Source: Escherichia phage LH2
Length of the DNA stretch: 64,000 nucleotides
Sequence record: OQ378934.1
Direction: 5' to 3' (one strand)
Shown: positions 1 through 64,000 of the stretch, one piece after another
Position numbering within the stretch: the stretch's first letter is position 1
Layout: each line of letters starts with the position of its first letter
Made by a program: the position numbers and the translations under genes
Notes under the pieces: model-generated
The model's database searches: none
What the model saw: the letters and a program-made list of their open reading frames with translations, nothing else
Told to the model about the DNA's origin: nothing

Positions 1-153
1 GAGATGTTTAGAAATTGCCATTGCGAGTCTTATTTTGAAAATAAAGATGGTGTTATGATTCCAGAGATGGATGCTTTTGCTCTTATTCCTCGTACTCAGT
101 GGCAATATGTGATGGGTCCTTCACTTTACCGAATAATGAACAGCCTCTTTTAA
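1..153 (+). CDS. 3' end of an upstream gene (partial at window edge), product unknown
   Basis: Frame open from position 1 to TAA at 151-153; lies directly upstream of e where T4 carries e.1-type genes. Confidence 0.4.
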   Translation, partial: EMFRNCHCESYFENKDGVMIPEMDAFALIPRTQWQYVMGPSLYRIMNSLF

Positions 154-684
<531 letters not shown>

Positions 685-743
685 AGTGGTTTACTTTCTC
701 CTAGAATTGTGATAGTATATTCACAGTTACTTGGAGGGATAAA

Positions 744-1160
744 ATGACTCGTATTAATTTGACTTTAGTATCTGAACTTGCTGATCAACATTTAATCGCA
801 GAATACCGTGAATTGCCACGCGTTTTTGGTATAGTTCGTAAACACGTGGCAAATGGTAAGCGGGTTAAAGATTTTAAAATATCTTCCGAGTTTATTTTAG
901 GTTCTGGTCATGTTACGTTCTTTTACGATAAGTTAGAATTTTTGCGAAAGCGTCAATCAGACATTATAACGGAATGCTTAAAACGCGGGTTTAGTATAAA
1001 AGATACTGAAGTTCCTGACATCAGTGATATTCCAGTAGAATGGAAAAATGATTATAATCCATGCAAATCAGCTATTAGGTTGAGTCAACAACGACTCGAT
1101 GAAAAAATTTTAATGAAGCCACACTGGTACAAGTATTACGGCAAAAATATTTACATTTAA
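744..1160 (+). CDS. denV: Endonuclease V (pyrimidine-dimer DNA glycosylase)
   Basis: 138 aa; [17 protein letters not shown]...[11 protein letters not shown]...WYKYYGK matches T4 DenV closely. Confidence 0.92.
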
Positions 1161-1305
1161 ATAACATGGGAATAACCTGGACCTCATGATTCTATGAGGG
1201 ATTCCCGCCAACCTGTAATAAGGTCGAGCCCAAGTGCGGTAATGGGTAAATACAGAAATGGACAATTCATGCGCCACGGAATGACCCAAATTTAGAGATA
1301 ACAAA

Positions 1306-1845
1306 ATGAGAACATTTTTAACTGGTCCTTATCTATCCCTGATGAATGCTTTTACACACCATTCTGATGCTAGAGTAGAAGAAATTTGTAAAAACGAATA
1401 TATCCTGCCATTTGAAGACTTACTTAAGCAGTATTGCACACTTCGACTAGATGGTGGACGTCAATCCGGTAAATCAATTGCAGTAACTAATTTTGCCGCT
1501 AATTGGTTGTATGACGGTGGAACAGTTATTGTTCTTTCTAATAGTTCAGCTTATGCTAAAATTTCTGCAGATAACATCAAAAAGGAATTTTCGCGTTATT
1601 CTAATGATGATATACGTTTTCGTTTATTTACTGATTCTGTGTGTAGTTTTATTGGTAATAAAGGAAGCAAGTTCAGAGGTTTATCTCTTTCGCGAATTTT
1701 ATATATAATTGATGAGCCTGTCAAATCTCCTGATATGGATAAGATTTATGATGCTCATATTGACACTGTACAGTACTGCTGCAATAGTAAATGTTGCATT
1801 GGTGGTATTACTCGTCCTCAATTTTTTGTGATTGGAATGCAATGA
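1306..1845 (+). CDS. Hypothetical protein with Walker A-like motif (GGRQSGKS) and hhhhDE motif (LYIIDEP)
   Basis: 179-aa ORF with ATG start; P-loop-like motif visible in translation. Confidence 0.5.
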   Translation: MRTFLTGPYLSLMNAFTHHSDARVEEICKNEYILPFEDLLKQYCTLRLDGGRQSGKSIAVTNFAANWLYDGGTVIVLSNSSAYAKISADNIKKEFSRYSNDDIRFRLFTDSVCSFIGNKGSKFRGLSLSRILYIIDEPVKSPDMDKIYDAHIDTVQYCCNSKCCIGGITRPQFFVIGMQ

Positions 1846-2171
1846 TGACAGACACGCAACTTTTCGAGTATCTTTATTTTTCGCCAAAAACTATTAAAAA
1901 TAAATTGGTGAATCATTTTGAAATTTTGGCAAATAACAACGTCTTGAGTGAATTTTATCCTAAGCAATACAAATTGCAAAAAGGCGTATTCAAAGGATGC
2001 AGAGTTTTATGTACTGCTCCTAATGCAAAGTTAATGAATAAAATTCCATATTTTACCATGGAATTTATTGATGGGCCTTTTAAAGGACTAATTACCCAAA
2101 GTTTAATGGCATATGATTCTGAGCCATTTTTAATTAAAGAGCAATCTTGGATAAATTTATTTTCTAATTGA
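1842..2171 (+). CDS. Hypothetical protein
   Basis: ATG overlaps upstream stop (ATGA); 109 aa. Confidence 0.45.
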
Positions 2172-2179
2172 GAGGTTAT

Positions 2180-2542
2180 ATGAAAGCATATCAAATTCTT
2201 GAAGGCACGCATAAAGGTACTATTTATTTTGAAGACGGTATTCAAGCACGAATTATTGTCTCTAAAACCTTTAAAGAGGACTCTTTTGTAGACCCAGAAA
2301 TTTTCTATGGTTTGCATGCCCGTGAAATTGAAATTGAGCAACAGCCTACAGTTAAAATTGAAGGTGGTCAACACCTGAACGTTAACGTTCTGCGTCGTGA
2401 AACTCTGGAAGATGCAGTTAAGCATCCGGAAAAATATCCGCAGCTGACCATCCGTGTATCCGGTTATGCAGTTCGCTTTAACTCTCTGACTCCGGAACAG
2501 CAGCGCGACGTTATCGCTCGTACCTTCACCGAGAGTTTGTAA
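2180..2542 (+). CDS. Autonomous glycyl radical cofactor (GrcA/YfiD-like; equivalent of T4 Y06I)
   Basis: C-terminal ...[59 protein letters not shown] carries the glycyl radical motif RVSGYAVRF; SD GAGG before ATG 2180. Confidence 0.85.
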
Positions 2543-2763
2543 TGGCAAAGATAATTATTGAAGGTTCTGAAGATGTGCTAAATGCTTTCGCCGAATGGTT
2601 TAGTAATTCAGGCGAACAGCAATTTAATGAAGCGTGGACCATGGGTGATATTGATGGAATTTATCCTACGACAGAAATTTCTGTTCAAGGATATGGCATT
2701 CATGAACCTATTCGTTTAGTTGAATATGATTTGGGAACGGGTGAGGAAGTAGAATATGATTGA
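2542..2763 (+). CDS. Hypothetical protein
   Basis: 73-aa ORF, start overlaps upstream stop. Confidence 0.5.
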   Translation: MAKIIIEGSEDVLNAFAEWFSNSGEQQFNEAWTMGDIDGIYPTTEISVQGYGIHEPIRLVEYDLGTGEEVEYD

Positions 2764-3022
2764 AGATATTAAGGGTTATAAGCCACATACTGAAGAGAAA
2801 ATCGGTAAAGTGAATGCTATCAAAGACGCTGAAGTTCGTTTAGGACTTATCTTTGATGCTTTATACGATGAATTCTGGGAAGCACTAGATAATTGTGAAG
2901 ACTGTGAATTCGCGAAGAATTATGCTGAAAGCCTCGATCAGTTAACTATTGCTAAAACGAAACTCAAAGAAGCTAGTATGTGGGCTTGTCGTGCTGTGTT
3001 CCAACCAGAGGAAAAATATTAA
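2756..3022 (+). CDS. Hypothetical protein
   Basis: 88-aa ORF, overlaps neighbours by a few nt. Confidence 0.5.
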
Positions 3023-3300
3023 TGGCTCAATTAAGCGCAGGGTTTGGTTATGAGTATTATACTGCCCCTCGTCGTGTATCTGTTGTTCCTAAGAAAATTC
3101 AAAGTCTTGATGACTTCCAGGAAGTAGTCCGTAAAGCTTTCCAGGACTACGCACGTTATCTTAAAGAAGATTCACAGGACTGTCTCGAAGAAGATGAAAT
3201 TGCTTACTATGAGCAGCGTCTTGAACAGCTTAAAAACTTACATGAGGTTCGTGCAGAAGTTACAAAGTCTATGAATAAATTGATTAGATTTAAAGAATAA
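3022..3300 (+). CDS. Hypothetical protein
   Basis: Internal ATG at 3022 overlapping upstream TAA; 92 aa ([13 protein letters not shown]...). Confidence 0.5.
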
Positions 3301-3302
3301 CT

Positions 3303-3332
3303 GTTTACTTTTCCTCTTGACTGTGGTATAAT
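3303..3332 (+). promoter_or_regulatory. T4-type early promoter (GTTTAC -35, TGGTATAAT -10)
   Basis: gtttac at 3303-3308, tataat at 3327-3332, upstream of regB. Confidence 0.55.
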
Positions 3333-3359
3333 TTTTCTATCAGTTAAGAGGAGAATAAC

Positions 3360-3821
3360 ATGACTATCAACACAGAAGTTTTTATCCGTCGAAATAAGCT
3401 TCGTCGTCACTTTGAGTCGGAGTTTCGTCAAATTAACAATGAGATTCGTGAGGCATCAAAAGCAGCAGGGGTCTCATCGTTTCATCTAAAATATTCTCAG
3501 CATCTTCTTGATCGTGCAATTCAACGGGAGATTGATGAGACATATGTTTTTGAATTATTCCATAAAATAAAAGACCATGTTTTAGAAGTTAATGAATTCC
3601 TGAGTATGCCTCCACGCCCTGATATTGACGAAGATTTTATTGATGGGGTTGAATATCGTCCTGGGCGTTTAGAAATCACAGATGGAAATCTTTGGCTTGG
3701 ATTTACAGTTTGTAAACCTAATGCGAAGTTCAAAGACCCGTCACTTCAGTGCAGGATGGCAATTATCAATAGTCGTCGTTTACCAGGAAAGGCTTCTAAA
3801 GCAGTAATTAAAACTCAATGA
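3360..3821 (+). CDS. regB: Sequence-specific endoribonuclease RegB
   Basis: 153 aa, same length as T4 RegB; MTINTEVFIRRNKLRRHFESEF...; position between denV and tk. Confidence 0.85.
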   Translation: MTINTEVFIRRNKLRRHFESEFRQINNEIREASKAAGVSSFHLKYSQHLLDRAIQREIDETYVFELFHKIKDHVLEVNEFLSMPPRPDIDEDFIDGVEYRPGRLEITDGNLWLGFTVCKPNAKFKDPSLQCRMAIINSRRLPGKASKAVIKTQ

Positions 3822-3828
3822 GGTAAGC

Positions 3829-4374
3829 ATGAGAAAAGCACTACTCGCTGGTCTATTGGCCATTTCTATGATGGCACATAGCTCCGAGCATACTTTCAGT
3901 AATGTCCAACTCGATAACATGCGTTACGCGTATCAATTCGGGGAACAATTTTCTAAGGATGGAAAATATAAAACACATAAAAATATCCACAAAAGCGGAT
4001 TAGGTCATATAATGGCTGCTATTTTATGGCAAGAAAGCTCTGCCGGAGTTAATTTAAAATCTAAACCAAAGCATCATGCCTACGGAATGTTCCAAAATTA
4101 TTTGCCGACAATGCGAGCGAGAGTCAAGGAACTTGGTTATAATATGACTGATGCTGAAATAAAAAGAATGTTGAATAAACGGTCCAATTCAGCTTCCTGG
4201 GCGTACATTGAACTTTCTTATTGGTTAAATATACATAAGGGCGATATAAGAAAGGCTATATCCTCTTATAATTCGGGATGGAATGTTAAAGCAGGTTCTA
4301 AATATGCTTCTGAAGTCCTAGAAAAGGCTAACTACCTTAAAAATAATAAACTTTTGGAAATAGTAAATGACTAA
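3829..4374 (+). CDS. Secreted lytic-transglycosylase-like protein (SLT-domain motifs)
   Basis: Signal peptide MRKALLAGLLAISMMAHS; SLT-like motifs QESSAG, YGMFQN, SYNSGWN. Confidence 0.55.
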   Translation: MRKALLAGLLAISMMAHSSEHTFSNVQLDNMRYAYQFGEQFSKDGKYKTHKNIHKSGLGHIMAAILWQESSAGVNLKSKPKHHAYGMFQNYLPTMRARVKELGYNMTDAEIKRMLNKRSNSASWAYIELSYWLNIHKGDIRKAISSYNSGWNVKAGSKYASEVLEKANYLKNNKLLEIVND

Positions 4375-4708
4375 AATTTTGGTTTTATGTATAGGATTAA
4401 TTTCATTTTCTGCGTTAGCAAATACATCATATACTGAAATTAGAGAGTATGTAAACCGTACTGCCGCGGATTATTGTGGGAAAAATAAAGCATGCCAAGC
4501 TGAATTTGCGCAGAAATTAATATATGCATATAAAGACGGAGAAAGAGATAAATCAAGCAGATACAAGAACGATACTTTATTAAAACGATATGCTAAAAAG
4601 TGGAATACCTTAGAATGTTCAGTTGCGGAGGAGAAAGATAAAGCCGCTTGTCATTCAATGGTTGACCGTTTGGTAGATTCTTATAATCGAGGATTGAGTA
4701 CTAGATGA
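4367..4708 (+). CDS. Secreted protein, function unknown
   Basis: N-terminal signal peptide MTKILVLCIGLISFSALA; several Cys. Confidence 0.5.
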   Translation: MTKILVLCIGLISFSALANTSYTEIREYVNRTAADYCGKNKACQAEFAQKLIYAYKDGERDKSSRYKNDTLLKRYAKKWNTLECSVAEEKDKAACHSMVDRLVDSYNRGLSTR

Positions 4709-5172
4709 TTGTAAAATATATCAAGGGCGATATTGTCGCCCTTTTCACTGAAGGTAAAAATATTGCGCATGGATGCAATTGTTTTCATACGATGAAAGCT
4801 GGAGTCGCAGGTCAATTAACCAAAGCTTTCCCTAAAATTTTGGAAGCTGATAAATTACAGACTGAATGGGGTGATGTAACTAAACTTGGTTCTTATTCAG
4901 TCTATGAAAAATACTTTATGACTCATAAAGCGTATTGCTTCAACCTTTATACTCAATTTCAACCAGGGCCAAATTTTGAGTATTCCGCTTTAATGAATTG
5001 TATGTTAGAATTAAATGAGTTTGGTGAAAATAAACTGATTAAACCTACAATCTATATGCCTAGGATTGGTGCAGGCATAGGTAAAGGGAACTGGGATATT
5101 ATTGAGGGGATTTTAGATACATATTCCTCTAAATTAGAAATTGTGATTGTTGATTGGGAACCATTATTATGA
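4705..5172 (+). CDS. Macro-domain-like protein (possible ADP-ribose binding/hydrolase)
   Basis: Motifs resembling macro domain: N..G.N...AGVAGQL and PRIGAGIGKG; weak, by eye only. Confidence 0.4.
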   Translation: MIVKYIKGDIVALFTEGKNIAHGCNCFHTMKAGVAGQLTKAFPKILEADKLQTEWGDVTKLGSYSVYEKYFMTHKAYCFNLYTQFQPGPNFEYSALMNCMLELNEFGENKLIKPTIYMPRIGAGIGKGNWDIIEGILDTYSSKLEIVIVDWEPLL

Positions 5173-5381
5173 ATATACATTATCCACATCCATATGACCC
5201 AAAGAATAAGGCAGTAATTATTCGTCAATGGGAACGCATTTGCCGTACTAAATGTCCAATTAATAGTCCACACGATGTAGATAAAGACTACATTGGAACA
5301 TTCGTTGAATATACCTTTATTGATAGGAAAGGTCGTAAACAACATGTAGAAGAATATTGCTTAAAGGTTACATGGTTATGA
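5169..5381 (+). CDS. Hypothetical protein
   Basis: ATG overlaps upstream stop (ATGA); 70 aa. Confidence 0.45.
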   Translation: MNIHYPHPYDPKNKAVIIRQWERICRTKCPINSPHDVDKDYIGTFVEYTFIDRKGRKQHVEEYCLKVTWL

Positions 5382-5563
5382 GTCTGAGTAAAGAACAAAA
5401 AGATAAATTGTTTGAGCTTATCCATGAACTTCTAGATGAGCATACAGAAGCAAACACCTTTTATGATGAATACGGCCCGCTATCTCCCGAACAGCAAGAA
5501 GAATTTGCTGACCGGTTTGATAAGAAAGAAAACGAATTAATAGCTTATGTGAATACGCTTTAA
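5378..5563 (+). CDS. Hypothetical acidic protein
   Basis: ATG overlaps upstream stop; 61 aa. Confidence 0.45.
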   Translation: MSLSKEQKDKLFELIHELLDEHTEANTFYDEYGPLSPEQQEEFADRFDKKENELIAYVNTL

Positions 5564-5572
5564 GAAGGTGAT

Positions 5573-6154
5573 ATGGCGAGTTTAATTTTTACTTATGCAG
5601 CAATGAATGCTGGAAAATCTGCTTCTCTTTTGACTGCTGCGCATAATTATAAAGAACGCGGAATGGGTGTATTAGTTCTTAAACCTGTTATTGATACTCG
5701 CGATTCTGTCTGTGAAGTCGTTTCTCGCATTGGAATTAAACAGGAAGCGAATATTATTACGGATGATATGGATATTTTTGAGTTCTATAAATGGGCTGAA
5801 GCACAAAAAGATATTCATTGCGTATTTGTAGATGAAGCTCAGTTTTTAAAAACTGAACAGGTGCATCAATTAAGCCGAATTGTCGATACATACAATGTTC
5901 CTGTTATGGCTTATGGACTAAGGACTGATTTCGCTGGAAAATTATTTGAAGGTTCTAAAGAACTTTTGGCGATTGCAGATAAACTTATTGAACTAAAAGC
6001 AGTTTGTCATTGTGGTAAAAAAGCGATTATGACAGCTCGATTAATGGAAGATGGAACACCAGTTAAAGAAGGTAATCAAATCTGTATTGGTGATGAAATT
6101 TATGTTTCTTTGTGCAGAAAACATTGGAATGAATTAACTAAAAAGCTCGGTTAG
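5573..6154 (+). CDS. tk: Thymidine kinase
   Basis: 193 aa; P-loop AAMNAGKS; Zn-binding Cys pairs near C-terminus; same length as T4 Tk. Confidence 0.9.
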   Translation: MASLIFTYAAMNAGKSASLLTAAHNYKERGMGVLVLKPVIDTRDSVCEVVSRIGIKQEANIITDDMDIFEFYKWAEAQKDIHCVFVDEAQFLKTEQVHQLSRIVDTYNVPVMAYGLRTDFAGKLFEGSKELLAIADKLIELKAVCHCGKKAIMTARLMEDGTPVKEGNQICIGDEIYVSLCRKHWNELTKKLG

Positions 6155-6163
6155 TGCAAAAGT

Positions 6164-6171
6164 TATAAATA
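6164..6171 (+). promoter_or_regulatory. Late promoter-like motif TATAAATA
   Basis: Exact octamer about 25 nt upstream of the ATG at 6197. Confidence 0.4.
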
Positions 6172-6196
6172 GGTTTATCTAACTAAAGGGGTATAT

Positions 6197-6409
6197 ATGC
6201 TACAATTAACTGAAAAGCAACTTCGCAATCTTACTGTTCTTCAATTAGATGAAATTCGTAGGGAAGTTGGAAATATCATTTCAGCTTTGCGTCGAGAAGT
6301 ATCACTCAACCAATCTCCGGCAGACTATACTAGATTGCGAAATTTTGAAAAATACCTTGATAAAGTTAAGGCCGTGCATCGGCACAAAGTAAATACAGGA
6401 CAAAAATGA
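6197..6409 (+). CDS. Hypothetical protein
   Basis: 70-aa ORF with SD AAGGGG. Confidence 0.5.
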
Positions 6410-6421
6410 TAGGAGGCCTTT

Positions 6422-6715
6422 ATGGCCTTAAAAGCAACGGCACTATTTGCCATGCTAGGATTAGCGTTTGCTTTATCTCCACCGATTGAAGCAAATGTCG
6501 ATCCTCATTTTGATAAATTTATGGAATCTGGCATTAGACATGTTTATATGCTTTTTGAAAATAAAAGCGTAGAATCATCTGAACAGTTCTATAGTTTTAT
6601 GCGAACGACTTATAAAAATGACCCGTGCTCTTCCGATTTTGAATGTATAGAGCGAGGCGCGGAGATGGCACAATCATACGCTAGAATTATGAACATTAAA
6701 TTGGAGACTGAATGA
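6422..6715 (+). CDS. Hypothetical secreted protein
   Basis: 97 aa; hydrophobic N-terminal signal-like segment ALFAMLGLAFALS. Confidence 0.5.
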   Translation: MALKATALFAMLGLAFALSPPIEANVDPHFDKFMESGIRHVYMLFENKSVESSEQFYSFMRTTYKNDPCSSDFECIERGAEMAQSYARIMNIKLETE

Positions 6716-7098
6716 AATTCAGCGACTTTTCACAAAGTGGAAAACCTTCAAAGGCAGATGAATACTTAGGTTTATTAATGGCTGCACAAGCTTATTTTCA
6801 TTCTGCGCATTTTGAAACTAAAAGTTATGCTAGACACAAGGCATACGATTTTATTTTCTCTGAGTTGCCAGATTTGATTGATAAATTTGGTGAGCAATAT
6901 TTAGGGTATTCTGGTAGAAAATACACACCTTCAATTCCAGATGCTAGTAAACTTCCTACCGACACAATTAAAATGATTGATCGCATACTAGACCAATCTA
7001 ACAGCATTTATAAAGAAATGCCTCCAGCCATTCAAAGCACGATAGATGATATTACTGGGATGTTTTATCAAAGTAAATATCTTCTTTCCCTCGAATAA
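6712..7098 (+). CDS. Hypothetical protein
   Basis: 128 aa; start overlaps upstream stop. Confidence 0.5.
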
Positions 7099-7102
7099 CA
7101 TT

Positions 7103-7125
7103 AGTCTCCTTCGGGAGACTTTTTT
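7103..7125 (+). terminator. Intrinsic terminator (UUCG-loop hairpin plus T-run)
   Basis: agtctcc-ttcg-ggagact followed by ttttt. Confidence 0.6.
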
Positions 7126-7135
7126 CATTTTACCG

Positions 7136-7165
7136 GTTTACTTTCCATTTGAGCTGTGATACTAT
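7136..7165 (+). promoter_or_regulatory. T4-type early promoter
   Basis: gtttac at 7136-7141; -10-like tactat about 18 nt downstream. Confidence 0.5.
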
Positions 7166-7193
7166 ACAACTATCGGATAAAGAGGAGAACATC

Positions 7194-7382
7194 ATGAAAA
7201 TTGAAGCACTTAATCAAGAAGGAAATATCTACGTCATCATTAATGGTGATTTTTTCGTCGACATGGATGAAGTTACCAGTGAAGAACTTGAAAAACTTCT
7301 TAAGAAACGTTATGATATGTGTGATGAAGCTGCAACTCATATGGCGTGTGCAATATTCTCTCTTTCATATGTGGTGGAATAA
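7194..7382 (+). CDS. Hypothetical protein
   Basis: SD GAGGAG then ATG 7194; 62 aa. Confidence 0.5.
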
Positions 7383-7585
7383 TGATTAGTATCGAACAAG
7401 CAGATAAAATTAAAGAATTGGTAGCTTTAATTCGCAAAGCAGACGAGGAACTTAGTGACTTTGCTTGGTTTTCGGCAGGCATTGCAAATAAAGGCGCTGA
7501 AGAACTTGAAGCTAAAGTTGATAATGCTGTAGAAGCTTTAGATATGTTTCTTGATGAAATTATCGATCATAATACGAGAGTTTAA
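7382..7585 (+). CDS. Hypothetical protein
   Basis: ATG overlapping upstream TAA; 67 aa. Confidence 0.5.
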   Translation: MISIEQADKIKELVALIRKADEELSDFAWFSAGIANKGAEELEAKVDNAVEALDMFLDEIIDHNTRV

Positions 7586-7587
7586 GT

Positions 7588-7782
7588 ATGCTAACACGTG
7601 AACAGTTTGAAAAAATCATTAAATTAGCACGTGATATTGAAATAGATTCATACCAATTGGCAGTTGAGCATTGTGAAGGATATTCATACGATGGTATAGA
7701 AGCAGCTAAAAAGGATTTGGATAAATCTAAAGCTAAGTTAGTTCAATATCTTGAAATGATTAGGTGGAATAATGAAAACTGA
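7588..7782 (+). CDS. Hypothetical protein
   Basis: 64-aa ORF. Confidence 0.5.
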   Translation: MLTREQFEKIIKLARDIEIDSYQLAVEHCEGYSYDGIEAAKKDLDKSKAKLVQYLEMIRWNNEN

Positions 7783-7945
7783 AAAGCAGATGTTTTTAAT
7801 GAAGCTAATTGAAGAATATGCTAATGCAGTTTCTGACTATGAGTATTCTTCTCGTGAAAGAGGTACAGCTTTCGCAAAGGAAGAAATGAAAATCATGGTT
7901 GATGCTCACACAAAGCTTCAGAATTTTATTGAAAACGTCATTTAA
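7772..7945 (+). CDS. Hypothetical small protein (57 aa, below ORF-track cutoff)
   Basis: ATG overlaps upstream gene end; MKTEKQMFLMKLIEEYANAV... Confidence 0.35.
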   Translation: MKTEKQMFLMKLIEEYANAVSDYEYSSRERGTAFAKEEMKIMVDAHTKLQNFIENVI

Positions 7946-7947
7946 TG

Positions 7948-7977
7948 GTTTACAAGCTGGCAAGGTTATGGTATAGT
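7948..7977 (+). promoter_or_regulatory. T4-type early promoter
   Basis: gtttac 7948-7953; tatagt 7972-7977. Confidence 0.5.
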
Positions 7978-8112
7978 AATCTTGTCAACTGCCAAGGAGA
8001 AGAGAATGAAAATTTTGTTTGTTGTGTATGTGATGATTCAATATAATTACCCAATGTTTACTTATAATCTAGTGAACAACATTATTGATATTATTCAAAG
8101 GAGTATGTAATT

Positions 8113-8670
8113 GTGAGTGAGTCAAAGAGAATCAATGTGAAACGATTAGTATTAGAAGTTAGTTCACTTTTTGGTGAATTGGCTATAGAAAAAGTAAATA
8201 ATATGTATCGTTTGACGCAAGAAGACGATATGTTGTATTTTACGCCTAGCGAAATCATTCATTTAACCCAAATTGAAAATCCTTATACTGATAAAATTGT
8301 AAGCATTAATGATGAGCATAAAATTCATTTTTATTCTTCATGCCCAGGATTTAATATTGAAAGCGAGTCAATGTGTTTATCAGTTATCCATTGGGATAGT
8401 TTTATAGATAAGATTAAATATTTTTATTATTCTAATGAAAGAAAACATAGTTTAAAATGGTTAAAAAATTGCAATGCTATTATTACTAACGATTGCAATC
8501 AGAATGATGAAACTCTTTTAAATGTATCAAAATGTTATGAAGAGGGAGATGTCTTAACTATTCGTCAAATTGACGATTTTCGATCACATATTGTCACATT
8601 TACCAAAGACGAAGCCATTGCGCTAAAGACTTATCTTGATTCTGTCATTCCAACTATGATTTCAAAGTGA
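8113..8670 (+). CDS. Hypothetical protein (tandem paralog A)
   Basis: GTG start after SD AAAGGAG; 185 aa. Confidence 0.5.
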   Translation: MSESKRINVKRLVLEVSSLFGELAIEKVNNMYRLTQEDDMLYFTPSEIIHLTQIENPYTDKIVSINDEHKIHFYSSCPGFNIESESMCLSVIHWDSFIDKIKYFYYSNERKHSLKWLKNCNAIITNDCNQNDETLLNVSKCYEEGDVLTIRQIDDFRSHIVTFTKDEAIALKTYLDSVIPTMISK

Positions 8671-8676
8671 GGAAAT

Positions 8677-9198
8677 ATGTTTATTTCAAGTGGAAGTGGT
8701 TTAATTCGCGTTAAATTTAAAAATGACATCTTCCTTATTCAAGGAGATGATATTATTAAAATGAGTTATGACGAAATCAAGAAAATTTGTCATATTCTTG
8801 AAAGTCGTGGAAAAGGAAATGCTGTTATTGACATCGGTGATTTATGGGTGACACTTTATGAAGTATCCGAAGGATTTAACATTGAAGATGAAAACAACAT
8901 CTTAGCTATTGATAAAAGAAGTGATTTGTTTGATGTGTTAAAAGTTTATGAACAGTCAAACGGTGGAAGAAAAGCTGCATTGATTTATCAAAAACCACAT
9001 TCATGCGGAACTGCTTCAATCATTTCAGATATTGAAGATGAAACTGATACTTATATGTGTATTTTAAAAGCTGGTGGTGACCGTCATCCGGATTTTATTT
9101 CTATTCGTCAAAACAATGGAGAAATTTCATTATCAAAATCAGAAGCTGAAGCTATGATTAAGTATTTAACAACTGTTACACCTTCAATGAAAGGATAA
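8677..9198 (+). CDS. Hypothetical protein (tandem paralog B)
   Basis: 173 aa; shares EGFNIE and C-terminal ...KYLTTVTPSM with upstream ORF. Confidence 0.5.
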   Translation: MFISSGSGLIRVKFKNDIFLIQGDDIIKMSYDEIKKICHILESRGKGNAVIDIGDLWVTLYEVSEGFNIEDENNILAIDKRSDLFDVLKVYEQSNGGRKAALIYQKPHSCGTASIISDIEDETDTYMCILKAGGDRHPDFISIRQNNGEISLSKSEAEAMIKYLTTVTPSMKG

Positions 9199-9200
9199 TT

Positions 9201-9662
9201 ATGATTATTAATGAAAGCTCTTGGCACTATAAATTATTCAAAATGTTTAACGACGAATGGAAACGACCTAAGACACTGTGTGCATATTTTTGGTCTATTG
9301 TTATCCCTACATTTTTCGTTTCTTTTTTCGGATGTACTATACTCGCAGGTCTAACTATCATCTGCGCAGAAATCATGCAGAAATGGCTTATTTTTGGTAG
9401 TTTATGGACTCTTATTCCATCAGCATTTATACTTGCTATTTTGCTTGTTTTACTTATTATTGGTTCATTTGTTATTCCTGCACAATTGCATGAAAAATAT
9501 AAAGATTATAAATGGAAAAAGGATTATGCTTTACATGTAGAAAATATTGATAGAGCGTATAAAGGTTTACCTCCTATTCAACCAAAGAAATCTATTATCG
9601 TCGAATTTTTAAAAGCGCGTAAAGCTAAAGTATGTCCTGTTATTGAATATAAGGCTGAATGA
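9201..9662 (+). CDS. Integral membrane protein
   Basis: 153 aa with two long hydrophobic segments. Confidence 0.5.
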   Translation: MIINESSWHYKLFKMFNDEWKRPKTLCAYFWSIVIPTFFVSFFGCTILAGLTIICAEIMQKWLIFGSLWTLIPSAFILAILLVLLIIGSFVIPAQLHEKYKDYKWKKDYALHVENIDRAYKGLPPIQPKKSIIVEFLKARKAKVCPVIEYKAE

Positions 9663-10672
9663 TGAAAACAGTAATGAAAAGCTATTTTGGTAGTCATCTT
9701 TATGGAACTTCTACTCCAGAATCTGATGTAGATTTTAAAGAAATCTTTGTTCCTCCTGCTCGTGATATTCTTATCGGAAATGTTAAAGAGCATATGAGTA
9801 AAAACACTAACAACACATCATCTAAAAACACTAAAGATGATATTGACCATGAACTATACAGTCTTAAGTATTTCTTTAAATTAGCAGCAGATGGTGAAAC
9901 CGTAGCATTAGATATGCTTCACACTCCACCTGAACTAGTGGTTAAATCTGATTTACCTGATGTGTGGAAGTTTATTCAAGACAATCGTTCTCGTTTTTAT
10001 ACAACTAACATGAAATCTTATTTAGGATATGTCCGCAAGCAAGCTTCTAAATATGGTGTCAAGGGTTCTCGTTTGGCCGCATTGCGTGATGTATTGAAAG
10101 TAGTTAATCAAATCCCTGAGCAATGGGTTGATTACCAAGAAGACGGTTCCATTAAGCAGCGTCGAACTAAAGTTGAAGATATTAAGCATCGTCTTCCAGA
10201 GAACGAATTCTGTGAATGGGTATTCCATAATCATGAGAAAACAGGCCCACAAACGTTCTACACTGTGTTGGGCCGTAAATATCAGACAACGCTTTCTCTT
10301 ATCGAGCTTAAGCAGTCACTGAACAAATTAGATGCTGAATACGGCGAACGCGCTCGTAAGGCTGAAGCGAATGAGGGCATTGACTGGAAAGCTCTAAGTC
10401 ATGCTTGTCGTGGCGGACTCCAACTATTGGAAATTTACAAAACTGGTGACTTAGTCTATCCACTTCAAGACGCTCCATTTATTCTCGACGTGAAGTTGGG
10501 TAAACATCCATTTAAAACTGTTCAAGAGTTTTTGGAAGATGTGGTCGATCAAGTAGAAGCAGCATCTATTGAAGCTTCTAAGAACGGTATGCAGCAAAAA
10601 GTAGACATGGGTTTCTGGGATGACTTCCTTGAGAGGGTTTATCTTGAAAACCATCGAAGTTATTATAAATGA
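9659..10672 (+). CDS. Nucleotidyltransferase-like protein (Pol-beta superfamily motif)
   Basis: N-terminal GSHLYGTSTPESDVDF matches the GS...DxD nucleotidyltransferase signature; 337 aa. Confidence 0.6.
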   Translation: MMKTVMKSYFGSHLYGTSTPESDVDFKEIFVPPARDILIGNVKEHMSKNTNNTSSKNTKDDIDHELYSLKYFFKLAADGETVALDMLHTPPELVVKSDLPDVWKFIQDNRSRFYTTNMKSYLGYVRKQASKYGVKGSRLAALRDVLKVVNQIPEQWVDYQEDGSIKQRRTKVEDIKHRLPENEFCEWVFHNHEKTGPQTFYTVLGRKYQTTLSLIELKQSLNKLDAEYGERARKAEANEGIDWKALSHACRGGLQLLEIYKTGDLVYPLQDAPFILDVKLGKHPFKTVQEFLEDVVDQVEAASIEASKNGMQQKVDMGFWDDFLERVYLENHRSYYK

Positions 10673-10674
10673 TA

Positions 10675-10699
10675 GGGAGCCTTCGGGCTCCCTTTTTTT
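10675..10699 (+). terminator. Intrinsic terminator
   Basis: gggagc-cttcgg-gctccc followed by ttttttt. Confidence 0.65.
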
Positions 10700-10704
10700 A
10701 TTTC

Positions 10705-10787
10705 AAAAAATTTTCACAAAACAGTTTACAAGCATAAAGCTTTATGGTACTATACAACTATCAACTGATACGGATTTGGAGAATAAA
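10705..10787 (+). repeat. Promoter-leader cassette (PeSL-like), copy A
   Basis: gtttac at 10724-10729 ... tggtactatacaactatcaac ... ttggagaataaaATG; same core as copies at 12163, 37471, 56551. Confidence 0.6.
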
Positions 10788-11756
10788 ATGAAAACTGTAA
10801 CTATCAATAAGGGTATCTACTTCGGTAAAGAAATCTCTGGAACTTTTGAGCTCTTAGGCGAATGGTTCCCAGATAATGCTCCGGTAGATGCACAAGGAGA
10901 TGGTAAAGTTTTTGTTGAAATTGACGGTAAACGTCGCGGTGTTTGGGTTTACAAATCAGATATTTCATATGATGGTGTAAAAGTTGAAGAAGTTAAAGAA
11001 TCGTATGAAGATATGAAAACCCGCATTAACAAAAGATTTAATGTTATGGGAATGATGACGAATGGTATTATTAACGGAAATATTCGTTCATTGATTATCT
11101 CTGGCGCAGCAGGTATTGGTAAAACGTATTCTTTAGATAAAGCTTTAAATAAAGCAAATGATATTGGATACATTGAATATAAAAGCATTAATGGTAAAAT
11201 CTCTGGTATTGGTCTTTATGAACAGCTTTGGAATAATCGTGAAGAGAATTCTGTCCTTTTGATTGATGATGTGGATGTTTTCTCTGATATGGACATTCTT
11301 AATCTTCTAAAAGCCGCTCTGGACACCGGAGAGACCCGTAAAGTCTGCTGGAGCACTGCATCTTCTTACTTAGAAGAAAAAGGCATTGACCGTGAGTTTG
11401 AATTTAAAGGAACGATTGTTTTTATCACAAACGTTGACATTGACCGCGAATTAGACCGTGGTACTAAACTTGCTCCACATTTACAAGCATTAGTGTCCCG
11501 CTCGGTTTATTTAGATTTGGGTGTTCACACTAATGAAGAAATTATGGTCAGGGTTGAAGATGTTATTCTTTCAACTGACATGATGCAAAAGCGTGGTCTT
11601 TCTGATGAAGAAACTTATAAAGCATTATCATGGATGAAAGTTAATGTTAACCGTTTACGCAATGTTTCACTGCGTACTGCTCTTTATCTTGCTGACTTTA
11701 TTATGACCGACAAAAACGGTTGGGAAGAAATTGCTGAGGTTACTCTTCTGAAATAA
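10788..11756 (+). CDS. P-loop ATPase (AAA-like)
   Basis: Walker A GAAGIGKT and Walker B VLLIDDVD; start placed at ATG supplied by the cassette, not the longer track ORF. Confidence 0.65.
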   Translation: MKTVTINKGIYFGKEISGTFELLGEWFPDNAPVDAQGDGKVFVEIDGKRRGVWVYKSDISYDGVKVEEVKESYEDMKTRINKRFNVMGMMTNGIINGNIRSLIISGAAGIGKTYSLDKALNKANDIGYIEYKSINGKISGIGLYEQLWNNREENSVLLIDDVDVFSDMDILNLLKAALDTGETRKVCWSTASSYLEEKGIDREFEFKGTIVFITNVDIDRELDRGTKLAPHLQALVSRSVYLDLGVHTNEEIMVRVEDVILSTDMMQKRGLSDEETYKALSWMKVNVNRLRNVSLRTALYLADFIMTDKNGWEEIAEVTLLK

Positions 11757-11854
11757 TTCATAAGAGGACTTCTATGACAAAAAGGCAGTTCAGAAATAGA
11801 TTATATGGACTGCCATCAAAAAGATGACTAGAATTAAACTGGTGAATGGAGGTA

Positions 11855-12160
11855 ATGATGTTATACTCAAAGGCTCGTGAAATTTACGAAACTAAAATTA
11901 AAGAAGCAGTATTTCAGTTCGCAACGACAATGCGATGGACAAATGACTGGGAGTATTCAAAAAATCATAAGAAGCCCATGGTGACAAGAAAGGCTCATAT
12001 GTTAGTGTTAATAGACCGTGAGCAGATTAAAGCCCGAGAAGCCCTCCAGAATCATAAAAAGGCTGCCTTTGAATGGTTTATGGATAACACTGCTCCTGAG
12101 ACTAAGAAAGCAGTGAGCGCATGGTTCAGTGGAAAAAATTGTGAAAGAAGTTTCTTTTAG
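11855..12160 (+). CDS. Hypothetical protein
   Basis: SD GGAGG then clustered ATGs at 11855/11858; exact start uncertain. Confidence 0.45.
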   Translation: MMLYSKAREIYETKIKEAVFQFATTMRWTNDWEYSKNHKKPMVTRKAHMLVLIDREQIKAREALQNHKKAAFEWFMDNTAPETKKAVSAWFSGKNCERSFF

Positions 12161-12162
12161 TG

Positions 12163-12220
12163 GTTTACAAGACTGTTCCTCTGTGGTACTATACAACTAT
12201 CAACTACGGAGGAACAGAAA
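12163..12220 (+). repeat. Promoter-leader cassette (PeSL-like), copy B
   Basis: 42 nt (gtttacaagactgttcctctgtggtactatacaactatcaac) identical to 37487-37528. Confidence 0.6.
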
Positions 12221-12748
12221 ATGAACGCTAAAGATATTTTCAACTTGGTAAATTACAACGATGGTAAATTTAAATCTGAAGCACAAAGCAAGTTCTTTAA
12301 CGACATCTCAATCGGAGGTGAAATCACGGTTGATGGAGGACAAATTTACAAATCCCGTTGGAATTGGATCGTTATTATCGATGAGATTGGTATTGTAGAA
12401 ATTTACAAAAATACGAATAAAAATCGTACATTACACTGGTCTCGTGATACTAACGAACAGTACAAAAAGGATAAAGCATCTAAATTATCTCGTGTAACTC
12501 AAGAAGATATTGAGTTCATCAAGAAAGATATTTTAATGTATGATAACTTAATTGCTGAAGAGCAAGCTGTTATTGATAAATTTGACGAGATTAAAGCTTC
12601 TCGTGAAATTCCTGATTTTATGAAAGAATCAGTAAATGAACGATACACTCTCATTTCAGAGCGTATTGAAACTTACAAAAAGCAAAGAGCTGAACGCCAA
12701 AATACTCTTCGGAAGTTTGAAGAACGGTTAAAGACGGTACTCGCATAA
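12221..12748 (+). CDS. Hypothetical protein with C-terminal coiled-coil-like region
   Basis: 175-aa ORF following the cassette SD GGAGGA. Confidence 0.55.
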   Translation: MNAKDIFNLVNYNDGKFKSEAQSKFFNDISIGGEITVDGGQIYKSRWNWIVIIDEIGIVEIYKNTNKNRTLHWSRDTNEQYKKDKASKLSRVTQEDIEFIKKDILMYDNLIAEEQAVIDKFDEIKASREIPDFMKESVNERYTLISERIETYKKQRAERQNTLRKFEERLKTVLA

Positions 12749-12749
12749 C

Positions 12750-12774
12750 TGCTTTATACCAAGGATGGTATAAT
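12750..12774 (+). promoter_or_regulatory. Candidate MotA-dependent middle promoter
   Basis: MotA-box-like tgcttta at 12750-12756 and tataat at 12769-12774. Confidence 0.4.
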
Positions 12775-12803
12775 GGTTCTAAGCCCTTTTAATTGAGATT
12801 ATT

Positions 12804-13043
12804 ATGAAACAGTTGATAATTAAAAGATTGAATTTATTGATATGTTGTTTATGTGTAGTAGTTGCATATGGTTATTACGCAATTAATGATTATATGCATT
12901 ATAAAGATTATGATGTTACTGTAGTTAATACCATTACAGGAACACAAGGAAAAGGGTCTAGTTTATCGTTTATTGCCGTATATGAACTCAAAGACGGTTA
13001 TAGATTTAGGAATATATTTCCCCAGAGATGTATTCTTCAATAG
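12804..13043 (+). CDS. Small membrane protein (possibly the 5' part of a frameshifted gene)
   Basis: 79-aa ORF with hydrophobic N-terminus; overlaps next ORF in a different frame. Confidence 0.4.
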   Translation: MKQLIIKRLNLLICCLCVVVAYGYYAINDYMHYKDYDVTVVNTITGTQGKGSSLSFIAVYELKDGYRFRNIFPQRCILQ

Positions 13044-13210
13044 AAAAAGGTGATAATATTACTGTAAGTTTACGTCCTTTCGACGTAAAACAGACACTGT
13101 TTGATAATATTGTTTGGTTCTTTGGGATGGTATTAGTTCAATCTGTGTGCGGTGCTTATGTAGTCTGTTCAATCATATTCTGTGTATTTAGTAAAATTGA
13201 AATTGAGTGA
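13028..13210 (+). CDS. Small membrane protein (possibly the 3' part of a frameshifted gene)
   Basis: 60-aa ORF; hydrophobic C-terminal segment. Confidence 0.35.
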   Translation: MYSSIEKGDNITVSLRPFDVKQTLFDNIVWFFGMVLVQSVCGAYVVCSIIFCVFSKIEIE

Positions 13211-13217
13211 GGAAAAT

Positions 13218-14105
13218 ATGTCAGTAGTAATTAATAATGTCAATGCAGTAATTAAATCTTTAGTTAATAAAAAATCAAATGAATGGACTGTACTTCGCCG
13301 TGGAGAGCCAGATAAATTTTTTCATAGATTTAACCCAACTTTGGATTTGAATGTTATCGACAAAGATGTTCATGCTGAAATTTTAGATAAATTTAAAGTT
13401 GATATTGGATTTGGATTAGAAAAACATTTACAGCGACCAAACGGGTCTGGAATGCTTTTATCTAAACGCATTATGAAAGCCCTTAATAAAATTGGAGCGT
13501 TGTCTCGTATTAATGCGAGCGAAATCCTTCGTAATTATAATAAAGGATATGACCTTTACGGTCGACTAATGCCAAAATTATCATTCGACCAAATGATTGC
13601 GGATTTGTGGGAAAATCAACGACGATTATTAGCATTAGGCGCTCGATTAGCTAAAGGTCTAGATAAACAAATGATTTTTAAGACCAATAATACAGAAGAC
13701 CTTAAATGCTTTAAATTTAGTACTCGTGGAGATGATTATTACATCAGAGCTCACTCTACAGATTATGCCAATATGGGTCATCATCTCTGTTTAGCTTTTG
13801 AAGTTTTAAAAGAAGCCGGAACATTAGAATATGTGTCTGGTGCTAAATGTCCGATTGGTTCAAGTTGTATTTTAATTTATCGCCCAGATGAATCCAGTTC
13901 AACTAAATTGCCTACAAAACCTGTACCAGTTCGTAGTAACGAAAAACATTCTGAACAAATTGATTATTTTAATAAGCAAATTGAAGAGCTAAATATTTCT
14001 ATTCAGCAATATGATGATGAAATTTTCAGACTATCTGGATTGAGTAGTAAAGCTAAATCTGAGCGTGAAAAGTTAATTAAAATTGTTGATTTACTTAAAT
14101 CTTAA
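13218..14105 (+). CDS. Hypothetical protein with C-terminal coiled-coil tail
   Basis: Start at internal ATG after SD GAGGAAAA; heptad-like C-terminus ...QIEELNISIQQYDDEIFRL... Confidence 0.55.
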   Translation: MSVVINNVNAVIKSLVNKKSNEWTVLRRGEPDKFFHRFNPTLDLNVIDKDVHAEILDKFKVDIGFGLEKHLQRPNGSGMLLSKRIMKALNKIGALSRINASEILRNYNKGYDLYGRLMPKLSFDQMIADLWENQRRLLALGARLAKGLDKQMIFKTNNTEDLKCFKFSTRGDDYYIRAHSTDYANMGHHLCLAFEVLKEAGTLEYVSGAKCPIGSSCILIYRPDESSSTKLPTKPVPVRSNEKHSEQIDYFNKQIEELNISIQQYDDEIFRLSGLSSKAKSEREKLIKIVDLLKS

Positions 14106-14113
14106 GGAACACT

Positions 14114-15121
14114 ATGAAAACTCGTTCTCAAATTGAAGATATGGTTCGTAATGCCAGCTATACCCGTGATGTTATGACATTTTTGTGTGAAAATAATTTA
14201 GACCCCGATAAAGTTAATCGTGTTATTCATCACTTTAAGTATACGAATAGCAGTGAATGGGTGCGTAATTTTAGCGAAGCAGGGTATATTACGCAAATGA
14301 CGGCTCGTGAGCATCTCACCGATTTCTGTAAAACTATTGATTATAAAAATCCTCTATTTGTTCAAGGCGTCGGTCAAAGTAAGGTCGATTTATCATCTGG
14401 ATTTTTCAATCCAAATCATTATCGTATTGAATGGAGATTTATTGCTCTATTCCGTAAACAATTAAAACAAATTTTATCAACTGCGAGTCGATTAAAAGGT
14501 TCTGATATTAACTTAAAGAATCTGAAATTTGATGGTTATACTCTTCAGATGGAAGTAAGACCATTAAAAGAAAATAATAGAACTGCACGAATTAGCTTTA
14601 AACCTAATACAAAAAATTCTCTTTCAATTTGTGAATGCCTTAAATCGCAGTTAACAGAAGCATTTAAGTATATGGATGTTGTTGCTGTTGTTCAATCTAA
14701 GATTTTACCTCGTTTTGAGCGAAATTGGGAACATACAACAACATATGAACTTGATATGATCGTTTCATTTAAATACGATTTTTTGAGAAAGGACGAAGTC
14801 CCGCAAGAGAAAAAACCTGAACCCCAAACTAATTACTCATCAAACGATCCTAAATTTTGGATGTATAGCTCAAGCAATATAGATGCATGTAAACTTAATA
14901 AAGTGAGTTTTCTTCCTACTGAAAATTCAAATTTTAAACCTGTAGAAAAATGGCACGCTGACGCGATTGAGAAGTCTCTTAAGGCAGTAGATGATGAACT
15001 CGTTAAAGCGACCAATGAAGTGCTAGAAGCTGAAAAGGCGTTAGAACAAGCTCAGTCAAGGGTTCAAAATCTGACAAAGCAACGTTCTAAACTGAACAAT
15101 GCACTAAATGCACTGAACTAG
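14114..15121 (+). CDS. Hypothetical protein with C-terminal coiled-coil tail
   Basis: 335 aa; C-terminus ...LEAEKALEQAQSRVQNLTKQRSKLNNALNALN. Confidence 0.55.
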   Translation: MKTRSQIEDMVRNASYTRDVMTFLCENNLDPDKVNRVIHHFKYTNSSEWVRNFSEAGYITQMTAREHLTDFCKTIDYKNPLFVQGVGQSKVDLSSGFFNPNHYRIEWRFIALFRKQLKQILSTASRLKGSDINLKNLKFDGYTLQMEVRPLKENNRTARISFKPNTKNSLSICECLKSQLTEAFKYMDVVAVVQSKILPRFERNWEHTTTYELDMIVSFKYDFLRKDEVPQEKKPEPQTNYSSNDPKFWMYSSSNIDACKLNKVSFLPTENSNFKPVEKWHADAIEKSLKAVDDELVKATNEVLEAEKALEQAQSRVQNLTKQRSKLNNALNALN

Positions 15122-15150
15122 TTTACTTTGCCACAAGGATGTGGTATAAT
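15121..15150 (+). promoter_or_regulatory. T4-type early promoter
   Basis: gtttac 15121-15126; tggtataat ending at 15150; near-identical copy at 61069. Confidence 0.55.
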
Positions 15151-15178
15151 GTTCTTACTTTCTACTGAGGAGATTAAT

Positions 15179-16105
15179 ATGACTCGTAAACACTATATTG
15201 ATTATTTTGACAGTCTTATTACTAAACACCGTAATTATCAGATAGGACACAGAGCAGCAATCAATAATATTCTTCGTGATTTCCTTCAATATGTTGGACA
15301 GGAAAATCATATCTGTAAAGATACTCAAAACGCTTATTCTCATTCGTTAGGCAATTTGCTTGAATGGTTTAAACGTTCTCGTATGTTATCTTCTACTGTA
15401 GCTCGTGATAACATTGAAAACTTTATGAAGCCGAGCTTCATTAAATCTGAGACATCTATAACTGATTTGGTTGAATTTACTATTGTTAACGATGTTAAAA
15501 AGACCCATTTGGCTGATTGGTTATCTACCATTCCTGAAACTAAATTTGCTGATAAATTTGCTTGTCAATTCAATGACCAAGTGAATATGCTTTTTAAGCA
15601 TGCTCGTAAACTATTTACCGCGGGCGATGACCGTACAAATACAGTTCATGTTAAGGACTGGGTTATTGCTGATGAAGTAACACACAAGCCAGGTGGTTCA
15701 TCGGTATTAATTAATATCCAGGTTCCTTATTATTACTCACGTAATCTCGGCACCATGACAGCTAGAGAAATTAATAAGCACAACAAAACTATTCGTTCGT
15801 TGTCTTATAAACTCCGCATGATGCTAAAAATTATGGACGTAGTGGAAATGTATGATGAAACCGAAGATAATGGTTCAATGTTATACAGCTCACGCATTCT
15901 AATTAAACTGAAGAATCCTAATACATATAAGCCAGTTGTAAAAGAACCTAAAGTAGAAAAGGTTGATAACCTGAGCGAAGAACGCGAATATCTCAATGCT
16001 CGTTTGATTGAAGTTGAAGCCCAGATTGCCGAACACACCAAATTGTTAAAAGCTCTTAATGCAAAAGCAAATGGTTTACGTAATGCTATTGAGGTATTGA
16101 AATGA
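15179..16105 (+). CDS. Hypothetical protein with C-terminal coiled-coil tail
   Basis: Start at ATG downstream of the promoter with SD GAGGAG; C-terminus ...[33 protein letters not shown]. Confidence 0.55.
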   Translation: MTRKHYIDYFDSLITKHRNYQIGHRAAINNILRDFLQYVGQENHICKDTQNAYSHSLGNLLEWFKRSRMLSSTVARDNIENFMKPSFIKSETSITDLVEFTIVNDVKKTHLADWLSTIPETKFADKFACQFNDQVNMLFKHARKLFTAGDDRTNTVHVKDWVIADEVTHKPGGSSVLINIQVPYYYSRNLGTMTAREINKHNKTIRSLSYKLRMMLKIMDVVEMYDETEDNGSMLYSSRILIKLKNPNTYKPVVKEPKVEKVDNLSEEREYLNARLIEVEAQIAEHTKLLKALNAKANGLRNAIEVLK

Positions 16106-16419
16106 AAAAGCGTCTATTAGAAGATATTGCAGCTTCAAGTAATTCCAGTCTAATTAAAATTATTATGGCTGGTGAAGAAGACGATCTGGAAATGCGTGGA
16201 AAGATTCATGGTTGCGATGATTTAGACTTTAAACCTCCAGCTTGGGATGCCATTATGGCTATGGTTGAACGTCGCGAAAGGGCTTCTAAAAACGTTCCTA
16301 ATTGTCCTGAATGCGGTACTGAACAGGTTCAATTAGTCCATTGGCAGACTAGTAATCTTCGTTATAAATGCCGTCATTGCAAACACCGATTTAACCGAGA
16401 AGAAAATGACAAAGCGTAA
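16102..16419 (+). CDS. Zinc-ribbon protein
   Basis: CPECG...CRHCKH four-Cys arrangement; 105 aa. Confidence 0.55.
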
Positions 16420-16648
16420 AGAATATATGGAGACTGCTGAAAAGGCAGTCCGTGAATTAGCAATAGCTTATTATAATGAACATGGTAAATTTCCTGATAG
16501 ATATAGCGTGCTTAAATCTGCTTTAACTCGTTCATATAAAAATATGCTATCAGAAGTAAGTGATATTATATACAAACATAAAGAACAAACGGGCCAAAGT
16601 CTTGATTACGACGAGACTTTTAAACAAGTACTAGGAATTAAGGAATAA
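16406..16648 (+). CDS. Hypothetical protein
   Basis: 80-aa ORF. Confidence 0.5.
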
Positions 16649-16649
16649 T

Positions 16650-16913
16650 ATGTTTAAAGTATATGGTTATGATAGCAACATCCACAAATGTGTGTATTGC
16701 GATAATGCAAAACGTCTCTTGACTGTGAAGAAACAGCCGTTTGAATTTATCAACATTATGCCGGAAAAAGGTGTTTTTGATGATGAGAAAATCGCTGAGC
16801 TTCTGACGAAACTAGGTCGTGATACTCAAATTGGACTGACGATGCCACAAGTATTTGCTCCTGATGGAAGTCATATTGGTGGATTTGACCAATTGCGGGA
16901 ATACTTTAAATGA
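16650..16913 (+). CDS. nrdC: Thioredoxin/glutaredoxin NrdC
   Basis: 87 aa; redox motif CVYC; matches T4 NrdC length and N-terminus MFKVYGYDSNIHKCVYC. Confidence 0.85.
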   Translation: MFKVYGYDSNIHKCVYCDNAKRLLTVKKQPFEFINIMPEKGVFDDEKIAELLTKLGRDTQIGLTMPQVFAPDGSHIGGFDQLREYFK

Positions 16914-17125
16914 TGCTCGAAGGAACTGATTATATCCATGACTACCGCGGAAGCGCGGTATATGTAGGTGATGAAGTTGCAGTTTACTATGGGTATGGAA
17001 CTTTGATGACAGCCAAGGTTATTCAAATTAAAAATAATCGTGCTAAACTTGAAGTTTATTATTCTAATGGTGAAAAGTCTATTTCTAAGTGGAAATACGG
17101 CGATTGTATGGTCAAACTGGGGTAA
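16910..17125 (+). CDS. Hypothetical protein
   Basis: ATGA overlap with nrdC stop; 71 aa. Confidence 0.5.
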   Translation: MMLEGTDYIHDYRGSAVYVGDEVAVYYGYGTLMTAKVIQIKNNRAKLEVYYSNGEKSISKWKYGDCMVKLG

Positions 17126-17127
17126 AT

Positions 17128-17298
17128 ATGATTTACGATATTAATGTAGCAAGAACTCCGTCAATGGTTACTATTCCTGCTAAAGAACTAGATCGTCTTC
17201 ATAAAATTGAAGAACTTCTTTGGGAAATTGAATCTGATTTGCCATCAGGATTAGAATCCTGGATTGATTATGAAGAACTTAATAAGCTTCGGGGTTAA
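17128..17298 (+). CDS. Hypothetical acidic protein
   Basis: Internal ATG just after upstream TAA; 56 aa. Confidence 0.45.
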   Translation: MIYDINVARTPSMVTIPAKELDRLHKIEELLWEIESDLPSGLESWIDYEELNKLRG

Positions 17299-17420
17299 AC
17301 CTTGGTGGGCGGTTAGATGGGAAACAGTAGAGCCAGAACCGGAAGAACCGGTTTACACTGATGAAGAAACAGTATATAATGAACCTACAATAAATGACAT
17401 AATTGATATGGAGATGGGAC

Positions 17421-17867
17421 ATGATTACAGTAGATAAGTGGTTTAGAATTAATCGTGCTGATAAAGGGCTGTGTAATTACTGGCCGGAACTTAGTGCAGG
17501 TACTGTCTTTAAAGTTCGTGAACTTGCAAAAGAATGTGAAGATGATATAGAACCTGATACTGGAATTATTGAAATTGAACTTTCTGACGGAAAGGTTATT
17601 AACATCTATGATAAGCCAATTACATATTGGTGCCTATGGAATACTGAATCAGTAGAAAACGGCGAAATTGAAGAAGTTGTAGAACGAGTTGATCAAGCTA
17701 TTCATAAACCTAAAGCCGCTTTTCAAGGTGAACGCATTTCATATGCATTAGCTAAATTAGCTGCGCAAGAAAACAATGATGGCTATGAAGGAAATTTGAT
17801 GCAAGCTGCGGCAGAATATATTGAATGGCTTGAAACTCAAATTTCTTTTTCTGACCGAGCGTTTTAA
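17421..17867 (+). CDS. Hypothetical protein (sits where T4 carries pin; not confirmed by sequence)
   Basis: Track ORF begins at TTG; first ATG is 17421; 148 aa. Confidence 0.45.
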   Translation: MITVDKWFRINRADKGLCNYWPELSAGTVFKVRELAKECEDDIEPDTGIIEIELSDGKVINIYDKPITYWCLWNTESVENGEIEEVVERVDQAIHKPKAAFQGERISYALAKLAAQENNDGYEGNLMQAAAEYIEWLETQISFSDRAF

Positions 17868-17884
17868 TACTTGAAAATAATAAA

Positions 17885-17914
17885 TACCCTTATCTATTCA
17901 AGGTAAGGGTTTTA
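17885..17914 (+). terminator. Hairpin plus T-run immediately upstream of gene 49 (terminator and/or translational regulator)
   Basis: accctta...taagggt inverted repeat followed by tttta. Confidence 0.45.
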
Positions 17915-17916
17915 TT

Positions 17917-18390
17917 ATGTTATTGACTGGCAAATTATACAAAGAAGAAAAACAGAAATTTTATGATGCACAAAACGGTAAATGCTTAATTTGCCAACGA
18001 GAACTAAATCCTGATGTTCAAGCTAATCATCTTGACCATGACCATGAATTAAATGGACCGAAAGCTGGAAAGGTACGTGGATTGCTCTGTAATCTCTGCA
18101 ATGCTGCAGAAGGTCAAATGAAGCATAAATTTAATCGTTCTGGCTTAAAGGGACAAGGTGTTGATTATCTTGAATGGTTAGAAAATTTACTTGCTTATTT
18201 AAAATCCGATTACACCCAAAATAATATTCACCCTAACTTTGTTGGAGATAAATCAAAGGAATTTTCTCGTTTAGGAAAAGAGGAAATGATGGCTGAGATG
18301 CTTCAAAGAGGATTTGAATATAATGAATCTGACACTAAAACACAATTAATAGCTTCATTCAAGAAGCAGCTTAGAAAGAGTTTAAAATGA
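17917..18390 (+). CDS. 49: Endonuclease VII (Holliday-junction resolvase)
   Basis: 157 aa; MLLTGKLYKEEKQKFYDAQNGKCLICQRELNPDVQANHLDHDHELNG... matches T4 gp49; Zn-binding Cys and HNH-like core. Confidence 0.92.
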   Translation: MLLTGKLYKEEKQKFYDAQNGKCLICQRELNPDVQANHLDHDHELNGPKAGKVRGLLCNLCNAAEGQMKHKFNRSGLKGQGVDYLEWLENLLAYLKSDYTQNNIHPNFVGDKSKEFSRLGKEEMMAEMLQRGFEYNESDTKTQLIASFKKQLRKSLK

Positions 18391-18924
18391 CAATTGAAAA
18401 AGAAATTGAAGGATTGATTCATAAAACTAATAAAGACCTTTTGAACGAGAATGCTAATAAAGATTCTCGTGTTTTTCCAACTCAACGGGACCTTATGGCT
18501 GGTATTGTGTCTAAACACATTGCCAAAAATATGGTTCCGTCTTTTATTATGAAAGCGCATGAAAGCGGAATTATTCACGTGCACGATATTGATTATTCCC
18601 CTGCTCTTCCATTTACTAATTGCTGTTTAGTCGATTTAAAGGGGATGCTTGAGAATGGATTTAAATTAGGCAATGCTCAAATTGAAACGCCTAAATCGAT
18701 CGGTGTTGCTACTGCAATTATGGCACAAATTACTGCACAGGTTGCTTCACATCAGTACGGCGGAACGACTTTTGCTAATGTAGATAAAGTACTTTCTCCT
18801 TATGTTAAACGCACCTATGCAAAACATATTGATGATGCAGAAAAATGGCAAATCGCTGATGCGTTGAATTATGCTCAATCTAAAACAGAAAAAGATGTCT
18901 ATGACGCGTTCCAGGCGTATGAGT
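18387..18924 (+). CDS. nrdD: Anaerobic ribonucleotide reductase NrdD, exon 1
   Basis: Class III RNR N-terminal region; ORF runs into a stop inside the intron; exon ends with U at 18924. Confidence 0.85.
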
Positions 18925-19135
18925 TAATTTAATTCAGGCTCATGTAAAACCGGTCTAAACGGGGAACCTCTCTAGTAGACAATCCCGTGCTAAATGTTCT
19001 TTTGAACTAAATGCCTAACGACTAACCGTGATGAATGTAGCGGTGTAGAATAGAAGCTAATGCTATTCGAAACGGCCGGCATCGAAAGATGAAGATATAG
19101 TCTAATCTGCATGGCGACATGCAGCAGTCATCTTG

Positions 19136-19143
19136 TATAAATA
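19136..19143 (+). promoter_or_regulatory. Late promoter-like TATAAATA inside the intron, upstream of the intron ORF
   Basis: Exact octamer about 30 nt upstream of ATG 19173. Confidence 0.45.
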
Positions 19144-19172
19144 AGATTATCTTATGAATACGAGGTGAAACA

Positions 19173-19943
19173 ATGAAATGGATAAAAAGACGTTGTACTA
19201 AAATAAAAGATAAAGACGCATTTACATACTTAGTTAAGTTTTCTAATGGTGACATTTATATCGGTTATAAAAAATTTAGAACAATTAAAAACAAGCCCAC
19301 AAACTGGAAAACTTACACAACGTCATCTAAGTATATAAATGAACGCTTAAAAACTGATACACCTACTAAATGGATAATTTTAAAAACATTTGATAGTTAT
19401 AAAGATGCATTAAAACATGAAGAAGAGGTCATACGTAAATATTTTTATAGCAAAAAATGTTTAAATAAATCCATAGGCGGTAAAAAGTTTTATAAGCATC
19501 CGGATACTGAAGAACATATTCAAAAATTAAGAGATGCTCATAAGGGTAAAGTGTTATCCGAATCTCATAAAAACAATATAAAATCTTCTGTAGCTGAATA
19601 TTATGCTAAAAACGGAAGATCTAAGGAACATGTGCAAAATAATATCAATAGTCGAAAAAGTAAAAAACAAGTATCGATAAAGCTTAAAAATAAAACTTTT
19701 AGAAGTTTTAAAAAAGCAGCGGAATATTTAAATTGCACTGAAAGTGAAGTCGAAACTCATCCTCTTGTTTTGAGTATTAAGACTACTATTCATAAAGTTC
19801 CTGAATATGTGGTTGTTGACGGTATTAAGTATACGTCTTATATAGAAGCAGCTAAAGCGCTAAATTTTCATCCTAGCACTATAAAAGAACGTTGCATATC
19901 TATGGACTATCCAAATTTTGTTGTTTCATATAAACGGGCATGA
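19173..19943 (+). CDS. Intron-encoded homing-endonuclease-like protein
   Basis: 256 aa, entirely within the intron; degenerate GIY-YIG-like N-terminus (YLVKFSNGDIYIGY) and NUMOD3-like repeats (EEHIQKLRDAHKGK, SESHKNNIKSS). Confidence 0.7.
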   Translation: MKWIKRRCTKIKDKDAFTYLVKFSNGDIYIGYKKFRTIKNKPTNWKTYTTSSKYINERLKTDTPTKWIILKTFDSYKDALKHEEEVIRKYFYSKKCLNKSIGGKKFYKHPDTEEHIQKLRDAHKGKVLSESHKNNIKSSVAEYYAKNGRSKEHVQNNINSRKSKKQVSIKLKNKTFRSFKKAAEYLNCTESEVETHPLVLSIKTTIHKVPEYVVVDGIKYTSYIEAAKALNFHPSTIKERCISMDYPNFVVSYKRA

Positions 19944-19969
19944 ATTTGCGACTCATGCTGAATATAATG

Positions 19970-21249
19970 ATGAAGTAAATACACTTTTCAGCTCTAATGG
20001 ACAAACGCCTTTTGTAACAATTACGTTTGGCACGGGAACTGACTGGACTGAACGAATGATTCAGAAAGCAATTCTGAAAAATCGTATTAAAGGTCTTGGT
20101 CTTGACGGGATAACTCCTATTTTCCCTAAACTTGTTATGTTCGTTGAAGAGGGTGTTAATCTTTATAAAGACGATCCGAACTATGATATTAAGCAGCTTG
20201 CTCTAGAGTGTGCAAGCAAAAGAATGTATCCTGATATTATTTCAGCTAAGAACAATAAAGCTATCACCGGTTCATCTATTCCTGTTTCTCCAATGGGTTG
20301 CCGCAGTTTCTTGAGCGTATGGAAAGATTCGACTGGTAATGAAATTCTTGATGGACGTAATAATCTTGGCGTTGTAACACTGAATCTTCCTCGCATTGCG
20401 CTAGATTCTTATATTGGAACACAGTTCAATGAACAGAAATTTGCCGAATTGTTCAATGAGAGAATGGATTTATGTTTTGAAGCATTGATGTGTAGAATTA
20501 GTTCCTTAAAAGGAGTTAAAGCTACTGTTGCTCCTATTCTTTACCAAGAAGGTGCATTCGGGGTTCGTCTTAAACCTGATGACGATATAATTGAGTTATT
20601 TAAAAACGGTAGAAGTTCAGTGTCCCTAGGATACATTGGTATTCACGAATTGAATATTCTTGTCGGTCGTGATATTGGACAGGAAATTTTAACTAAAATG
20701 AATGCTCGTCTTAAGCAGTGGACCGAAAGAACTGGTTTTGCTTTTAGCTTGTATTCTACTCCTGCTGAAAACCTTTGTTATCGCTTCTGTAAACTTGATA
20801 CCGAAAAATATGGAAGTGTAAAAGATGTTACCGATAAAGGCTGGTACACTAACAGTTTCCATGTTTCAGTAGAAGAAAATATCACTCCGTTTGAAAAGAT
20901 TTCTCGCGAAGCCCCATATCATTTCATTGCGACAGGCGGTCACATTTCTTATGTTGAACTTCCTGATATGAAAAATAACCTAAAAGGTCTTGAGGCTGTA
21001 TGGGATTATGCTGCACAACATTTAGATTATTTTGGTGTTAACATGCCAGTAGATAAATGTTTTACATGCGGAAGTACCCATGAAATGACTCCTACTGAAA
21101 ACGGGTTTGTTTGTTCTATTTGTGGAGAAACTGATCCTAAAAAGATGAACACAATAAGAAGAACATGCGGATATCTTGGAACTCCTAGCGTTGTTCCTTG
21201 GAATTTAGGTAAAATGAAAGAAATGGTAAAACGAGTAAAACATGCATAG
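19970..21249 (+). CDS. nrdD: Anaerobic ribonucleotide reductase NrdD, exon 2
   Basis: Contains the C-terminal glycyl radical motif RRTCGYLG and Cys-rich Zn site CFTCGS...CSICG. Confidence 0.85.
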
Positions 21250-22072
21250 GTATTATATAATTTATAAAATAACAAATATAATTAATTCAAAGGAATATAT
21301 CGGTGCTCATAGCACCGATAATATAAATGATGGTTATATGGGATCAGGAAAATTGATTCATGCTGCTTTATTGAAATATGGCAGAAAAAATTTTTATAAA
21401 GAAATTTTACATGTTTTTGATAATGAAAAACAGATGTATGATAAAGAAGCTGAACTTGTAACTGAAGAGTATTGTCTAAAAGAAAACACATATAATATTA
21501 AACCTGGTGGCAAAGGTGGAACTGCCTATGAACAAACACTTGAACATCGCCGCAAAAATAGTTTAGCAAATAAAGGTAAAAAGAGAACAGCAGAAACTAA
21601 AATAGCTATTTCAAATGCTTTAAAGAACTATAAACGCACACCAGAACATCAAGCAAACATAAATAAAGCTGTAAGAACAGCCATGAAGCGAAAGGATGTT
21701 AGAAGTAAATTAACCGGAGAGCGTTCTGAGAAAGATAAATTATCTATATCAAACGGTGTTAAAAAATATTACAGTTCTTTGAGCGAAGAAGAACGTGAAC
21801 TTCATCGCAAGCGAATTATTGAAGGTAAAAAGAATTCTCCCATGACATTGGAATCCAGACAAAAACTTTCAAAATCTTTAAAAGGACTTCAAGTTGGTTC
21901 AAAAAATCCAATGTATGGAAAAATTTCTCCAACTAGCAAAACCGTTTCAGTTGACGGTATTAAATATGATTCAATTAAAAAATGCTCAAACGCCATAAAA
22001 GTTTCTAGACATCTTATATTAAAACGCTGTAATTCTACTGACGAAGCTTGGAAAAATTGGATATTATTATGA
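21242..22072 (+). CDS. Freestanding GIY-YIG homing endonuclease (Seg-like)
   Basis: YIIYKITNIINSKEYIGAHS...YMGSGKL GIY-YIG module plus NUMOD3 repeats; between nrdD and nrdG. Confidence 0.8.
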   Translation: MHRYYIIYKITNIINSKEYIGAHSTDNINDGYMGSGKLIHAALLKYGRKNFYKEILHVFDNEKQMYDKEAELVTEEYCLKENTYNIKPGGKGGTAYEQTLEHRRKNSLANKGKKRTAETKIAISNALKNYKRTPEHQANINKAVRTAMKRKDVRSKLTGERSEKDKLSISNGVKKYYSSLSEEERELHRKRIIEGKKNSPMTLESRQKLSKSLKGLQVGSKNPMYGKISPTSKTVSVDGIKYDSIKKCSNAIKVSRHLILKRCNSTDEAWKNWILL

Positions 22073-22539
22073 ATTATGACAGAATATACCCGTGTTGCTT
22101 TGTTAACGGTCCTGGGTGCCGAACTGTTCTTTTCGTTACAGGTTGTTTGCATAAATGTGAAGGGTGTTATAATAAATCAACATGGAACGCTAGAAACGGT
22201 GTTCCATTCACTGGTGAAACACTAGAACAATTAATTGAATGTTTGAATAATGATTATATAGAAGGATTAACTATAACTGGAGGAGACCCTCTCTATCCTG
22301 ATAACCGAGATGTTGTTCATTGCATTGTTCAAACAGTAAAAAATCTTTATCCCAATAAAAGCATTTGGTTGTGGACAGGATATAAGTTTGAAGATATTAA
22401 ACAACTAGAAATGCTTAAATATGTTGATGTTATTATTGATGGGAAGTATGAGAAAAATCTTCCGACCAAAAAGCTGTGGCGAGGTTCAGATAATCAGCGA
22501 CTTTGGTCAAATACCGATGGGGTGTGGAAACATGATTAA
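22069..22539 (+). CDS. nrdG: Anaerobic RNR activating protein NrdG (radical SAM)
   Basis: Cys-rich motifs CCFVNGPGC and CLHKCEGCYN; 156 aa. Confidence 0.88.
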   Translation: MNYDRIYPCCFVNGPGCRTVLFVTGCLHKCEGCYNKSTWNARNGVPFTGETLEQLIECLNNDYIEGLTITGGDPLYPDNRDVVHCIVQTVKNLYPNKSIWLWTGYKFEDIKQLEMLKYVDVIIDGKYEKNLPTKKLWRGSDNQRLWSNTDGVWKHD

Positions 22540-22653
22540 ACTGAATTATATTATTGATACTATAAATGATATGATTTTTCATTTTGGTCCAGAATTTTAT
22601 TCGCAGTATAGTTTAGTACTTATCAATGCTTGGTTAATCAATTAAGGGTAAAT

Positions 22654-22869
22654 ATGTATAAATTTCGTAAAGGTTTAGCTGATTTTCTTACAACTGTAAC
22701 GTTCTTTTTGTTTATGGCAGTTGGTGCTATTTTTCTTATTCCTTTTATTGCTATATTTTTCGTGATTAGTTTGATTTCTCCAGAAAAAGGACTATCTTCT
22801 AGCGAGTTCAATGAGCGTCTGGATAAAATTACTAACAAACTGAATGCTGTTCTTGATAAAAAGGCTTAA
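22654..22869 (+). CDS. Small membrane protein
   Basis: Hydrophobic segment FLFMAVGAIFLIPFIAIFFVISLI; start chosen at internal ATG after AAGGG. Confidence 0.45.
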   Translation: MYKFRKGLADFLTTVTFFLFMAVGAIFLIPFIAIFFVISLISPEKGLSSSEFNERLDKITNKLNAVLDKKA

Positions 22870-22871
22870 TT

Positions 22872-23183
22872 ATGATTAGTTTTGAGCGGTATGTGGTAGA
22901 GAGTTGGAAGGGTTTTGATATGTTCGGTAATGACTATTATTTCTATGAATGTAGTCTAAATCCTAGTTTTTGGGCTGGACGAGAACGAGAACTCGAAGAA
23001 ATTAATAACCGTGCTGAATTGTTAGGTGAATTACCTACAGTTTATTTTACTTTTGATGCATCTGGATTTGTTATCCAGGTTTATTTTCCTGAAGAAAATT
23101 CTGGCGATGATTCTGTTAACCCGCCATACTGGGCTTATCAAGGAATTATTTCTCGTGGAACAAAACTCGAACTTAAAGAATAA
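22872..23183 (+). CDS. Hypothetical protein
   Basis: 103-aa ORF. Confidence 0.5.
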   Translation: MISFERYVVESWKGFDMFGNDYYFYECSLNPSFWAGRERELEEINNRAELLGELPTVYFTFDASGFVIQVYFPEENSGDDSVNPPYWAYQGIISRGTKLELKE

Positions 23184-23184
23184 G

Positions 23185-23478
23185 ATTGAAGTCTATGGAA
23201 TTCCAGATGAAGTAGGTCGTTGTCCTGGATGTCAATCAGTTACAAAACTTCTAAAGGAGCTCAATGCTCCTTTTACTTTCTATAAAGTTCTTACAAATAA
23301 TGGTAAGATTGAGTATGATCGCCCACTGATTGTATCTCTTGCTAAACGAGCTGGATTCACATCTCTTAACATTCGTTATCCAGTCATTTTCATCAATGAT
23401 TCTAGACAAAAGAACATTAAACACTTCAAAGAAACTCTCATTTCACTTGGATATGATAGAGATATCATAGAAGACTAA
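23185..23478 (+). CDS. nrdH: Glutaredoxin-like protein (NrdH-like); start codon uncertain (no in-frame ATG/GTG/TTG nearby)
   Basis: KIEVYG...CPGC glutaredoxin N-terminus begins immediately after upstream stop; the only in-frame ATG is 158 nt upstream inside the previous gene. Confidence 0.5.
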   Translation: MEVYGIPDEVGRCPGCQSVTKLLKELNAPFTFYKVLTNNGKIEYDRPLIVSLAKRAGFTSLNIRYPVIFINDSRQKNIKHFKETLISLGYDRDIIED

Positions 23479-23481
23479 GAC

Positions 23482-23505
23482 GGGCCCTCTGGGCCTTTCT
23501 TTTTC
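23482..23505 (+). terminator. Hairpin plus T-rich tract
   Basis: ggccc-tct-gggcc then tttcttttt. Confidence 0.5.
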
Positions 23506-23575
23506 ACATTCTGTATAAGCTATCGTTCCCTTCTTATCATTCCCTAAAATAATTTTCACAAAGTTGTTTACAAGA

Positions 23576-23595
23576 AGTTCAAACTGTGGTATTAT
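23576..23595 (+). promoter_or_regulatory. T4-type early promoter
   Basis: gtttac 23576-23581; tattat 23590-23595. Confidence 0.5.
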
Positions 23596-23625
23596 TAACA
23601 TATGAATTGCCTTTGAGGATTTGAT

Positions 23626-23808
23626 ATGGTTGTGGTTGATAAAGAAATTAAAAAGGGACAATATTATTTTATTAATGGTAATGTTGTTCGTGTTACTTAT
23701 GTAAACGGTTTTGAAGTTTATTATCTTATACTCAAGTTACATAAACAGATGATTTGTGACCGTGCTGTATTTAGTTCAGTTGCTAAGGAAATTAAACTCC
23801 ATGGGTAA
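23626..23808 (+). CDS. Hypothetical protein
   Basis: 60-aa ORF downstream of the promoter. Confidence 0.45.
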   Translation: MVVVDKEIKKGQYYFINGNVVRVTYVNGFEVYYLILKLHKQMICDRAVFSSVAKEIKLHG

Positions 23809-24094
23809 AACGTATCGTCGTAAAGATTTAAAAGTACGTGATTATGACTATTTCGGAAAGCGTAAAGCTCCTGATGGTGTAAGTCATAAAGATATGGTTG
23901 AAAACATTTTTCGCTCAGATAAATGGCGTAGAATGAAAGGCATTGATTCAGAAGTTAAAGATGAGCTAAACCGTCAATTGCGTAGTGAAGTAAGAAAGTT
24001 GAAAAAATCAGTTTACATTGACGATGATTTTGATTACAATACTTCTCAACGAGTTGCTAAGCGTAAATCAAACGAGTGCTATCGTTACAGCTGA
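23801..24094 (+). CDS. Hypothetical basic protein
   Basis: ATG overlapping upstream end; 97 aa, Lys/Arg-rich. Confidence 0.5.
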   Translation: MGKTYRRKDLKVRDYDYFGKRKAPDGVSHKDMVENIFRSDKWRRMKGIDSEVKDELNRQLRSEVRKLKKSVYIDDDFDYNTSQRVAKRKSNECYRYS

Positions 24095-24101
24095 GGAAAA
24101 T

Positions 24102-24302
24102 ATGAATCCTGAATCTAAATTATCGCAACGAATTGCTGAAGCTCGTCGTCAGTTCTTTGAAAATATGATAGCCCAAGGTATTGATGACGAAGTTTTTCTG
24201 AACTGGTTTTGGAATCACAAATATTCAAAATGCGCAGGAGCAATATCAATATCAGCTGCAATGATGTACGAAGGCTGGAAGGGTGCCAAACAGTTTAGCT
24301 AA
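24102..24302 (+). CDS. Hypothetical protein
   Basis: SD GAGGAAAA then ATG 24102; 66 aa. Confidence 0.45.
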   Translation: MNPESKLSQRIAEARRQFFENMIAQGIDDEVFLNWFWNHKYSKCAGAISISAAMMYEGWKGAKQFS

Positions 24303-24320
24303 GGGCTTCGGCCCTTTTTT
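24303..24320 (+). terminator. Intrinsic terminator
   Basis: gggc-ttcg-gccc followed by tttttt. Confidence 0.65.
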
Positions 24321-24355
24321 GGATAATAAAATTTTAACGCAATTGAGGATAATGT

Positions 24356-24682
24356 ATGACTATTCAAATTAAAAACGCCATCAATTCTTATGCATATGAT
24401 AAAGTAGTTTCTCTGCTAGAAAAAGGCGATATTGTAACTCCTCAAATTTTGGATAAATGGGAAAAAGAGCTTCATCAGACGATGAAACAGAATGATCAGA
24501 AGATTGGACGAAATACTGTCCGTGAATTGATGGTTCAATATATCTTGTCAGAATTTGATGTTAAAGCTTTTGGTGTAGAATCTAAAGCTTATCAAAAGCA
24601 TGAAATTTCTGATAAAACTATTCGTCGTATGAAAAATCAACGCAAGAAAAAATTTGCTGACCTGAAAATTACTAAGGCATAA
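24356..24682 (+). CDS. Hypothetical protein
   Basis: 108-aa ORF. Confidence 0.5.
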   Translation: MTIQIKNAINSYAYDKVVSLLEKGDIVTPQILDKWEKELHQTMKQNDQKIGRNTVRELMVQYILSEFDVKAFGVESKAYQKHEISDKTIRRMKNQRKKKFADLKITKA

Positions 24683-24684
24683 TT

Positions 24685-24900
24685 ATGAACGAAGCTCTTA
24701 TTAACGATTTACGTCTTGCCGGATATGAAGTAAATACAAACGGCATTGGTTTAACTCAAATTGAAGGAAACGGATTCATCCTTGAGTATGAATTTAGCCA
24801 ATGGTGGTTATACGCTAATTATGGCGAATTGATTGAATACGTTGACCAATTTGATTCACTAGATGCAGCTCTTGAAGCGGCTAAGTTGATGAATGTATGA
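24685..24900 (+). CDS. Hypothetical protein
   Basis: 71-aa ORF. Confidence 0.5.
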   Translation: MNEALINDLRLAGYEVNTNGIGLTQIEGNGFILEYEFSQWWLYANYGELIEYVDQFDSLDAALEAAKLMNV

Positions 24901-25166
24901 AATTTATTAATATTTCTATTACTATTGAAAATTATGGAATTTTCTATGTTGACCAATACATGAAAATTTCATTTTTCCCAAATAAAACTGGTGTTGGATA
25001 TTGGGAAAGCCATGTTTCTGAATTAACTGGAAGTAAATATTTTAATACCCATAAAAAGTTTTTAGACTTTTTATATCGCGCTGATATTAATGATCATTAC
25101 ATAGATATTCATGAATTTAAAAAGATGATGGAGAAAGTGTTCCAAGCATACTGCTTACTTAGATAA
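24897..25166 (+). CDS. Hypothetical protein
   Basis: 89-aa ORF, ATGA overlap. Confidence 0.45.
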   Translation: MKFINISITIENYGIFYVDQYMKISFFPNKTGVGYWESHVSELTGSKYFNTHKKFLDFLYRADINDHYIDIHEFKKMMEKVFQAYCLLR

Positions 25167-25189
25167 CTGATATCCTCTATGCTTTAAGA

Positions 25190-25215
25190 TAGATCTTCAA
25201 ATATTATGATATAAT
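25190..25215 (+). promoter_or_regulatory. Candidate MotA-dependent middle promoter for gene 55
   Basis: tgcttta at 25190-25196; tataat at 25210-25215. Confidence 0.45.
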
Positions 25216-25244
25216 AGATCTATGAATTGAGCTAAGAGGTGAAA

Positions 25245-25802
25245 ATGTCAGAAACTAAGCCTAAATATAATTACGTAAACAATAAAGAGCTTTTACAAGC
25301 TATTATTGATTGGAAAACAGAATTAGCAAATAATAAAGACCCAAATAAAGTAGTTCGTCAGAATGATACTATCGGATTAGCCATTATGCTTATTGCAGAA
25401 GGCTTATCTAAACGTTTCAACTTTTCAGGATACACCCAATCTTGGAAACAAGAAATGATTGCAGATGGTATAGAAGCTTCTATTAAAGGGCTTCATAATT
25501 TTGATGAAACGAAATATAAAAACCCACATGCATATATAACTCAAGCTTGTTTTAATGCATTCGTCCAACGTATTAAAAAAGAACGTAAGGAAGTTGCAAA
25601 GAAATATAGTTACTTCGTTCACAATGTCTATGACAGTCGTGACGACGATATGGTTGCGTTAGTAGATGAAACTTTTATTCAAGACATCTACGATAAAATG
25701 ACGCATTACGAAGAATCAACCTATAGAACACCGGGGGCTGAAAAGAAAAGTGTTGTAGACGATTCTCCTAGTTTGGATTTTTTATATGAGGCTAACGATT
25801 AA
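25245..25802 (+). CDS. 55: Late-transcription sigma factor gp55
   Basis: 185 aa starting [32 protein letters not shown] as in T4 gp55. Confidence 0.9.
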
Positions 25803-26004
25803 CCTCTCCGGATTCTTGGAAGAAATACCTGAAGTTGAAGCTATTCCCTATTTACTTAAAATGTATCTCAGGGAAGTTTTAGCTCTTGACATTGATATTG
25901 ATCCAGAAAATCCGTATGATACCGCTTTTAAATCTAATGGTGTAGAATTAAACTATCGGTATCATTTAACAGATGATGATTTTTATTTTATATTAGAGAA
26001 ATAA
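25786..26004 (+). CDS. Hypothetical protein
   Basis: 72-aa ORF overlapping the end of 55. Confidence 0.4.
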
Positions 26005-26005
26005 T

Positions 26006-26323
26006 ATGACTGATAAACCCGAAATTAATGATGAAGTGGAAAAGCTTATTTCTTCTATTGAAGAAAAGAACCGTCTTGAAGCAGAAAGAAAAGCAAATAA
26101 GTTATTGTCTAAAAATAAACGCGAACTGAACCGTCTTTATAAACACGCTCAAATTGCAGCTGAAAACAATAATTTTGCTCAATACGAATATGCTATCAAG
26201 AAAAGTCGGGATATTCTAAAACAGCCATATAACGATGAACTCATTAGTATTCTTTGGAAGACTACTAGATCGCAGATTGAGGATATGATTGATGCTTACA
26301 CACGTAAAATTCAAGCGTCTTAA
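26006..26323 (+). CDS. Hypothetical coiled-coil protein
   Basis: 105-aa ORF. Confidence 0.5.
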   Translation: MTDKPEINDEVEKLISSIEEKNRLEAERKANKLLSKNKRELNRLYKHAQIAAENNNFAQYEYAIKKSRDILKQPYNDELISILWKTTRSQIEDMIDAYTRKIQAS

Positions 26324-26495
26324 AATTAATGCAGGATTTACTGAATCTTTGAATGGTCATCTTTGCGTGAAAATTTCTGAAAAAGAATACCACGATAGTT
26401 CAATTAAAGAAGTTAATCCTCCTATTGTAAGAGCAGACCCTAATATGAAAGTGTGGGTTGATTCCTATCAAGTCAAAAAATGGTGGCAACTGTGA
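26292..26495 (+). CDS. Hypothetical protein
   Basis: ATG 26292; overlaps upstream gene by 32 nt. Confidence 0.35.
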   Translation: MLTHVKFKRLKINAGFTESLNGHLCVKISEKEYHDSSIKEVNPPIVRADPNMKVWVDSYQVKKWWQL

Positions 26496-26498
26496 AAG

Positions 26499-26672
26499 AT
26501 GAACACCCAGACTTCTGAAATAGATTATAATAAAATTCGTTCCTCTAAAGTAGAAATGATGAGACGCTTTAAAGAGGCTCACGATAAAGCTAAAGCAGAA
26601 GGAACTATAACGTATAAGCGCATAAAATTTAGAAGCTCTAACGAGCCTTTGTATGGCGTATTATGCGGATAG
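26499..26672 (+). CDS. Hypothetical small protein (57 aa, below ORF-track cutoff)
   Basis: ATG 26499; ends TAG at 26670-26672 inside a hairpin. Confidence 0.4.
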   Translation: MNTQTSEIDYNKIRSSKVEMMRRFKEAHDKAKAEGTITYKRIKFRSSNEPLYGVLCG

Positions 26673-26690
26673 GAGCTTCGGCTCCTATAT

Positions 26691-26714
26691 TGCTTTATAA
26701 ATTTTTGGTAAAAT
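26691..26714 (+). promoter_or_regulatory. Candidate middle promoter upstream of alpha-gt
   Basis: tgcttta 26691-26697; taaaat 26709-26714. Confidence 0.35.
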
Positions 26715-26738
26715 AAACCAAAACAATGAGGATATTAA

Positions 26739-27941
26739 ATGAAAGTATGTATTTTTATGGCTCGAGGTCTTGAAGGTTGCGGTGTAACTAAATTTTCTCT
26801 TGAGCAGCGTGATTGGTTTATTAAAAATGGTCATGAAGTAACTTTGGTTTATGCTAAAGATAAATCATTTACTCGTAATTGCGCGCATGATTATAAATCA
26901 TTTTCAATTCCGGTTTTATTGGCAAAAGAATACGATAAAACACTTAAGCTGGTAAATGATTGTGATATTCTAATTATCAATTCAGTTCCTGCTACTTCAG
27001 TAGAAGAAGACACAATTAATAACTATAAAAAAATTATTGATAATATTAAACCTTCGGTTCGTGTTGTAGTTTATCAGCATGACCATTCTTCTCTTTCTTT
27101 ACGCCGAAATTTGGGATTAGAAGAAACTGTTCGTCGAGCTGATGTTATTTTTAGCCATTCTGATAATGGTGATTTTAATAAAGTTTTAATGAAAGAATGG
27201 TATCCGGAAACTGTTTCTTTGTTTGATGATATTGAAGAAGCACCGACCGTATATAACTTTCAGCCTCCTATGGATATTGCGAAGGTTCGATCAACCTACT
27301 GGAAAGATGTTTCTGAAATTAACATGAATATCAACCGTTGGATTGGTCGTACTACTACATGGAAAGGCTTTTATCAGATGTTTGATTTCCACGAAAAACA
27401 TCTTAAACCTGCAGGACTAAGTACTATTATGGAAGGTCTGGAACGTTCTCCAGCATTCATTCCTATTAAAGAAAAAGGAATTCCATACGAGTATTATCGT
27501 CTTCATCAAGTAGACCAAATTAAAATTGCTCCTAATTTGCCGACGCAAATTCTCGACCGTTATGTAAATAGCGAAATGCTTGAACGCATGAGTAAATCCG
27601 GATTTGGTTATCAGCTGAGTAAGTTGGACAAAAAATATCTACAGCGTTCTTTAGAATACACTCATCTCGAGCTTGGTGCATGTGGAACAATTCCAGTATT
27701 TTGGAAATCTACTGGTGAAAATTTAAAATTCCGTGTTGATAATACTCCGTTAATTTCTCATGATAGCGGTATCGTTTGGTTTGATGAAAATGACATGGAA
27801 TCAACATTTGAGCGTATTAAAGAACTGTCATCTGACCGAGCTCTTTATGACCGTGAACGTGAAAAAGCTTATGAATTTTTGTATCAGCATCAAGATTCAA
27901 GCTTCTGTTTTAAAGAACAGTTTGACATTATTACAAAATAA
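26739..27941 (+). CDS. agt: DNA alpha-glucosyltransferase
   Basis: 400 aa; N-terminus M..CIFMARGLEGCGVTKFSLEQRDWFIKNGHEV as recalled for T4 alpha-gt; between 55 and 47. Confidence 0.88.
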   Translation: MKVCIFMARGLEGCGVTKFSLEQRDWFIKNGHEVTLVYAKDKSFTRNCAHDYKSFSIPVLLAKEYDKTLKLVNDCDILIINSVPATSVEEDTINNYKKIIDNIKPSVRVVVYQHDHSSLSLRRNLGLEETVRRADVIFSHSDNGDFNKVLMKEWYPETVSLFDDIEEAPTVYNFQPPMDIAKVRSTYWKDVSEINMNINRWIGRTTTWKGFYQMFDFHEKHLKPAGLSTIMEGLERSPAFIPIKEKGIPYEYYRLHQVDQIKIAPNLPTQILDRYVNSEMLERMSKSGFGYQLSKLDKKYLQRSLEYTHLELGACGTIPVFWKSTGENLKFRVDNTPLISHDSGIVWFDENDMESTFERIKELSSDRALYDREREKAYEFLYQHQDSSFCFKEQFDIITK

Positions 27942-27942
27942 A

Positions 27943-27954
27943 GGGCTTCGGCCC
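27943..27954 (+). terminator. UUCG-loop hairpin (weak terminator or RNA stability element)
   Basis: gggc-ttcg-gccc directly after agt stop; T-tract is poor. Confidence 0.4.
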
Positions 27955-28117
27955 TTTAGCTTTATACGGAGTTTGATATAATGATATTTCTTGGATATGT
28001 GATACTTTTTCTAGCGTTTTATCTATTCACTAGAGCATGTTGGATTGGGTTCTTTAGCACTCCAGATGGATTTATTTCAATAATTTTATTTTGCATTTCA
28101 ATGACGGTTCTTGATAT

Positions 28118-29137
28118 ATGAAAATTTTAAATTTAGGCGATTGGCATTTAGGCGTTAAAGCTGATGATGAATGGATTCGCGGTATTCAACTTGACGGAAT
28201 TAAGCAGGCGATAGAGTATTCTAAGAAAAATGGAATTACTACATGGATTCAATACGGTGATATTTTTGATGTACGAAAAGCAATCACACATAAAACTATG
28301 GAGTTCGCTCGTGAAATAGTTCAAATGCTTGATGATGCTGGAATCACATTACATACTATTGTAGGAAATCACGATCTCCACTATAAAAATGTAATGCATC
28401 CAAATGCTTCTACTGAGCTTTTGGCTAAATATCCTAATGTTAAAGTATATGATAAGCCTACTACAGTAGATTTTGACGGATGTTTGATTGATTTAATTCC
28501 TTGGATGTGCGAAGAAAATACTGGTGAAATTCTTGAACACATCAAAACTTCATCTGCTTCTTTTTGTGTTGGTCACTGGGAACTGAATGGATTTTATTTT
28601 TATAAAGGAATGAAATCTCACGGTCTTGAACCTGATTTCCTTAAGACTTATAAAGAGGTGTGGTCTGGTCACTTCCATACTATCTCTGAGGCTGCTAACG
28701 TCAGATATATTGGGACACCATGGACACTAACTGCAGGTGACGAGAATGACCCTCGCGGGTTCTGGATGTTTGATACAGAAACAGAACGAATGGAATTTAT
28801 TCCAAACAACACTACCTGGCATCGTCGAATTCAGTATCCATTTAAGGGAAAAATTGACTATAAAGATTTTACAAATCTATCAGTACGTGTTATAGTAACT
28901 GAGGTAGACAAAAATCTGACGAAGTTCGAATCTGAACTAGAAAAAGTTGTGCATTCATTACGAGTTGTGTCAAAGATTGATAACTCTGTCGAGTCAGATG
29001 ATAGTGAAGAAGTTGAAGTTCAATCTCTTCAGACATTGATGGAAGAATACATTAATGCAATTCCAGACATCACTGATTCTGATCGCGAAGCACTTATTCA
29101 ATATGCAAATCAGTTATATGTAGAGGCAACACAATGA
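28118..29137 (+). CDS. 47: Recombination endonuclease subunit gp47 (Mre11-like)
   Basis: 339 aa; phosphoesterase motifs DWHLG, GDIFD, GNHD. Confidence 0.9.
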   Translation: MKILNLGDWHLGVKADDEWIRGIQLDGIKQAIEYSKKNGITTWIQYGDIFDVRKAITHKTMEFAREIVQMLDDAGITLHTIVGNHDLHYKNVMHPNASTELLAKYPNVKVYDKPTTVDFDGCLIDLIPWMCEENTGEILEHIKTSSASFCVGHWELNGFYFYKGMKSHGLEPDFLKTYKEVWSGHFHTISEAANVRYIGTPWTLTAGDENDPRGFWMFDTETERMEFIPNNTTWHRRIQYPFKGKIDYKDFTNLSVRVIVTEVDKNLTKFESELEKVVHSLRVVSKIDNSVESDDSEEVEVQSLQTLMEEYINAIPDITDSDREALIQYANQLYVEATQ

Positions 29138-29397
29138 CTTTTGATGAATTTAAAAATGTTATGATGAGTCAGCATTTTGAATGCGAAGTAAAAGATGATA
29201 TTGGGCATAAAGAAATTATTGAATATTGGTTTGAACCACTAGAGGTTGAAGATAATTGTATTAAAAAGGTCACGGTCTGCACTGACTGGGCTGTATCTTT
29301 TAACTTCAACATTTTAGATAATGACACACCTAAATCATTACAAGATATGGCTGTATCTTGTATTAAGGATGCATACTGTGAAGTTTTCGACATTTGA
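29134..29397 (+). CDS. Hypothetical protein
   Basis: 87-aa ORF, ATGA overlap. Confidence 0.5.
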   Translation: MTFDEFKNVMMSQHFECEVKDDIGHKEIIEYWFEPLEVEDNCIKKVTVCTDWAVSFNFNILDNDTPKSLQDMAVSCIKDAYCEVFDI

Positions 29398-29584
29398 CAT
29401 TAACGATGAATTCATAGCAAATATTGATTACACCGAAGAAGATTCTAGATATGTTGGAATAATTTATATCACATCAAAAGCAGCACAAGGTGTTGTTTGC
29501 ATGGCTGAATTTGATGAATACTTTTTAGATTATGATGATATGATAGAATGGTCTAAAAGATACATTAAAAGGAATCTTTTGTGA
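29369..29584 (+). CDS. Hypothetical protein
   Basis: Internal ATG 29369; 71 aa. Confidence 0.4.
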   Translation: MHTVKFSTFDINDEFIANIDYTEEDSRYVGIIYITSKAAQGVVCMAEFDEYFLDYDDMIEWSKRYIKRNLL

Positions 29585-31263
29585 AGAATTTTAAACTTAA
29601 TAGAGTAAAATATAAAAATATAATGTCAGTTGGTCAAAATGGGATTGACATTCAACTAGATAAGGTTCAAAAAACTCTTATTACTGGACGAAATGGCGGT
29701 GGTAAGTCTACTATGCTAGAAGCCATCACATTTGGGCTTTTTGGCAAGCCATTTCGTGATGTAAAGAAAGGTCAATTAATAAACAGCACAAATAAAAAAG
29801 AACTTTTAGTTGAACTGTGGATGGAATATGATGAGAAAAAGTACTATATCAAAAGAGGACAAAAACCAAACGTTTTCGAAATCACCGTTAACGGTACACG
29901 TCTTAATGAATCTGCCAGCAGTAAAGATTTCCAAGCAGAATTTGAACAGCTTATCGGAATGTCATATGCCAGTTTCAAGCAGATTGTTGTCCTTGGTACA
30001 GCAGGGTATACCCCTTTCATGGGTTTGTCGACCCCTGCGCGAAGAAAGCTTGTGGAAGACCTGCTTGAGGTAGGAACATTAGCTGAAATGGATAAGCTTA
30101 ATAAAGCACTAATACGTGAATTAAATTCACAAAACCAAGTGCTTGATGTTAAAAAAGATAGTATTATCCAACAAATTAAAATATATAATGATAACGTTGA
30201 ACGCCAGAAAAAATTAACTGGTGATAACCTTACTCGTCTGCAGAATATGTATGATGATTTGGCAAAAGAAGCTAGAACGCTAAAATCGGAAATAGAAGAA
30301 GCTAATGAAAGATTAGTTAATATTGTTTTGGATGAAGACCCGACTGATGCATTTAATAAAATCGGTCAAGAAGCATTTTTAATTAAATCAAAAATTGACT
30401 CGTATAATAAAGTCATTAATATGTATCACGAAGGTGGATTATGTCCAACCTGTTTGTCACAATTAAGTTCTGGTGATAAAGTTGTTTCTAAAATTAAAGA
30501 TAAAGTTTCTGAATGTACGCATTCATTTGAACAGCTTTCAACGCATCGTGATAATTTAAAAGTTCTTGTTGACGAATACCGAGATAATATTAAAACCCAG
30601 CAGACGTTGGCGAATGATATTCGCAATAAAAAGCAATCTCTAATCACGACGGTAGATAAAGCTAAAAAGGTTAAAGCGGCTATAGAAAAAGCATCATCTG
30701 AGTTTATTGACCATGCTGATGAAATAGCACTGCTTCAAGAAGAACTTGATAAAATTGTTAAGACAAAAACTAATTTAGTAATGGAAAAATACCACAGAGG
30801 AATTTTGACTGACATGCTCAAAGATTCTGGTATTAAAGGTGCTATTATTAAAAAGTACATTCCATTATTTAATAAGCAGATTAACCATTATCTTAAAATA
30901 ATGGAAGCGGATTATGTGTTTACATTAGATGAAGAATTTAATGAGACAATTAAATCCCGTGGTCGTGAAGATTTTAGTTATGCTTCATTTAGTGAAGGTG
31001 AAAAAGCACGAATCGATATTGCTCTTTTATTTACTTGGCGTGATATTGCTTCTATCGTATCTGGTGTTAGTATTAGTACATTAATTCTTGATGAAGTGTT
31101 TGATGGGTCATTTGATGCCGAAGGTATTAAAGGCGTAGCTAATATTATAAATTCAATGAAAAATACTAATGTTTTTATAATTTCGCATAAAGACCATGAC
31201 CCGCAAGAATATGGTCAGCATCTTCAAATGAAGAAAGTTGGTCGGTTTACTGTAATGGTTTAA
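29581..31263 (+). CDS. 46: Recombination endonuclease subunit gp46 (Rad50/SbcC-like ATPase)
   Basis: 560 aa; GTG start; Walker A GRNGGGKST, Cys hook CPTC, signature and D-loop region near C-terminus. Confidence 0.9.
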   Translation: MKNFKLNRVKYKNIMSVGQNGIDIQLDKVQKTLITGRNGGGKSTMLEAITFGLFGKPFRDVKKGQLINSTNKKELLVELWMEYDEKKYYIKRGQKPNVFEITVNGTRLNESASSKDFQAEFEQLIGMSYASFKQIVVLGTAGYTPFMGLSTPARRKLVEDLLEVGTLAEMDKLNKALIRELNSQNQVLDVKKDSIIQQIKIYNDNVERQKKLTGDNLTRLQNMYDDLAKEARTLKSEIEEANERLVNIVLDEDPTDAFNKIGQEAFLIKSKIDSYNKVINMYHEGGLCPTCLSQLSSGDKVVSKIKDKVSECTHSFEQLSTHRDNLKVLVDEYRDNIKTQQTLANDIRNKKQSLITTVDKAKKVKAAIEKASSEFIDHADEIALLQEELDKIVKTKTNLVMEKYHRGILTDMLKDSGIKGAIIKKYIPLFNKQINHYLKIMEADYVFTLDEEFNETIKSRGREDFSYASFSEGEKARIDIALLFTWRDIASIVSGVSISTLILDEVFDGSFDAEGIKGVANIINSMKNTNVFIISHKDHDPQEYGQHLQMKKVGRFTVMV

Positions 31264-31277
31264 TTTATAAGAGATTA

Positions 31278-31301
31278 TGCTTTAATTTATTAGAGTATAA
31301 T
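31278..31301 (+). promoter_or_regulatory. Candidate MotA-dependent middle promoter
   Basis: tgcttta 31278-31284; tataat 31296-31301. Confidence 0.4.
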
Positions 31302-31318
31302 CTCTATGGAGGAAAAAC

Positions 31319-31507
31319 ATGGAATATTCAACTGGACAGCATCTATTAACTATTCCTGAAATAAAACGATATATTCTGAGAAATAATTTTTCTAATGAAG
31401 AGCATATAGTTACTGAATCTATGCTTAAGAATGCATTTAAATCAGAATATACGAAAATAATGTCCAACAGAAATGAAGCTTGGACTGTTACTGATTATTA
31501 TGACTAA
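31319..31507 (+). CDS. Hypothetical protein
   Basis: 62 aa; SD GGAGG. Confidence 0.5.
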   Translation: MEYSTGQHLLTIPEIKRYILRNNFSNEEHIVTESMLKNAFKSEYTKIMSNRNEAWTVTDYYD

Positions 31508-31516
31508 AGGTGTATT

Positions 31517-31906
31517 ATGACTAAAATTACTGTGAATTATACTGTTGATGTAAAAGATATTCAGCCAAAACACGTGCGTTCTGAATCAAATCCACAAAAC
31601 CAAAATAAAATTCGTCGAGCATGGGTTTTGTCTCTTTCTGATAACGCAATGGAAGTTATTCAGAACAAAATTAAATCTGCACCTGCTCGTCATGCGTATT
31701 ATGAAGCTATCGATCGTGAAGTGAGTGATAAATGGATTGAACTGATGCGCAAACATACTGCAGAATCTCTAAATGCTGGTGCTAAATTTATTATGACTTC
31801 ATGCGGTGAACGCCTTGAAGATGGTTATTGCGGTAATGCAGATGAACGTCTAATTGTTGCTGCTCAAATTGTTGCGGAAACAATTGCTGCTGAGTTTAAT
31901 CGTTAA
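31517..31906 (+). CDS. rpbA: RNA polymerase-binding protein RpbA
   Basis: 129 aa; between 46 and 45 as in T4; assignment by position and length. Confidence 0.6.
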
Positions 31907-31961
31907 TTGCTTTATTAAATTAGTTATAAAATTAAATCTCATTTGAATTGAAGGAAATTAC

Positions 31962-32648
31962 ATGAAATTATCTAAAGACACGCTGAATATTTTGAAAAAT
32001 TTCGCTACTATTAACTCTGGTATTATGCTTAAATCTGGTCAATTTATTATGACTCGCGCGGTTAATGGTACAACTTATGCAGAAGCAAATATTTCTGACA
32101 CTATTGATTTTGATGTAGCAATTTACGATTTGAACGGTTTTCTCGGTATTCTGTCTCTAGTTAATGATGATGCAGAAATTTCCCAGTCAGAAGATGGAAA
32201 TATTAAAATTGCTGATGCTCGTTCAACAATTTTTTGGCCAGCAGCCGATCCGAGTACAGTAGTTGCTCCTAATAAACCAATTCCATTCCCGGTAGCATCT
32301 GTTGTTACTGAAATTAAAGCGGAAGACCTTCAACAGCTGTTGCGTGTATCTCGCGGTCTGCAGATTGATACAATTGCTATCACAGTAAAAGAAGGTAAAA
32401 TCGTAATTAACGGTTTTAATAAAGTGGAAGATTCTGCTTTGACCCGTGTTAAATATTCTTTGACTCTTGGTGATTATGATGGTGAAAATACATTTAATTT
32501 CATTATCAATATGGCAAATATGAAAATGCAACCAGGAAATTATAAACTTCTGCTCTGGGCAAAAGGTAAACAAGGCGCTGCTAAATTTGAAGGTGAACAC
32601 GCGAATTATGTAGTAGCTCTTGAAGCTGATTCTACCCACGATTTTTAA
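31962..32648 (+). CDS. 45: Sliding clamp gp45
   Basis: 228 aa; MKLSKDTLNILKNFATINSGIMLKSGQFIMTRAVNGTTYAEANISD... Confidence 0.92.
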   Translation: MKLSKDTLNILKNFATINSGIMLKSGQFIMTRAVNGTTYAEANISDTIDFDVAIYDLNGFLGILSLVNDDAEISQSEDGNIKIADARSTIFWPAADPSTVVAPNKPIPFPVASVVTEIKAEDLQQLLRVSRGLQIDTIAITVKEGKIVINGFNKVEDSALTRVKYSLTLGDYDGENTFNFIINMANMKMQPGNYKLLLWAKGKQGAAKFEGEHANYVVALEADSTHDF

Positions 32649-32652
32649 TAGA

Positions 32653-32664
32653 GGGCTTCGGCCC
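32653..32664 (+). terminator. UUCG-loop hairpin after gene 45
   Basis: gggc-ttcg-gccc. Confidence 0.45.
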
Positions 32665-32699
32665 TTTATAATTTACATTAAAACTTGAATGAGGAAATT

Positions 32700-33659
32700 A
32701 TGATTACTGTAAATGAAAAAGAACACATTCTTGAACAGAAATATCGTCCATCTACTATCGATGAATGTATTCTTCCCGCCTTTGATAAAGAAACCTTTAA
32801 ATCTATTACAAGTAAAGGTAAGATTCCACATATTATTCTTCATTCTCCTTCTCCAGGAACAGGTAAAACAACTGTAGCAAAAGCGTTGTGTCATGATGTA
32901 AATGCTGATATGATGTTTGTGAATGGGTCAGATTGTAAAATTGATTTCGTTCGCGGTCCTTTGACTAATTTTGCTAGTGCAGCTTCATTTGATGGTCGTC
33001 AAAAAGTAATCGTTATTGATGAATTTGACCGTTCAGGGTTAGCAGAGTCTCAGCGACATCTTCGTTCCTTTATGGAAGCTTATAGTTCAAACTGTAGTAT
33101 TATTATTACTGCTAACAATATTGATGGTATTATTAAACCGCTTCAGTCACGCTGCCGAGTTATTACGTTCGGTCAACCGACCGATGAAGATAAAATTGAA
33201 ATGATGAAGCAGATGATTCGTCGATTGACTGAAATCTGTAAGCATGAAGGAATTGCTATAGCTGATATGAAAGTTGTAGCAGCTTTGGTTAAAAAGAATT
33301 TTCCTGATTTTCGTAAAACTATTGGCGAGCTCGATAGTTATTCGTCTAAAGGTGTTTTGGATGCTGGTATTTTATCACTGGTTACTAACGATCGTGGTGC
33401 TATTGATGATGTTCTTGAGTCTCTCAAAAATAAAGATGTTAAACAACTCAGAGCTTTAGCACCAAAATATGCGGCTGATTATTCGTGGTTCGTTGGTAAA
33501 CTTGCCGAAGAAATCTATACACGCGTAACTCCACAAAGTATTATTCGTATGTATGAAATTGTTGGTGAAAATAACCAGTATCACGGAATTGCGGCTAATA
33601 CGGAATTACATTTAGCATATCTTTTCATTCAATTGGCATGCGAAATGCAGTGGAAGTGA
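32700..33659 (+). CDS. 44: Clamp-loader ATPase subunit gp44
   Basis: 319 aa from ATG 32700; Walker [11 protein letters not shown]; Walker B VIVIDEFD. Confidence 0.9.
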
Positions 33660-33660
33660 T

Positions 33661-34224
33661 ATGAGCTTATTTGAAGATGATATTCAATTAAACGAGCATC
33701 AAGTTGCTTGGTATTCAAAAGATTGGACAGCTGTCCAATCTGTTGCTGATTCTTTTAAAGAAAAAGCTGAAAATGAGTTTTTTGAAATAATTGGAGCTAT
33801 TAATAATAAAACTAAATGCTCTATTGCTCAAAAAGATTATTCAAAATACATGGTTGAGAATGCATTATCACAATTTCCTGAGTGCATGCCAGCTGTATAT
33901 GCTATGAATTTAATTGGATCAGGTTTAAGCGATGAAGCCCATTTTAATTATCTAATGGCTGCTGTTCCTCGGGGTAAAAGATACGGTAAATGGGCAAAAC
34001 TGGTTGAAGATTCTACCGAAGTATTGATTATTAAGTTACTTGCTAAGCGGTATCAAGTTAATACAAATGATGCAATTAACTATAAATCAATTCTTACTAA
34101 AAATGGAAAACTTCCTTTAGTATTAAAAGAACTAAAAGGTTTAGTCACGGATGATTTTTTGAAAGAAGTGACTAAGAACGTAAAAGAACAGAAACAACTC
34201 AAAAAACTAGCATTGGAATGGTAA
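33661..34224 (+). CDS. 62: Clamp-loader subunit gp62
   Basis: 187 aa, directly after 44. Confidence 0.85.
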
Positions 34225-34225
34225 A

Positions 34226-34594
34226 ATGATTGAAATTACTCTTAAAAAACCTGAAGATTTTCTGAAAGTAAAAGAAACTTTGACTCGTATGGGAATTGCT
34301 AATAATAAAGATAAAGTTCTGTATCAGTCCTGTCATATTCTTCAGAAAAAAGGACTATACTATATCGTTCATTTTAAAGAAATGCTTCGTATGGATGGTC
34401 GTCAAGTTGAAATGACAGAAGAAGATGAAGTTCGTCGTGATTCAATCGCATGGCTGTTAGAAGATTGGGGACTGATTGAAATCGCTCCCGGTCAAAGAAC
34501 TTTTATGAAAGATTTAACTAATAACTTCCGAGTTATTTCTTTTAAACAAAAACATGAATGGAAACTCGTTCCTAAATATACGATTGGAAATTAA
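34226..34594 (+). CDS. regA: Translational repressor RegA
   Basis: 122 aa; MIEITLKKPEDFLKVKETLTRMGIANNKDKVLYQSCHILQKKGLYYIVHFKEM... Confidence 0.88.
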   Translation: MIEITLKKPEDFLKVKETLTRMGIANNKDKVLYQSCHILQKKGLYYIVHFKEMLRMDGRQVEMTEEDEVRRDSIAWLLEDWGLIEIAPGQRTFMKDLTNNFRVISFKQKHEWKLVPKYTIGN

Positions 34595-34597
34595 GCA

Positions 34598-34614
34598 AGG
34601 GGCTTCGGCCCCTT
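34598..34614 (+). terminator. UUCG-loop hairpin after regA
   Basis: aggggc-ttcg-gcccctt. Confidence 0.5.
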
Positions 34615-34672
34615 ATTTGGAGTATAATATATCAAGAGCCTAATAACTCGGGCTATAAACTAAGGAATATCT

Positions 34673-37369
34673 ATGAAAGAATTTTATATCTCTATTGAAA
34701 CAGTCGGAAATAGCATTGTTGAACGTTATATTGATGAAAATGGAAAGGAACGTACTCGCGAAGTAGAATATCTTCCGACTATGTTTAGACACTGTAAGGA
34801 AGAATCAAAATACAAAGACATTTACGGTAAAAATTGCGCTCCTCAAAAATTTCCATCAATGAAAGATGCCCGAGATTGGATGAAACGAATGGAAGACATC
34901 GGTCTCGAAGCTCTTGGTATGAACGATTTTAAACTCGCTTATATCAGTGATACATATGGTTCAGAAATTGTTTATGATCGAAAATTTGTTCGTGTAGCTA
35001 ACTGCGACATTGAGGTTACTGGTGATAAATTTCCTGACCCAATGAAAGCAGAATATGAAATTGATGCTATCACTCATTATGATTCAATTGACGACCGTTT
35101 TTACGTCTTTGATTTGTTGAATTCAATGTACGGTTCAGTATCAAAATGGGATGCAAAGTTAGCTGCTAAGCTTGACTGTGAAGGTGGTGATGAAGTTCCT
35201 CAAGAAATTCTTGACCGAGTAATTTATATGCCATTCGATAATGAGCGTGATATGCTCATGGAATATATTAATCTCTGGGAACAGAAACGACCTGCTATTT
35301 TTACTGGTTGGAATATTGAGGGATTTGACGTTCCGTATATCATGAATCGTGTTAAAATGGTTCTCGGTGAACGTAGTATGAAACGTTTCTCTCCAATCGG
35401 TCGAGTAAAATCTAAACTAATTCAAAATATGTACGGTAGCAAAGAAATTTATTCTATTGATGGCGTATCTATTCTTGATTATTTAGATTTGTACAAGAAA
35501 TTCGCATTTACTAATTTGCCATCATTCTCTTTGGAATCAGTTGCTCAACATGAAACCAAAAAAGGTAAATTACCATATGATGGTCCTATTAATAAACTTC
35601 GTGAGACTAATCATCAACGATACATTAGTTATAACATCATTGACGTAGAATCAGTTCAAGCAATTGATAAAATTCGCGGGTTTATTGATCTAGTTTTAAG
35701 TATGTCTTATTACGCTAAAATGCCTTTTTCTGGTGTAATGAGTCCTATTAAAACTTGGGATGCTATTATTTTTAACTCATTGAAAGGTGAACATAAGGTT
35801 ATTCCTCAACAAGGTTCGCACGTTAAACAAAGTTTTCCAGGTGCATTTGTGTTTGAACCTAAACCGATTGCTCGTCGATACATTATGAGTTTTGACTTGA
35901 CGTCTCTGTATCCTAGCATTATTCGTCAGGTTAACATTAGTCCTGAAACTATTCGTGGACAGTTTAAAGTTCATCCAATTCATGAATATATCGCAGGAAC
36001 AGCTCCTAAGCCAAGTGATGAATATTCTTGTTCTCCGAATGGATGGATGTATGATAAGCATCAAGAAGGTATCATTCCAAAGGAAATCGCTAAAGTATTT
36101 TTCCAGCGTAAAGATTGGAAAAAGAAAATGTTCGCTGAAGAAATGAATGCCGAAGCTATTAAAAAGATTATTATGAAAGGTGCAGGGTCTTGTTCAACTA
36201 AACCAGAAGTTGAACGATATGTTAAGTTCAATGATGATTTCTTAAACGAATTATCGAATTACACTGAATCTGTTCTTAATAGTCTGATCGAAGAATGTGA
36301 AAAAGCAGCTACACTTGCTAACACAAATCAGCTGAACCGTAAAATTCTTATTAACAGTCTTTATGGTGCTCTTGGTAATATTCATTTCCGTTACTATGAT
36401 TTGCGAAATGCTACTGCTATCACAATTTTCGGTCAAGTTGGTATTCAGTGGATTGCTCGTAAAATTAATGAATATCTGAATAAAGTATGTGGAACTGATG
36501 GTGAAGATTTCATCGCGGCGGGTGATACTGATTCGGTATATGTTTGTGTAGATAAAGTTATTGAAAAAGTAGGTCTTGACCGCTTTAAAGAACAAAATGA
36601 TTTAGTTGAATTCATGAATCAGTTCGGTAAGAAAAAGATGGAACCTATGATTGATGTTGCATATCGTGAGTTATGTGATTATATGAATAACCGCGAGCAT
36701 CTGATGCATATGGACCGTGAAGCTATTTCTTGCCCTCCACTTGGTTCAAAGGGTGTTGGTGGATTTTGGAAAGCGAAAAAACGTTATGCTCTGAACGTTT
36801 ATGATATGGAAGATAAGCGATTTGCTGAACCACATCTAAAAATCATGGGTATGGAAACTCAGCAGAGTTCAACACCAAAAGCAGTACAAGAAGCTCTCGA
36901 AGAAAGTATTCGTCGTATTCTTCAGGAAGGCGAAGAGTCTGTCCAAGAATACTATAAGAACTTTGAGAAAGAATACCGTCAACTTGACTATAAAGTTATT
37001 GCTGAAGTAAAAACCGCGAACGATATAGCGAAATATGACGATAAAGGTTGGCCAGGGTTTAAATGCCCGTTCCATATTCGTGGTGTACTAACTTATCGTC
37101 GAGCTGTTAGTGGTTTAGGTGTAGCTCCAATTTTGGATGGAAATAAGGTAATGGTTCTTCCATTACGTGAGGGAAATCCATTTGGTGACAAGTGTATTGC
37201 TTGGCCGTCGGGTACGGAACTTCCAAAAGAAATTCGTTCTGATGTACTGTCTTGGATTGACTACTCAACTTTGTTCCAAAAATCGTTTGTTAAACCGCTT
37301 GCGGGCATGTGTGAATCGGCAGGTATGGACTATGAGGAAAAAGCTTCGTTAGACTTCCTGTTTGGCTGA
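34673..37369 (+). CDS. 43: DNA polymerase gp43 (family B)
   Basis: 898 aa; exonuclease motifs (DIEV, YNIIDV) and polymerase motifs (DLTSLYPSI, YGDTDS, KKRY). Confidence 0.95.
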   Translation: MKEFYISIETVGNSIVERYIDENGKERTREVEYLPTMFRHCKEESKYKDIYGKNCAPQKFPSMKDARDWMKRMEDIGLEALGMNDFKLAYISDTYGSEIVYDRKFVRVANCDIEVTGDKFPDPMKAEYEIDAITHYDSIDDRFYVFDLLNSMYGSVSKWDAKLAAKLDCEGGDEVPQEILDRVIYMPFDNERDMLMEYINLWEQKRPAIFTGWNIEGFDVPYIMNRVKMVLGERSMKRFSPIGRVKSKLIQNMYGSKEIYSIDGVSILDYLDLYKKFAFTNLPSFSLESVAQHETKKGKLPYDGPINKLRETNHQRYISYNIIDVESVQAIDKIRGFIDLVLSMSYYAKMPFSGVMSPIKTWDAIIFNSLKGEHKVIPQQGSHVKQSFPGAFVFEPKPIARRYIMSFDLTSLYPSIIRQVNISPETIRGQFKVHPIHEYIAGTAPKPSDEYSCSPNGWMYDKHQEGIIPKEIAKVFFQRKDWKKKMFAEEMNAEAIKKIIMKGAGSCSTKPEVERYVKFNDDFLNELSNYTESVLNSLIEECEKAATLANTNQLNRKILINSLYGALGNIHFRYYDLRNATAITIFGQVGIQWIARKINEYLNKVCGTDGEDFIAAGDTDSVYVCVDKVIEKVGLDRFKEQNDLVEFMNQFGKKKMEPMIDVAYRELCDYMNNREHLMHMDREAISCPPLGSKGVGGFWKAKKRYALNVYDMEDKRFAEPHLKIMGMETQQSSTPKAVQEALEESIRRILQEGEESVQEYYKNFEKEYRQLDYKVIAEVKTANDIAKYDDKGWPGFKCPFHIRGVLTYRRAVSGLGVAPILDGNKVMVLPLREGNPFGDKCIAWPSGTELPKEIRSDVLSWIDYSTLFQKSFVKPLAGMCESAGMDYEEKASLDFLFG

Positions 37370-37382
37370 TAGAATAAATCTA

Positions 37383-37404
37383 GGGACCTCCGGGTCCCCT
37401 TTTC
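37383..37404 (+). terminator. Intrinsic terminator after gene 43
   Basis: gggacc-tccg-ggtccc then cttttc. Confidence 0.55.
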
Positions 37405-37470
37405 ATACAAGTAATATAAATCTATACTTAAGAAAAATAGATGATTCTAGGACCTTTGAATTCATTAAAA

Positions 37471-37550
37471 AATTTTTCACAAAGCTGTTTACAAGACTGT
37501 TCCTCTGTGGTACTATACAACTATCAACCAATACAAATTTGGAGAATGAA
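37471..37550 (+). repeat. Promoter-leader cassette (PeSL-like), copy C
   Basis: Contains the 42-nt block identical to 12163-12204 and the ttggagaatgaaATG leader. Confidence 0.6.
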
Positions 37551-37931
37551 ATGAAAATCGCTATTTTGGTTATTGCATTGGGTCTTACTGGTTGTGTAGC
37601 TCAAGGACCGGTAGTAAATCAGTCTGATGTAGGAAAAATTGTAAACTGTTCAAGCAAATTTTATAATCCTAACGTCAAGTGTTATAAAGAAGTTCCAAAA
37701 CAGACAGTAGAACAAATGCAGGCGAATTTTGACGAAGCTATTCGTCCAGATGAATCTGCACAAGCATATCGTAATTCAGATGTGATTACGCGTGAAGAAA
37801 AAATTGAAAACTACTGTGCTGAACTTTGGGCAAATTGGGCTAATAATTACCAATGGCGTACTGGTAAAAATGCTCCGATGGAGTATGTAGTAAATTCTTA
37901 TAATTCATGTGTAAAAAATTTGACTAAGTGA
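37551..37931 (+). CDS. Lipoprotein
   Basis: MKIAILVIALGLTGC lipobox; start supplied by the cassette. Confidence 0.6.
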   Translation: MKIAILVIALGLTGCVAQGPVVNQSDVGKIVNCSSKFYNPNVKCYKEVPKQTVEQMQANFDEAIRPDESAQAYRNSDVITREEKIENYCAELWANWANNYQWRTGKNAPMEYVVNSYNSCVKNLTK

Positions 37932-37938
37932 GGAAAAC

Positions 37939-38190
37939 ATGGAAACTTTAGTAGCAGGTTCAATTTTTATGGTTTTAGTTTCAGGCGTGTTGGCTATTAT
38001 TATATACATGCTTCCATGGTTTATCGCCTTGATGCGCGGGTCAAAATCGACAGTAGGAATCTTTTTCACATCTTTACTGTTTAACTGGTCAATTATTGGT
38101 TGGTTTATTACATTTATTTGGTCAATTGCGGGTGAAACTAAAAAATCCGCACAACCAAATCAAGTAATTATCATCAGAGAGAAGGAATGA
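37939..38190 (+). CDS. imm: Immunity (superinfection exclusion) membrane protein Imm
   Basis: 83 aa, two TM segments; between 43 and 42 as in T4. Confidence 0.8.
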   Translation: METLVAGSIFMVLVSGVLAIIIYMLPWFIALMRGSKSTVGIFFTSLLFNWSIIGWFITFIWSIAGETKKSAQPNQVIIIREKE

Positions 38191-38336
38191 AAAGCAAAAT
38201 TTTAGCAGTATTGCTTTTAATCTTGATGATTATAATAAGTATATACTATAGCGTAGCAGTTCCTTGTATGATTCCAACGCTTATTATAGGGTGGAGTTTA
38301 TTACTGTTACAAGTTAAATATGAATGTATCAATTGA
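38187..38336 (+). CDS. Small hydrophobic membrane peptide (49 aa, below ORF-track cutoff)
   Basis: ATGA overlap with imm stop; MKSKILAVLLLILMIIISIYYSVAVPCMIPTLIIGWSLLLLQVKYECIN. Confidence 0.4.
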   Translation: MKSKILAVLLLILMIIISIYYSVAVPCMIPTLIIGWSLLLLQVKYECIN

Positions 38337-38343
38337 GGTTTAA

Positions 38344-39084
38344 ATGATTAATGACTCTATGACAGTTGAAGAAATCCGTCTTCATTTGGGAATTGCATTA
38401 AAGGAAAAAGATTTCGTAGTTGATAAAACTGGTGTTAAAACTATTGAAATTATTGGTGCATCATTTGTAGCAGATGAACCTTTTATTTTTGGCGCTCTTA
38501 ATGACGAATACATTCAGCGTGAACTTGAATGGTATAAATCTAAAAGTTTGTTTGTTAAAGATATTCCGGGTGAAACACCGAAGATTTGGCAGCAGGTAGC
38601 ATCTTCTAAAGGCGAAATTAACTCGAATTATGGTTGGGCCATCTGGTCGGAAGATAACTATGCTCAGTATGACATGTGTTTAGCTGAACTTGGTCAAAAT
38701 CCTGATTCTCGACGTGGTATCATGATTTATACTCGTCCATCCATGCAGTTTGACTACAATAAAGATGGCATGTCAGATTTCATGTGTACGAATACAGTGC
38801 AGTACCTGATTCGTGATAAGAAAGTCAATGCAGTGGTTAACATGAGAAGCAATGATTGCTGGGCAGGCTATCGTAATGATTATGCATGGCAAAAATACGT
38901 ATTAGATAAATTAGTATCTGATTTGAATGCAGGCGATTCAACTCGTCAGTATAAAGCAGGTTCTATTATATGGAATGTTGGAAGTCTTCATGTATATTCT
39001 CGTCATTTTTACTTGGTTGATCATTGGTGGAATACTGGCGAAACTCATATTATGAAAAAAGATTATAACGGTGAGTGGAAATGA
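38344..39084 (+). CDS. 42: dCMP hydroxymethylase gp42
   Basis: 246 aa; thymidylate-synthase-like fold motifs; close match to T4 gp42 as recalled. Confidence 0.92.
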   Translation: MINDSMTVEEIRLHLGIALKEKDFVVDKTGVKTIEIIGASFVADEPFIFGALNDEYIQRELEWYKSKSLFVKDIPGETPKIWQQVASSKGEINSNYGWAIWSEDNYAQYDMCLAELGQNPDSRRGIMIYTRPSMQFDYNKDGMSDFMCTNTVQYLIRDKKVNAVVNMRSNDCWAGYRNDYAWQKYVLDKLVSDLNAGDSTRQYKAGSIIWNVGSLHVYSRHFYLVDHWWNTGETHIMKKDYNGEWK

Positions 39085-39923
39085 TTCAATTTGTAATTCC
39101 AAGTTATCAACGTGTAGGGGCAGTTTCTGCCCTTGATATGTTTCCGACTGATTATGAACCTCATATTGTAGTACGTGAACACGAAGAAAAAGCTTATTAT
39201 GATGCTTATGGGTCTAGAGCTAAAATTATAACTATTCCTGATGATGTTAATGGAATTGCTGGTACTCGTAAAGCAATTACTAATATGTATGCAGGTCAAC
39301 GAATCTGGATGATTGATGATGATACTACTATTCGTATGAGTTCAATGCGAAAGAAAGATGATCGTCGCTGCGTAGATAAAATTAATCAATTAACTCGTGA
39401 ACAGTTCTATGAATTGATTCAATACGTTGAAGATGCCATGGATTGTGGGTATTATCACGGTCATGCTCGTCTACCTATTTTTAAAATTACTTCATCTTGG
39501 GGTAATTATCGTGAAAATTCATATGGATTCACGAATACCTGGTATGACCTCGGAAAACTTACAACAGAACAAATTGGGTATGGAAAAATTGATTTATGCG
39601 AAGATATGTATGCATTTCTCAATTTAATTAATCAAGGTTATCCGCATTTGGCCTTGTTCAAATATCTGGTTGTATCTGGAAAAGCACAAGCTCCAGGCGG
39701 ATGTAGTTCAATTCGTAGTAATTCAAAACATAATAGAGCTCTTGAGCAAATCAATAGAGAGTTTCCGGAGCAAGCTCGTTGGAAAACTTCTAATATTGAA
39801 AAACGAAAATCATTAGGTGAAGAAGACGAGCCATTAAAGGTTCTTCGCATGTGTGTTTCACGCAAAGAAAAATCAGAAGCGTTTCATAAGTTTAATGCTA
39901 TTCATCCAATAGCGGTTGATTAA
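39081..39923 (+). CDS. Glycosyltransferase, GT-A-like (DxD motif), at the beta-gt locus
   Basis: FVIPSYQR N-terminus and IDDDTTIR DxD motif; does not resemble T4 beta-glucosyltransferase as I recall it. Confidence 0.6.
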   Translation: MIQFVIPSYQRVGAVSALDMFPTDYEPHIVVREHEEKAYYDAYGSRAKIITIPDDVNGIAGTRKAITNMYAGQRIWMIDDDTTIRMSSMRKKDDRRCVDKINQLTREQFYELIQYVEDAMDCGYYHGHARLPIFKITSSWGNYRENSYGFTNTWYDLGKLTTEQIGYGKIDLCEDMYAFLNLINQGYPHLALFKYLVVSGKAQAPGGCSSIRSNSKHNRALEQINREFPEQARWKTSNIEKRKSLGEEDEPLKVLRMCVSRKEKSEAFHKFNAIHPIAVD

Positions 39924-39927
39924 TGAC

Positions 39928-40593
39928 ATGAAAAGACATAAAGAAAAGAAATATAATTATACTTATGTTATAACTAATTTAGTTAATAATAAAATTTACT
40001 ATGGAACTCATTCAACCGATGATTTAAATGATGGTTATATGGGATCAGGAACTTTATTAGCACAAGCCAAGAAAAAGTATGGTAAGAAAAATTTTAATTT
40101 AAGCATTCTTGGGTTTTATAAAGATTTTAAATCAGCCCGTGATGCTGAAAGAGAATTAGTAACAATAGATGTGGTAAATGATCCTATGACTTATAATTTA
40201 AAAATTGGTGGAGAGGGTGGTAGAAGAATTGGTTATAGAGTTTCATCAGAAACCAAAGAAAAAATTTCAAAAGCTCAAAAAGGAAAACCAAAACATCTTG
40301 GATTTAGTGATGTTTGCCGGAAAGCCCAGCTAGGCAAAAAGCAGTCAGAAGAAACTAAAGCAAAACGAAAAGAAGCTTTGCTTAATAATCCATATGGTTA
40401 TAATAGAAATAAACCATCACATAAACGTGACCCAATAATGTGGGATAACATTGAAAAGATTAAAGAAATATGGGAAAACTCTGGAAAACCCGGTGCTATT
40501 AAGCTTAAAAAATTAGCAATTGAAGCTGGATTTCCAAATAAATCTTATGCAAGAATGCTCGAAGTATTTCGTGGAACAAGAACACTACTATAA
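39928..40593 (+). CDS. Freestanding GIY-YIG homing endonuclease (Seg-like)
   Basis: YVITNLVNNKIYYGTHS...YMGSGTLL; paralog of the 21242 ORF; NUMOD3-like repeats. Confidence 0.75.
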   Translation: MKRHKEKKYNYTYVITNLVNNKIYYGTHSTDDLNDGYMGSGTLLAQAKKKYGKKNFNLSILGFYKDFKSARDAERELVTIDVVNDPMTYNLKIGGEGGRRIGYRVSSETKEKISKAQKGKPKHLGFSDVCRKAQLGKKQSEETKAKRKEALLNNPYGYNRNKPSHKRDPIMWDNIEKIKEIWENSGKPGAIKLKKLAIEAGFPNKSYARMLEVFRGTRTLL

Positions 40594-40601
40594 GGTATTA
40601 T

Positions 40602-41777
40602 ATGTCTGATTTAAAATCTCGTTTGATTAAAGCTTCTACTTCTAAATTGACTGCAGAATTAACAGCATCTAAATTCTTTAATGAAAAAGATGTAGTTCGA
40701 ACAAAAATTCCTATGATGAATATTGCACTTTCTGGTGAAATTACTGGTGGTATGCAATCTGGTCTGTTAATTTTGGCAGGTCCATCAAAATCATTTAAAT
40801 CAAACTTTGGATTAACAATGGTGTCATCTTACATGCGTCAATATCCTGATGCAGTATGTTTGTTTTATGATAGTGAATTTGGTATTACTCCTGCTTATTT
40901 GCGGTCTATGGGAGTCGATCCAGAACGAGTAATTCATACTCCGGTTCAATCACTTGAGCAATTACGTATTGACATGGTTAATCAATTGGATGCAATTGAA
41001 CGCGGCGAAAAGGTAGTCGTTTTTATCGATTCACTTGGTAACTTAGCTTCTAAGAAAGAAACTGAAGATGCTTTAAATGAAAAAGTTGTTAGTGATATGA
41101 CTAGAGCTAAAACAATGAAAAGCTTATTTCGTATCGTAACTCCCTATTTTAGTACTAAAAATATTCCATGTATTGCTATTAACCATACATACGAAACACA
41201 AGAAATGTTTAGTAAAACAGTTATGGGAGGTGGTACTGGACCGATGTATTCGGCTGATACTGTATTCATTATCGGTAAGCGCCAGATTAAAGATGGTTCT
41301 GATCTTCAGGGGTATCAATTTGTTCTAAATGTAGAAAAATCTCGTACCGTCAAAGAAAAAAGTAAATTCTTTATTGATGTTAAATTTGACGGTGGTATCG
41401 ATCCTTATTCTGGATTGTTAGATATGGCTCTTGAATTAGGATTTGTAGTAAAACCTAAAAATGGCTGGTATGCTCGTGAATTTCTTGATGAAGAAACCGG
41501 CGAGATGATTCGCGAAGAAAAATCTTGGCGTGCAAAAGATACCAACTGTACTACATTCTGGGGTCCTTTATTTAAGCATCAACCATTCCGAGATGCTATT
41601 AAACGCGCTTATCAGTTAGGTGCTATTGATAGTAATGAAATTGTTGAAGCTGAAGTTGATGAATTGATTAACTCAAAGGTTGAAAAATTTAAATCTCCAG
41701 AAAGTAAAAGTAAATCAGCAGCTGATTTAGAAACTGACCTAGATCAGTTAAGTGATATGGAAGAATTTAATGAATAA
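40602..41777 (+). CDS. uvsX: Recombinase UvsX (RecA-like)
   Basis: 391 aa; Walker A GPSKSFKS; matches T4 UvsX. Confidence 0.92.
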   Translation: MSDLKSRLIKASTSKLTAELTASKFFNEKDVVRTKIPMMNIALSGEITGGMQSGLLILAGPSKSFKSNFGLTMVSSYMRQYPDAVCLFYDSEFGITPAYLRSMGVDPERVIHTPVQSLEQLRIDMVNQLDAIERGEKVVVFIDSLGNLASKKETEDALNEKVVSDMTRAKTMKSLFRIVTPYFSTKNIPCIAINHTYETQEMFSKTVMGGGTGPMYSADTVFIIGKRQIKDGSDLQGYQFVLNVEKSRTVKEKSKFFIDVKFDGGIDPYSGLLDMALELGFVVKPKNGWYAREFLDEETGEMIREEKSWRAKDTNCTTFWGPLFKHQPFRDAIKRAYQLGAIDSNEIVEAEVDELINSKVEKFKSPESKSKSAADLETDLDQLSDMEEFNE

Positions 41778-42114
41778 AGATGATTTAGATTTAGATCTAG
41801 AAATTATCGATGAATCCCCCTCTTCGGAGGGGGAAGAAGAAAGAAAAGAACGTCTTTTTAATGAATCTCTTAAGATAATTAAATCTGCTATGGAAAATGT
41901 TATCCAGGAGATTGTCATTAAACTAGAAGACGGTTCTACACACATTGTGTATGTGACAAAATTAGATTGGGTTGATGGAAAAGTCGTAATGGACTTTGCT
42001 GTTCTTGACCAAGAAAGAAAAGCTGAGTTAGCTCCTCATGTAGAAAAATGTATTACAATGCAACTACAAGATGCATTTAATAAAAGGTCAAAGAAAAAAT
42101 TTAAATTCTTTTAA
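41770..42114 (+). CDS. 40: gp40-like protein (head assembly factor)
   Basis: ATG overlapping uvsX stop; 114 aa; position between uvsX and 41. Confidence 0.6.
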   Translation: MNKDDLDLDLEIIDESPSSEGEEERKERLFNESLKIIKSAMENVIQEIVIKLEDGSTHIVYVTKLDWVDGKVVMDFAVLDQERKAELAPHVEKCITMQLQDAFNKRSKKKFKFF

Positions 42115-42123
42115 GGAGTAAGT

Positions 42124-43551
42124 GTGGTAGAAATTATTCTTTCTCATCTCATATTTGATCAAGCTTATTTTTCAAAAGTTTGGCCATATATGGATTCAGA
42201 ATATTTTGAAAGTGGTCCAGCTAAAAATACATTCAAATTAATTAAATCTCATGTCAATGAGTACCATAGCGTTCCATCTATTAATGCGTTAAATGTTGCG
42301 TTAGAAAATAGTTCATTTACTGAAACAGAATATTCTGGTGTAAAAACACTTATTTCGAAACTAACCGATTCTCCAGAAGACCACAGCTGGTTAGTAAAAG
42401 AAACAGAAAAATATGTTCAGCAAAGGGCGATGTTTAATGCTACGTCTAAAATAATTGAAATTCAAACTAATGCTGAGCTTCCTCCGGAAAAACGAAATAA
42501 GAAAATGCCAGATGTAGGTGCTATTCCTGACATCATGCGCCAAGCATTATCAATTTCATTTGATAGTTACGTTGGTCATGATTGGATGGATGACTACGAA
42601 GCACGTTGGCTATCTTATATGAATAAAGCTCGTAAGGTTCCATTTAAACTCAAAATTCTAAATAAAATTACTAAAGGCGGAGCTGAAACTGGAACACTGA
42701 ACGTTTTAATGGCTGGTGTTAACGTCGGTAAGTCATTAGGTCTGTGTTCATTGGCAGCAGATTATTTGCAGCTCGGACATAATGTTCTTTACATTTCCAT
42801 GGAAATGGCTGAAGAAGTTTGTGCTAAACGTATTGACGCTAATATGCTTGATGTTTCTCTTGATGACATTGATGATGGGCATATTTCTTACGCTGAATAT
42901 AAAGGAAAAATGGAAAAATGGCGTGAGAAATCTACTCTTGGTCGTTTAATCGTTAAACAGTATCCTACTGGTGGAGCAGATGCTAACACATTCAGGTCTC
43001 TCTTGAATGAATTGAAGCTCAAGAAGAATTTTGTTCCAACAATCATTATTGTCGACTATCTAGGTATTTGTAAATCTTGCCGCATTAGAGTTTATTCAGA
43101 AAATAGTTACACAACTGTTAAAGCTATTGCAGAAGAATTGCGTGCTCTGGCTGTTGAAACCGAAACTGTTCTTTGGACTGCAGCACAGGTTGGTAAACAA
43201 GCTTGGGATTCTTCTGATGTTAACATGAGTGATATCGCAGAATCTGCCGGTCTTCCAGCAACAGCTGATTTTATGCTTGCGGTCATTGAAACCGAGGAGC
43301 TAGCAGCTGCTGAACAACAACTCATTAAGCAAATCAAATCACGATATGGTGATAAGAATAAATGGAATAAGTTTTTGATGGGTGTTCAAAAAGGAAATCA
43401 GAAATGGGTAGAAATTGAACAAGATTCTACTCCAACTGAAGTGAACGAAGTAGCAGGTTCACAACAGATTCAGGCTGAACAGAATCGCTATCAAAGAAAT
43501 GAATCTACTCGAGCCCAGTTAGATGCTTTGGCAAATGAATTAAAATTTTAG
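42124..43551 (+). CDS. 41: Replicative DNA helicase gp41 (DnaB-like)
   Basis: 475 aa; GTG start after SD AAGGAG; Walker A GVNVGKS. Confidence 0.92.
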   Translation: MVEIILSHLIFDQAYFSKVWPYMDSEYFESGPAKNTFKLIKSHVNEYHSVPSINALNVALENSSFTETEYSGVKTLISKLTDSPEDHSWLVKETEKYVQQRAMFNATSKIIEIQTNAELPPEKRNKKMPDVGAIPDIMRQALSISFDSYVGHDWMDDYEARWLSYMNKARKVPFKLKILNKITKGGAETGTLNVLMAGVNVGKSLGLCSLAADYLQLGHNVLYISMEMAEEVCAKRIDANMLDVSLDDIDDGHISYAEYKGKMEKWREKSTLGRLIVKQYPTGGADANTFRSLLNELKLKKNFVPTIIIVDYLGICKSCRIRVYSENSYTTVKAIAEELRALAVETETVLWTAAQVGKQAWDSSDVNMSDIAESAGLPATADFMLAVIETEELAAAEQQLIKQIKSRYGDKNKWNKFLMGVQKGNQKWVEIEQDSTPTEVNEVAGSQQIQAEQNRYQRNESTRAQLDALANELKF

Positions 43552-43580
43552 TTTACAAGCTGACAAGACTATGGTATAGT
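43551..43580 (+). promoter_or_regulatory. T4-type early promoter with palindromic -10 region
   Basis: gtttac 43551-43556; tatagt 43575-43580 inside acaagact...agtcttgt inverted repeat. Confidence 0.5.
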
Positions 43581-43609
43581 AGTCTTGTTGGTTAAATGAG
43601 GAGATCGTT

Positions 43610-43792
43610 ATGGAATTGGTAAAGGTAGTTTTTATGGGGTGGTTTAAGAATGAAAGCATGTTTACTAAAGAAATCACAATGATGAAAGATGACGTTCAAT
43701 GGGCTACTACTCAATATGCTGAAGTTAATAAAGCATTAGTTAAAGCTTTCATTGATGACAAGAAAGTATGTGAAGTGGATTGCCGAGGATAA
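43610..43792 (+). CDS. dmd: Dmd-like antitoxin (inhibitor of host RnlA/LsoA RNase toxins)
   Basis: 60 aa; MELVKVVFMGWFKNESMFTKEITMMKDDVQW... as recalled for T4 Dmd; immediately downstream of 41. Confidence 0.6.
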   Translation: MELVKVVFMGWFKNESMFTKEITMMKDDVQWATTQYAEVNKALVKAFIDDKKVCEVDCRG

Positions 43793-43793
43793 T

Positions 43794-44051
43794 ATGCATA
43801 TTGTTTTATTTAAACCTACTCCGTATAACGTCAGGAAAAATACTCAATTCAAAGCACTTATTGCAGATACGTGGGAATTGGTGCTAGATATTCCAGCAGA
43901 AGAAAGTCCTCCATTTGGTCGAGTGGAATTTATTAAGTTTGCTGTGCGCCCTACGAAGCGACAGATTCGTCAATGCAAAAGATACTTTCGTAAAATCGTC
44001 AAGTTAGAGAAACAGTTTGTAACATGTGATTATGCAGAAGTTTTAAAATAA
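43794..44051 (+). CDS. Hypothetical protein
   Basis: ATG 43794; 85 aa. Confidence 0.45.
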   Translation: MHIVLFKPTPYNVRKNTQFKALIADTWELVLDIPAEESPPFGRVEFIKFAVRPTKRQIRQCKRYFRKIVKLEKQFVTCDYAEVLK

Positions 44052-44053
44052 GT

Positions 44054-44086
44054 GTTTACTTTTGTTGAAAATTGAGATACTATAAA
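44054..44086 (+). promoter_or_regulatory. T4-type early promoter
   Basis: gtttac 44054-44059; tactataaa -10 region. Confidence 0.45.
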
Positions 44087-44109
44087 CATAAACTACTGAG
44101 GAGATTATC

Positions 44110-44403
44110 ATGAAAAAATTTGTTTTTGCTGCAATTTTTGCTTTGACTTCTTGTGCTGCTCAGCCTGCTATGGCAGGTTATGATAAAGATTTGTGTGAAT
44201 GGTCTATGACAGCAGATCAGACTGAGGTTGAAACTCAGATTGAAGCAGATATTATGAATATCGTTGAGCGTGATCGCCCTGAAATGAAAGCTGAAGTACA
44301 AAAACAGCTTAAGTCTGGTGGTGTAATGCAGTATAATTACGTTCTGTATTGTGATAAAAACTTCAATAATAAAAATATCATCGCTGAAGTGGTAGGTGAA
44401 TAA
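44110..44403 (+). CDS. sp: Periplasmic protein, Spackle-like
   Basis: 97 aa with signal peptide MKKFVFAAIFALTSCAAQPAMA; position 41 to 61 as in T4; assignment by position and size. Confidence 0.55.
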   Translation: MKKFVFAAIFALTSCAAQPAMAGYDKDLCEWSMTADQTEVETQIEADIMNIVERDRPEMKAEVQKQLKSGGVMQYNYVLYCDKNFNNKNIIAEVVGE

Positions 44404-44415
44404 TTAGAGGTTAAT

Positions 44416-44772
44416 ATGTATAGTTCTGAATTTCCATATTTAAAAATGGAAAAAATTTCATACGATTTTATAGATGAAAAGGTTTATTACAGTTTTCATG
44501 AGCCGCGTTTTAACAGTGAAGTCGGTTTTATTGTAGTAAAAGACAATTTCATTTTAAAGATATATTCGGCATTAAAGGATTTTCACTACGAAAATATTAA
44601 CCTAAAATTTGATAAAGAAAACGTTCGTAATTGCGCAGTAACAATTACAGGAAATAAAGGTACATGCGTTATGCTATCTGATGAAATTAATGATTTGCTA
44701 AATGATGCCGAAAAGGTTGTTATTCCATCGATTGATGACCAAATTTTTAATGCTTTTATGAATAGAGGTTAA
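44416..44772 (+). CDS. Hypothetical protein
   Basis: 118-aa ORF. Confidence 0.5.
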   Translation: MYSSEFPYLKMEKISYDFIDEKVYYSFHEPRFNSEVGFIVVKDNFILKIYSALKDFHYENINLKFDKENVRNCAVTITGNKGTCVMLSDEINDLLNDAEKVVIPSIDDQIFNAFMNRG

Positions 44773-44773
44773 T

Positions 44774-44938
44774 ATGAAAACATATAAAGAATTTATCAAA
44801 GAAGATATGGTCGCTGGAGATTCAGGTGGTAGTCCTGAAAATATCTCTACTGGAACAACATCAGGCGCTGTAGTAAATAAAGGCCCTGAACAGATTCCTA
44901 AAAAGAAAAAAGAGGAATCTAAAGAAAAAGAAGAGTAA
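44774..44938 (+). CDS. Small hydrophilic protein with capsid-targeting-sequence-like N-terminus (54 aa, below ORF-track cutoff)
   Basis: MKTYKEFIKE resembles the T4 internal-protein CTS; SD GAGG upstream; ends 2 nt before primase ATG. Confidence 0.45.
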   Translation: MKTYKEFIKEDMVAGDSGGSPENISTGTTSGAVVNKGPEQIPKKKKEESKEKEE

Positions 44939-44940
44939 AA

Positions 44941-45969
44941 ATGTCATCAATACCTTGGATTGATAATGAGTTTGCATACCGTGCATTAGCTCATTTACCT
45001 AAATTCACACAAGTAAATAATAGTTCAACTTTTAAATTGCGGTTTAGATGTCCTGTTTGTGGAGATTCAAAAACCGACCAAAATAAAGCCCGTGGATGGT
45101 ATTATGGTGATAATAATGAAGGAAATATTCATTGTTATAACTGTAACTATCATGCACCAATCGGAATATATCTAAAGGAGTTTGAACCTGATTTATATCG
45201 TGAGTATATCTTTGAAATAAGAAAAGAAAAAGGTAAAAGTCGTCCAGTAGAAAAACCTAAAGAACTTCCTAAACAACCTGAGAAGAAAATAATTAAATCT
45301 CTTCCGTCATGTGTTAGATTAGATAAACTGGCGGAAGGCCATCCAATTATAAAATATGTAAAAGCTCGCTGTATTCCAAAGGATAAATGGAAATATCTTT
45401 GGTTTACAACCGAATGGCCTAAATTAGTTAATAGCATAGCACCAGGAACATATAAAAAGGAAATACCTGAGCCTCGTCTTGTTATTCCAATTTATAATGC
45501 TAATGGAAAAGCTGAGTCTTTTCAAGGACGCGCATTAAAGAAAGATGCTCCTCAAAAATATATTACCATCAAAGCTTATCCTGAGGCAACAAAAATCTAT
45601 GGTGTTGAACGGGTTAAAGATGGTGATGTATATGTTCTAGAAGGACCTATAGATTCACTTTTTATTGAAAATGGTATAGCTATTACAGGTGGTCAATTAG
45701 ACCTAGAAATTGTTCCATTTAAAGATAGACGTGTATGGGTTTTAGATAATGAACCTCGTCATCCTGACACTATTAAACGAATGACTAAATTAGTTGATGC
45801 AGGAGAAAGGGTTATGTTTTGGGACAAATCTCCCTGGAAATCAAAAGATGTTAATGATATGATTAGAAAGGAAGGTGCAACCCCTGAGCAAATTATGGAA
45901 TATATGAAAAATAATATTGCGCAGGGGTTGATGGCTAAAATGCGGCTATCTAAATATGCTAAGATTTAA
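44941..45969 (+). CDS. 61: DNA primase gp61
   Basis: 342 aa; Zn-ribbon CPVCGDS...CYNC; TOPRIM-like core. Confidence 0.92.
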   Translation: MSSIPWIDNEFAYRALAHLPKFTQVNNSSTFKLRFRCPVCGDSKTDQNKARGWYYGDNNEGNIHCYNCNYHAPIGIYLKEFEPDLYREYIFEIRKEKGKSRPVEKPKELPKQPEKKIIKSLPSCVRLDKLAEGHPIIKYVKARCIPKDKWKYLWFTTEWPKLVNSIAPGTYKKEIPEPRLVIPIYNANGKAESFQGRALKKDAPQKYITIKAYPEATKIYGVERVKDGDVYVLEGPIDSLFIENGIAITGGQLDLEIVPFKDRRVWVLDNEPRHPDTIKRMTKLVDAGERVMFWDKSPWKSKDVNDMIRKEGATPEQIMEYMKNNIAQGLMAKMRLSKYAKI

Positions 45970-46166
45970 ATTAACCCAACTAAAGCAAATGCTAAATCTA
46001 CGAATGTATCAAGAGTAATTACTGGAATACTAACGCCATGAGCAATAGCAACTGGCGATAAAACAAAATTCCAAAGTAAAATTCCTATCATAGCAGAAAT
46101 AGTAAAAGCTATACGTTTTTTATTACCTTTGATGGCATTAACAAGTGCCATTAATTTTTGTACCAT
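45966..46166 (-). CDS. Small membrane protein encoded on the opposite strand
   Basis: 66 aa, two hydrophobic segments; strong SD (AAGGAGG) 6 nt before ATG on the minus strand; convergent with 61. Confidence 0.55.
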   Translation of the reverse strand: MVQKLMALVNAIKGNKKRIAFTISAMIGILLWNFVLSPVAIAHGVSIPVITLDTFVDLAFALVGLI

Positions 46167-46179
46167 ATGTCCTCCTTAT

Positions 46180-46203
46180 TGCTTTATATATTTATTGTAT
46201 AAT
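46180..46203 (+). promoter_or_regulatory. Candidate MotA-dependent middle promoter upstream of the HNH gene
   Basis: tgcttta 46180-46186; tataat 46198-46203. Confidence 0.4.
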
Positions 46204-46236
46204 TAATCTACTAACCAATGAATTGAAAGGATATAT

Positions 46237-46887
46237 GTGAATTACCAAAAAATTTACTCGGCTTTAATTACAAAAGCTAAATGCCGGCATCTTGGCGGAT
46301 ATAAAGAACGCCATCATATAATTCCTAGATGTATAGGAGGAGCAGATGACAAAAACAATCTTGTTGAGTTAACTGCGCGTGAGCATTTTATAGCTCATAG
46401 ATTATTAACTAAAATATATCCAGATGTGAGAGGATTGCATTATGCTGTAAATTTAATGCGATATAATAAAGGTGTTAAATTAACAAGTAGATTAATAGAA
46501 ACTCTTAAAATCCAAAACTCTGTTCTTTTCTCGGGTGAAAATAATCCTAGATATGGCAAGCCGTCATGGATTAAAGGCAAAAAGACCCCAGAAGAAACTA
46601 AAGCCAAAATGCGTCTAGCTCATAAAGGTAAAATTATATCCGATGAAGCCAAGGCTAATATGAGTAAAGCCCGAAAAGGAAGATTTAGCGGTAAAAATTC
46701 GCCTCGATACGGTTTACCAAATCCTAGGCGAGGAGAAATATGGAATAGTTATGATGCGCTTTATGAATTATGGGTTTATAATAATAGACCTAAGCGCACA
46801 AAATTTAATAAAATAGCTGTCAAGGCAGGTTATCCTAATATCTGCTATAGACATATGATAGAAAACTTCATAAGAAAGGAAAAATAA
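46237..46887 (+). CDS. Freestanding HNH homing endonuclease (Mob-like)
   Basis: GTG start; HNH motif ERHHIIPRCIGGADDKNNLVELTAREH; NUMOD3-like repeats; between 61 and 56. Confidence 0.75.
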   Translation: MNYQKIYSALITKAKCRHLGGYKERHHIIPRCIGGADDKNNLVELTAREHFIAHRLLTKIYPDVRGLHYAVNLMRYNKGVKLTSRLIETLKIQNSVLFSGENNPRYGKPSWIKGKKTPEETKAKMRLAHKGKIISDEAKANMSKARKGRFSGKNSPRYGLPNPRRGEIWNSYDALYELWVYNNRPKRTKFNKIAVKAGYPNICYRHMIENFIRKEK

Positions 46888-46888
46888 C

Positions 46889-47407
46889 ATGCCACATTTC
46901 AACGAATGTAGTCATCTGATCGAAGGCGCTGATAAAGCTCAAAATGAATACTGGGATATTCTCGGTGATGAAAAAGACCCGCTGCAGGTTATGCTTGATA
47001 TGCAGAAATCTTTGCAGGTTCGTTTAGCTAAAGATAAACCTGAATATAACCGTCATCCTGATGATTTGGCTACTGCAGGTGAAGTTGTTGATTGGCTGCG
47101 TAATCAGAAAGATTATATTGACGATGAATTCCGTGAACTTCTAACTTCTCTTGGCGGTATGAGCAATGGCGAAAAAGATGCATCTGCTGTATGGAAGCCT
47201 TGGAAGTCACAGCATGGTGAACGCCGTGAAACTCTAATTACTGATTTGTCTCCACAAGACCAGTTGGAAATTAAATTCGAAATGATTGATATTCTTCATT
47301 TCGTTCTGAACATGTTCCAAGGTCTCGGCCTTACTGCTGAAGAAATCTTTAAACTTTATTATCTGAAGAATGCTGAAAACTTCGCTCGTCAAGACCGAGG
47401 TTATTAA
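46889..47407 (+). CDS. 56: dCTP pyrophosphatase gp56
   Basis: 172 aa; MPHFNECSHLIEGADKAQNEYWDILGDEKDPLQVMLDMQ... matches T4 gp56 as recalled. Confidence 0.88.
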   Translation: MPHFNECSHLIEGADKAQNEYWDILGDEKDPLQVMLDMQKSLQVRLAKDKPEYNRHPDDLATAGEVVDWLRNQKDYIDDEFRELLTSLGGMSNGEKDASAVWKPWKSQHGERRETLITDLSPQDQLEIKFEMIDILHFVLNMFQGLGLTAEEIFKLYYLKNAENFARQDRGY

Positions 47408-47451
47408 TAGCTCGTTTATTTAAACGACGACTTAAAAGCCGCGAGAATTAT

Positions 47452-47459
47452 TATAAATA
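47452..47459 (+). promoter_or_regulatory. Late promoter TATAAATA for soc
   Basis: Exact octamer about 30 nt upstream of soc ATG. Confidence 0.6.
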
Positions 47460-47489
47460 ATCATGTAATTTAAATAAAAGGAGAATTAC

Positions 47490-47735
47490 ATGGCTAGTAC
47501 TCGCGGTTATGTTAACATCAAAACATTTGAGCAGAAATTAGATGGAAATAAGAAAATTGAAGGAAAGGAAATTTCTGTAGCTTTCCCTCTTTATTCTGAC
47601 GTTCACAAAATTTCTGGCGCTCATTACCAGACATTCCCTTCAGAAAAAGCAGCATATACTACTGTATATGAAGAAAATCAACGTGATGCATGGATTGCTG
47701 CAAACGAAGATTTGTGGAAAGTAACTGGTGAATAA
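47490..47735 (+). CDS. soc: Small outer capsid protein Soc
   Basis: 81-aa ORF; MASTRGYVNIKTFEQKLDGNKKIEGKEISVAFPLYSDVHKISGAHYQTF... matches T4 Soc. Confidence 0.88.
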   Translation: MASTRGYVNIKTFEQKLDGNKKIEGKEISVAFPLYSDVHKISGAHYQTFPSEKAAYTTVYEENQRDAWIAANEDLWKVTGE

Positions 47736-47740
47736 ATTCA

Positions 47741-47765
47741 AGGACTCCTTCGGGAGTCCTTTTTT
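47741..47765 (+). terminator. Intrinsic terminator after soc
   Basis: aggactcc-ttcg-ggagtcct followed by ttttt; part of a module repeated at 7103. Confidence 0.65.
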
Positions 47766-47775
47766 CATTTTACCG

Positions 47776-47805
47776 GTTTACTTTCCAAAATGAGTATGGT
47801 ATAAT
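47776..47805 (+). promoter_or_regulatory. T4-type early promoter
   Basis: gtttac 47776-47781; tataat 47800-47805. Confidence 0.55.
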
Positions 47806-47831
47806 AGAATTATCTTATAGAGGAGAACACT

Positions 47832-48044
47832 ATGTTAAATCGTTGGATTAAACCAAATGAAGACCTCCAGAAGGTTCTTGATAAAGCTATCTCTGATAAA
47901 TGGGGTATGAAAAGCTGGGATTGTGATATCGTCACGCATTCATTCATGATGCATGCAGATGGTTCAGTCGAGTTCAATGCTGAAATGCGATATACTGACT
48001 GGGGTGGATTTCAAAGAGTCGAATTTCAAAGAGGATTTTTGTGA
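47832..48044 (+). CDS. Hypothetical protein
   Basis: 70 aa; SD GAGGAG. Confidence 0.5.
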   Translation: MLNRWIKPNEDLQKVLDKAISDKWGMKSWDCDIVTHSFMMHADGSVEFNAEMRYTDWGGFQRVEFQRGFL

Positions 48045-48385
48045 TGTTTATCTTTAATTGGTTTAAAAATTTCTTTACGGATTTTTTCTTTACAGCTCCT
48101 GGAGAAGGTGTAGTTCCTATTTCAAATGACTACCTTCCTTTAACTGTAGTTGAATATGTTTATATGGGAGATGGAACAGTAGAAGCGGTTACTATGACTT
48201 ATGAAGAAGCCCAGGAATATTATAAAAATCCTTGGCGCTGGTCAACACCTACTGCATCATCTAATACGCAGAATACACAATCTAGTTCTGATTCATATGA
48301 CACTAATGTTCCTGTTCATGTATGGACGGGCGATTCGTGTGGAAGTTCTTGTGATTCTAGTTGTTCATCTACATCTTGTGATTGA
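48041..48385 (+). CDS. Hypothetical protein with Cys/Ser/Asp-rich C-terminal tail
   Basis: C-terminus [19 protein letters not shown]. Confidence 0.5.
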
Positions 48386-48393
48386 GGAAAATT

Positions 48394-48879
48394 ATGGAAG
48401 CGATTTTGTTTGAAATGTATATTAATAGCGATAGCATGTCGTTTGCTAAAGATGTTCCAATTACAGTAGCAGTAATGATTGATAAGGGTTATTGTGACCC
48501 AATGTATCTCGTAGAAAATTTCGTTTCAATGCCAGTTCCAGAAGATGCTGAAATAAAACTTAAAAAGATTGGTATTATTGAAACTGTACCAAATATTCCG
48601 TTTAGAGCAATTGAAGCATTTACTAAATCCGAATACATTAATGTTAGCGCAGAACAATATAATGATAAGCCTTTATCTTTCTATTCATATGATTCAATAT
48701 ATGACTGGAAAGTAGATAAGGGAAATAAATTTATAATTGTGAGTGAAGATGCTTTATCATACTTTATTTCTTCTGTATGGAATAGTTTACATCCAAATTT
48801 GCTAAAAATTCATGAATTTGATGATGCTCCTACTGTTGTTTTAGGTAAAACAAATGAAAGTTCTGAAGAAAATGTTTGA
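48394..48879 (+). CDS. Hypothetical protein
   Basis: ATG 48394 after SD GAGGAAAA; 161 aa. Confidence 0.5.
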
Positions 48880-49057
48880 ATGGTTCAATAGACCAAACTC
48901 AATGTACATTGATGATGGTTGGGTTGAACAGGCAAATAAAGAAATGCAGAACGAATCAGAAGAATGGATGAAATCAATGATTAGCATTGAGAAAGAAAAG
49001 AAATTAGAACGCTCAGCGCTTAAATTGATGAGAGACATCTATGGGGATAAATCATGA
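48854..49057 (+). CDS. Hypothetical protein
   Basis: 67-aa ORF; start ambiguous (48854 or 48872). Confidence 0.4.
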
Positions 49058-49218
49058 ACAGAGATATGACGTTAGAAGAGGCTAAAGCTAAAGCAAATGA
49101 AGCACTGGATTTGCTTCTTAAAATTGGCAGTAAAATGATGGAAGAAAATGAGAAACATATCCAGGAAAACAAAATTCCTGACGGCCCATTAGTAGGCAAG
49201 AGGAAATCGCATGATTGA
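49054..49218 (+). CDS. Hypothetical small protein (54 aa, below ORF-track cutoff)
   Basis: ATGA overlap with upstream stop; [25 protein letters not shown]... Confidence 0.35.
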
Positions 49219-49681
49219 AGTAGCAAAACTATATTCAATAGAATTTATGTCTAAAGAAGGTAAATCAGTAAATACACTTGATAAAGAGTGCTCATTAATT
49301 ATTCCTTTAGCAGAAAATCCGGATATTTTAATTAAAGATATAAAAGAAAGAAAATATCCAGAAAATGTTATTCTAATTATAAAGCATACTGAAGATATTT
49401 TGCAGAATACTGATTCACCATTTTCTTCTTCTGAAGCTTTAACTATTAAAGGCTATAAAAGAGCTCATGAATATGGTCTTTTTGACCTGTTTGAAGACGA
49501 TAAAGTTAAATTAGCGAGTCAACCTTCTAAAAGTAAAACATTCATTATTGAAGATATTAAAGATATAAATGCATTTGTTAAGATGGTCTGGGCTCATTTT
49601 GATGTTGGACTGCGCTGGAGAATGTCCGAAGAAGAAAGAAAAATTATTGAAGCTAATCGTTATTTTGGTTTTTATCGCTAG
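49211..49681 (+). CDS. Hypothetical protein
   Basis: 156-aa ORF. Confidence 0.5.
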
Positions 49682-49689
49682 GAATTAAT

Positions 49690-49872
49690 ATGGATTTATT
49701 TGAGATGTTAGAAGATAATCATTCTACGAATATCCAGAATGATTCTAGTGATTATAAGAAAGAGTACCGTATAGTATTACAGAATTATGGAATTGAAGCC
49801 CCAGATGCTCTTCTAGAAGAACTAGCTTCATACCATCTTGACCCTCCGCCCTGGGCTCCCTGGGCAAAATAA
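49690..49872 (+). CDS. Hypothetical protein
   Basis: 60-aa ORF. Confidence 0.45.
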   Translation: MDLFEMLEDNHSTNIQNDSSDYKKEYRIVLQNYGIEAPDALLEELASYHLDPPPWAPWAK

Positions 49873-49883
49873 TTCAAAAAGTT

Positions 49884-49913
49884 GTTTACTTTCCTTTCTA
49901 ACGATGATATGAT
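49884..49913 (+). promoter_or_regulatory. T4-type early promoter
   Basis: gtttac 49884-49889; tatgat 49908-49913. Confidence 0.45.
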
Positions 49914-49939
49914 AGCTTCTGAAGTATATGGAGGCTATC

Positions 49940-50563
49940 ATGATTATTAATCCTGCAGATGTTGAACAGTTATCTATAAAAGCTGAAAGTGTCGATTTTC
50001 AATATGATATGTATAAAAAGGTCTGTGAAAAATTTACTGACTTTGAACAGTCAGTTCTTTGGCAATGTATGGAAGCCAAAAAGAATGAAGCTCTTCATCA
50101 GCAGTTGAATAAAATCGTTAAAAAGCATTTAACTGAATCACCTTATCAGTTATATCGTGGTATATCAAAATCGACAAAAGAACTCATTAAAGATTTACAA
50201 GTCGGAGAAGTGTTTTCAACGAACAGAGTAGATTCATTTACTACTAGTTTGCACACAGCATGTGGTTTTTCTTATGTTGAATATTCCACTGAAATAGTAC
50301 TTCGCTTAAAAACTGATAAAGCTTTTAATTACTCTGACCATATCAGCGATATTATACTTTCTTCTCCTAATACTGAATTTAAGTATACATATGAAGATAC
50401 TGATGGATTAGATTCAGAACGTACTGATAACTTAATGATGATTGTACGTGAACAAGAATGGATGATTCCAATTGGAAAGTATAAAATAACTTCTATTTCA
50501 AAAGAAAAATTACACGATTCATTTGGAACATTTAAAGTGTATGATATTGAGGTAGTTGAATGA
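49940..50563 (+). CDS. modB: ADP-ribosyltransferase ModB-like
   Basis: 207 aa from ATG after SD GGAGG; R...STS...E arrangement (YRG, FSTN, EQEWMIP); assignment by length and position. Confidence 0.55.
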   Translation: MIINPADVEQLSIKAESVDFQYDMYKKVCEKFTDFEQSVLWQCMEAKKNEALHQQLNKIVKKHLTESPYQLYRGISKSTKELIKDLQVGEVFSTNRVDSFTTSLHTACGFSYVEYSTEIVLRLKTDKAFNYSDHISDIILSSPNTEFKYTYEDTDGLDSERTDNLMMIVREQEWMIPIGKYKITSISKEKLHDSFGTFKVYDIEVVE

Positions 50564-51162
50564 AATATTCAGCAATGCAATTAAAAGATTTTAAAATCAA
50601 ATCAATGGATGCATCGGTGCGTGCTTCTATTCGTGAAGAATTACTTTCTGAAGGATTTAATTTATCCGAAATTGAACTTTTAATTCATTGTATTACTAAT
50701 AAGCCAGACGATCATTCTTGGTTAAATGAAATAATCAAATCTCGTTTGGTTCCAAACGATAAACCTCTTTGGAGAGGTGTTCCAGTTGAGACTAAGCAGG
50801 TGTTAAATCAAGGAATTGATATTATTACATTTGATAAAGTAGTATCAGCTTCATATGATAAAAATATAGCTCTACATTTTGCTTCTGGTTTAGAGTATAA
50901 CACACAAGTTATTTTTGAATTCAAAGCTCCTATGGTATTTAATTTTCAGGAGTATGCTATAAAAGCTCTACGTTGTAAAGAATATAGTCCAAGTTTTAAA
51001 TTTCCAGATAGCCATCGCTATCGTAATATGGAATTAGTTTCAGATGAACAGGAAGTAATGATACCAGCTGGAAGTGTATTTAGAATTGCGGATAGATATG
51101 AATATAAAAAGTATTCAACATACACTATCTATACTCTTGATTTTGAAGGATTTAATCTATAA
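50560..51162 (+). CDS. modA: ADP-ribosyltransferase ModA-like
   Basis: 200 aa; paralog of the upstream ORF (WRG, SAS, EQEVMIP); ATGA overlap. Confidence 0.55.
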   Translation: MKYSAMQLKDFKIKSMDASVRASIREELLSEGFNLSEIELLIHCITNKPDDHSWLNEIIKSRLVPNDKPLWRGVPVETKQVLNQGIDIITFDKVVSASYDKNIALHFASGLEYNTQVIFEFKAPMVFNFQEYAIKALRCKEYSPSFKFPDSHRYRNMELVSDEQEVMIPAGSVFRIADRYEYKKYSTYTIYTLDFEGFNL

Positions 51163-51218
51163 TGGAAGGACTTAGATTCATTATACCATGAAAGTTTTAA
51201 AGCATTTTTCATAAAGTT

Positions 51219-51249
51219 GTTTACAAGCTGAAGTAAAAATGTTATAGTA
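51219..51249 (+). promoter_or_regulatory. T4-type early promoter
   Basis: gtttac 51219-51224; tatagt 51244-51249. Confidence 0.5.
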
Positions 51250-51278
51250 TAAGTAGTTAACCCGTCCGTGAGAAAAAT

Positions 51279-52028
51279 ATGAAACTGTCTAAAAATCAAA
51301 TTCGTAAAATTACACGTCGCTTAGAGCATACTCAGGCATCTGCCAAAAGACGTTCTAAGGATTTTAACTTAGACTTTAATTACATTAAGAACATTTTAGA
51401 TCAGAAAGTTTGCGCTTACTCGGGAGAACCTTTTGATAATCGTATTGAAGGAGAGAAATTATCATTAGAACGTTTTAATAACGATATAGGCTACATTAAA
51501 GGTAATGTTATCCCAGTTAAGAAAAAATATAACACAGCTCGTTCTGATTTAACATTAGAAGAACTTATTGAAAAACGTGATGCCATTGCAAGACGTATCG
51601 CTAATCCTTCTGCCCGTAAAGTAGAGAAACTTAATCTCGACGAGAAGAAATGGGCCCAAATTAAAAAGGTTTATGGCACTATTTTAAAAATCCGAGCAAA
51701 ACGTGAAAATCGTGTTAAGCATATGGCGAACATGATGAAAAATCAGCCTTTATCTAACGAATCTAAACTTAAAATTGCTGCTTTGAAAGCACGCATTAAT
51801 GGCTCACATCAAGCAGAAGGCCATGAACTTACTAAACTCAACGTTCTTCTTAAAGGCTCTGACTGGAAAACTAAAACTAAATTAACTGACGCTGAATCGC
51901 TTTTCGATACATATGATAAAGTTATCCAAGGTCTGCAACGTTTTGAAAAGATTGGTTTCATTGGTAAATTAAAATTGAAACGTGGCTTACCACTTAGCGC
52001 ATCATTATTCCAACTGATTAAAGGTTAA
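51279..52028 (+). CDS. srd: Srd-like protein
   Basis: 249 aa; upstream of dda as in T4; assignment by position and length only. Confidence 0.45.
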   Translation: MKLSKNQIRKITRRLEHTQASAKRRSKDFNLDFNYIKNILDQKVCAYSGEPFDNRIEGEKLSLERFNNDIGYIKGNVIPVKKKYNTARSDLTLEELIEKRDAIARRIANPSARKVEKLNLDEKKWAQIKKVYGTILKIRAKRENRVKHMANMMKNQPLSNESKLKIAALKARINGSHQAEGHELTKLNVLLKGSDWKTKTKLTDAESLFDTYDKVIQGLQRFEKIGFIGKLKLKRGLPLSASLFQLIKG

Positions 52029-52030
52029 TT

Positions 52031-52342
52031 ATGGTTTATGTATATGCAATAGTTTATCGAGATATGGAAGGATTTACTGTCCCGGTTCCACTTGATGAGC
52101 ATCGTCCTGCAGTATTTTTTAGAAAGGATATTGCAGATAAAGTTTTCGATACTTTGAAAACACAGTATAAAACAGATTTAAAAATGGGAGTTCTAAGAAT
52201 GGTCGAAACTCCGCGTAAGTTCTGGTTTAATAAGCTTGAAATGAAACACGTTAAACTAGATGCGGAGACGCAAAGATTATATCGGCGAATTTTAGATACT
52301 GGGCGTATTGTTAGTATACCAATTGCAGGGAATTTACGATGA
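52031..52342 (+). CDS. Hypothetical protein
   Basis: 103-aa ORF immediately before dda. Confidence 0.5.
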   Translation: MVYVYAIVYRDMEGFTVPVPLDEHRPAVFFRKDIADKVFDTLKTQYKTDLKMGVLRMVETPRKFWFNKLEMKHVKLDAETQRLYRRILDTGRIVSIPIAGNLR

Positions 52343-53658
52343 CATTTGATGATTTGACCGAAGGTCAGAAAAATGCCTTTAACATCGTTATGAGGGCTAT
52401 TAAAGAAAAGAAACATCATGTAACTATTAATGGACCTGCCGGTACTGGTAAGACTACTCTTACTAAGTTCATCATTGAAGCCTTAATATCTACGGGCGAA
52501 ACTGGCATTATTTTAGCAGCTCCTACTCATGCAGCTAAAAAGATTCTTTCAAAACTATCAGGGAAAGAAGCGAGTACTATTCACAGTATTCTCAAAATTA
52601 ACCCAGTAACATACGAAGAAAACGTTCTTTTTGAACAAAAAGAAGTACCGGATTTAGCCAAATGTAGAGTATTAATCTGCGACGAAGTATCAATGTATGA
52701 TAGAAAGCTATTTAAAATTTTGCTTTCAACTATTCCACCTTGGTGTACTATAATTGGAATAGGTGATAATAAGCAAATTAGACCCGTTGACCCAGGAGAA
52801 AACACTGCTTATATCAGTCCATTCTTTACACATAAAGATTTTTATCAGTGTGAACTCACTGAAGTTAAACGCAGTAATGCTCCTATTATTGATGTAGCTA
52901 CTGATGTTCGCAACGGTAAGTGGATTTATGATAAAGTTGTTGACGGGCATGGAGTACGTGGATTTACTGGTGATACCGCTTTACGCGATTTTATGGTAAA
53001 TTATTTTTCAATCGTCAAATCACTAGATGATTTGTTTGAAAATCGCGTAATGGCATTTACGAATAAATCTGTTGATAAGTTAAATAGCATTATTCGTAAA
53101 AAGATTTTTGAAACTGATAAAGATTTTATTGTCGGTGAAATTATTGTAATGCAGGAACCATTAATTAAAACATATAAAATTGATGGAAAGCCTGTGTCAG
53201 AAATTATTTTTAATAACGGACAATTAGTTCGTATTATAGAAGCAGAGTATACATCAACATTTGTTAAAGCTCGTGGTGTTCCTGGAGAATATCTAATTCG
53301 TCATTGGGATTTAACAGTAGAAACTTACGGCGATGATGAATATTATCGTGAAAAGATTAAAATAATTTCATCTGATGAAGAGCTGTATAAGTTTAACTTA
53401 TTTTTAGGTAAAACGGCAGAAACTTATAAAAATTGGAATAAAGGTGGAAAAGCTCCGTGGAGTGATTTTTGGGATGCTAAATCACAGTTTAGTAAAGTGA
53501 AAGCACTTCCTGCGTCAACATTCCATAAAGCTCAGGGCATGTCTGTAGATCGTGCTTTCATCTATACACCTTGTATTCATTATGCAGATGCTGAACTAGC
53601 ACAGCAGCTTCTTTATGTTGGTGTCACTCGTGGTCGTTATGATGTGTTTTACGTATGA
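52339..53658 (+). CDS. dda: DNA helicase Dda (SF1)
   Basis: 439 aa; Walker A GPAGTGKTT; Walker B ICDEVSM; matches T4 Dda. Confidence 0.92.
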   Translation: MTFDDLTEGQKNAFNIVMRAIKEKKHHVTINGPAGTGKTTLTKFIIEALISTGETGIILAAPTHAAKKILSKLSGKEASTIHSILKINPVTYEENVLFEQKEVPDLAKCRVLICDEVSMYDRKLFKILLSTIPPWCTIIGIGDNKQIRPVDPGENTAYISPFFTHKDFYQCELTEVKRSNAPIIDVATDVRNGKWIYDKVVDGHGVRGFTGDTALRDFMVNYFSIVKSLDDLFENRVMAFTNKSVDKLNSIIRKKIFETDKDFIVGEIIVMQEPLIKTYKIDGKPVSEIIFNNGQLVRIIEAEYTSTFVKARGVPGEYLIRHWDLTVETYGDDEYYREKIKIISSDEELYKFNLFLGKTAETYKNWNKGGKAPWSDFWDAKSQFSKVKALPASTFHKAQGMSVDRAFIYTPCIHYADAELAQQLLYVGVTRGRYDVFYV

Positions 53659-53664
53659 TTAAAT

Positions 53665-53925
53665 TTGAGGAAGCTATTCGTGGAAATAACTAAAGACCAG
53701 TTTTATCTACTTCAAGATAAAGTGAGCGAAATTTATGAAATAGCTTATAGTAAAAATCGCAAAAACGTGAAAATTGAATCAGGCAAGTTAATGCTTCAAT
53801 TGGAAGAAATTGAACGAGATTTGATTGCATTAGAATTCTTTTGCGGTGAAGTGAAAACTGTTACAATCAGTGATTATGTTTTAGGTGAAATTAGCCATCT
53901 TTATAAGGCGGTTATTAATGATTGA
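53665..53925 (+). CDS. Hypothetical protein
   Basis: 86-aa ORF. Confidence 0.5.
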   Translation: MRKLFVEITKDQFYLLQDKVSEIYEIAYSKNRKNVKIESGKLMLQLEEIERDLIALEFFCGEVKTVTISDYVLGEISHLYKAVIND

Positions 53926-54160
53926 ATTAAGTTTGCATCAGTTTAAATCTCTTGTGGCAAATGTTAAAGCTGTCATTCAAGAAAATTCAGGACCTGATAA
54001 TGTTACTATTCGCGAAAAAGCTTTAAAGATAGTATACAGTCTTGAAGAGATACAAAAAGATATTGAATCTATGGCAAAATTTATTGATGAGCCCATTAAT
54101 AAAGTTTATATCCAAGATTATACTGTAGGTCAAATTCGCGATTTAGCGAGGAAAATTTAA
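53918..54160 (+). CDS. Hypothetical protein
   Basis: Internal ATG 53918; 80 aa; similar in pattern to the upstream ORF. Confidence 0.45.
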   Translation: MIELSLHQFKSLVANVKAVIQENSGPDNVTIREKALKIVYSLEEIQKDIESMAKFIDEPINKVYIQDYTVGQIRDLARKI

Positions 54161-54843
54161 TGTTTGATTTTATTATAGATTTTGAAACAATGGGAAGCGG
54201 TGAAAAGGCAGCTGTTATTGATTTGGCTGTTATTGCCTTTGACCCTAATCCAGAAGTAGTTGAAACATTTGATGAATTAGTTTCACGTGGCATTAAAATC
54301 AAATTTGATTTAAAAAGTCAAAAAGGACATCGTCTTTTTACTAAAAGCACTATCGAATGGTGGAAAAATCAGTCTCCTGAAGCTCGAAAAAATATTGCAC
54401 CATCAGATGAAGATGTAAGCACTATCGATGGTATTGTAAAATTTAATGATTACATCAATGCACATAATATCGATCCTTGGAAATCTCAAGGCTGGTGCCG
54501 TGGAATGTCGTTTGATTTTCCAATTTTAGTCGATCTCATTCGCGATATTCAACGTCTTAATGGCGTTTCTGAGAATGAACTTGACACATTTAAGTTAGAA
54601 CCATGTAAATTCTGGAATCAGCGTGATATTCGTACCAGAATTGAAGCACTTCTGCTTGTTCGTGATATGACCACATGTCCTCTTCCAAAGGGAACTTTAG
54701 ATGGATTCGTTGCACATGATTCTATTCATGACTGTGCGAAAGACATCCTGATGATGAAGTATGCTTTGCGATATGCTATGGGTCTTGAAGATGCTCCATC
54801 AGAGGAAGAGTGCGATCCTCTTTCTCTTCCAACAAAACGATAA
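54160..54843 (+). CDS. dexA: Exonuclease A (DexA)
   Basis: 227 aa; MFDFIIDFETMGSGEKAAVIDLAVIAF... DEDDh-type motifs; matches T4 DexA. Confidence 0.88.
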   Translation: MFDFIIDFETMGSGEKAAVIDLAVIAFDPNPEVVETFDELVSRGIKIKFDLKSQKGHRLFTKSTIEWWKNQSPEARKNIAPSDEDVSTIDGIVKFNDYINAHNIDPWKSQGWCRGMSFDFPILVDLIRDIQRLNGVSENELDTFKLEPCKFWNQRDIRTRIEALLLVRDMTTCPLPKGTLDGFVAHDSIHDCAKDILMMKYALRYAMGLEDAPSEEECDPLSLPTKR

Positions 54844-54849
54844 AAAGTT

Positions 54850-54879
54850 GTTTACTTCCTCGGTTAGTTGTGGTATTAT
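54850..54879 (+). promoter_or_regulatory. T4-type early promoter
   Basis: gtttac 54850-54855; tattat 54874-54879. Confidence 0.5.
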
Positions 54880-54906
54880 AACACCATAGCTACTGAGGAT
54901 AATAAA

Positions 54907-55407
54907 ATGAAAATTTATCGTGTTGAATCATCTTTTAGTATTCTTAATTATGAAGATGCTATAACAATACGTCGAAATCTTTGTGTTCAAATAACGCCGT
55001 ACAGGAGTATAATAGATTCATGGAGCGAAGAGTGGCTATTACACGTAGGTTATGACAGACCTAATTTTATGCATCATAGTGATAATAATAAAAGAATTCC
55101 TTTACCACACGAAGATAAACTATTAGTTAAAAACGCTAATATAGTAATTAATACTAAGTTCAAGAAAGATTATGTTGGAGTAGAATATCATATTCCAGGA
55201 TGGTTTATAGCTCTTTATCATTTTGCTTTCGCTAGTGAATATGATATGATGAGATGGTTCACACGAGAAGAGCGGGAAGAATTATCTTCTAAAGGATTTT
55301 ATCTCGCTGTATACGAAGTTCCTGAAGATGAAGTTATCATTGGCGGGCACCAAGTAATGTTCCGCAAATCGCATGCTGAACTCGTAGATTTTATTGAAAT
55401 GAGATAA
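54907..55407 (+). CDS. Hypothetical protein (MotB-region gene)
   Basis: ATG 54907 downstream of the promoter; 166 aa. Confidence 0.5.
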   Translation: MKIYRVESSFSILNYEDAITIRRNLCVQITPYRSIIDSWSEEWLLHVGYDRPNFMHHSDNNKRIPLPHEDKLLVKNANIVINTKFKKDYVGVEYHIPGWFIALYHFAFASEYDMMRWFTREEREELSSKGFYLAVYEVPEDEVIIGGHQVMFRKSHAELVDFIEMR

Positions 55408-55409
55408 TT

Positions 55410-55952
55410 ATGAAATTTAATTATAATCCTGAATACATACCAAATCCGGTAGCTAAACTGATTGATTTTGATGTTGTAAGCACTTATGTATGCCCTGTTA
55501 AACCACTGGAAATTAAGGAACCTACTATGACTACCGCTATTGAAATCGGCAAAACCTACAAACTAGTTGAACCTGAAATTAAAACTAATGCCTTGATTTC
55601 CGGCCATAAAACTTTGACTGATGTTTTTGGCGAAGGCGAATTTACCGTTGAAGACTTTGAAAAAAGTAAATGGTTTACTAAATCTTATATTGTCCACGGT
55701 CGTCGTTTAGACAACAACAAAATAGAGAAAATCCTAGTTTATGAAGCAGAGTTCATCCTGTTCCAAGAAGTTGAAGAACAAGACCCTACCGACCTTCTAA
55801 CTCGTGCAGTAGCTATTAAGACCCCATTTATTTCGGTCTGTGGTTGGGTAACAGACCAGTGGATTGAAGATGGTGTTGAACTTCTGAACGTTGTTCATGC
55901 AGGTGATTTTAGCGTAGTACCTCGTAGTGCAGTGGTAGCTATTTTGAATTAA
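55410..55952 (+). CDS. Hypothetical protein (tandem paralog 1)
   Basis: 180 aa; C-terminal block ...CGWVTDQWIEDGVELLNVV... Confidence 0.5.
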   Translation: MKFNYNPEYIPNPVAKLIDFDVVSTYVCPVKPLEIKEPTMTTAIEIGKTYKLVEPEIKTNALISGHKTLTDVFGEGEFTVEDFEKSKWFTKSYIVHGRRLDNNKIEKILVYEAEFILFQEVEEQDPTDLLTRAVAIKTPFISVCGWVTDQWIEDGVELLNVVHAGDFSVVPRSAVVAILN

Positions 55953-55954
55953 TA

Positions 55955-55984
55955 GTTTACAAACTCTTGGGACCAGAGTATAAT
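55955..55984 (+). promoter_or_regulatory. T4-type early promoter
   Basis: gtttac 55955-55960; tataat 55979-55984. Confidence 0.5.
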
Positions 55985-56028
55985 GGTCCCGTGGAGTATA
56001 AAATCTTTTTAACAAGTGAGAGATAACT

Positions 56029-56517
56029 ATGATTATTAATATTGGTGAAATTGCTCGTGTATCTGATAAATCCCGTTCTAAAGCAGCAGGAAAATTGGTC
56101 GAAATTGTAAGCATTCAGCTTAAACACGGTGTTAAAGATGAAGATTCTGAAGTAAAAGTTCGTATCATTCCTAAAGATGGAAAGTCTAAACCTCAGTTTG
56201 GTTATGTTCGCGCGAAATTTCTTGAATCTGCGTTTTTGAAAGCTGTTCCTGCTAAAGGAATTGAAACGATTGATACTTCGCATGTAGGTGTAGACTTTAA
56301 GTGGAAACTCGGTCAAGCTATTAAGTTCGTTGCTCCTTATGAATTTAACTTTATCAAAGACGATGGAAGGGTTGTTTATACTCGTGCTATGTGTGGATAC
56401 ATTACCGATCAATGGGTAGAAGATGGTGTTAAGCTGTACAATGTGGTATTTTTAGGAACATACAAAGTCATTCCTGAAAGTTGGATTAAACACTATAGCA
56501 ATGCTCTCTATGCATAA
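56029..56517 (+). CDS. Hypothetical protein (tandem paralog 2)
   Basis: 162 aa; C-terminal block ...CGYITDQWVEDGVKLYNVV... shared with the 55410 ORF. Confidence 0.5.
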   Translation: MIINIGEIARVSDKSRSKAAGKLVEIVSIQLKHGVKDEDSEVKVRIIPKDGKSKPQFGYVRAKFLESAFLKAVPAKGIETIDTSHVGVDFKWKLGQAIKFVAPYEFNFIKDDGRVVYTRAMCGYITDQWVEDGVKLYNVVFLGTYKVIPESWIKHYSNALYA

Positions 56518-56550
56518 AGTTTAAATTTTTTCATAAAACTATATACATCA

Positions 56551-56628
56551 GTAGTTGATTATGGTACTATATCAATATCAACTACTGATACAGAAAACAA
56601 CTTGGAGAATAAAATGGAAATTCGCTAA
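56551..56628 (+). repeat. Promoter-leader cassette (PeSL-like), copy D, carrying a 4-codon micro-ORF
   Basis: tggtactatatcaatatcaac ... ttggagaataaaATGGAAATTCGCTAA; leader conserved with copies A and C but ORF stops after MEIR. Confidence 0.5.
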
Positions 56629-56687
56629 AGGTGCTGATACTCTTCTGAAACGCATCGCTCCAATGTTCAATTAATGAGGAAATTGTA

Positions 56688-56903
56688 ATGAAACGTAAAA
56701 TTGTTCAGAATTGCACTAATGATGAATTTGAAGATGTATTATTCGATCCAGATTTGGTAGTAGTTCAAAAGGAACATACTAGCAAGTTTACTCACTTGAC
56801 TTCGGTTTATGTGTATGAGAAAGTCGGTGATAAACAGCCAATTTATGGTGTATTTCGTGAAATTACTGAAGATGGCACAACTTACTGGAAGGAAATTTAT
56901 TAA
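56688..56903 (+). CDS. Hypothetical protein
   Basis: 71 aa; SD GAGGAAA. Confidence 0.5.
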
Positions 56904-57322
56904 TGGCTATTAAATTTGAAGTTAATAAATGGTATCAATTTAAAAATAAACAAGCTCAAGAAAATTTTATTAAAGACCATACTGATAACGGAATCTATGC
57001 ACGACGTTTAGGTATGGAGCCTTTTAAAATTTTAGATGCTGATTATCTTGGGCGTCCTACTAAAATTATGACATCCATAGGTGTGCTCAAACGTTGTGCC
57101 GGCGGTGATATCCTTGATGAAAACTTTATCTGGCTCTCTACTAACGAAGCTGGGTTCTTTGATGAAGTTGAAAATCCATATCAGGCTGCTGAAGAACAAG
57201 AGCAGGAAGAGCAAGAACAAATAGAAGATTTCACAGAATTCCCGGTAATGAAAGTTACTATTGAAAATAATGAACAAGCATGGTCTTTGTATCAGATGTT
57301 GAAAGCTCACTTTAAGGAATAA
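56903..57322 (+). CDS. Hypothetical protein with acidic Gln/Glu stretch
   Basis: 139 aa; [16 protein letters not shown]. Confidence 0.5.
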
Positions 57323-57324
57323 TT

Positions 57325-57501
57325 ATGCCTCTTTATGATTATAAATGTCAATCCAAAGACTGCGCAAAAGAATACGAAAAAATCAAGAAAATTTCTGAAA
57401 GGGATACTGATGTATGTCCTGATTGTCATCGGATTGCTATTCGGTTAGTTTCCGCTCCTAAGCATGTGAATGGTGGATTTTACGACTTACTTAAAGGGTG
57501 A
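57325..57501 (+). CDS. FmdB-family-like zinc-ribbon protein (58 aa, below ORF-track cutoff)
   Basis: MPLYDYKC..C...CPDC pattern typical of FmdB-type zinc ribbons. Confidence 0.5.
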   Translation: MPLYDYKCQSKDCAKEYEKIKKISERDTDVCPDCHRIAIRLVSAPKHVNGGFYDLLKG

Positions 57502-57503
57502 TT

Positions 57504-57875
57504 ATGTTTAAAATCGGTAAGAAATATCGTGTTCGCGAAGGTGAAGAAAAGAAATATCTACTTTCTTCTATTTATAGGAATGGTTCTATTAATGCCGTAA
57601 TATCTACAAGTGAATTTATCGTTGAAGATATGAAAGGTAATAATGTTACAATGATTAGTACATCATCTGGAAATGATGGAAAAATTCTTCACAGTTTTCA
57701 GAGTAATGTTCTAATTTATGATGAAGAATTTGACTTCTTCGAAGAAGTTCCTGAAGATTTTGATTTTGGATGCACCATCACTATGAAATCTGGCGACCCT
57801 CTTTCTTTTACAGTTAAAGATGAAAGAAGTCGCTTGAGAATTATTAGTCTCCTTCAAGCCATTAAATTTGAGTGA
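57504..57875 (+). CDS. Hypothetical protein
   Basis: ATG 57504; 123 aa. Confidence 0.5.
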   Translation: MFKIGKKYRVREGEEKKYLLSSIYRNGSINAVISTSEFIVEDMKGNNVTMISTSSGNDGKILHSFQSNVLIYDEEFDFFEEVPEDFDFGCTITMKSGDPLSFTVKDERSRLRIISLLQAIKFE

Positions 57876-57879
57876 AATT

Positions 57880-58140
57880 ATGAAATATGTTAATCGTTCT
57901 ATCGCGGCATTAGTATTAGCAGTATCTTTAGTAGGATGTACTGATGCTGATAACGCAACCAAAGTTTTGTCTTCAAGCGGTTTTACTAATATTGAAATCA
58001 CTGGATACAATTGGTTCGGTTGCTCTGAAAATGATTTCCAGCATACTGGATTTCGTGCTATTGGACCTACTGGGCAGAAAGTAGAAGGAACAGTATGTTC
58101 TGGGCTGTTCTTTAAGGATTCGACTATCCGTTTTAAATAA
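57880..58140 (+). CDS. Lipoprotein
   Basis: MKYVNRSIAALVLAVSLVGC lipobox. Confidence 0.55.
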   Translation: MKYVNRSIAALVLAVSLVGCTDADNATKVLSSSGFTNIEITGYNWFGCSENDFQHTGFRAIGPTGQKVEGTVCSGLFFKDSTIRFK

Positions 58141-58142
58141 AA

Positions 58143-58154
58143 GGCCTTCGGGCC
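58143..58154 (+). terminator. UUCG-loop hairpin after the lipoprotein gene
   Basis: ggcc-ttcg-ggcc. Confidence 0.45.
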
Positions 58155-58209
58155 TTTAGCTTTATGATTACCGGAGTATAATATTCCCGAAACCAAACGA
58201 GGATAAGTG

Positions 58210-59760
58210 ATGATTAAGAATGAAATTAAAATTCTGAGCGATATTGAACATATCAAAAAGCGTAGCGGCATGTACATTGGTTCTTCTGCTAATGAAATGC
58301 ATGAGCGCTTTCTGTTTGGTAAATGGGAAAGTGTTCAGTATGTACCTGGTCTTGTTAAGCTTATTGATGAAATTATCGATAACTCAGTAGATGAAGGTAT
58401 TCGTACTAAGTTTAAATTCGCAAATAAAATTAATGTTACCATTAAAAATAATCAGGTAACAGTTGAAGATAACGGTCGTGGTATTCCACAAGCGATGGTT
58501 AAAACACCTACCGGTGAAGAAATTCCTGGTCCAGTTGCTGCATGGACTATTCCAAAAGCAGGTGGTAACTTTGGTGATGATAAAGAACGCGTCACTGGCG
58601 GTATGAACGGTGTTGGTTCTAGTTTAACTAACATTTTTTCTGTGATGTTTGTCGGCGAAACTGGCGATGGTCAAAATAATATTGTAGTTCGTTGTTCAAA
58701 TGGCATGGAAAATAAATCGTGGGAAACTATTCCTGGAAAATGGAAAGGAACTCGTGTTACTTTCATTCCTGATTTTATGTCATTTGAAACTAATGAGCTA
58801 TCTCAGGTTTATCTTGACATTACATTAGATCGTCTCCAGACACTTGCAGTAGTTTATCCTGATATTCAATTTACCTTTAATGGTAAAAAGGTTCAGGGTA
58901 ATTTTAAGAAATACGCACGCCAATATGATGAGCATGCTATCGTTCAAGAACAAGAAAATTGTTCTATTGCGGTTGGTCGTTCACCGGATGGTTTTCGTCA
59001 ATTAACATACGTCAATAACATTCATACTAAGAATGGTGGCCATCACATTGACTGTGTTATGGATGATATTTGTGAAGACCTTATTCCACAAATCAAACGT
59101 AAATTTAAAATTGACGTAACTAAAGCACGTGTTAAAGAATGTTTGACTATCGTTATGTTTGTTCGTGATATGAAAAACATGCGATTTGATTCTCAAACTA
59201 AAGAGCGTTTGACTTCTCCATTTGGTGAAATTCGTAGTCATATTCAGCTTGATGCTAAAAAGATTTCACGTGCTATTTTAAATAATGAAGCAATTTTAAT
59301 GCCAATTATTGAAGCTGCCTTAGCTCGTAAATTGGCGGCAGAAAAAGCAGCAGAAACTAAAGCAGCTAAAAAGGCCTCTAAAGCTAAGGTTCATAAACAT
59401 ATCAAAGCGAATCTTTGTGGTAAAGATGCTGACACGACTCTTTTCTTGACTGAGGGTGATTCTGCTATCGGATATCTTATTGATGTTCGTGATAAAGAAC
59501 TTCATGGTGGTTATCCATTGCGTGGTAAAGTTCTTAACAGTTGGGGTATGTCATATGCTGATATGCTTAAAAACAAAGAACTGTTTGATATTTGCGCAAT
59601 CACTGGATTAGTTCTTGGTGAAAAGGCATTTGAAGAAAAAGAAGATGGCGAGTGGTTTACTTTCGAACTAAATGGCGATACAATTATCGTAAATGAAAAT
59701 GATGAAGTACAGATTAATGGTAAATGGATAACAGTAGGTGAATTACGAAAAAATCTATAA
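58210..59760 (+). CDS. 39: DNA topoisomerase II large subunit gp39 (GyrB-like ATPase and TOPRIM start)
   Basis: 516 aa from ATG 58210; GHKL ATPase motifs (DNSVDEG, GRGIP, GGMNGVGSS). Confidence 0.9.
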   Translation: MIKNEIKILSDIEHIKKRSGMYIGSSANEMHERFLFGKWESVQYVPGLVKLIDEIIDNSVDEGIRTKFKFANKINVTIKNNQVTVEDNGRGIPQAMVKTPTGEEIPGPVAAWTIPKAGGNFGDDKERVTGGMNGVGSSLTNIFSVMFVGETGDGQNNIVVRCSNGMENKSWETIPGKWKGTRVTFIPDFMSFETNELSQVYLDITLDRLQTLAVVYPDIQFTFNGKKVQGNFKKYARQYDEHAIVQEQENCSIAVGRSPDGFRQLTYVNNIHTKNGGHHIDCVMDDICEDLIPQIKRKFKIDVTKARVKECLTIVMFVRDMKNMRFDSQTKERLTSPFGEIRSHIQLDAKKISRAILNNEAILMPIIEAALARKLAAEKAAETKAAKKASKAKVHKHIKANLCGKDADTTLFLTEGDSAIGYLIDVRDKELHGGYPLRGKVLNSWGMSYADMLKNKELFDICAITGLVLGEKAFEEKEDGEWFTFELNGDTIIVNENDEVQINGKWITVGELRKNL

Positions 59761-60556
59761 TGACTTAATAGTGCGGGGTAAAACCCGCGTTTCTAAATTT
59801 AAGGGTGAAATTCATCATATCCTTCCAAGATCAATGGGAGGTTCTGATGATAAAGAAAATTTGGTGAAACTGACTTTTCGTGAACACTTTTTAGCACATT
59901 TTCTACTATATAAAATTCATCGTAATCGTGAAATGGCATATGCGATGAATAGAATGTTAAACACTGAAAAATATTTACGTTCTAGTAAATTATATGAAAT
60001 TGCTAGAATTTACCATCAAAGAGCAGTATCTGAATGGTCAAAAAACTTTATGAAAGATAAAGTTTTAATGAGAAGTATTAAATCGGGTAAATGCGCCTTA
60101 TTAATTAAAGGATCATTTAACCCAAAGGAATGGTGCGGTGTTAATAAAGGTGTTAAGCTTCCTGGAATTAAAGGCATGACATGCTTTAAAAATGAAAAGG
60201 GCGAAGTTTTTCGTCTTCATGTTAATGATCCACGCATTAAAGCTGAAAAATTAGTTGGTATTGGAAATACTGTTGCTGCTACTGCAAAAGCAGCTGAACT
60301 TGAAAAAGCGAAACCATGGTATAATAAATCAGCGACAAATCCAGAGGCTGTAAAATTAATACCAAATTTATATGAATGGTACGTCACGAAATATGACCCC
60401 GATCATTATAAACGAACAGGAGTTGCTAAATGGAAATCAGTTAATAATATAACTGTGAATTCAAAATTATTCGGCCGAGCATTTAATGAATTTAAACGCG
60501 GTTGGATTCCTGATGAAAAGTTCTATGAGGTGTATAATGAAATTTGTAAAAATTGA
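59738..60556 (+). CDS. mobA: HNH homing endonuclease (MobA-like) inserted between 39 and 60
   Basis: GTG start overlapping the 3' end of 39; HNH motif GEIHHILPRSMGGSDDKENLVKLTFREH; paralog of the 46237 ORF. Confidence 0.75.
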   Translation: MNYEKIYNDLIVRGKTRVSKFKGEIHHILPRSMGGSDDKENLVKLTFREHFLAHFLLYKIHRNREMAYAMNRMLNTEKYLRSSKLYEIARIYHQRAVSEWSKNFMKDKVLMRSIKSGKCALLIKGSFNPKEWCGVNKGVKLPGIKGMTCFKNEKGEVFRLHVNDPRIKAEKLVGIGNTVAATAKAAELEKAKPWYNKSATNPEAVKLIPNLYEWYVTKYDPDHYKRTGVAKWKSVNNITVNSKLFGRAFNEFKRGWIPDEKFYEVYNEICKN

Positions 60557-60674
60557 TTCTTCTAGCGTTGATATGAAAAAATATAAATTGCAGAACAATG
60601 TTCGTCGTTCTATTAAATCCTCTTCAATGAACTATGCGAATGTCGCTATTATGACAGACGCAGATCACGATGGA
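60537..60674 (+). CDS. 60: Topoisomerase II subunit gp60, codons 1-46 (before the bypass)
   Basis: MKFVKIDSSSVDMKKYKLQNNVRRSIKSSSMNYANVAIMTDADHDG ending at take-off GGA 60672-60674. Confidence 0.85.
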
Positions 60675-60724
60675 TAGCCTTCGGGCTATCCATAGAAATA
60701 CCTCATAATTAAGAGATTATTGGA
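60675..60724 (+). other. 60: 50-nt translational bypass (coding gap) of gene 60
   Basis: UAG stop directly after take-off GGA; stem-loop tagc-cttcgg-gcta; landing GGA at 60722-60724; frame resumes at TTA 60725. Confidence 0.85.
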
Positions 60725-61069
60725 TTAGGTTCTATTTATCCTTCTTTGCTCGGATTTTTTAGTAATTGGCCAGAACTGTTTGAACAAGGAAGAATTCGCT
60801 TTGTCAAAACTCCTGTAATCATCGCTCAGGTCGGTAAAAAACAAGAATGGTTTTATACAGTCGCTGAATACGAGAGTGCTAAAGATGCTCTACCTAAACA
60901 TAGCATCCGTTATATTAAGGGACTTGGCTCTTTGGAAAAATCTGAATATCGTGAGATGATTCAAAACCCAGTATATGATGTTGTTAAACTTCCTGAGAAC
61001 TGGAAAGAGCTTTTTGAAATGCTCATGGGAGATAATGCTGACCTTCGTAAAGAATGGATGAGCCAATAG
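60725..61069 (+). CDS. 60: Topoisomerase II subunit gp60, codons 47-160 (after the bypass)
   Basis: LGSIYPSLLGFFSNWPELFEQGRIRFVKTPVII...; combined length 160 aa. Confidence 0.85.
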   Translation, partial: LGSIYPSLLGFFSNWPELFEQGRIRFVKTPVIIAQVGKKQEWFYTVAEYESAKDALPKHSIRYIKGLGSLEKSEYREMIQNPVYDVVKLPENWKELFEMLMGDNADLRKEWMSQ

Positions 61070-61098
61070 TTTACTTTACCACAAGGATGTGGTATAAT
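61069..61098 (+). promoter_or_regulatory. T4-type early promoter (near-identical to 15121-15150)
   Basis: gtttac 61069-61074; tataat 61093-61098. Confidence 0.55.
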
Positions 61099-61123
61099 TA
61101 ATTGGGCAAATGAGGATATTGAA

Positions 61124-61327
61124 ATGAAATCATATAAAGTAAATTTAGAACTATTTGATAAAGCAGTTCATCGAGAATATAGAATCATTCAACGCTTTTT
61201 CGATATGGGAGAAGCCGAAGAGTTTAAAAACCGCTTTAAGGATATTAGAGATAAAATTCAATCCGACACTGCAACTAAAGATGAACTACTAGAAGTTGCT
61301 GAAGTTATTAAACGCAATATGAATTAA
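61124..61327 (+). CDS. Hypothetical protein (rIIA.1 position)
   Basis: 67-aa ORF immediately upstream of rIIA. Confidence 0.5.
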
Positions 61328-61337
61328 TGAGGAAATT

Positions 61338-63515
61338 ATGATTATCACCACTGAAAAAGAAACAATTCTTGGTAATGGTTCTAAATCAAAAGCATTTAGC
61401 ATCACAGCGTCTCCTAAAGTATTTAAAATTCTGTCATCTGATTTGTATACAAACAAGATTCGCGCAGTGGTTCGTGAATTGATTACCAACATGATTGATG
61501 CCCATGCTCTTAATGGAAATCCTGAAAAATTTATCATTCAAGTTCCAGGACGATTAGATCCGCGATTTGTTTGCCGAGATTTTGGTCCGGGTATGAGCGA
61601 TTTTGATATTCAGGGTGATGATAATTCTCCTGGGTTGTATAATTCATACTTTAGTTCATCTAAGGCTGAATCTAATGATTTCATTGGTGGATTTGGTTTA
61701 GGTTCTAAATCTCCGTTTAGTTATACTGATACATTTAGTATTACTTCGTACCATAAAGGCGAAATTCGTGGTTATGTAGCTTACATGGATGGTGATGGTC
61801 CGCAGATTAAACCTACATTCGTAAAAGAAATGGGTCCAAATGATAAAACTGGTATTGAAATCGTAGTTCCAGTTGAAGAAAAAGATTTTAGAAACTTTGC
61901 TTATGAAGTTTCTTATATCATGCGACCGTTCAAAGATTTGGCTATCATTAATGGTCTTGACCGCGAAATTGATTATTTTCCGGATTTTGATGACTATTAC
62001 GGTGTAAATCCAGAAAGATATTGGCCAGATCGTGGTGGATTGTATGCTATCTATGGTGGTATTGTTTATCCTATCGATGGTGTTATTAGAGACCGTAACT
62101 GGTTAAGCATCCGCAATGAAGTGAATTACATTAAGTTTCCAATGGGTTCACTTGATATTGCTCCATCGCGTGAGGCTCTTTCATTAGATGATCGTACTCG
62201 TAAAAATATTATTGAGCGTGTTAAAGAGCTCAGTGAGCAGGCATTTAATGAAGATGTAAAACGATTTAAAGAATCTACATCTCCTCGTCATACATACCGT
62301 GAATTGATGAAGATGGGATATTCTGCTCGAGATTATATGATTAGCAATTCAGTCAAATTTACGACTAAAAATCTGTCATATAAAAAGATGCAGAGCATGT
62401 TTGAACCTGACAGTAAGTTATGCAATGCAGGGGTTGTGTATGAAGTAAATCTTGACCCTCGACTGAAACGCATTAAGCAAAGCCATGAAACTTCAGCCGT
62501 TGCGTCAAGCTATCGTCTGTTTGGTATTAATACGACAAAAATTAATATTGTTATTGATAATATTAAAAATCGTGTTAATATTGTCCGTGGATTAGCACGT
62601 GCATTAGATGATAGTGAATTTAATAACACTTTAAATATTCATCACAATGAGCGTCTTCTGTTTATTAATCCGGAAGTAGAATCGCAGATTGATTTGCTTC
62701 CTGATATTATGGCAATGTTTGAAAGTGATGAAGTTAACATTCATTATTTGTCAGAAATTGAAGCTTTAGTTAAAAGTTATATTCCAAAGGCAGTAAAAAG
62801 TACAGCTCCTCGTCCTAAAACTGCCACTGCGTTTAAGTTTGAAATTAAAGACGGGCGCTGGGAAAAAGAGGAACTGTTTACGCTCACATCAGAAGCAGAT
62901 GAAATTACTGGTTATGTAGCATATATGCATCGTTCTGATATTTTCTCTATGGATGGTACTACATCGCTTTGTAATCCATCTACGAGTATTTTGACCCGTA
63001 TGGCTAATCTTATTGGCATTAATGAATTTTATGTTATTCGTCCACTTTTGCAGAAAAAGGTAAAAGAACTTGGTCAGTGCCAATGTATTTTTGAAACTCT
63101 GCGTGATTTATATGTAGATGCTTTTGATGCTGTAGATTATGATAAGTATGTAGGTTATTCGAGTTCAGCTAAACGATATATTGATAAAATTATCAAGTAT
63201 CCTGAACTAGATTTTATGATGAAGTACTTCAGTGTAGATGAAGTTTCCGAAGAATATACTCGCCTTGGTAATATGGTTAGTTCATTGCAGGGTATATATT
63301 TCAACGGTGGAAAAGATACCATCGGTCATGACATCTGGACAGTAACTAATCTTTTTGAAACACTATCATATAATGCTTCAAAAAACAGTGATAAAATGGT
63401 TGCTGAGTTTACCAAGAAATTCCGTATTGTTTCCGATTTCATCGGTTATCGCAACTCTTTAAGTGATGATGAAGTTTCCCAAATCGCTAAAACTATGAAG
63501 GCCCTTGCGGCCTAA
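61338..63515 (+). CDS. rIIA: Rapid-lysis protein rIIA
   Basis: 725 aa; ATPase-like N-terminal domain; length and position match T4 rIIA. Confidence 0.92.
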
Positions 63516-63526
63516 TAAGGAAAATT

Positions 63527-64000
63527 ATGTACAATATTAAATGCCTGACCAAAAACGAACAAGCTGAAATTGTCAAACTGTATTCAAGTGGTAATTACAC
63601 CCAACAGGAATTGGCTGATTGGCAAGGTGTATCGGTTGACACAATCCGTCGTGTTTTGAAAAATGCTGAAGAAGCTGAACGCTCTAAAGTTACCATTAGC
63701 GGTGACATTACAGTTACAGTTAATAGCGATGCAGTTATTGCTCCAGTTGCTAAATCTGACATTATTTGGAATGCATCTAAAAAATTCATTTCAATTACTG
63801 TTGACGGCGTAACTTATAACGCAACTCCTAATACTCATTCAAACTTCCAGGAAATTCTTAATCTGCTTGTAGCGGATAAGTTGGAAGAAGCGGCACAAAA
63901 AATTAACGTTCGTCGCGCTGTTGAAAAATATATTTCCGGTGATGTTCGAATTGAAGGTGGAAGCTTGTTCTATCAAAATATTGAATTACGGTCTGGTTTA
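63527..64000 (+). CDS. rIIB: Rapid-lysis protein rIIB (5' partial, runs off window)
   Basis: MYNIKCLTKNEQAEIVKLYSSGNYTQQELADWQGVSVDTIRRVL...; open to the window end. Confidence 0.85.
   Translation, partial: MYNIKCLTKNEQAEIVKLYSSGNYTQQELADWQGVSVDTIRRVLKNAEEAERSKVTISGDITVTVNSDAVIAPVAKSDIIWNASKKFISITVDGVTYNATPNTHSNFQEILNLLVADKLEEAAQKINVRRAVEKYISGDVRIEGGSLFYQNIELRSGL

Follow-up and report, generated by a model that had tools for sequence, protein, structure and literature searches.

In phage T4, gene 42 and segA/uvsX flank a map slot occupied by the β-glucosyltransferase gene (β-gt, b-gt; PDB 1JG7). Which glycosyltransferase occupies this slot in Escherichia phage LH2 (OQ378934.1), and which sugars would it place on the phage DNA? 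The question matters because the sugar pattern on hmC decides which host defences, among them the Brig1 glycosylase, BapA/Brig3, GmrSD/BrxU-type type IV enzymes, and CRISPR nucleases, can attack a T-even phage. We analysed a window of 64,000 nucleotides (64 kb) of the LH2 sequence. A preliminary description of this window had noted, between gene 42 and uvsX, a 280-aa GT-A-type glycosyltransferase with the motifs FVIPSYQR and IDDDTTIR, and had read it as a T2/T6-like enzyme of DNA modification that stands in place of T4 β-gt.

The open reading frame was intact, running from an ATG at 39081 through 280 codons to a TAA at 39921-39923, and its product contained both motifs, FVIPSYQR as residues 4-11 and IDDDTTIR as residues 78-85 (Table 1). 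The program-made list of open reading frames placed the start two codons upstream, at a GTG at 39075. However, T2 and related phage records start the gene at the ATG corresponding to 39081, and the overlap of this codon with the gene 42 TGA (ATGA) suggests translational coupling of the two genes. The gene thus lies directly after gene 42 as described, but it does not adjoin uvsX, from which it is separated by segA, encoding a GIY-YIG protein of 221 aa. Between LH2 and T2, 34 codons of the gene differed synonymously and five non-synonymously, so the gene is under purifying selection.

Table 1 Genes and sequence tracts of the glycosyltransferase locus and its pathway partners in the 64-kb LH2 window.
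Feature	Position	Strand	Evidence and remarks
α-gt, DNA α-glucosyltransferase; makes the α-glucosyl-hmC acceptor	26739..27941	+	E 5e-257 to T4 AGT structure 1xv5
Gene 42, dCMP hydroxymethylase; makes hm-dCMP	38344..39084	+	PF00303, E 3.7e-15; 95-97% identical to gp42 of T4, T2, and T6; stop overlaps βα-gt start (ATGA)
834-nt cassette non-homologous to T4	39067..39900	+	Alignment and anchor search; T4 counterpart of 1234 nt with β-gt (T4 record 24263-25496)
βα-gt (ggt), β-glucosyl-HMC-α-glucosyltransferase, 280 aa	39081..39923	+	TAGT family (PF20691), GT-A
Codons D79-D80-D81, DxD-type metal/nucleotide-sugar binding motif	39313..39321	+	Invariant in 45-sequence alignment; aligns with DDD of GT2 enzyme 9jma (profile match)
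Last 23 nt of βα-gt, kept as a remnant in T4 directly upstream of segA	39901..39923	+	21/23 identical, stop codon included; T4 NC_000866 ~24240-24262; T4 matches start at query position 202 = 39901
segA, GIY-YIG homing endonuclease, 221 aa, between βα-gt and uvsX	39928..40593	+	220/221 identical to T4 SegA; PF01541 and NUMOD3; absent from T2 and T6
Gene 56, dCTPase/dUTPase; keeps unmodified dCTP out of phage DNA	46889..47407	+	PF08761 dUTPase_2, 29.2 bits vs cutoff 22.9; after gene 61 as in T4 (gene-order inference)

The protein was nearly identical to the βα-glucosyltransferases of T2 and T6. It shared 275 of 280 residues with T2 (AP018813) and differed at seven of 280 positions from T6 (MH550421), one of the seven being the stop codon of the T6 record itself. 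It matched PHROG 842, named 'beta-glucosyl-HMC-alpha-glucosyltransferase', with an E-value of 2.7e-88, and the Pfam family PF20691 (TET-associated glycosyltransferase, TAGT) with 38.3 bits against a gathering score of 27.5, over profile positions 2-205 of 205. NCBIfam contained no model for βα-GT and none for α-gt. The first round of homologue searches gave 11 proteins, and a profile search raised the family to 51, down to ~12% identity. In an alignment of 45 family sequences, 12-77% identical to the query, residues I6, R11, R63, D79, D80, and D81 were invariant and P7 and Y9 nearly so; LH2 has all of the invariant residues. As the invariant and nearly invariant positions of the alignment include I6, P7, Y9, R11, and D79-D81, the family sequences indicate that the two motifs are not a matter of chance.

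Taken together, the family models, the identity to T2 and T6, the location, the partner genes, and the invariant residues place the LH2 protein in the T2/T6 βα-GT family (TAGT, PF20691/PHROG 842). We conclude, with a probability of roughly 0.93, that the gene encodes a T2/T6-type β-glucosyl-HMC-α-glucosyltransferase (βα-GT, ggt, or TAGT), which gives gentiobiosyl-hmC after the action of α-GT. The second-glucose enzyme of the preliminary description is thereby borne out, with α-gt also present in the window. The reaction itself, transfer of a β-1,6-linked glucose to α-glucosyl-hmC, is predicted for LH2 by analogy with related phages; the chemistry has been shown in phages whose genes are 97.5-99% identical (PMC11078745, PMC13390438). 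The LH2 gene resembles those of T2 and T6 in its length of 280 codons, its position directly after gene 42, the ATGA overlap, the α-gt partner, the DDD motif, and the GT-A fold. It differs in that segA lies between βα-gt and uvsX, which is the case in neither T2 nor T6.

The reading that the LH2 protein is instead a T4-like β-glucosyltransferase, placing a single β-glucose directly on hmC, has one point in its favour, namely the synteny of its gene with T4 β-gt. T4 β-gt and the LH2 enzyme share this slot, an expected UDP-glucose donor, and the formation of a β-glycosidic bond on phage DNA. However, they are unrelated in sequence and differ in length (351 aa vs 280 aa) and in acceptor, which is bare hmC for T4 β-gt and α-glucosyl-hmC for βα-GT of the LH2 type. 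BLASTP between the two proteins gave a chance match (E 3.4), and a tblastn search of the whole 64-kb window with T4 β-gt gave nothing better than E 2.5, likewise a chance match, so no β-gt is encoded in the window. The two-domain GT-B fold of the T4 enzyme was not found in the LH2 protein either, which is predicted to be GT-A (PMC13216743), and phages with the LH2 gene set lack β-glucosyl-hmC (PMC13390438). With the BLASTP result and the fold both against it, a T4-like identity is refuted and almost certainly wrong.

The wording 'in place of' T4 β-gt is the one weak point of the preliminary description, since βα-gt is the commoner gene, with 479 records in the phage collection against 29 for T4-type β-gt. 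Of the 479 phage records with nucleotide matches to βα-gt, 474 had a coverage of the gene of 80% or more, with identities of 90-99% in nearly all cases, and almost all were Tequatrovirus phages of Escherichia, Shigella, Yersinia, and Salmonella. Named features in the matching records read 'beta-glucosyl-HMC-alpha-glucosyl-transferase' and adjoined dCMP hydroxymethylase. Within the genus, βα-gt at this slot is therefore the majority and ordinary state, with T4 as the exception. In agreement, T4 and a few close relatives have been described as unique in having both α-GT and β-GT, most phages pairing one of these with TAGT (PMC13216743). The identity, product, and fold of βα-GT and its synteny with T4 β-gt are already annotated and published (PMC13216743, PMC13390438), and its presence in LH2 is a matter of routine annotation rather than a discovery. 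Outside the genus, TAGT homologues of Jiaodavirus, Slopekvirus, and Karamvirus phages of Klebsiella and Enterobacter share 64-66% full-length identity with the LH2 protein and its position after gene 42; they belong to other genera.

The fold of the protein was assigned from structure prediction, since sequence-based searches of the PDB gave nothing or a marginal match. A search with the single protein gave no meaningful match, the best being to RNA-binding proteins (E 0.77). The profile of the 45 sequences matched one PDB sequence marginally, the GT2 enzyme 9jma (E 0.031, residues 5-94), in an alignment that includes the IPSY.R strand-loop at the N-terminus as well as the DDD motif. The PDB copy searched yielded neither a solved structure nor a mechanistic study for any TAGT. 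The AlphaFold2 model, built with the family alignment as input, had a mean pLDDT of 92.7 and a pTM of 0.90. It showed a single Rossmann-like α/β/α domain with the DxD motif ending a central strand, and the GT-A assignment of the preliminary description was confirmed by this model and by a fold search, with Foldseek giving the same families at E ~1e-6. Several of the closest structural relatives are well-known inverting GT2 enzymes, and an inverting reaction is consistent with the formation of a β-linked product from UDP-α-glucose. A published analysis identified the T6 enzyme with PF20691/TAGT, built an AlphaFold3 model of it, and assigned it to the GT-A superfamily, as a sister of GT2 (PMC13216743).

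The GT-2-like N-terminus that had been proposed from the motifs holds at the level of the fold and of the marginal 9jma match, but not at the level of sequence families, as the Pfam model Glycos_transf_2 (PF00535) gave no match to βα-GT at E <= 1. As modelled, βα-GT is a GT-A protein that is GT2-like in structure and forms a sequence family of its own, not a sequence-level member of GT2. It is 7-16% identical to bacterial inverting GT-A enzymes of the GT2 type (WrtF, AvpGT/PglI-like 9jma, TarS, TarP, K4CP, BcsA). About 200 of its 280 residues align with these enzymes, and its C-terminal 70 residues have no counterpart in them. Their acceptors are lipid-, teichoic-acid-, or glycan-linked sugars, whereas that of βα-GT is a sugar on duplex DNA.

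The partner genes that would supply the acceptor of βα-GT were found in the window (Table 1). Gene 42, gene 56, α-gt, and βα-gt form a complete T2/T6-type set, without β-gt in the 64 kb. Compared with LH2 α-GT, the T2 protein differed at four residues, the T6 protein at 35, and the T4 protein at 36. The T2-like lysozyme substitutions mentioned in the preliminary description were also found; compared with T4, gene e (190-684) has the substitutions N40S, A41V, and T151A, and its product differs from T2 lysozyme at one residue. In addition, a 216-aa open reading frame with NUMOD3 and a weak HNH match, resembling a free-standing homing endonuclease, lies between genes 61 and 56, directly upstream of gene 56 (46237-46887).

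It should be noted that LH2 gp42 carries an unusual patch. Residues 172-176 (38857-38871) read CWAGY, compared with VVFGF in T4, T2, and T6, VVFGY in a Klebsiella phage, and AIFGY in Aeromonas phage 31. This clustered replacement of four residues lies in the active-site region, just before the RND segment with D179, and the allele is apparently common to ~124 Tequatrovirus records, as judged by the coverage of a 91-nt probe. We considered whether the patch marks another base chemistry, such as that of the 5-hydroxy-dCMP synthase of RB69-like phages, and rejected this, as LH2 gp42 is 95-97% identical to gp42 of T4, T2, and T6 and 26% identical to the RB69 homologue. The conserved D179 and the occurrence of the allele in so many Tequatrovirus records also speak against an altered gp42 chemistry.

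With these partners, the following pathway may be proposed for LH2. gp42 would make hm-dCMP, gp56 would remove dCTP, and the phage polymerase would incorporate hmC into DNA. α-GT would then add an α-linked glucose to hmC in duplex DNA, and βα-GT would attach a second glucose, donated by UDP-glucose, in a β-linkage to the 6-OH of the first, producing gentiobiosyl-hmC. No β-monoglucosyl-hmC would be made because β-gt is absent. By analogy with GT-A enzymes, βα-GT is predicted to be an inverting transferase that holds a divalent metal and UDP-glucose at D79-D81. Gene 42 and βα-gt are probably transcribed together, and translation of the two may be coupled through the ATGA overlap. In line with such a pathway, a T6 Δba-gt mutant retained only α-glucosyl-hmC (PMC11078745). 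Tequatrovirus phages of the Durham collection with α-GT and TAGT contained, by HPLC/MS, hmdC and its α-glucosyl and α-5-gentiobiosylmethyl-dC forms, and no β-glucosyl form (PMC13390438).

Another acceptor for the LH2 enzyme has also to be weighed, in which TAGT would act as the primary transferase on bare hmC or on some other acceptor rather than on α-glucosyl-hmC. Of 753 phages encoding glycosyltransferases, 288 have TAGT without α- or β-GT (PMC13216743), and these solitary TAGTs presumably act in this way. Distant TAGT homologues (~21% identity) were also found in metagenomic phage contigs (L010, 6001-6813; L011, 6001-6810) with neighbours that include HMUDK_hel (5-hmdU DNA kinase-like), thymidylate-synthase homologues, dUTPase/DCD, and a SPASM-domain protein, which points to roles of the family in other base-hypermodification pathways as well. 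For LH2, however, identity of 97.5-98% to T2 and T6 leads one to expect the same specificity as theirs. The T6 deletion mutant lost gentiobiosyl-hmC and kept the α-glucosyl form (PMC11078745), and in T2 and T6, although they have the enzyme, ~25% of hmC is left bare. We therefore regard a primary transferase in LH2 as very improbable and retain α-glucosyl-hmC as the acceptor.

The two database records of T6 raise a further possibility, that βα-gt is an inactive relic. One of them (MH550421; locus L002, 4138-4980) has TAG at codon 10 of ba-gt, and its coding sequence is annotated from M20. The other (AP018814; locus L004, 2135-2974) has a 3-nt deletion of one codon that reduces the invariant DDD to DD. 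Both lesions are probably loss-of-function, and some sequenced laboratory stocks of T6 may thus make no gentiobiosyl-hmC. Since both records are lesioned, loss of βα-gt is evidently tolerated in the laboratory. The LH2 frame, by comparison, is intact, has every invariant residue, and differs from T2 by strongly synonymous substitutions, which makes a relic very unlikely here and favours a functional βα-GT.

If the enzyme is functional, the extent of its action is the next question. T2 carries 5% gentiobiosyl-hmC and T6 72% with near-identical enzymes, and the α-gt of LH2 is T2-like; the extent in LH2 is therefore uncertain. By analogy with its relatives, LH2 DNA is probably T6-like, much of its cytosine being diglucosylated and some remaining as bare hmC. 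A variant of the preferred explanation, differing only in the extent of modification, would have βα-GT contribute little, as in T2 (~5%), so that the DNA is mainly α-monoglucosylated with bare hmC. In its favour, LH2 α-GT is four residues from that of T2 and 35 from that of T6, the lysozyme is of the T2 type, and βα-GT is closer to T2 (five differences) than to T6 (seven); a low extent of gentiobiosylation may thus be compatible with the T2-like α-gt and lysozyme. However, LH2 has the family-invariant R11, which T2 alone has replaced. Moreover, field isolates with 98.9%-identical enzymes are about two-thirds gentiobiosylated and others ~40% (PMC13390438). Among them is the Durham phage Solly, with ~two-thirds of its cytosines gentiobiosylated (PMC13390438) and a TAGT (homologue H68) 98.9% identical to LH2 βα-GT. 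We accordingly rate the T2-like extent as unlikely, though less so than the other alternatives, and favour the T6-like one.

The T2 allele deserves separate mention. At codon 11 of the T2 gene (AP018813; locus L003, 4283-5125), the arginine that is invariant in the 45-member alignment is changed to histidine (R11H). In a search for exact matches, the T2 60-mer containing this codon was found only in T2 stocks and SV76. We speculate that R11H is a possible cause of the difference between 5% gentiobiosyl-hmC in T2 and 72% in T6. LH2 carries neither R11H nor the lesions of the two T6 records.

The preliminary description expected that the modification would change sensitivity to modification-dependent host nucleases, and such effects are documented. 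T6 Δba-gt was more sensitive to the Brig1 glycosylase than the wild type, whose DNA Brig1 did not degrade in vitro (PMC11078745), and BapA, which gentiobiosyl-hmC DNA likewise resisted in vitro, cannot remove the glucose of gentiobiosyl-hmC (bioRxiv 10.64898/2026.02.25.707755). The combination of α-gt and βα-GT without β-gt predicts T6-like gentiobiosyl DNA and is thus useful for predicting host range and choosing phages for therapy.

The borders of the locus bear on how T4 came to differ. Compared with T4, the cassette of LH2 begins inside the last codons of gene 42 and ends 23 nt before the βα-gt stop codon (Table 1). The C-terminus of gp42 reads ...VGKYA in T4, compared with ...GEWK in LH2, T2, T6, and a Klebsiella Jiaodavirus. 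LH2 thus has the ...GEWK tail together with the ATGA overlap in common with the distant Klebsiella phages. The 23-nt remnant in T4 together with its derived gp42 tail implies that the T4 lineage once had βα-gt, the 834 nt of which were replaced by the 1234-nt β-gt cassette. To the right of the cassette, segA is followed by uvsX from 40602, so that the order of glucosyltransferase slot, segA, and uvsX is as in T4. The ~1.4 kb from 39901 to 41300, comprising segA and the 5' two-thirds of uvsX, was 99-100% identical to T4, compared with 91% for the left flank in gene 42, and the identity of the right-hand region to T2 and T6 was 93%. Only eight of 491 matching phage records contained the βα-gt/segA junction.

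SegA is known to cut in uvsX (PMC2988022), and the T4-like tract right of the junction is consistent with a homing or co-conversion tract of SegA, or with shared recent ancestry. We tentatively suggest, as a possibility toward the doubtful side, that the LH2 locus preserves an arrangement ancestral to the β-gt locus of T4, a segA-bearing ancestor having exchanged βα-gt for the β-gt cassette, and that conversion driven by SegA could shuffle the glucosyltransferase cassette. If so, gene conversion by SegA could swap such cassettes between co-infecting T-even phages and switch the type of sugar on their DNA. The window as a whole is a mosaic, with T2-like lysozyme e and α-gt and T4-like segA and uvsX, and its region 28000-48000 was covered by no database phage at more than ~96.6% identity.

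A scan of positions 37300-40700 for promoters and terminators found promoter-like sites at chance level (16 vs 15.2 expected), and no dedicated βα-gt promoter can be claimed. A G+C-rich hairpin with a 9-bp stem (TAGGGGCAG-TTT-CTGCCCTTG) lies at 39115-39135, 35 nt inside the coding region of βα-gt, and T2 and T6 have the identical hairpin. It may modulate βα-gt expression, but may just as well be incidental to the coding sequence. A 101-nt region at the junction of gene 42 and βα-gt folded better than its shuffled versions (z = -2.9), and a terminator is annotated at βα-gt in a few phage records.

Follow-up and report, generated by a model that had tools for sequence, protein, structure and literature searches.

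Does a reading frame of just 54 codons, set among the early replication genes of an Escherichia phage, encode a peptide of the phage head, as its first ten residues seem to say? These residues resemble the capsid targeting sequence (CTS) of T4 internal proteins, and the earlier note on this DNA took the frame for an unannotated gene whose CTS-like start leads into a low-complexity body and whose early position is unexpected for a packaged peptide. We took up the question in phage LH2, using a 64,000-nucleotide stretch of sequence record OQ378934.1 (the window), which is that of a Tequatrovirus and ~95-97% identical to its best public relatives across this stretch.

Gene 61.1 and its place beside primase

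The frame (Table 1) translates to MKTYKEFIKEDMVAGDSGGSPENISTGTTSGAVVNKGPEQIPKKKKEESKEKEE and is a known, catalogued but uncharacterised gene of a T4-like (Tequatrovirus) phage, namely 61.1. So it is not unannotated: public records of T4 (NP_049649.1) and PP01 (BBC14369.1) carry it as 'gp61.1 hypothetical protein', and it matches phrog_1823 end to end (E 2.4e-33; residues 1-54 on profile positions 1-54) as well as, with residues 8-53, positions 109-154 of phrog_2086 (E 2.3e-16). Searching the literature for 61.1 or gp61.1 together with CTS, gene names or neighbours, we found table entries only and no functional work, and scans of the 54-aa protein against Pfam and NCBIfam gave no match even at E <= 10, the Gp23 family (PF07068) included. 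AlphaFold2 assigns the window protein a mean pLDDT of 62 and finds only a leader helix (residues 4-11) and one short helix; as modelled, gp61.1 is largely disordered and falls into three parts, a leader, a gp23-like core and a charged tail. Within the tail, the family alignment shows a conserved basic patch (K44, K45) and a variable remainder.

Table 1. Features of the 61.1 locus, in window positions, and peptides predicted from it
Feature	Position	Strand	Remark
Gene 61.2, upstream neighbour	44416..44772	+	118 aa; C-terminal half of AdfA family only
Shine-Dalgarno GAGG	44765..44768	+	5 nt before 61.1 ATG; read from sequence
Gene 61.1	44774-44938	+	ATG 44774, TAA 44936-44938; 54 aa
Leader, codons 1-10 MKTYKEFIKE	44774..44803	+	CTS-type tag with I-K-E prohead-protease motif at its end
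Predicted gp21 cleavage junction Glu10/Asp11 (codons GAA GAT)	44801..44806	+	alignment with gp23 Glu65; cleavage inferred
Conserved core, codons 11-42 DMVAGDSGGSPENISTGTTSGAVVNKGPEQIP	44804..44899	+	homolog of gp23* 66-97 (N-fist and start of N-arm)
Charged tail, codons 43-54 KKKKEESKEKEE	44900..44935	+	alignment
Stop codon TAA of 61.1	44936..44938	+	2 nt before primase ATG at 44941
Gene 61 (DNA primase)	44941..45969	+	constant downstream neighbour of 61.1
Predicted 61.1 peptides			uncut EDMVAGDSGGNPENISIGTTSGAVVNK; cut after Glu10 DMVAGD...VVNK

That the frame is real, as had been proposed, is borne out by its ribosome site, which sits within the final codons of gene 61.2 (stop 44770-44772), and by selection. 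Compared with diverged orthologs, the core has changes at 18-22 of its ~25 synonymous sites and at 5.5-12 of its 71 non-synonymous ones (pN/pS 0.14 for the core and 0.26 for the leader); 61.1 is a real gene under purifying selection. The case made earlier had also hung on conservation in relatives, and tblastn recovered 61.1 from 1,397 phage records, including phages of Escherichia, Klebsiella, Acinetobacter, Aeromonas, Enterobacter, Serratia and Proteus. Among 1.84 billion representative proteins, a search with the family profile picked out 50 clusters (50-251 aa), and E10, M12, A14, G15, D16, G19, I24, G27, T28, T29, G31 and V34-P38 are among the columns that hardly vary. The gene is conserved across Straboviridae and beyond, and few small 'hypothetical' genes of T4-like phages are as widespread. 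Two minus-strand frames (44698-44799 and 44861-44986) overlap the locus and are without support.

Genes in the window run helicase 41, dmd, 61.4, sp (spackle), 61.2, 61.1, 61, HNH endonuclease, 56 and soc, and from 41 to 61 this order is that of the T4 early replication cluster. The copy of 61.2 found here matches positions 115-211 of the 211-position AdfA profile (Pfam PF23813; E 2.4e-8), its T4 counterpart having 208 aa. According to tblastn, primase lies directly downstream of a 61.1 homolog in 45 of 45 loci, even where primase identity has fallen to ~50%, and the distance in the loci examined is usually no more than ~50 nt. Primase also follows 61.1 in RB49, 44RR2.8t, KARL-1, Serratia 4S and a KVP40-type vibriophage, with 61.1 being the sole gene between helicase 41 and primase 61 in 44RR2.8t. 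If the product is indeed related to the head, then a head-related peptide is hard-wired into a replication gene cluster.

T4 omics data place 61.1 RNA in the class 'early', and ipII and ipIII likewise have 'early' RNA but 'late' protein. Early transcription is therefore no argument against packaging, and the position of the gene is less unexpected than had been thought, given that the head genes 40 and soc lie nearby and primase adjacency is constant. Within 25 kb upstream of 61.1 there is no TATAAATA late promoter, and scans of the locus for sigma-70 promoters and terminators did no better than on shuffled sequence. Time-resolved T4 proteomics did not detect the protein (class 'NA'), and a T4 head mass-spectrometry study makes no mention of 61.1; both negatives are weak, as the protein is tiny and, once cleaved, would yield a semi-tryptic peptide.

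The leader and the capsid targeting sequence

T4 IPII and IPIII both start MKTYQEFIAE (IPI starts MKTFKEFTST in the T4 record), and the leader of the window protein agrees with theirs at eight of ten positions; T4 61.1 itself starts MKTFKEFIKE. CTS mutagenesis by Mullaney and Black assigned targeting mainly to residues 4 and 7, and processing to residues 8 and 10 (review, PMC9026906), and all four of these residues in IPII/IPIII (Tyr4, Phe7, Ile8, Glu10) are identical in 61.1. Both differences (Q5K, A9K) are found in natural CTS-led proteins, IPIII orthologs starting MKTYKEFIAE and cargo proteins of 229 aa and 237 aa starting MKTFKEFIKE. When 2,070 ATG-led peptides of at least 30 aa, taken from ~164 kb of T4 and the window, were searched with M-[KR]-x-[YFW]-x-[ED]-[hydrophobic]-[LIVM]-x-E, only IPII, IPIII and 61.1 carried the pattern, 61.1 being its sole bearer in the window. 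Judged by this search, the match of the leader to the CTS is far above chance, and the CTS-like N-terminus singled out by the earlier note has held up, with its key positions kept and its pattern specific.

Related phages were to be searched for further frames led in this way, and such frames are plentiful. A scan of IMG/VR with the leader DNA pattern yielded at least 120 stretches and at least 72 distinct proteins that start MKT[YF][QK]EF[IM]xE, two of them with the leader MKTFKEFIKE. Because unrelated bodies carry the same leader, it is a modular tag, and 61.1 is one bearer of it. Reviews (including PMC9026906) state that the 10-residue CTS by itself sends foreign proteins, GFP for instance, into T4 heads. 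At the DNA level, 22 of the first 24 nt of the leader are identical to ipII/ipIII, which is not independent evidence because AT-rich codons are preferred.

The leader of 61.1 is not, however, conserved among orthologs as the IP leader is. In a comparison within the same genomes, the IP leader is near-invariant (MKTY[QK]EFI[TA]E), whereas 61.1 starts with MKSFKEVMNE, MKTFKDFINE or MTLLEKYKQSLSE, or has a domain of ~105 aa in place of a leader. Given such drift and replacement, targeting of the CTS type cannot be the mechanism of the family as a whole, even though a looser theme (MK-x-F-x-(E/D)-F-hydrophobic-x-E) recurs in many distant short forms. Likeness to IPII/IPIII thus extends to the leader, MKTY(Q/K)EFI(A/K)E, with its position-4 aromatic, Phe7, Ile8, Glu10 and I-x-E end, and to the early RNA class. 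Beyond that the two differ, as the body of 61.1 is a copy of the gp23 N-terminus, unrelated to any internal protein and acidic rather than basic, leaves only 44 aa after the predicted cut and adjoins primase instead of an IP locus. Packaging of 61.1, moreover, is a prediction.

Resemblance of the core to the gp23 cleavage junction

Because some databases label its homologs 'major capsid domain-containing protein', 61.1 was compared with T4 gp23. BLASTP aligns residues 2-38 with gp23 57-93 without a gap (41% identity, E 7e-8), and hhalign pairs residues 1-42 with gp23 56-97 (probability 95.7%, E 1e-8) and the long forms of the family with gp23 54-109 (96.3%, E 1.7e-9). A PDB-wide profile search with the 61.1 family hit T4 gp23 chains only (E 4.5e-5), and the Smith-Waterman score of 75 was reached by none of 5,000 composition-preserving shuffles (29 +/- 4.4, maximum 54). 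Run against six-frame T4, the family profile found 61.1, then gp23 (E 8e-7) and then the leaders of IPII and IPIII. Since the profile search of 1.84 billion representatives lacked full-length gp23 at E <= 1e-3, the link rests on the pairwise, profile-profile, PDB-wide and shuffle tests.

What these alignments bring into register is the site of gp23 maturation. The prohead protease gp21, whose preferred motif is I/L-x-E (PMC12991175), removes the 65 N-terminal residues of gp23 (PMC9546572 and a further source). Glu10 of 61.1 falls precisely on Glu65 of gp23, where gp21 cuts (Glu65/Ala66), residues 11-35 are the counterpart of the 25-residue 'N-fist' of gp23*, and the basic patch of the long forms aligns with gp23 Arg100-Arg101. 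Of 174 distinct family sequences, 173 have a Glu no farther than two residues ahead of the core, and 158 of these 173 carry a hydrophobic residue at P3, in short and long forms alike. By all these comparisons, core and junction of 61.1 share homology with the gp23 cleavage junction and are in register with it, and 61.1 itself is a conserved mini-paralog of the gp23 maturation junction plus N-fist. This went unseen in the earlier reading: the body dismissed there as low-complexity is in fact the nearly invariant part of the family. Cleavage after Glu10, at first suggested by the CTS likeness, gains independent support from the in-register alignment with gp23 Glu65/Ala66, and the gp23-like junction and CTS-type leader together make for a concrete biochemical prediction, namely that gp21 cuts 61.1 after Glu10.

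Likeness to gp23 includes the aromatic at P7, Phe at P4, Ile or Leu at P3 and Glu at P1, the G-D, N-I, G-x-T-S-G-A-V and G-P motifs and the basic pair that follows. In contrast to gp23, 61.1 has 54 aa only, with neither the HK97-fold body nor a Pfam Gp23 match; where gp23 has the 55 upstream residues of its delta-domain, the family has Met-Lys-Thr or, in long forms, an unrelated helical domain of ~105 aa; and 61.1 has invariant residues of its own. The leader aligns with gp23 56-65 (AQAFGSFLTE), and Tyr4, Phe7, Ile8 and Glu10 of the IPII/III CTS correspond to Phe59, Phe62, Leu63 and Glu65 of gp23. This common P7/P4/P3/P1 pattern, of which we found no mention in the literature, suggests that the CTS imitates gp23's own docking and cleavage segment. 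As for the core, its gp23 counterpart (66-105) lies inside the unexpanded head, disordered and probably in contact with the scaffold, and after expansion lies outside, contacting four subunits and contributing to the Soc site; the head-length mutations A66D, A94V and G97S lie in this region as well (PMC9546572). Because its gp23 counterpart is internal and probably in touch with the scaffold, the 61.1 core may plausibly share the scaffold as a partner.

Across the family it is junction and core that stay constant. Short forms of 50-70 aa have varied leaders, among them MKTFKDFINE, MKSFKEVMNE, MKTYKEFVKLNE and MTLLEKYKQSLSE, with MIGFKQFVEENKLKE in RB49 and MKSFLEC...QVDE in 44RR2.8t. Long forms of ~154-160 aa (phrog_2086) are found in KARL-1, Serratia 4S and many Salmonella, Klebsiella and Citrobacter phages, and the 159-aa gp61.1 entry in the table of a KVP40-type vibriophage is a long form, too. 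They consist of a conserved helical N-domain (~105 aa) followed by ...PLFE|DMVAGD...; AlphaFold2 predicts the N-domain as helical at pLDDT 77-88 and the core at below 50. Foldseek against the PDB gave no match for the N-domain, and hhalign ruled out that it is the delta-domain of gp23. Some family members have C-terminal extensions, and the cyanophage versions measure 237 aa.

Near primase, 61.1-like genes also occur in Stenotrophomonas phage DLP_6, Sinorhizobium phage phiM12, the cyanophages S-PM2 and S-RIM44 and a marine contig (L130). These distant cores resemble their own, shorter gp23 N-termini more, as with DLP_6, where gp23 reads ...LLGE|AAPTNQTGANI and the 61.1-like protein ...QINE|DGAPTNAAGGGNI. 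With the marine 61-aa variant as query, tblastn returned no hits, probably an effect of low-complexity filtering. T4-type 61.1 modules score z 9-15 against gp23 of the T4/Aeromonas type and z ~0-1.6 against that of the DLP_6/cyanophage type; for the DLP_6, L130 and phiM12 modules against their own gp23 type, z is 2-4 only. Co-variation of 61.1 with its cognate gp23 type is only suggestive at such weak statistics, and we treat it as a lead.

What the peptide may do

Tentatively, we favour a model in which gp61.1, as a mini-paralog of the gp23 N-terminus, is targeted to proheads and cleaved there by gp21. Made from early or middle transcripts along with the replication genes, it would persist until proheads form and dock on the scaffolding core via its leader and possibly its gp23-like core, too, much as the IPII/IPIII leader and the gp23 N-terminal region do. 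Activated gp21 would then cut it after Glu10, as it cuts gp23 after Glu65, freeing a 44-aa peptide of 4.6-kDa that may stay in the head or exit with scaffold fragments. Its N-terminal processing would be like that of the gp24 vertex protein, from which gp21 cuts a 10-residue piece after Glu; unlike gp24, a full capsid-fold protein, 61.1 has a body in which we found no sequence similarity to it. Several points speak against this model. The strict linkage to primase (45/45), which it leaves unexplained, hints at a replication role; with a pI of 5.0, the mature peptide as predicted would be acidic, whereas internal proteins are basic; there is no upstream late promoter, and proteomics did not detect gp61.1; and the leader drifts or is replaced in the very genomes that keep a canonical IP leader. 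If 61.1 is merely another small packaged peptide, the gain is modest, adding one entry to the T4 head inventory.

That gp21 recognises and cuts the 61.1 junction is probable, and likelier than either this model or the decoy alternative that shares it. This alternative, which we rate as rather unlikely, sees gp61.1 as an unpackaged, early, disordered mimic of the gp23 junction that would occupy gp21, or be cut by it, outside proheads, buffering stray protease activity so as to time maturation or avoid tripping host sensors. It draws on the same junction mimicry as the favoured model, on predicted disorder, on early transcription without a late promoter and on neighbours with counter-defence roles (dmd, spackle, the AdfA-like 61.2), and it accommodates long forms and leaders not of the CTS type no less than short forms. 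According to a 2026 preprint, a CBASS CD-NTase has a disordered loop with an I/LxE motif, and immunity is triggered when T4 gp21 cuts this loop (PMC12991175), so free gp21 activity does exist and is costly to the phage. Like this loop, gp61.1 is predicted to be disordered and has an I/L-x-E motif, with its cleavage only predicted; the loop, however, is host-encoded and its cleavage activates immunity, whereas 61.1 is a phage gene. Against such mimicry outside the prohead, T4 carries 61.1 but does not escape sensing by CBASS when acb1 and acb2 have been deleted (PMC12991175), already has a protease inhibitor (Inh, by annotation), and would need the protein in abundance, yet proteomics did not detect it. 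gp61.1 might also serve as a gp21 pseudo-substrate that soaks up or paces the protease outside or inside proheads, setting maturation timing and/or blunting tripwires, which to our minds is quite improbable. If true, peptides of this kind would form a class not described before, acting in counter-defence or assembly control and conserved in T4-like phages from T4 itself to those of vibrios, rhizobia and cyanobacteria. Any modulation of gp21 by the peptide would bear on how bacteria sense phage prohead proteases.

The hint from primase can be taken at face value, with gp61.1 as a partner or regulator of primase or the primosome, or with its translation delivering ribosomes to gene 61, and the gp23 resemblance as an evolutionary leftover. 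Constant primase adjacency across diverged loci, the arrangement in 44RR2.8t and the 2 nt between stop and primase ATG in the window are all consistent with this. In most other lineages, though, 61.1 and primase are 30-50 nt or more apart, and RB49, DLP_6 and cyanophages have whole ORFs in between, so translational coupling of 61.1 and 61 is not conserved. That the amino acids of the core are so strongly conserved shows that the peptide itself matters, and no primase role accounts for a hydrophobic-x-Glu junction that is conserved and matches, in register, the cleavage site of a capsid protein; all in all we hold a replication-linked role to be unlikely. Very doubtful is an idea that takes the peptide, cut or uncut, to bind the capsid lattice at the position of a neighbouring gp23* N-fist, for example in hexamers facing the portal or gp24 vertices, and there to stabilise special sites or modulate expansion or Soc binding. 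The gp23* N-fist, with its 25 residues, four-subunit contacts and share in the Soc site, would suit such binding, unassigned densities have been reported under gp24* in the expanded head (PMC9546572), and G-D, I, G, T-S-G-A and G-P are conserved in both families. But reports describe no unassigned density that looks like an N-fist, residues invariant in 61.1 (M12, A14, V34-N35-K36, E39, P42) are missing from gp23, and distant lineages, cyanophages among them, keep a 61.1-like gene despite lacking Soc and having a much shorter gp23 N-terminus.

We give hardly any credence to 61.1 being a functionless relic, left behind when gene 23 was partially duplicated in its 5' part. Such duplications do occur, T4 annotation calling alt.-1/alt.-2 an old duplication of the first part of alt, whose product is packaged. 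Like alt.-1/alt.-2, 61.1 would be a small ORF with its origin in the 5' part of a gene for a head protein; they adjoin their parent gene, whereas 61.1 lies ~86 kb from gene 23. A core pN/pS of 0.14 with synonymous sites nearly saturated, ~1,400 phage records from many genera and the 50 clusters among 1.84 billion representatives effectively refute a dead relic. An anti-Lit/EF-Tu (Gol) decoy role for 61.1 was considered, too, and set aside; the Gol region presumably starts around residue 93 of gp23, where the similarity to short-form 61.1 stops.

The capsid targeting leader and the gp23 junction

The determinants of the capsid targeting sequence (CTS), the ten-residue leader of T4 internal proteins IPII and IPIII, coincide with the end of the propeptide of gp23, the T4 major capsid protein: Tyr4, Phe7, Ile8 and Glu10 of the former match Phe59, Phe62, Leu63 and Glu65 of the latter, position for position, when the ipII and ipIII leaders (L002) are compared with gp23. 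On this residue correspondence we suggest that the CTS may imitate the capsid protein's own junction. A scan of IMG/VR (loci L053-L132) found the leader MKT[YF][QK]EF[IM]xE at the head of at least 72 distinct and mostly unrelated proteins of 57-462 aa, a number to be read as a lower bound, with several such proteins in each genome among the matches listed. These proteins can serve directly as a list of candidates for packaging or ejection. That 5' ends of head-protein genes may give rise to small ORFs has a precedent in T4, where the annotation traces alt.-1 and alt.-2 to an ancient duplication of the initial portion of alt, a packaged-protein gene.

Long and distant relatives of gene 61.1

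Long forms of gene 61.1 (phrog_2086) share a conserved helical N-domain of ~105 aa, the invariant residues of which include L19, F24 and W27, and for which neither Pfam nor a Foldseek search of the PDB returned a match. The same N-domain is found in phrog_18642 (197 aa), joined to a different C-terminus. Distant T4-like phages retain a group of genes upstream of primase, whose products are a 61.1-like protein, a coiled-coil membrane protein and a conserved protein of ~120 aa; the gene order differs among these phages, and some lack part of the set. The cyanophage 61.1-like protein has the motif at the N-terminus (MS..SNLNE/MMAG.., with the slash at the junction) and a 200-aa Lys/Glu-rich extension.

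Features in the window and in the compared loci
Feature	Location	Strand	Remark
Gene 61.2	window 44416-44772	+	118 aa; Pfam AdfA match; upstream neighbour of 61.1
Candidate ORF	window 45966-46166	-	66 aa; strongly hydrophobic; begins at very end of primase gene
HNH/NUMOD3 homing-endonuclease-like ORF	window 46237-46887	+	216 aa; between primase and gene 56
T4 gp23 residues 56-65	L004 9111-9140		propeptide end
T4 alt.-1, alt.-2	L051 11066-11451		T4 annotation
KARL-1 gp227	L007 1665-2141		long form of 61.1
Serratia 4S gp59	L008 1677-2153		long form of 61.1
Further long forms of 61.1	L028-L050
S-PM2 p150	L173 1340-2053		61.1-like
S-RIM44	L178 1361-2074		61.1-like
phiM12 gp161	L174 1526-1951		61.1-like
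DLP_6 gp079	L176 671-1195		61.1-like

Variability around gene 61.1 and primase

The interval between genes 41 and 61 is a variable region in which 61.1 alone stays fixed. Between 61.4 and sp, PP01 (L001 1703-2207) has two additional small ORFs that are missing from the window (44051-44110), and several megablast matches join three to four pieces across this interval. Gene 61.2 is much shorter in the window than in T4 (208 aa), and covers only the C-terminal half of the Pfam AdfA ('Anti-DarT factor A') profile (positions 115-211); the short form is also present in PP01.

Downstream of primase, the interval up to gene 56 is occupied by dam in T4, whereas in the window dam is absent from it and the HNH/NUMOD3 ORF stands there instead; PP01 has neither at that position. 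The candidate minus-strand ORF, for which no family match was found, overlaps the sole terminator-like hairpin of the region (46129-46154).

Follow-up and report, generated by a model that had tools for sequence, protein, structure and literature searches.

What is a small reading frame on the minus strand doing at the end of the primase gene of a T4-type phage: is it a gene at all, where did it come from, when is it transcribed and what could its product do? The 64,000 nucleotides of Escherichia phage LH2 analyzed here (record OQ378934.1, below called the window) represent the early-gene region of a T4-type phage (Tequatrovirus), and their + strand is the early (counter-clockwise) strand. An earlier note on this DNA had drawn attention to a frame of 66 amino acids on the other strand and had taken it for the only opposite-strand gene of the window. 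We consider it likely, with good confidence, that this frame is an accessory gene that descended vertically from the ancestor of the Tevenvirinae and lies between genes 61 and 56 in the late (clockwise) orientation.

The locus between genes 61 and 56

In the coordinates of the window the small frame and its surroundings are arranged as follows:

42124-43551: gene 41 (helicase), in the neighbourhood of the small gene
dmd and sp, listed between gene 41 and gene 61: also in its neighbourhood
44941-45969, + strand: gene 61 (primase), convergent with the small frame
45966..46166, minus strand: coding sequence of the small putative membrane protein (66 aa), seen in the ORF listing and by its phrog_2024 match, tblastn and dN/dS
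45966..45969, both strands: tail-to-tail overlap TTAA, in which both gene 61 and the small gene have their stop codons
46167-46236: spacer of 70 nt between the divergent starts of the small gene and the HNH gene
46237-46887: HNH endonuclease gene with a GTG start, divergent from the small gene
46889-47407: gene 56 (dCTPase), 3' of the HNH gene
47490-47735: soc, beyond gene 56

The frame itself is present as described. Reading of the sequence together with the ORF listing gives an ATG start, a TAA stop and 66 amino acids. Its reported overlap of 4 nt with the primase stop was confirmed too, the palindrome TTAA being read as TAA on both strands. The same 4-nt overlap of the two stops occurs in Mosigvirus, Moonvirus and Gelderlandvirus; in Jiaodavirus and Dhakavirus there is no overlap and the stops are separated by a gap of 18 nt that contains a GC hairpin. 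At its other end the frame had been said to abut the HNH gene, which is not strictly correct, as the 70-nt spacer lies between the two divergent starts.

Among credible genes the frame appears to be the only one of the window on the opposite strand. Other minus-strand ORFs of at least 40 aa in the gaps between + strand ORFs were inspected by their translations and none of them was gene-like. The annotation of the close relative fPS-2 agrees, where the homologue g031 is the sole opposite-strand coding sequence among 89 in the first 50 kb. A search for tRNA genes in the window found none, and the sole Rfam match in the window is a group I intron on the + strand.

Family, selection and inheritance of the small gene

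The frame matches the profile phrog_2024 over its full length (E 1.9e-30; residues 2-66 on profile positions 1-65 of 65). By tblastn it was detected in 692 phage records, in 685 of them with at least 80% coverage, at identities from 100% (three records with an identical protein, namely IME339, FL33 and GRNsp7) down to 46%; 502 records have at least 80% identity and 189 are below 60%. The copy of T4 (NC_000866, 17738..17938) is 92% identical. Since a gp61 of at least 95% identity is found in 501 records, as compared with the 502 records that carry the frame at 80% identity or more, the frame can be considered near-universal in Tequatrovirus, T4 and T6 included. At least nine genera of Tevenvirinae have more distant versions of it, with 28-55% identity, at this position between genes 61 and 56. 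Place and orientation were confirmed for T4 and T6 and for Mosig-, Gapriver-, Jiaoda-, Kanagawa-, Moon-, Gelderland- and Dhakavirus; the Kanagawavirus copy is present but unannotated. The earlier note had named as fatal to its reading a frame absent or disrupted in all close relatives, and this is not what was found: the frame is intact in about 690 records. T6 has ATT instead of the ATG start, so that expression in this phage may be low or may begin at Met6.

Outside the Tevenvirinae the slot is organized differently. In Slopekvirus and Pseudotevenvirus gene 56 follows directly after gene 61 and there is no room for the small gene; no gene on the opposite strand is annotated behind gene 61 in Krischvirus, Biquartavirus or Lazarusvirus; and in one Karamvirus (EnA02) the slot is taken by a + strand gene. 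A profile search in 1.84 billion representative proteins returned 6 matches, all of them from the same family or fragments of it. No relatives beyond this family were found in Pfam, in NCBIfam, by sequence search in the PDB or by Foldseek against PDB and BFVD.

Some genera possess a second, paralogous gene in tandem with the one described so far, at the same locus and on the same strand. If the latter is called type A, the type B paralogue (MGTLFYQIWKL...LWNLLVVPIAATQG...) shares with it a common W-N-x4-P-x5-G-x3-P core and differs in the N- and C-termini. Its carriers are Gaprivervirus, Dhakavirus, a number of Klebsiella and Enterobacter phages and Pectobacterium phage PM2. In certain genomes (P896, NC-G) it has decayed, and Tequatrovirus, including this window, lacks it.

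Across nine genera the reading frame stays open, and its length, its motif (see below) and its Shine-Dalgarno sequence are retained. Pairwise dN/dS values of the small ORF are 0.10-0.30. From the T4 copy it differs by 9 synonymous and 5 non-synonymous changes, and from the Mosigvirus copy by 31, 12 and 43 changes at codon positions 1, 2 and 3, respectively, the second position thus being the least variable, which is the signature of a translated frame. Judged by these sequence comparisons the small ORF is a genuine gene of the Tevenvirinae under purifying selection.

Two other explanations of its presence have to be weighed at this point. The frame could be spurious, i.e. open by chance in a stretch that would in fact consist of the gene 61 terminator and 3' untranslated region together with promoters of the downstream gene. 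Both the RefSeq annotation of T4 and the T4 sequence record of 1984 list no ORF here, and a genuine + strand terminator is located inside the frame. Nevertheless, Mosigvirus lacks this terminator yet keeps the ORF, chance would hardly leave a frame open at 28-55% amino acid identity in nine genera with its length, motif and Shine-Dalgarno sequence maintained, and the low dN/dS as well as the ranking of differences (third position above first and both far above second) speak for translation; a spurious frame is therefore very improbable. The second explanation takes up a suggestion of the earlier note, according to which the frame may have arrived with the adjacent HNH endonuclease; it would then be a cargo or partner of this homing enzyme. 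The two genes are indeed adjacent and divergent, and the neighbour is a MobE-like free-standing homing endonuclease with NUMOD3 and HNH motifs (phrog_655). A 1.6-kb query across the site matched 546 phage records, with identities of 80-99% that reach at least 90% in 541 of them, mostly phages of Escherichia, Shigella and Yersinia with some of Klebsiella, and the HNH gene occupies the site in only 29 of these 546. By contrast, the small ORF is found in about 690 records, and the comparison with relatives that lack the HNH gene at this site, proposed in the earlier note, finds it there, e.g., in T4 and T6. In T4 the intergenic slot in which the HNH gene sits here contains dam. When the window is aligned with HNH-free T6, the stretch of about 64 nt that includes TCCTTTCAATTCA and the late box shows only 2 mismatches, and this near-identity extends into the ORF, so that the insertion of the HNH gene lies outside the unit of ORF and promoter. 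The element TCCTTTCAATTCA is a ribosome-binding region which serves gene 56 in T6 and the HNH gene here; the boundary of the insertion is at this gene 56 ribosome-binding site, about 65 nt away from the start of the ORF. Finally, the degrees of divergence are discordant: the HNH protein is 92.6% identical to a copy in a Klebsiella Jiaodavirus, whereas the small proteins of the two genera share only 29% identity, which argues for horizontal movement of the endonuclease and vertical inheritance of the ORF. Another HNH copy, 78% identical, adjoins gene 56 in IME08. A common arrival is thus refuted, and we give it practically no weight. By the measure of these alignments the endonuclease is the mobile element and the small gene is the resident.

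Predicted expression and product

The following elements are relevant for the expression of the small gene:

46189..46196, minus strand: late-promoter-type box AATAAATA, an A(-13) variant of TATAAATA, 22 nt before the ATG
46171..46177, minus strand: Shine-Dalgarno sequence AAGGAGG, read from the sequence, 4 nt (ACAT) before the ATG
46129..46164, + strand: intrinsic terminator of the gene 61 (early/middle) transcript, from terminator scan and fold
45878..45930, minus strand: possible 3' hairpin of the late transcript, inside the coding sequence of gene 61 and about 40 nt past the stop of the small gene (tentative)

Of the ribosome-binding site reported for the frame, the strong AAGGAGG sequence holds and the spacing does not, as it amounts to 4 nt instead of 6. 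All nine genera that were examined have a GGAG(G) core 4-9 nt ahead of the start codon.

Late promoters of T4 consist of an 8-bp TATAAATA box at -10 and have no -35 element; of 50 listed ones, 32 are perfect and 9 have an A at -13 (PMC2988020). Such boxes are depleted in the window. AATAAATA occurs at 3 sites on both strands of the 64 kb, as compared with 15.2 +/- 4.2 in shuffled sequences, and TATAAATA at 6 sites as compared with 10.6 +/- 3.4. On the + strand, TATAAATA boxes at 156/169, 6164 and 47452 are found 13-30 nt before e, rI.-1/rI and soc, and because these are known late genes the motif is predictive in this sequence. In seven of nine sampled genera, among them Tequatro-, Mosig-, Gapriver-, Jiaoda-, Kanagawa- and Dhakavirus, the small gene is preceded by an xATAAATA sequence at a distance of 12-22 nt from its start; in Dhakavirus the box precedes a two-gene unit. 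Moonvirus and Gelderlandvirus do not show xATAAATA and carry ATTAAATA, which corresponds to a TA-to-AT variant of the late box mentioned in a review of late transcription (PMC2988020). The upstream box of the T4 copy is GATAAATA. Between T4 and this phage only ATAAATA and the Shine-Dalgarno sequence are common upstream of the small gene, a difference that is explained by the presence of dam in the neighbouring slot of T4. A sigma-70-like promoter for the small gene was not found on the minus strand of the 70-nt spacer.

All early and middle transcripts of T4 have one polarity, while late transcripts can have either (PMC2988020). For a gene on the opposite strand this rule implies late transcription. 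The proposal of the earlier note that the frame is transcribed separately and possibly late is accordingly also our best reading: from a motif of 7 or 8 nt and from strand polarity, the small gene is probably a late gene.

Its expression could proceed in the following way. Early in infection the gene would be silent, as all early and middle transcription of T4 runs the opposite way, and the early and middle transcripts would pass it in antisense orientation as far as the terminator in its first 13 codons. After the start of DNA replication, RNA polymerase equipped with gp55, gp33 and gp45 would initiate at AATAAATA, at a putative start site near 46183. The resulting mRNA would have a short leader of 17 nt and the strong Shine-Dalgarno sequence; the 5' end of the minus-strand mRNA is predicted to be unstructured (z -0.32). 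The product of 66 amino acids would then enter the inner membrane with its N-terminal helix on the cytoplasmic side and a span of residues 19-42, approximately.

The terminator of gene 61 has a stem of 11 bp with two G-U pairs that is followed by a T tract. It lies within codons 1-13 of the small gene, with the stem in codons 5-13. The + strand RNA folds at -14.0 kcal/mol, compared with -6.0 +/- 2.2 when shuffled (z -3.66). T4 has this hairpin too, the annotation of fPS-2 independently lists it as a terminator, and in Mosigvirus it was not found.

For the protein an AlphaFold2 model was obtained from a shallow alignment (mean pLDDT 73), with helices at residues 2-13, 16-42 and 52-63. All five Lys and Arg residues are located between positions 4 and 18, Asp53 and Asp57 are the only acidic residues, and hydropathy reaches its peak of 2.0 at residues 19-41, approximately. 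Of the two hydrophobic segments that the frame was said to encode, the one at residues 19-42 is clear. The other one (residues 45-66) was confirmed only in part, its Kyte-Doolittle value being 1.9 here and at most 1.1 in the homologues of Jiaodavirus and Kanagawavirus. As the hydrophobicity of the C-terminal segment is not conserved, the protein may cross the membrane in one pass or form a hairpin. Residues 19-42 or so are predicted to form one firm transmembrane helix that inserts into the inner membrane, the basic and amphipathic N-terminal helix is predicted to be cytoplasmic, and the conserved HG-x3-P loop with the short, less conserved acidic-hydrophobic C-terminal helix is placed at or in the periplasmic face. 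In the simplest predicted topology the protein is thus N-in with a single firm span, and its C-terminal helix rests at the periplasmic face or re-enters it. Five residues (W32, N33, P38, G44 and P48) are invariant in an alignment of 9 sequences and are placed in the outer half of the transmembrane helix and the following loop. A motif scan found W-N-[FY]-x3-P-x5-G-x3-P after a basic N-terminus at every locus that bears the gene.

Possible role and comparison with known systems

Two accounts of the function of this locus compete with the one that we prefer. In one of them the main role is played by RNA and the peptide is secondary, so that antisense pairing would either shut off the primase, by a late transcript that continues into gene 61, or gate the small gene, by the 3' untranslated region of gene 61 that covers its codons 5-66. 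Several observations fit this idea. The overlapping stops leave no room for a terminator between them, a pattern search found no intrinsic terminator on the minus strand within 2 kb downstream of the small gene, and the gene 61 terminator is situated at the far end of the ORF, so that the gene 61 mRNA is complementary to almost the whole small mRNA. Purifying selection at the protein level, however, shows that the peptide matters. Moreover, the GC hairpin between the two stops of Jiaodavirus and Dhakavirus would block read-through, and antisense transcription into gene 61 is therefore not a conserved feature. In this phage, too, the transcript may end at the hairpin 40 nt downstream (-25 kcal/mol, z -3.46). 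T4 and T6 have hairpins like this one, other genera have different ones, and a covariation count could not demonstrate its conservation across genera. We regard a primary role of the RNA as improbable. Similarly improbable is the other account, in which the small protein is a holin or pinholin that permeabilizes the inner membrane. It is small, probably late, has one or two hydrophobic helices (the model places a transmembrane helix at residues 16-42, with a hydropathy of 2.0) and carries a polar Asn in the middle of the membrane, and the homologue of phage OE5505 is called 'Holin' in UniProt. But this label is an unreviewed automatic name, no similarity to holin families was found in Pfam, NCBIfam or PHROGs, and the charged C-terminal tail is missing, there being no Lys or Arg after residue 18 and the C-terminus reading LAFALVGLI. 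Holin T is required for the lysis of T4, and consequently the small protein cannot be a sufficient holin.

Two further candidates were tried and rejected. An F-x-LSP stretch had suggested a relation with the antiholin RI, for which BLASTP gave an E value of 0.33 over 6 residues and hhalign a probability of 1.2%. The protein 'Emp' of Mosigvirus, described in a preprint, is a different one of 109 aa which is early and encoded next to motA.

We return to the small gene as a resident, probably late gene whose product is predicted to be a membrane protein. Such timing and location, together with a conserved polar residue inside the membrane and a conserved motif close to the periplasm, argue for a specific contact with another membrane protein late in infection. 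Trp32-Asn33 in the middle of the helix with Pro38, Gly44 and Pro48 at its outer end might constitute the contact surface for such a partner, and the protein, without being the holin, might thereby tune a late event at the envelope, for example the timing or inhibition of lysis, which is a tentative guess. Among conceivable roles we would place envelope or lysis timing first, again as a guess that may well prove wrong. The tandem arrangement with the type B paralogue in other genera is compatible with oligomerization or partner binding and proves nothing. Bolder and still less likely is the combined proposal that the protein is an unrecognized component of the T-even envelope or lysis-timing machinery that acts through its Trp-Asn/Pro-Gly-Pro face on a membrane partner of phage or host origin and that, in addition, its expression is gated by complete complementarity of its mRNA to the 3' untranslated region of the primase mRNA.

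As an entity the gene is already known, being listed as a hypothetical protein in hundreds of records and as a PHROG; a literature search found no paper on it. If the reading proposed here holds, a single late gene in clockwise orientation, present in essentially every Tequatrovirus, encodes a membrane protein from within the T-even early region, and in T4, whose genome is among the best studied, a conserved late membrane protein has gone without annotation. Studies that start from the T4 reference annotation would miss the small gene because it is not included there. Even with an annotation, standard proteomics would probably overlook the protein, since five Lys and Arg residues in the first 18 positions and none thereafter mean that trypsin leaves a hydrophobic peptide of 48 residues. 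The gene could lead to a missing accessory function that acts at the membrane in the late phase of infection. We judge the finding to be solid though unspectacular; it would gain modestly in weight should a late membrane function be shown for the T4 copy.

With respect to known systems, the small gene is the same as PHROG 2024, RB32 ORF030w, VR7ORF033w and fPS-2 g031 at an identical locus; the three phage genes are entries for hypothetical proteins without function. In the layout of its expression signals it resembles soc and rI.-1/rI of T4, which likewise have a short leader and a late box 13-30 nt before the start and are situated amid early genes. These, however, share the strand of the early genes and their TATAAATA is perfect, whereas the small gene is encoded on the other strand, runs towards gene 61 and is preceded by the A(-13) form of the box. 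Regarding the product, the antiholin RI, class II holins and the pinholin S21-68 are comparable as small, late proteins of the inner membrane, and a residue count from the sequences gives a share of approximately 33-42% Ala, Gly, Ser and Thr in the transmembrane helix, which is common to RI, the holins and the small protein. RI differs in having a periplasmic domain behind an N-terminal signal-anchor-release helix, a domain that the small protein does not possess, and holins differ in having a charged C-terminal tail, where the small protein instead concentrates its charge in a cluster at the N-terminus.

The small gene in T4 and T6 and its tandem neighbour

In T4 the minus-strand small gene of LH2 has its counterpart at NC_000866 17738..17938 (+ strand; 3239-3439 of the comparison locus L002), where the reference annotation contains no feature. 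The ORF (66 aa), the Shine-Dalgarno site and the GATAAATA box are all intact there, so that most of the 309 bp that look like a "gap" between gene 61 and dam belong to this gene. The T6 copy (NC_054907; 2501-2701 of locus L003) has the same Shine-Dalgarno site, but ATT stands where the ATG start codon would be; in the record the CDS begins at Met6 and is labelled "putative head morphogenesis protein". This label is without support and was apparently passed on through similarity.

A second paralogue within the family (MGTLFYQIWKL...LWNLLVVPIAATQG...) is the tandem neighbour of the main small gene. It was matched by tblastn in 117 records, which comprise Gapriver- and Dhakavirus, some Klebsiella and Enterobacter phages and Pectobacterium phage PM2. 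In the comparison loci it is found as follows:

L005 (VR7), 2201-~2465: not annotated, extends into the 3' end of gene 61
L007 (P896), ~2194-2300: truncated
L020 (Dhakavirus NC-G), 473-660: frameshifted

About 40 nt past the stop codon of the small gene, within the C-terminal coding part of gene 61, lies a further element that is also present in T4 and T6; in the T4 version the G-U pairs favour the minus strand.

45878-45930, minus strand: stable interrupted hairpin (z -3.46)

Late-promoter boxes elsewhere in the window

Perfect late-promoter boxes precede lysozyme e, rI.-1/rI and soc at a box-to-gene distance of 13-30 nt:

156-176, plus strand: boxes ahead of e (190)
6164-6171, plus strand: box ahead of rI.-1/rI (6197/6422)
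47452-47459, plus strand: box ahead of soc (47490)

Both TATAAATA and AATAAATA are rarer in the window than in shuffled sequences. Two further sites concern the former motif:

57569-57576, minus strand: perfect TATAAATA within a plus-strand gene (57498-57875)
18893-19109, plus strand: group I intron (Rfam RF00028, 52 bits), with a TATAAATA box a short way downstream at 19136-19143

Behind the minus-strand box only one minus-strand ORF is found, which has 40 aa and is overlapped in full; this box could be due to chance or be an antisense late promoter.

A mobile endonuclease at the junction of genes 61 and 56, and a possible second one

46237-46887, plus strand: MobE-like HNH endonuclease, GTG start

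The ribosome-binding region of gene 56 and the sequence upstream of it now serve this endonuclease gene, which ends 1 nt ahead of the gene 56 start codon. In the close relative fPS-2 its predicted middle promoter overlaps the late box of the opposite strand, and Klebsiella phage Roth20 (Jiaodavirus) carries a 92.6% identical copy. Krischvirus KFS-EC has a 590-bp primase-dCTPase gap without annotation (L010 2520-3107), and the open frame found there on the early strand looks like an HNH/AP2-type homing endonuclease. If it is one, the 61-56 junction would be a repeated landing site for mobile endonucleases.

Follow-up and report, generated by a model that had tools for sequence, protein, structure and literature searches.

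Organization of the motB–cef Region

The window analysed in this study, the whole 64,000-nt stretch of Escherichia phage LH2 (record OQ378934.1), derives from a T4-like phage (Tequatrovirus). A 1.5-kb query around the micro-ORF described below matched 708 phage records, with Escherichia phage HMD-9 as the best match at 99.4% and T4 at 96.6%. The order of genes on the + strand is dexA, two motB-neighbour ORFs, motB, cef, goF, 39.2, two small ORFs, and gene 39. In the list of open reading frames, motB (162 aa, annotated under this name in T4T and relatives) comprises 56029–56517, with its stop codon at 56515–56517, cef comprises 56688–56903, and goF, 3′ of cef, comprises 56903–57322. As stated in the initial annotation, cef (ATG 56688) has a Shine-Dalgarno sequence (SD) of its own, GAGG at 56676–56679. 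In T4, 39.1 (86 aa) alone separates 39.2 from gene 39; in the window, this interval (57498–58140) contains two ORFs, of 125 and 90 aa, the shorter of which has a lipoprotein-like signal (…LAVSLVGC…). This difference is another indel in the plastic region to which the motB–cef locus also belongs.

The 170-nt spacer between motB and cef contains an A/T-rich region, a putative promoter whose −10 element is enclosed by a stem-loop, a leader with an SD, a four-codon micro-ORF that reads MEIR-stop, and the 3′ remnant of a gene. No Rfam family was found in 56400–56800, the T4 records AF158101 and M89919 contain no promoter feature at the motB–cef site, and the literature consulted offered no mapped promoter, no transcript 5′ or 3′ end, no cut by RegB, and no footprint of ribosomes for the site.

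Putative Promoter Elements and Stem-loop

The upstream region tttaaattttttcataaaacta (56520–56541, + strand) is A/T-rich and UP-element-like and aligns with aaaaattttcacaaaac of two other copies of the cassette in the window, at 10700 and 37465. T4 early promoters have been described as UP/−35/TGn/−10 promoters (PMC2988021). In the motB–cef spacer, the A/T-rich region is followed by a −35-like hexamer, TATACA (56542–56547), a 17-nt spacing, and an extended −10 element, TGgTACTAT (56562–56570), which is identical in the three copies and matches TAYWAT; the corresponding sequence in the other two copies is TTTACA-N17-TGgTACTAT. The −35 hexamer, which had been thought to be missing, is altered instead and matches TTTACW at five of six positions. 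TATACA-N17-TACTAT, with TG at −15/−14, agrees at 11 of 12 positions with the T4/PST consensus TTTACW-N17-TAYWAT (PMC4122927) published for PeSLs, the promoter-early stem-loop cassettes of T4-like phages (Arbiol et al. 2010, PMC2839356; Comeau et al. 2014, PMC4122927). The transcription start is predicted to lie near A56577.

Eighteen sites in the window match the pattern T[TA]TAC[AT]-N16-18-TA[CT][AT]AT, and every one of them is on the + strand. Of these, ~13 have TGn and lie just upstream of an SD and ATG, and the site at 56542 is the only TGn-bearing match with TATACA. A simple sigma-70 scan, which ignores TGn, did not call a promoter at 56542–56570 (8/12, below its threshold of 9/12). Because the generic promoter/terminator scan left the site unflagged, the assignment of a promoter rests on the alignment of the cassette family and on the TGn motif. 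Elsewhere in the window, the early promoters at 12164–12215 and 37488–37540 have an identical core of ~45 nt, spacer included (TTTACAagactgttcctctgtggTACTATacaactatcaac), suggesting recent recombination or gene conversion between cassettes that are 25 kb apart.

The −10 element is located in the loop of a 13-bp perfect inverted repeat with arms at 56547–56559 and 56577–56589. Folded as RNA, this stem-loop has an energy of −20.2 kcal/mol (z = −6.3), and none of 200 shuffled sequences was as stable. It is not followed by a U-tract, and the intrinsic-terminator rule predicts no termination. Because the left arm precedes the predicted start (approximately A56577), with which the right arm begins, the stem-loop would form only on transcripts that come from motB. 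In the more distant T4-like sequences L008–L018, a GTTTAC promoter is present upstream of cef and its −10 element is likewise bracketed by a stem, the arms of which are, by group, GGTGTAGG/CCTACACC, GGTAGGAGC/GCTCCTACC, and GAGGGCTAT/ATAGCCCT. The sequence of the stem thus differs from group to group, and therefore it is the arrangement that is conserved and not the sequence.

Within the closer group, the TATACA hexamer, the extended −10 element, and the stem-loop are invariant in all 11 aligned alleles that carry the deletion described below, with no variable column among the 48 columns of promoter and hairpin. The initial annotation of this site as a decayed cassette is an overstatement.

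Leader and Candidate RegB Site

The leader ttggagaataaa (56602–56613) leads directly into ATG GAA ATT CGC TAA (56614–56628), and the SD of this micro-ORF, GGAG at 56604–56607, is separated from ATG 56614 by 6 nt. The sequence of the leader, the start codon, and the four-codon frame is as first described. Two exact copies of the 15-mer leader sequence TTGGAGAATAAAATG are present in the window, at 56602 and 10776, and a third copy, at 37539, has one mismatch; matches with two or three mismatches are at the level expected by chance (12 found, 8.1 expected). An alignment of the three copies of the cassette that begins in the A/T-rich upstream region, spans the −10 element, and ends at the ATG has a mean column identity of 76%. 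The likeness of the leader at 56602 to the repeated cassette is not due to chance.

The SD is part of the sequence GGAGAATAAAA (56604–56614, + strand), which agrees at all 11 positions with the consensus for strong RegB/S1 sites, GG*AGRAYARAA (PMC3014915); 10778 and 56604 are the only places in the 64-kb window where this consensus is matched. Between the predicted transcription start and cef, the RNA would have less structure than shuffled sequences, with z values of +1.6 in the window and +0.9 in T4. A 6-nt complementarity, TTGGAG/CTCCAA, that appears in the centroid fold of the leader was judged to be a chance pairing and was set aside.

The Intact Gene in Related Phages

IMG/VR was searched for relatives of cef, and the regions upstream of these were read. 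In one of them, L007, the cassette that follows motB is identical to that of the window, with the same TATACA, inverted repeat, and leader, but its ATG opens an 89-aa ORF that ends with …HDVKFAKGAATLLKRIAPLFN-stop, 13 nt before cef. In phage RB5, too, this cassette heads an intact 89-aa ORF, the 3′ end of which is colinear with window positions 56618–56674, and the same arrangement is present in RB68 and, in all, in about 261 related records. In both L007 and RB5, the 89-aa gene truly starts at the codon that corresponds to ATG 56614. Hence the place occupied by the micro-ORF in the window is occupied in related genomes not by unrelated sequence but by the same cassette at the head of an intact gene, which answers the question, raised initially, of what gene the cassette once led.

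The 89-aa product matches phrog_3720 over its full length (E = 2.6e-46), a family of early proteins of T4-like phages that have 89–96 residues and unknown function. The protein has no sequence match in Pfam, NCBIfam, PADLOC, or the PDB, and a word-indexed protein search returned two clusters only. For a single-sequence AlphaFold model of the protein (pLDDT 72.5), Foldseek found no match better than E = 0.13, and the weak RNase H-like matches of this model were discarded as noise. With tblastn, the intact gene was found in 401 phage records, of which 261 have at least 95% identity (RB5, RB68, the slur phages, and others) and 140 are from Klebsiella and Raoultella T4-like phages with ~41% identity. 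The Klebsiella homologue aligns from end to end, including the C-terminal KFAK…N segment that is retained in the window; it is preceded by a GTTTACA promoter of its own and by the same GGAGAATAAAATG leader. Because this homologue is full-length and has such a promoter and leader, the gene and its cassette are old and the short state is derived.

The opposite polarity, in which the short state is ancestral and the gene of the other phages was inserted at this spot, was considered in view of the distant T4-like sequences L010–L018 (~1420–1503), where a promoter/stem-loop cassette with the leader gagaggaaaataaaATG directly precedes cef with no gene between, which makes an earlier acquisition of the gene probable. 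It is very improbable for the short alleles studied here, as both ends of the gene survive in the window, in different frames, on either side of a single copy of a repeat that is doubled in the intact alleles, and the retained C-terminal segment belongs to a protein that is conserved at 41% in Klebsiella phages. These comparisons point to a gene that was probably gained at the motB–cef spot in the Tequatrovirus lineage and later lost in part of that lineage.

Deletion Junction and Allele Diversity

In the intact alleles, a 6–7-nt direct repeat, AAAATT(T), flanks a segment of 208 nt, and all short alleles keep one copy. The ends of the segment in RB5 (L021) are ATGGAAAATTTAATT … GTAAAATTTGCC, which can be parsed as ATGG-AAAATTT-AATTATC … GATGT-AAAATTT-GCCAAAGG, and those in L007 are ATGGAAAACTTAATT … GTAAAATTCGCC. 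The junction in T4 is ATGGAAAATTCGC (in a longer reading, ATGGAAAATTCGCTAAAGG), and that in L003 and OES_C-2 is ATGGAAAATTTGCCAAAGG; the product predicted by deletion from RB5 is the L003/OES_C-2 allele. Junctions were read by eye because MAFFT misplaced the large gap; all deletion alleles have the same junction. The repeats sit exactly at both ends of the deletion and one copy is kept, which identifies it as a short-homology deletion. In the window, the surviving copy is AAATT (56618–56622), shortened by one A in the lineage of the window.

The loss amounts to 208 nt in T4 and 209 nt in the window, neither of which is a multiple of three, and both lead to premature stops. T4 reads MENSLKVLILF-stop because 208 is not divisible by three, and the further absence of one A from the junction run in the window, Lutter, and G8 (28 records in all) gives MEIR-stop. 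Searches specific for the junctions retrieved 49 records of the T4/RB32/OES type and 69 of the L003 type, sets that overlap and include GenBank/RefSeq duplicates. Roughly one third of the relatives have the deletion scar and about two thirds keep the gene. The C/T difference at the junction follows the local background, so that a single deletion event spread by recombination and two parallel events are inseparable here.

Downstream of the junction, the last 19 codons of the phrog_3720 gene, KFAKGADTLLKRIAPMFN-stop, remain at 56618–56674 (+ strand, colinear with L007 1430–1487), in the +1 frame relative to the micro-ORF. The MEIR micro-ORF itself consists of the ATG and the next few bases of the lost gene, read on out of frame into this 3′ remnant. 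The initial proposal of a remnant of a displaced gene start therefore holds in that a gene start is what remains, an intact 89-aa gene being present in relatives; the gene was not displaced, however, but deleted internally, with both ends still in place.

Variability within the locus is highest in the remnant, with 14 variable columns among 63 and three indel events, compared with 15 variable columns in the first 100 nt of cef, in a comparison that comprises only 11 related deletion alleles. Its indels include +3 and +1. From this pattern, constraint on the phrog_3720 remnant appears to be relaxed. The stubs encoded by the deletion alleles have 4, 11, 12, or 20 codons (MEIR, MENSLKVLILF, MENLPKVLLLF(F), and MENSLKVADTLLKRIAPLFN). 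The last of these is from L022 (PV295201, Shigella phage vB_Shso_BCPShso_001; 151–245), in which an extra G (GGTGGCTGAT) restores the old frame, so that the stub, MENSLKVADTLLKRIAPLFN-stop, ends 13 nt before cef; the extra G could be compensatory, a chance event, or a sequencing error. In L023 (OK570375, Escherichia phage UoN_LDJ77_1), the SD of the stub is changed from GGAG to GGAT (cggataataaaatg as compared with ttggagaataaaatg), and this is the only one of 12 aligned alleles (10 short, 2 intact) to have lost GGAG.

A second, independent inactivation of the 89-aa gene is present in the three metagenomic contigs L029–L031 (Logan SRR3205841; ENA ERZ28579409 and ERZ28580026). In this lesion, 12 nt (ATTGCTGAATGC) are replaced by T, a net loss of 11 nt that creates GAT TAA and splits the ORF into 33 + 58 aa. 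In L030 (183–441), the one member of this group that was read here, the TG of the extended −10 element is replaced by AG.

The 37–39-Residue Reading Frame

A second ORF overlaps the cassette at 56555–56674 on the + strand (39 aa from TTG, or 37 aa from ATG 56561). It is annotated as a hypothetical protein of 37–39 aa in Lutter, fPS-90, HMD-9, and other records; the annotation is found at NC_054924 5812–5925, LR215723 g009c, and PV287714. A real small protein might be supposed from a frame that is open for 37–39 codons in the alleles with three A residues at the junction and that has been called by several annotators. The supposition is highly unlikely to be correct, however, as the start is inside the −10 element and left stem, upstream of the predicted transcription start and without an SD, the N-terminal two thirds consist of promoter and leader sequence, and the C terminus is the remnant frame. 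Moreover, the frame breaks after 22 codons in T4 and in every four-A allele, owing to the extra A, and exists only because the additional loss of 1 nt merged two frames. The ORF is very likely an annotation artefact, a frame fusion made by the 1-nt loss.

Probable Origin of the Scar and Role of the Surviving Cassette

The interpretation that we favour, with a probability of roughly 0.85, is that the locus is the deletion scar of an 89-aa gene behind a PeSL-type early promoter cassette that most likely still functions, and that the stub has no function of its own. On this interpretation, a cassette of the PeSL kind originally served the early gene (phrog_3720) between motB and cef. A slipped-strand or illegitimate deletion between the AAAATT(T) repeats then removed 208 nt in the lineage of T4 and the window, fusing codons 1–3 out of frame to the last 19 codons, and the window lineage subsequently lost one further A in the junction run to give ATG GAA ATT CGC TAA. 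By membership in the PeSL family and by conservation, the promoter may be expected to fire immediately after infection from the start predicted above, now at the head of the cef-goF-39.2 transcript, and the stem-loop to attenuate or end transcripts arriving from motB. On the same grounds, the GGAGAATAAAA leader would probably be cut by RegB/S1 early in infection. The micro-ORF, as a pseudogene stub, would be translated only incidentally. Most likely, the surviving cassette now acts as the immediate-early promoter of cef-goF and supplies a 5′ leader sensitive to RegB.

A functional upstream ORF, which might control cef by translational coupling, by opening structure, or by shielding the leader against Rho or RNases, would be consistent with the strong SD (GGAG, 6-nt spacing) and ATG on the presumed cef transcript, with the retention of leader and ATG in nearly all alleles, and with the restored frame of L022, whose stub ends 13 nt before the cef ATG. 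We consider it improbable, and the coupling that the initial annotation had offered as an alternative finds no counterpart in the geometry of the site. The distance from the stop of the micro-ORF to the cef ATG is 59 nt in the window (TAA 56626–56628 to 56688) and 38 nt in T4, and neither the length nor the peptide of the stub is conserved; in L023 the SD of the stub is altered. In addition, cef is provided with its own SD, the leader RNA lacks any stable structure that translation of the micro-ORF could open, and the presence of the same leader and ATG is accounted for by descent from the intact gene.

Recoding at the junction, by ribosomal frameshifting or by transcriptional slippage on the A run, could in principle join the start to the old frame, which is open to 56674 behind a homopolymeric A run, and so produce a 20-aa peptide, ME-KFAKGADTLLKRIAPMFN. 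This would need a +1 shift in the three-A alleles and a −1 shift in the four-A alleles, at a site with no canonical slippery heptamer or downstream structure and followed by a remnant that carries +3 and +1 indels, and it is extremely improbable.

Also unlikely is the proposal that the stub is not inert and the scar has been exapted as a 5′ regulatory leader, in which a RegB-consensus SD and a short translated ORF, retained at the start of the cef-goF transcript, gave cef and goF the immediate-early, RegB-terminated timing of the lost gene. If this were the case, a RegB cut at GG/AG would leave a 5′-OH end and lead to decay of the downstream message, and the persistence of the leader and ATG while the remnant decays would be explained.

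Under the favoured deletion-scar interpretation, the stub is an ordinary pseudogene stub and not a new regulatory device, and T4 itself is in the same state. The scar opens no new mechanism, and its value is largely for annotation. The 170-bp "empty" motB–cef spacer of T4 is explained as the scar of a gene that ~2/3 of sequenced relatives keep, and the "hypothetical protein" of 37–39 aa in several GenBank records is exposed as a product of frame fusion. The locus also provides a clean, base-resolved case of a short-repeat deletion beside a PeSL-type promoter in a plastic early region.

Comparison with Known Systems

The cassette shares with PeSLs an A/T-rich upstream region, a sigma-70-type −35/N17/−10 arrangement that matches the T4/PST consensus at 11 of 12 positions, a stem-loop over the −10 element, and an SD (GGAG) and start codon (ATG 56614) at its 3′ end, and like them it is intergenic, in a plastic early region, and adjoins an indel. 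PeSL promoters have been shown to be strong and their stems to act as terminators or attenuators, and a stem-loop that overlaps the −10 element is a published subclass (PMC2839356). The site differs in that its −35 element has one departure (TATACA), its stem is A/T-rich and not G/C-rich, and its promoter and terminator are putative. It differs also in the nature of the indel, as the deletion at motB–cef is internal to a gene and lies between repeats of 6–7 nt, not between two PeSLs; it represents the non-PeSL route of deletion through short homology that is mentioned by the PeSL authors.

As for the deletion, the spontaneous short-homology deletions of Albertini et al. 1982, in the account of them given in PMC4122927, have their endpoints at a short direct repeat of which one copy is kept. 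The motB–cef deletion shows nothing unusual by comparison with these, and replication slippage and recombination are inseparable from sequence as its route.

The predicted RegB/S1 site resembles known ones in that GGAGAATAAAA is in an unstructured, intergenic translation-initiation region of an early transcript. RegB/S1 sites occur in the SD regions of T4 early genes, where not all GGAG sites are cut (PMC3014915). With respect to the phrog_3720 family, the window retains the start codon and the last 19 codons of the gene and differs from the intact members in that its copy is a non-functional stub.

Follow-up and report, generated by a model that had tools for sequence, protein, structure and literature searches.

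A T4-type MobA cassette, very probably a homing element, between topoisomerase genes 39 and 60 of Escherichia phage LH2

The DNA that separates topoisomerase genes 39 and 60 in Escherichia phage LH2 is very probably a MobA homing element of clade 1 (T4-type), a selfish cassette of 1106 nt (59628..60733) lodged in the part of the gene that codes for the TOPRIM domain. Positions are those of the window, the whole 64,000-nt stretch of sequence record OQ378934.1 that was analyzed, and the genes and the parts of the element lie on its plus strand. The identification draws on observations made here on the anatomy of the locus, the boundaries of the element, its intact HNH motif, its presence or absence among relatives, the co-occurrence of mobA with the bypass gap, and the higher identity of the element, compared with its flanks, among carriers. 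The finding is correct and already published, as the window holds the known T4 MobA-bypass cassette.

The ORF table and the raw sequence identify the locus as the gene 39/mobA/gene 60/rIIA.1/rIIA block of a T4-like phage (Tequatrovirus). Gene 39 (58210..59760) encodes the N-terminal part of the topoisomerase II large subunit, as judged from its ORF, Pfam matches, and annotated relatives. The program called its start at GTG 58207; the annotated start is ATG 58210, which yields a protein of 516 aa, the same as in T4, terminated by TAA at 59758-59760. The ORF at 58210..59760 carries the gene 39 annotation in T4, G50, and F26. Its product comprises the ATPase, the transducer, and the first half of the TOPRIM domain, with matches to the Pfam families HATPase_c and DNA_gyraseB. 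Gene 60 starts at ATG 60537 (MKFVKIDSSS...), and its post-bypass reading extends from 60725 to the stop codon at 61067-61069. With the gap spliced out, gp60 is a reading of 160 aa that is collinear with fused gp39. The native C-terminal part of the large subunit, which makes up the rest of gene 60 to its stop codon (60734..61069), matches Pfam TOPRIM_C and DNA_gyraseB_C and is 97.6-98.8% identical to insert-free genomes. The TOPRIM glutamate (LTEGDSA) is left in gp39, and the DxDxD motif of the domain is found in gp60. Genes 39 and 60 each encode one half of a single topoisomerase subunit, and the correct annotation of gene 60 is a joined CDS (60537-60674 + 60725-61069).

The boundaries of the element (59628..60733) were set by anchored, in-register, ungapped walks from each flank against the insert-free phages RB7 and pSs-1, because a MAFFT alignment of carriers and insert-free genomes misplaced the large gap. 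Identity to RB7 and pSs-1 is essentially perfect up to 59627, the last position of native gene 39, breaks at 59628, and resumes at 60734; in pSs-1 gene 39, the break point follows nt 1418. The element replaces 64 nt of ancestral gene 39, with a net gain of 1042 nt (1701 - 659 nt, the lengths of the query region and of its insert-free matches given below). The inserted DNA is larger than the mobA ORF, as it also codes for the last 43 aa of gp39 and contributes codons 1-46 of gene 60.

At its upstream end, the element encodes the C-terminal extension (CTE) of gp39 (59628..59757; 43 aa; FEEKEDGEWFTFELNGDTIIVNENDEVQINGKWITVGELRKNL), delimited by the walks and by protein comparison, which has no counterpart in fused gp39. 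The start of gene 60 and its unique N-terminal extension (NTE) of about 30 aa (MKFVKIDSSSVDMKKYKLQNNVRRSIKSSS) occupy 60537..60628; the NTE was recognized from the ORF and from phrog_19082 (E=3e-27), is identical to T4 at 92 of 92 nt, and acts, according to the literature, as the nascent peptide needed for bypassing. It is followed by homR (60629..60674; MNYANVAIMTDADHDG), a diverged copy of the replaced target region that includes the TOPRIM DxDxD motif. When compared with the native RB7 and pSs-1 sequence after the 50-nt gap had been taken out, homR (46 nt, 16 aa) is 74-78% identical to it, and it is 100% identical among carriers. The native counterpart of homR holds the published MobA nick site (Manning and Atkins, 2022). 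Beyond the gap, a further 9 nt (60725..60733; TTAGGTTCT) are of the element type, as against native YTAGGAAGC, and both versions code for Leu-Gly-Ser; this segment was judged by the in-register walk, as local alignment gave chance 9-mers elsewhere.

At the protein level, fused gp39 reads ...GLVLGEKA, then ENLNYHNIAIMTDADHDG, then LGSIYPS.... In the window, gp39 continues from ...GLVLGEKA into FEEKEDGE...RKNL and its stop codon, and gp60 runs from its initial methionine to KSSS, then through the homR residues and the gap into LGSIYPS.... Residues 1-473 of gp39 and residues 47-160 of gp60 are collinear with the fused protein of insert-free relatives. The first-pass annotation had suggested that an insertion split genes 39 and 60, and this collinearity, with clean breaks at 59627 and 60734, upholds the suggestion.

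The insert-free state is by far the more frequent among relatives. A megablast search with 59400-61100 (1701 nt) matched 515 phage records, 41 of which cover at least 80% of the query, and about 470 of the 515 match only 659 of the 1701 nt, in two pieces. Insert-free RB7 and pSs-1 have a single gene 39 CDS of 1818 nt (605 aa). The large subunit had been said to be encoded by one gene in relatives that lack the insertion, and a comparison with genomes of uninterrupted gene 39 had been proposed; those genomes are fused, not split. The insert is thus carried by 41 of the matching records and the rest are fused, and such presence or absence of mobA at one precise site in collinear close relatives is a trait of the HNH Mob group.

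The endonuclease gene itself, mobA (59738..60556; 272 aa), was identified from its ORF, from profiles, and from relatives. The ORF is uninterrupted for 272 codons from GTG 59738 to TGA 60554-60556, and shares 23 nt with the end of gene 39 and 20 nt with the start of gene 60; these coordinates are as previously noted, with the GTG inside the last 23 nt of gene 39 and the end 20 nt into gene 60. The earlier description of the product as a MobA-like HNH endonuclease is borne out by a match to phrog_655 "homing endonuclease" (E=2.5e-57, residues 1-265), by the HNH motif, and by a homolog in Salmonella phage S16. The phrog_655 match shows that this is more than a chance reading frame. In the PDB, the HNH domain of a group II intron maturase (6me0) can be aligned with the motif EIHHILPRSMGGSDDKENLVKLTFREH. 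The catalytic motif of HNH (beta-beta-alpha-metal) homing endonucleases consists of a His general base, an Asn, and a metal-binding His, and the HNH residues EIHH(26-27)...N41...H50 are invariant among the MobA proteins of the window, T4, and S16. Judging from its sequence, the window ORF belongs to the T4 Mob family of HNH homing endonucleases, and we infer that this MobA allele is active. It should be annotated as an intact homing endonuclease gene, rather than as a hypothetical protein or a pseudogene. The window gene is 100% identical to that of phage vB_Eco_F26, and 37 records have it at 99% identity or more; its product differs from T4 MobA by one change at residue 169 (A in the window, T in T4). 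There is also a cross-match to mobE, at about 71%, over the N-terminal 180 nt of mobA. A separate observation, which speaks against the homing-element reading, is that MobA scores 20.1 bits with Pfam HNH (PF01844), marginally under the gathering cut-off of 21.4.

S16 MobA is 61% identical to the window protein and shares its N-terminus (MNY..IY..LI.RGKTRV). The S16 gene begins with ATG at the position equivalent to the window GTG and overlaps its own gene 39 stop codon. The homologous ATG and the shared N-terminus support the GTG start, which is also used in all annotated records (GTG 59738). According to a published description, mobA starts with GUG, has an overlap of 23 bp, and lacks its own promoter (Edgell et al., 2010). 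Between the window protein and S16 MobA, pN is 0.28 and pS is 0.76, with synonymous sites saturated, so that only pN << pS is reported and no dN/dS ratio is given. The protein is therefore under purifying selection.

Scanning for promoters and terminators gave sites that were not in excess of shuffled sequence, none of which explains mobA expression, a result consistent with a promoter-less cassette. The mobA product is probably made at a low level through coupling to gene 39 translation, since the gene lacks its own promoter and its initiation region, with the GTG inside gene 39, is poor; the discussion in Edgell et al. (2010) supports such low-level, coupled translation. A hairpin near the 5′ end of mobA (GCGGG-GUAAAA-CCCGC, 59773-59789) was considered as a terminator or translational regulator and rejected, with a z-score of -1.6 against shuffles and no T-run. 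Small antisense ORFs (46-56 aa) inside mobA are unsupported.

The 50-nt translational bypass gap (60675..60724) was recognized from its sequence, its predicted fold, and T4 annotation; it is missing from insert-free genomes and is the annotated bypass region in T4 records. The take-off codon is GGA 60672-60674, immediately followed by UAG (60675-60677), and the landing codon is GGA 60722-60724, with an SD-like GAG 6 nt ahead of it. A take-off stem-loop at 60670-60693 has a 10-bp stem and a UUCG loop, with a predicted energy of -17.0 kcal/mol and a z-score of -5.5. An Rfam scan of 59400-61400 found no bypass family, and its one match, TeloSII_ncR30, was at chance level (24.5 bits against a gathering threshold of 86). 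The known bypass signals are identical to those of T4 except for one base of the take-off stem. From these T4-like signals, ribosomes in the window are predicted to bypass the gap and produce full-length gp60; for T4, bypassing has been demonstrated experimentally in the literature. The differing base is C60691, which is U in T4, and it turns a G·U pair that involves the first base of the take-off GGA into a G-C pair. The predicted energy of the stem is -17.0 kcal/mol with C60691 and -14.7 kcal/mol with U. C60691 is common to the window, G50, F26, and 215Ecol030PP.

The conservation of the element bears on whether it is still moving. Among carriers the element is 98.3-100% identical, compared with 95.8-97.4% for flanking gene 39 and rIIA. 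Its DNA is 99.5% identical to modern T4 assemblies and 100% identical to vB_Eco_F26, and the nearest record over 25 kb of window backbone has about 95% identity. An element more conserved than its flanks, on differing backbones, is what would be expected if it moves between genomes. The contrary reading is that the cassette is a dead relic, in which mobA is a pseudogene without activity, while the split genes and the bypass simply pass on by vertical inheritance. It can appeal to the T4 reference NC_000866.4, where mobA is annotated as "defective" alongside a separate ORF, 60.1, to reviews that call mobA "apparently defective", and to the description of a pseudogene in lab T4 (Manning and Atkins, 2022). 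However, the intact mobA ORF of the window, with all HNH residues kept, makes this reading unlikely, and the purifying selection on MobA and the scatter of a highly conserved element over different backbones, expected for ongoing transfer, also count against it; overall, we consider a relic improbable.

The T4 annotation on which that reading leans may itself be at fault. The "defective mobA" and "60.1" of T4 result from 11 extra single bases in mobA, which occur only in AF158101.6/NC_000866.4 and in X06220, a record of the 1980s. These bases are not in the window, and at least 10 independent T4 assemblies have an uninterrupted mobA ORF of 819 nt. Because the 11 bases are not in independent T4 assemblies, the T4 "pseudogene" may be a legacy sequencing artefact, and, if that is true, T4's own MobA is intact. 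A joint proposal, that C60691 might measurably alter the bypass efficiency of roughly 50%, and with it gp60 dosage, and that "defective mobA + 60.1" in T4 may be an artefact of spurious bases, is put forward tentatively, with chances somewhat short of even.

A second alternative reverses the direction of change, such that 39 and 60 were split from the start and a precise deletion, fusing the genes, produced the single gene 39 of T2, T6, and RB-type phages. Whether such cases reflect "gene-fusion or gene-separation" was left open by Xin et al. (2024), and secondary re-fusion has been described in Aeromonas phages (Manning and Atkins, 2022). Yet the re-fused Aeromonas genes keep CTE and NTE scars (Manning and Atkins, 2022), whereas RB7 and pSs-1 are without scars. 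Fused genomes carry the native 64-nt segment, of which the element has only the diverged, shorter homR copy, and this contradicts an ancestral split, because that segment would not come back if the element were deleted. The boundaries of the element are also clean, its pattern of divergence is foreign, and the close relatives are overwhelmingly fused (about 470 of 515). In type IIA topoisomerases generally, the TOPRIM domain is uninterrupted, which counts against an ancestral split as well. Transfer from T4 to T2 has moreover been observed experimentally, according to the literature. An ancestral split is thus extremely improbable, and the single gene is better read as the target into which the MobA element was inserted.

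Just as improbable is that mobA and the 50-nt gap were inserted independently of each other, the gap being, for example, a degenerate group I intron remnant: the two are about 120 nt of coding sequence apart, and in some metagenomic clades the gap goes with other endonuclease families or with none (Manning and Atkins, 2022), but here they occur in the same phage-collection records, and an unbroken tract of diverged, element-type sequence extends from mobA across homR and the gap and ends 9 nt past it. Full-length mobA was found in 40 records and hop (at least 95% identity) in 41, the same set apart from MZ375356, a T4 in which mobA is partly deleted. A mobA homolog and a gap are also found together in the more distant copies of S16-type and Proteus phages, and S16 shows the same architecture with a gap of its own. 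The first-pass annotation had suggested that the bypass may belong to the same mobile cassette as mobA, and the co-occurrence and the continuous diverged tract agree with it. Today mobA and the gap move as one unit, and they may have had independent origins in the deep past.

With a single mobile cassette as the preferred reading, its spread can be outlined; nicking, recombination-dependent copying, homing, gap immunity, and the bypass mechanism are taken from the literature. In a mixed infection, MobA would nick gene 39 of a co-infecting relative that lacks the insert, at the conserved coding sequence ...NIAIMTDADHDG..., and recombination-dependent repair would then copy the whole cassette from the carrier and replace 64 nt of the target. 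One gene would thereby become two, with the cassette giving gp39 an in-frame tail of 43 aa and a stop codon, and giving gp60 a new start codon, a leader of 30 aa, and, as homR, a recoded copy of the deleted codons. With tail, leader, and homR all supplied by the cassette, gp39, gp60, and gp52 would therefore still be able to form an active enzyme. The 50-nt gap, about 20 nt 3′ of the nick site, would disrupt the MobA recognition site and render the carrier immune to its own nuclease. Ribosomes would take off from GGA-46 and land 50 nt farther downstream, on the matched GGA, thereby skipping the gap, with the stem-loop, the UAG, the leader peptide, and the SD-like GAG assisting the bypass. The cassette is a textbook case of a selfish endonuclease that splits an essential gene and is tolerated, and it accounts for programmed ribosomal bypassing in its most extreme known form, in that the gap protects the carrier from its own nuclease.

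Each part of this system has been described before. mobA was characterized as the gene of a free-standing HNH endonuclease with gene 39 as its target, which nicks one target strand and shows high-frequency inheritance in mixed infections (Edgell et al., 2010). The cleavage of insert-less gene 39, proposed as a check in the first-pass annotation, is likewise already published: Bonocora et al. (2011; PNAS 108:16351), as summarized in later papers, reported that MobA nicks T2 gene 39, that the cassette transfers from T4 to T2 with the bypass moving along with mobA, and that homR polymorphisms alone do not block nicking, which is blocked by the gap about 20 nt downstream. Manning and Atkins (2022; bioRxiv 10.1101/2022.08.31.505936) describe an element of 1097-1106 nt inserted at nt 1399-1419 of Topo2L, with a target deletion of 55-75 nt (64 in HY01), a CTE of about 43 aa, an NTE of 30 aa, a homR of 16 aa, and the gap, followed in clade 1 by the 9 nt. 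All of these figures agree with the independent measurements made in the window. The window also has the characters of clade 1, namely the site at nt 1418, the length of 1106 nt, and the replacement of 64 nt, together with the in-frame 43-aa CTE, the unique 30-aa NTE, the 16-aa homR, the matched GGA take-off and landing codons, the UAG, the stem-loop, and the SD-like motif. In the split enzyme, which is active, the CTE and NTE form a pendant on the TOPRIM domain (Xin et al., 2024), which may aid assembly of the split subunits (Xin et al., 2024).

The closest known system is the T4 mobA/gene 60 bypass cassette (clade 1), which has the same site, length, 64-nt replacement, 43-aa CTE, and 272-aa MobA with a GTG start. 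It also shares the 23-nt and 20-nt overlaps, the 46 codons of NTE plus homR, the GGA/UAG take-off, the UUCG stem-loop, the 50-nt gap, the GGA landing codon, and the 9 nt beyond it. The backbone of the window, unlike its cassette, is not that of T4, and features an extra ORF between 39.2 and 39.1 that is missing in T4. Like T4 MobE and other free-standing Mob proteins, MobA is an HNH nicking endonuclease that has no promoter of its own and spreads via recombination repair. The mobE of Aeh1 splits the essential nrdA and adds extensions at the termini through which the halves can reassemble, as mobA does. However, MobE differs from mobA in that it normally lies between genes, has no bypass element, and does not owe its immunity to a recoding insert. 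The homing endonucleases of introns and inteins (for example, I-TevI-III and I-HmuI) follow the same logic, wherein the empty allele is cut or nicked, repair copies the element, and the insertion disrupts the site. Unlike introns and inteins, the host gene of mobA is restored without RNA or protein splicing, through two subunits that assemble and through bypass of a 50-nt immunity insert.

Compared with the window, mobA has 11 additional single bases, mostly G, in the reference record for T4 (NC_000866.4/AF158101.6) and in an old database entry, X06220.1. By sequence comparison, the discrepancies fall in window 59870-60077, which corresponds to about 3480-3700 of NC_000866.4. These 11 extra bases break the HNH homing endonuclease gene into a "defective mobA" and an "ORF 60.1". 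The intact 819-nt mobA ORF is found in all modern T4 assemblies (HM137666, KJ477684-6, MT984581, OL964735/45, OZ209023/57, and OZ035787). Since the extra bases are absent from every one of these assemblies, the pseudogene status widely repeated for mobA of T4 probably goes back to a legacy sequencing artefact.

Just within the mobA coding region, 13 nt past the gene 39 stop, lies a small G+C-rich hairpin (GCGGG-GUAAAA-CCCGC; window 59773-59789, + strand) that is kept in T4 and G50. The hairpin is not significant against shuffled-sequence controls and has no T-run; it might have a part in limiting MobA translation.

Over window 39001-64000, a 25 kb comparison with the phage collection gave a backbone identity of only about 94-96% to the nearest records. 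In contrast to this lower backbone identity, the MobA element, the mobile cassette containing mobA, is 100% identical to the copy in vB_Eco_F26 (F26). Judged by sequence identity, the source of the window seems to be a Tequatrovirus without a close representative in the collection compared. A 125-aa ORF (57498-57875, + strand) lies between 39.2 (57325-57501) and 39.1 (about 57880-58140). Of 548 Tequatrovirus records that match, 419 have this ORF, whereas T4, F26, and G50-type genomes lack it; it is a common presence/absence polymorphism. Directly 3′ of the stop codon of gene 60, and ahead of rIIA.1/rIIA, a near-consensus sigma-70-type promoter is predicted at 61070-61098 on the + strand (TTTACT, 17 nt, TG-TATAAT; 10/12 matches); it probably corresponds to the early promoter already known for the rIIA unit.

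The take-off stem-loop at the 5′ end of the gene 60 bypass gap differs from that of T4 at window 60691, in the 3′ arm, where the window has C and T4 has U. C60691 pairs with G60672, the base that opens the take-off codon GGA, so that a G·U pair becomes G-C, and the stem-loop energy is -17.0 kcal/mol with C60691 vs. -14.7 kcal/mol with the U of T4. The window has the C60691 variant in common with phages G50, F26, and 215Ecol030PP.
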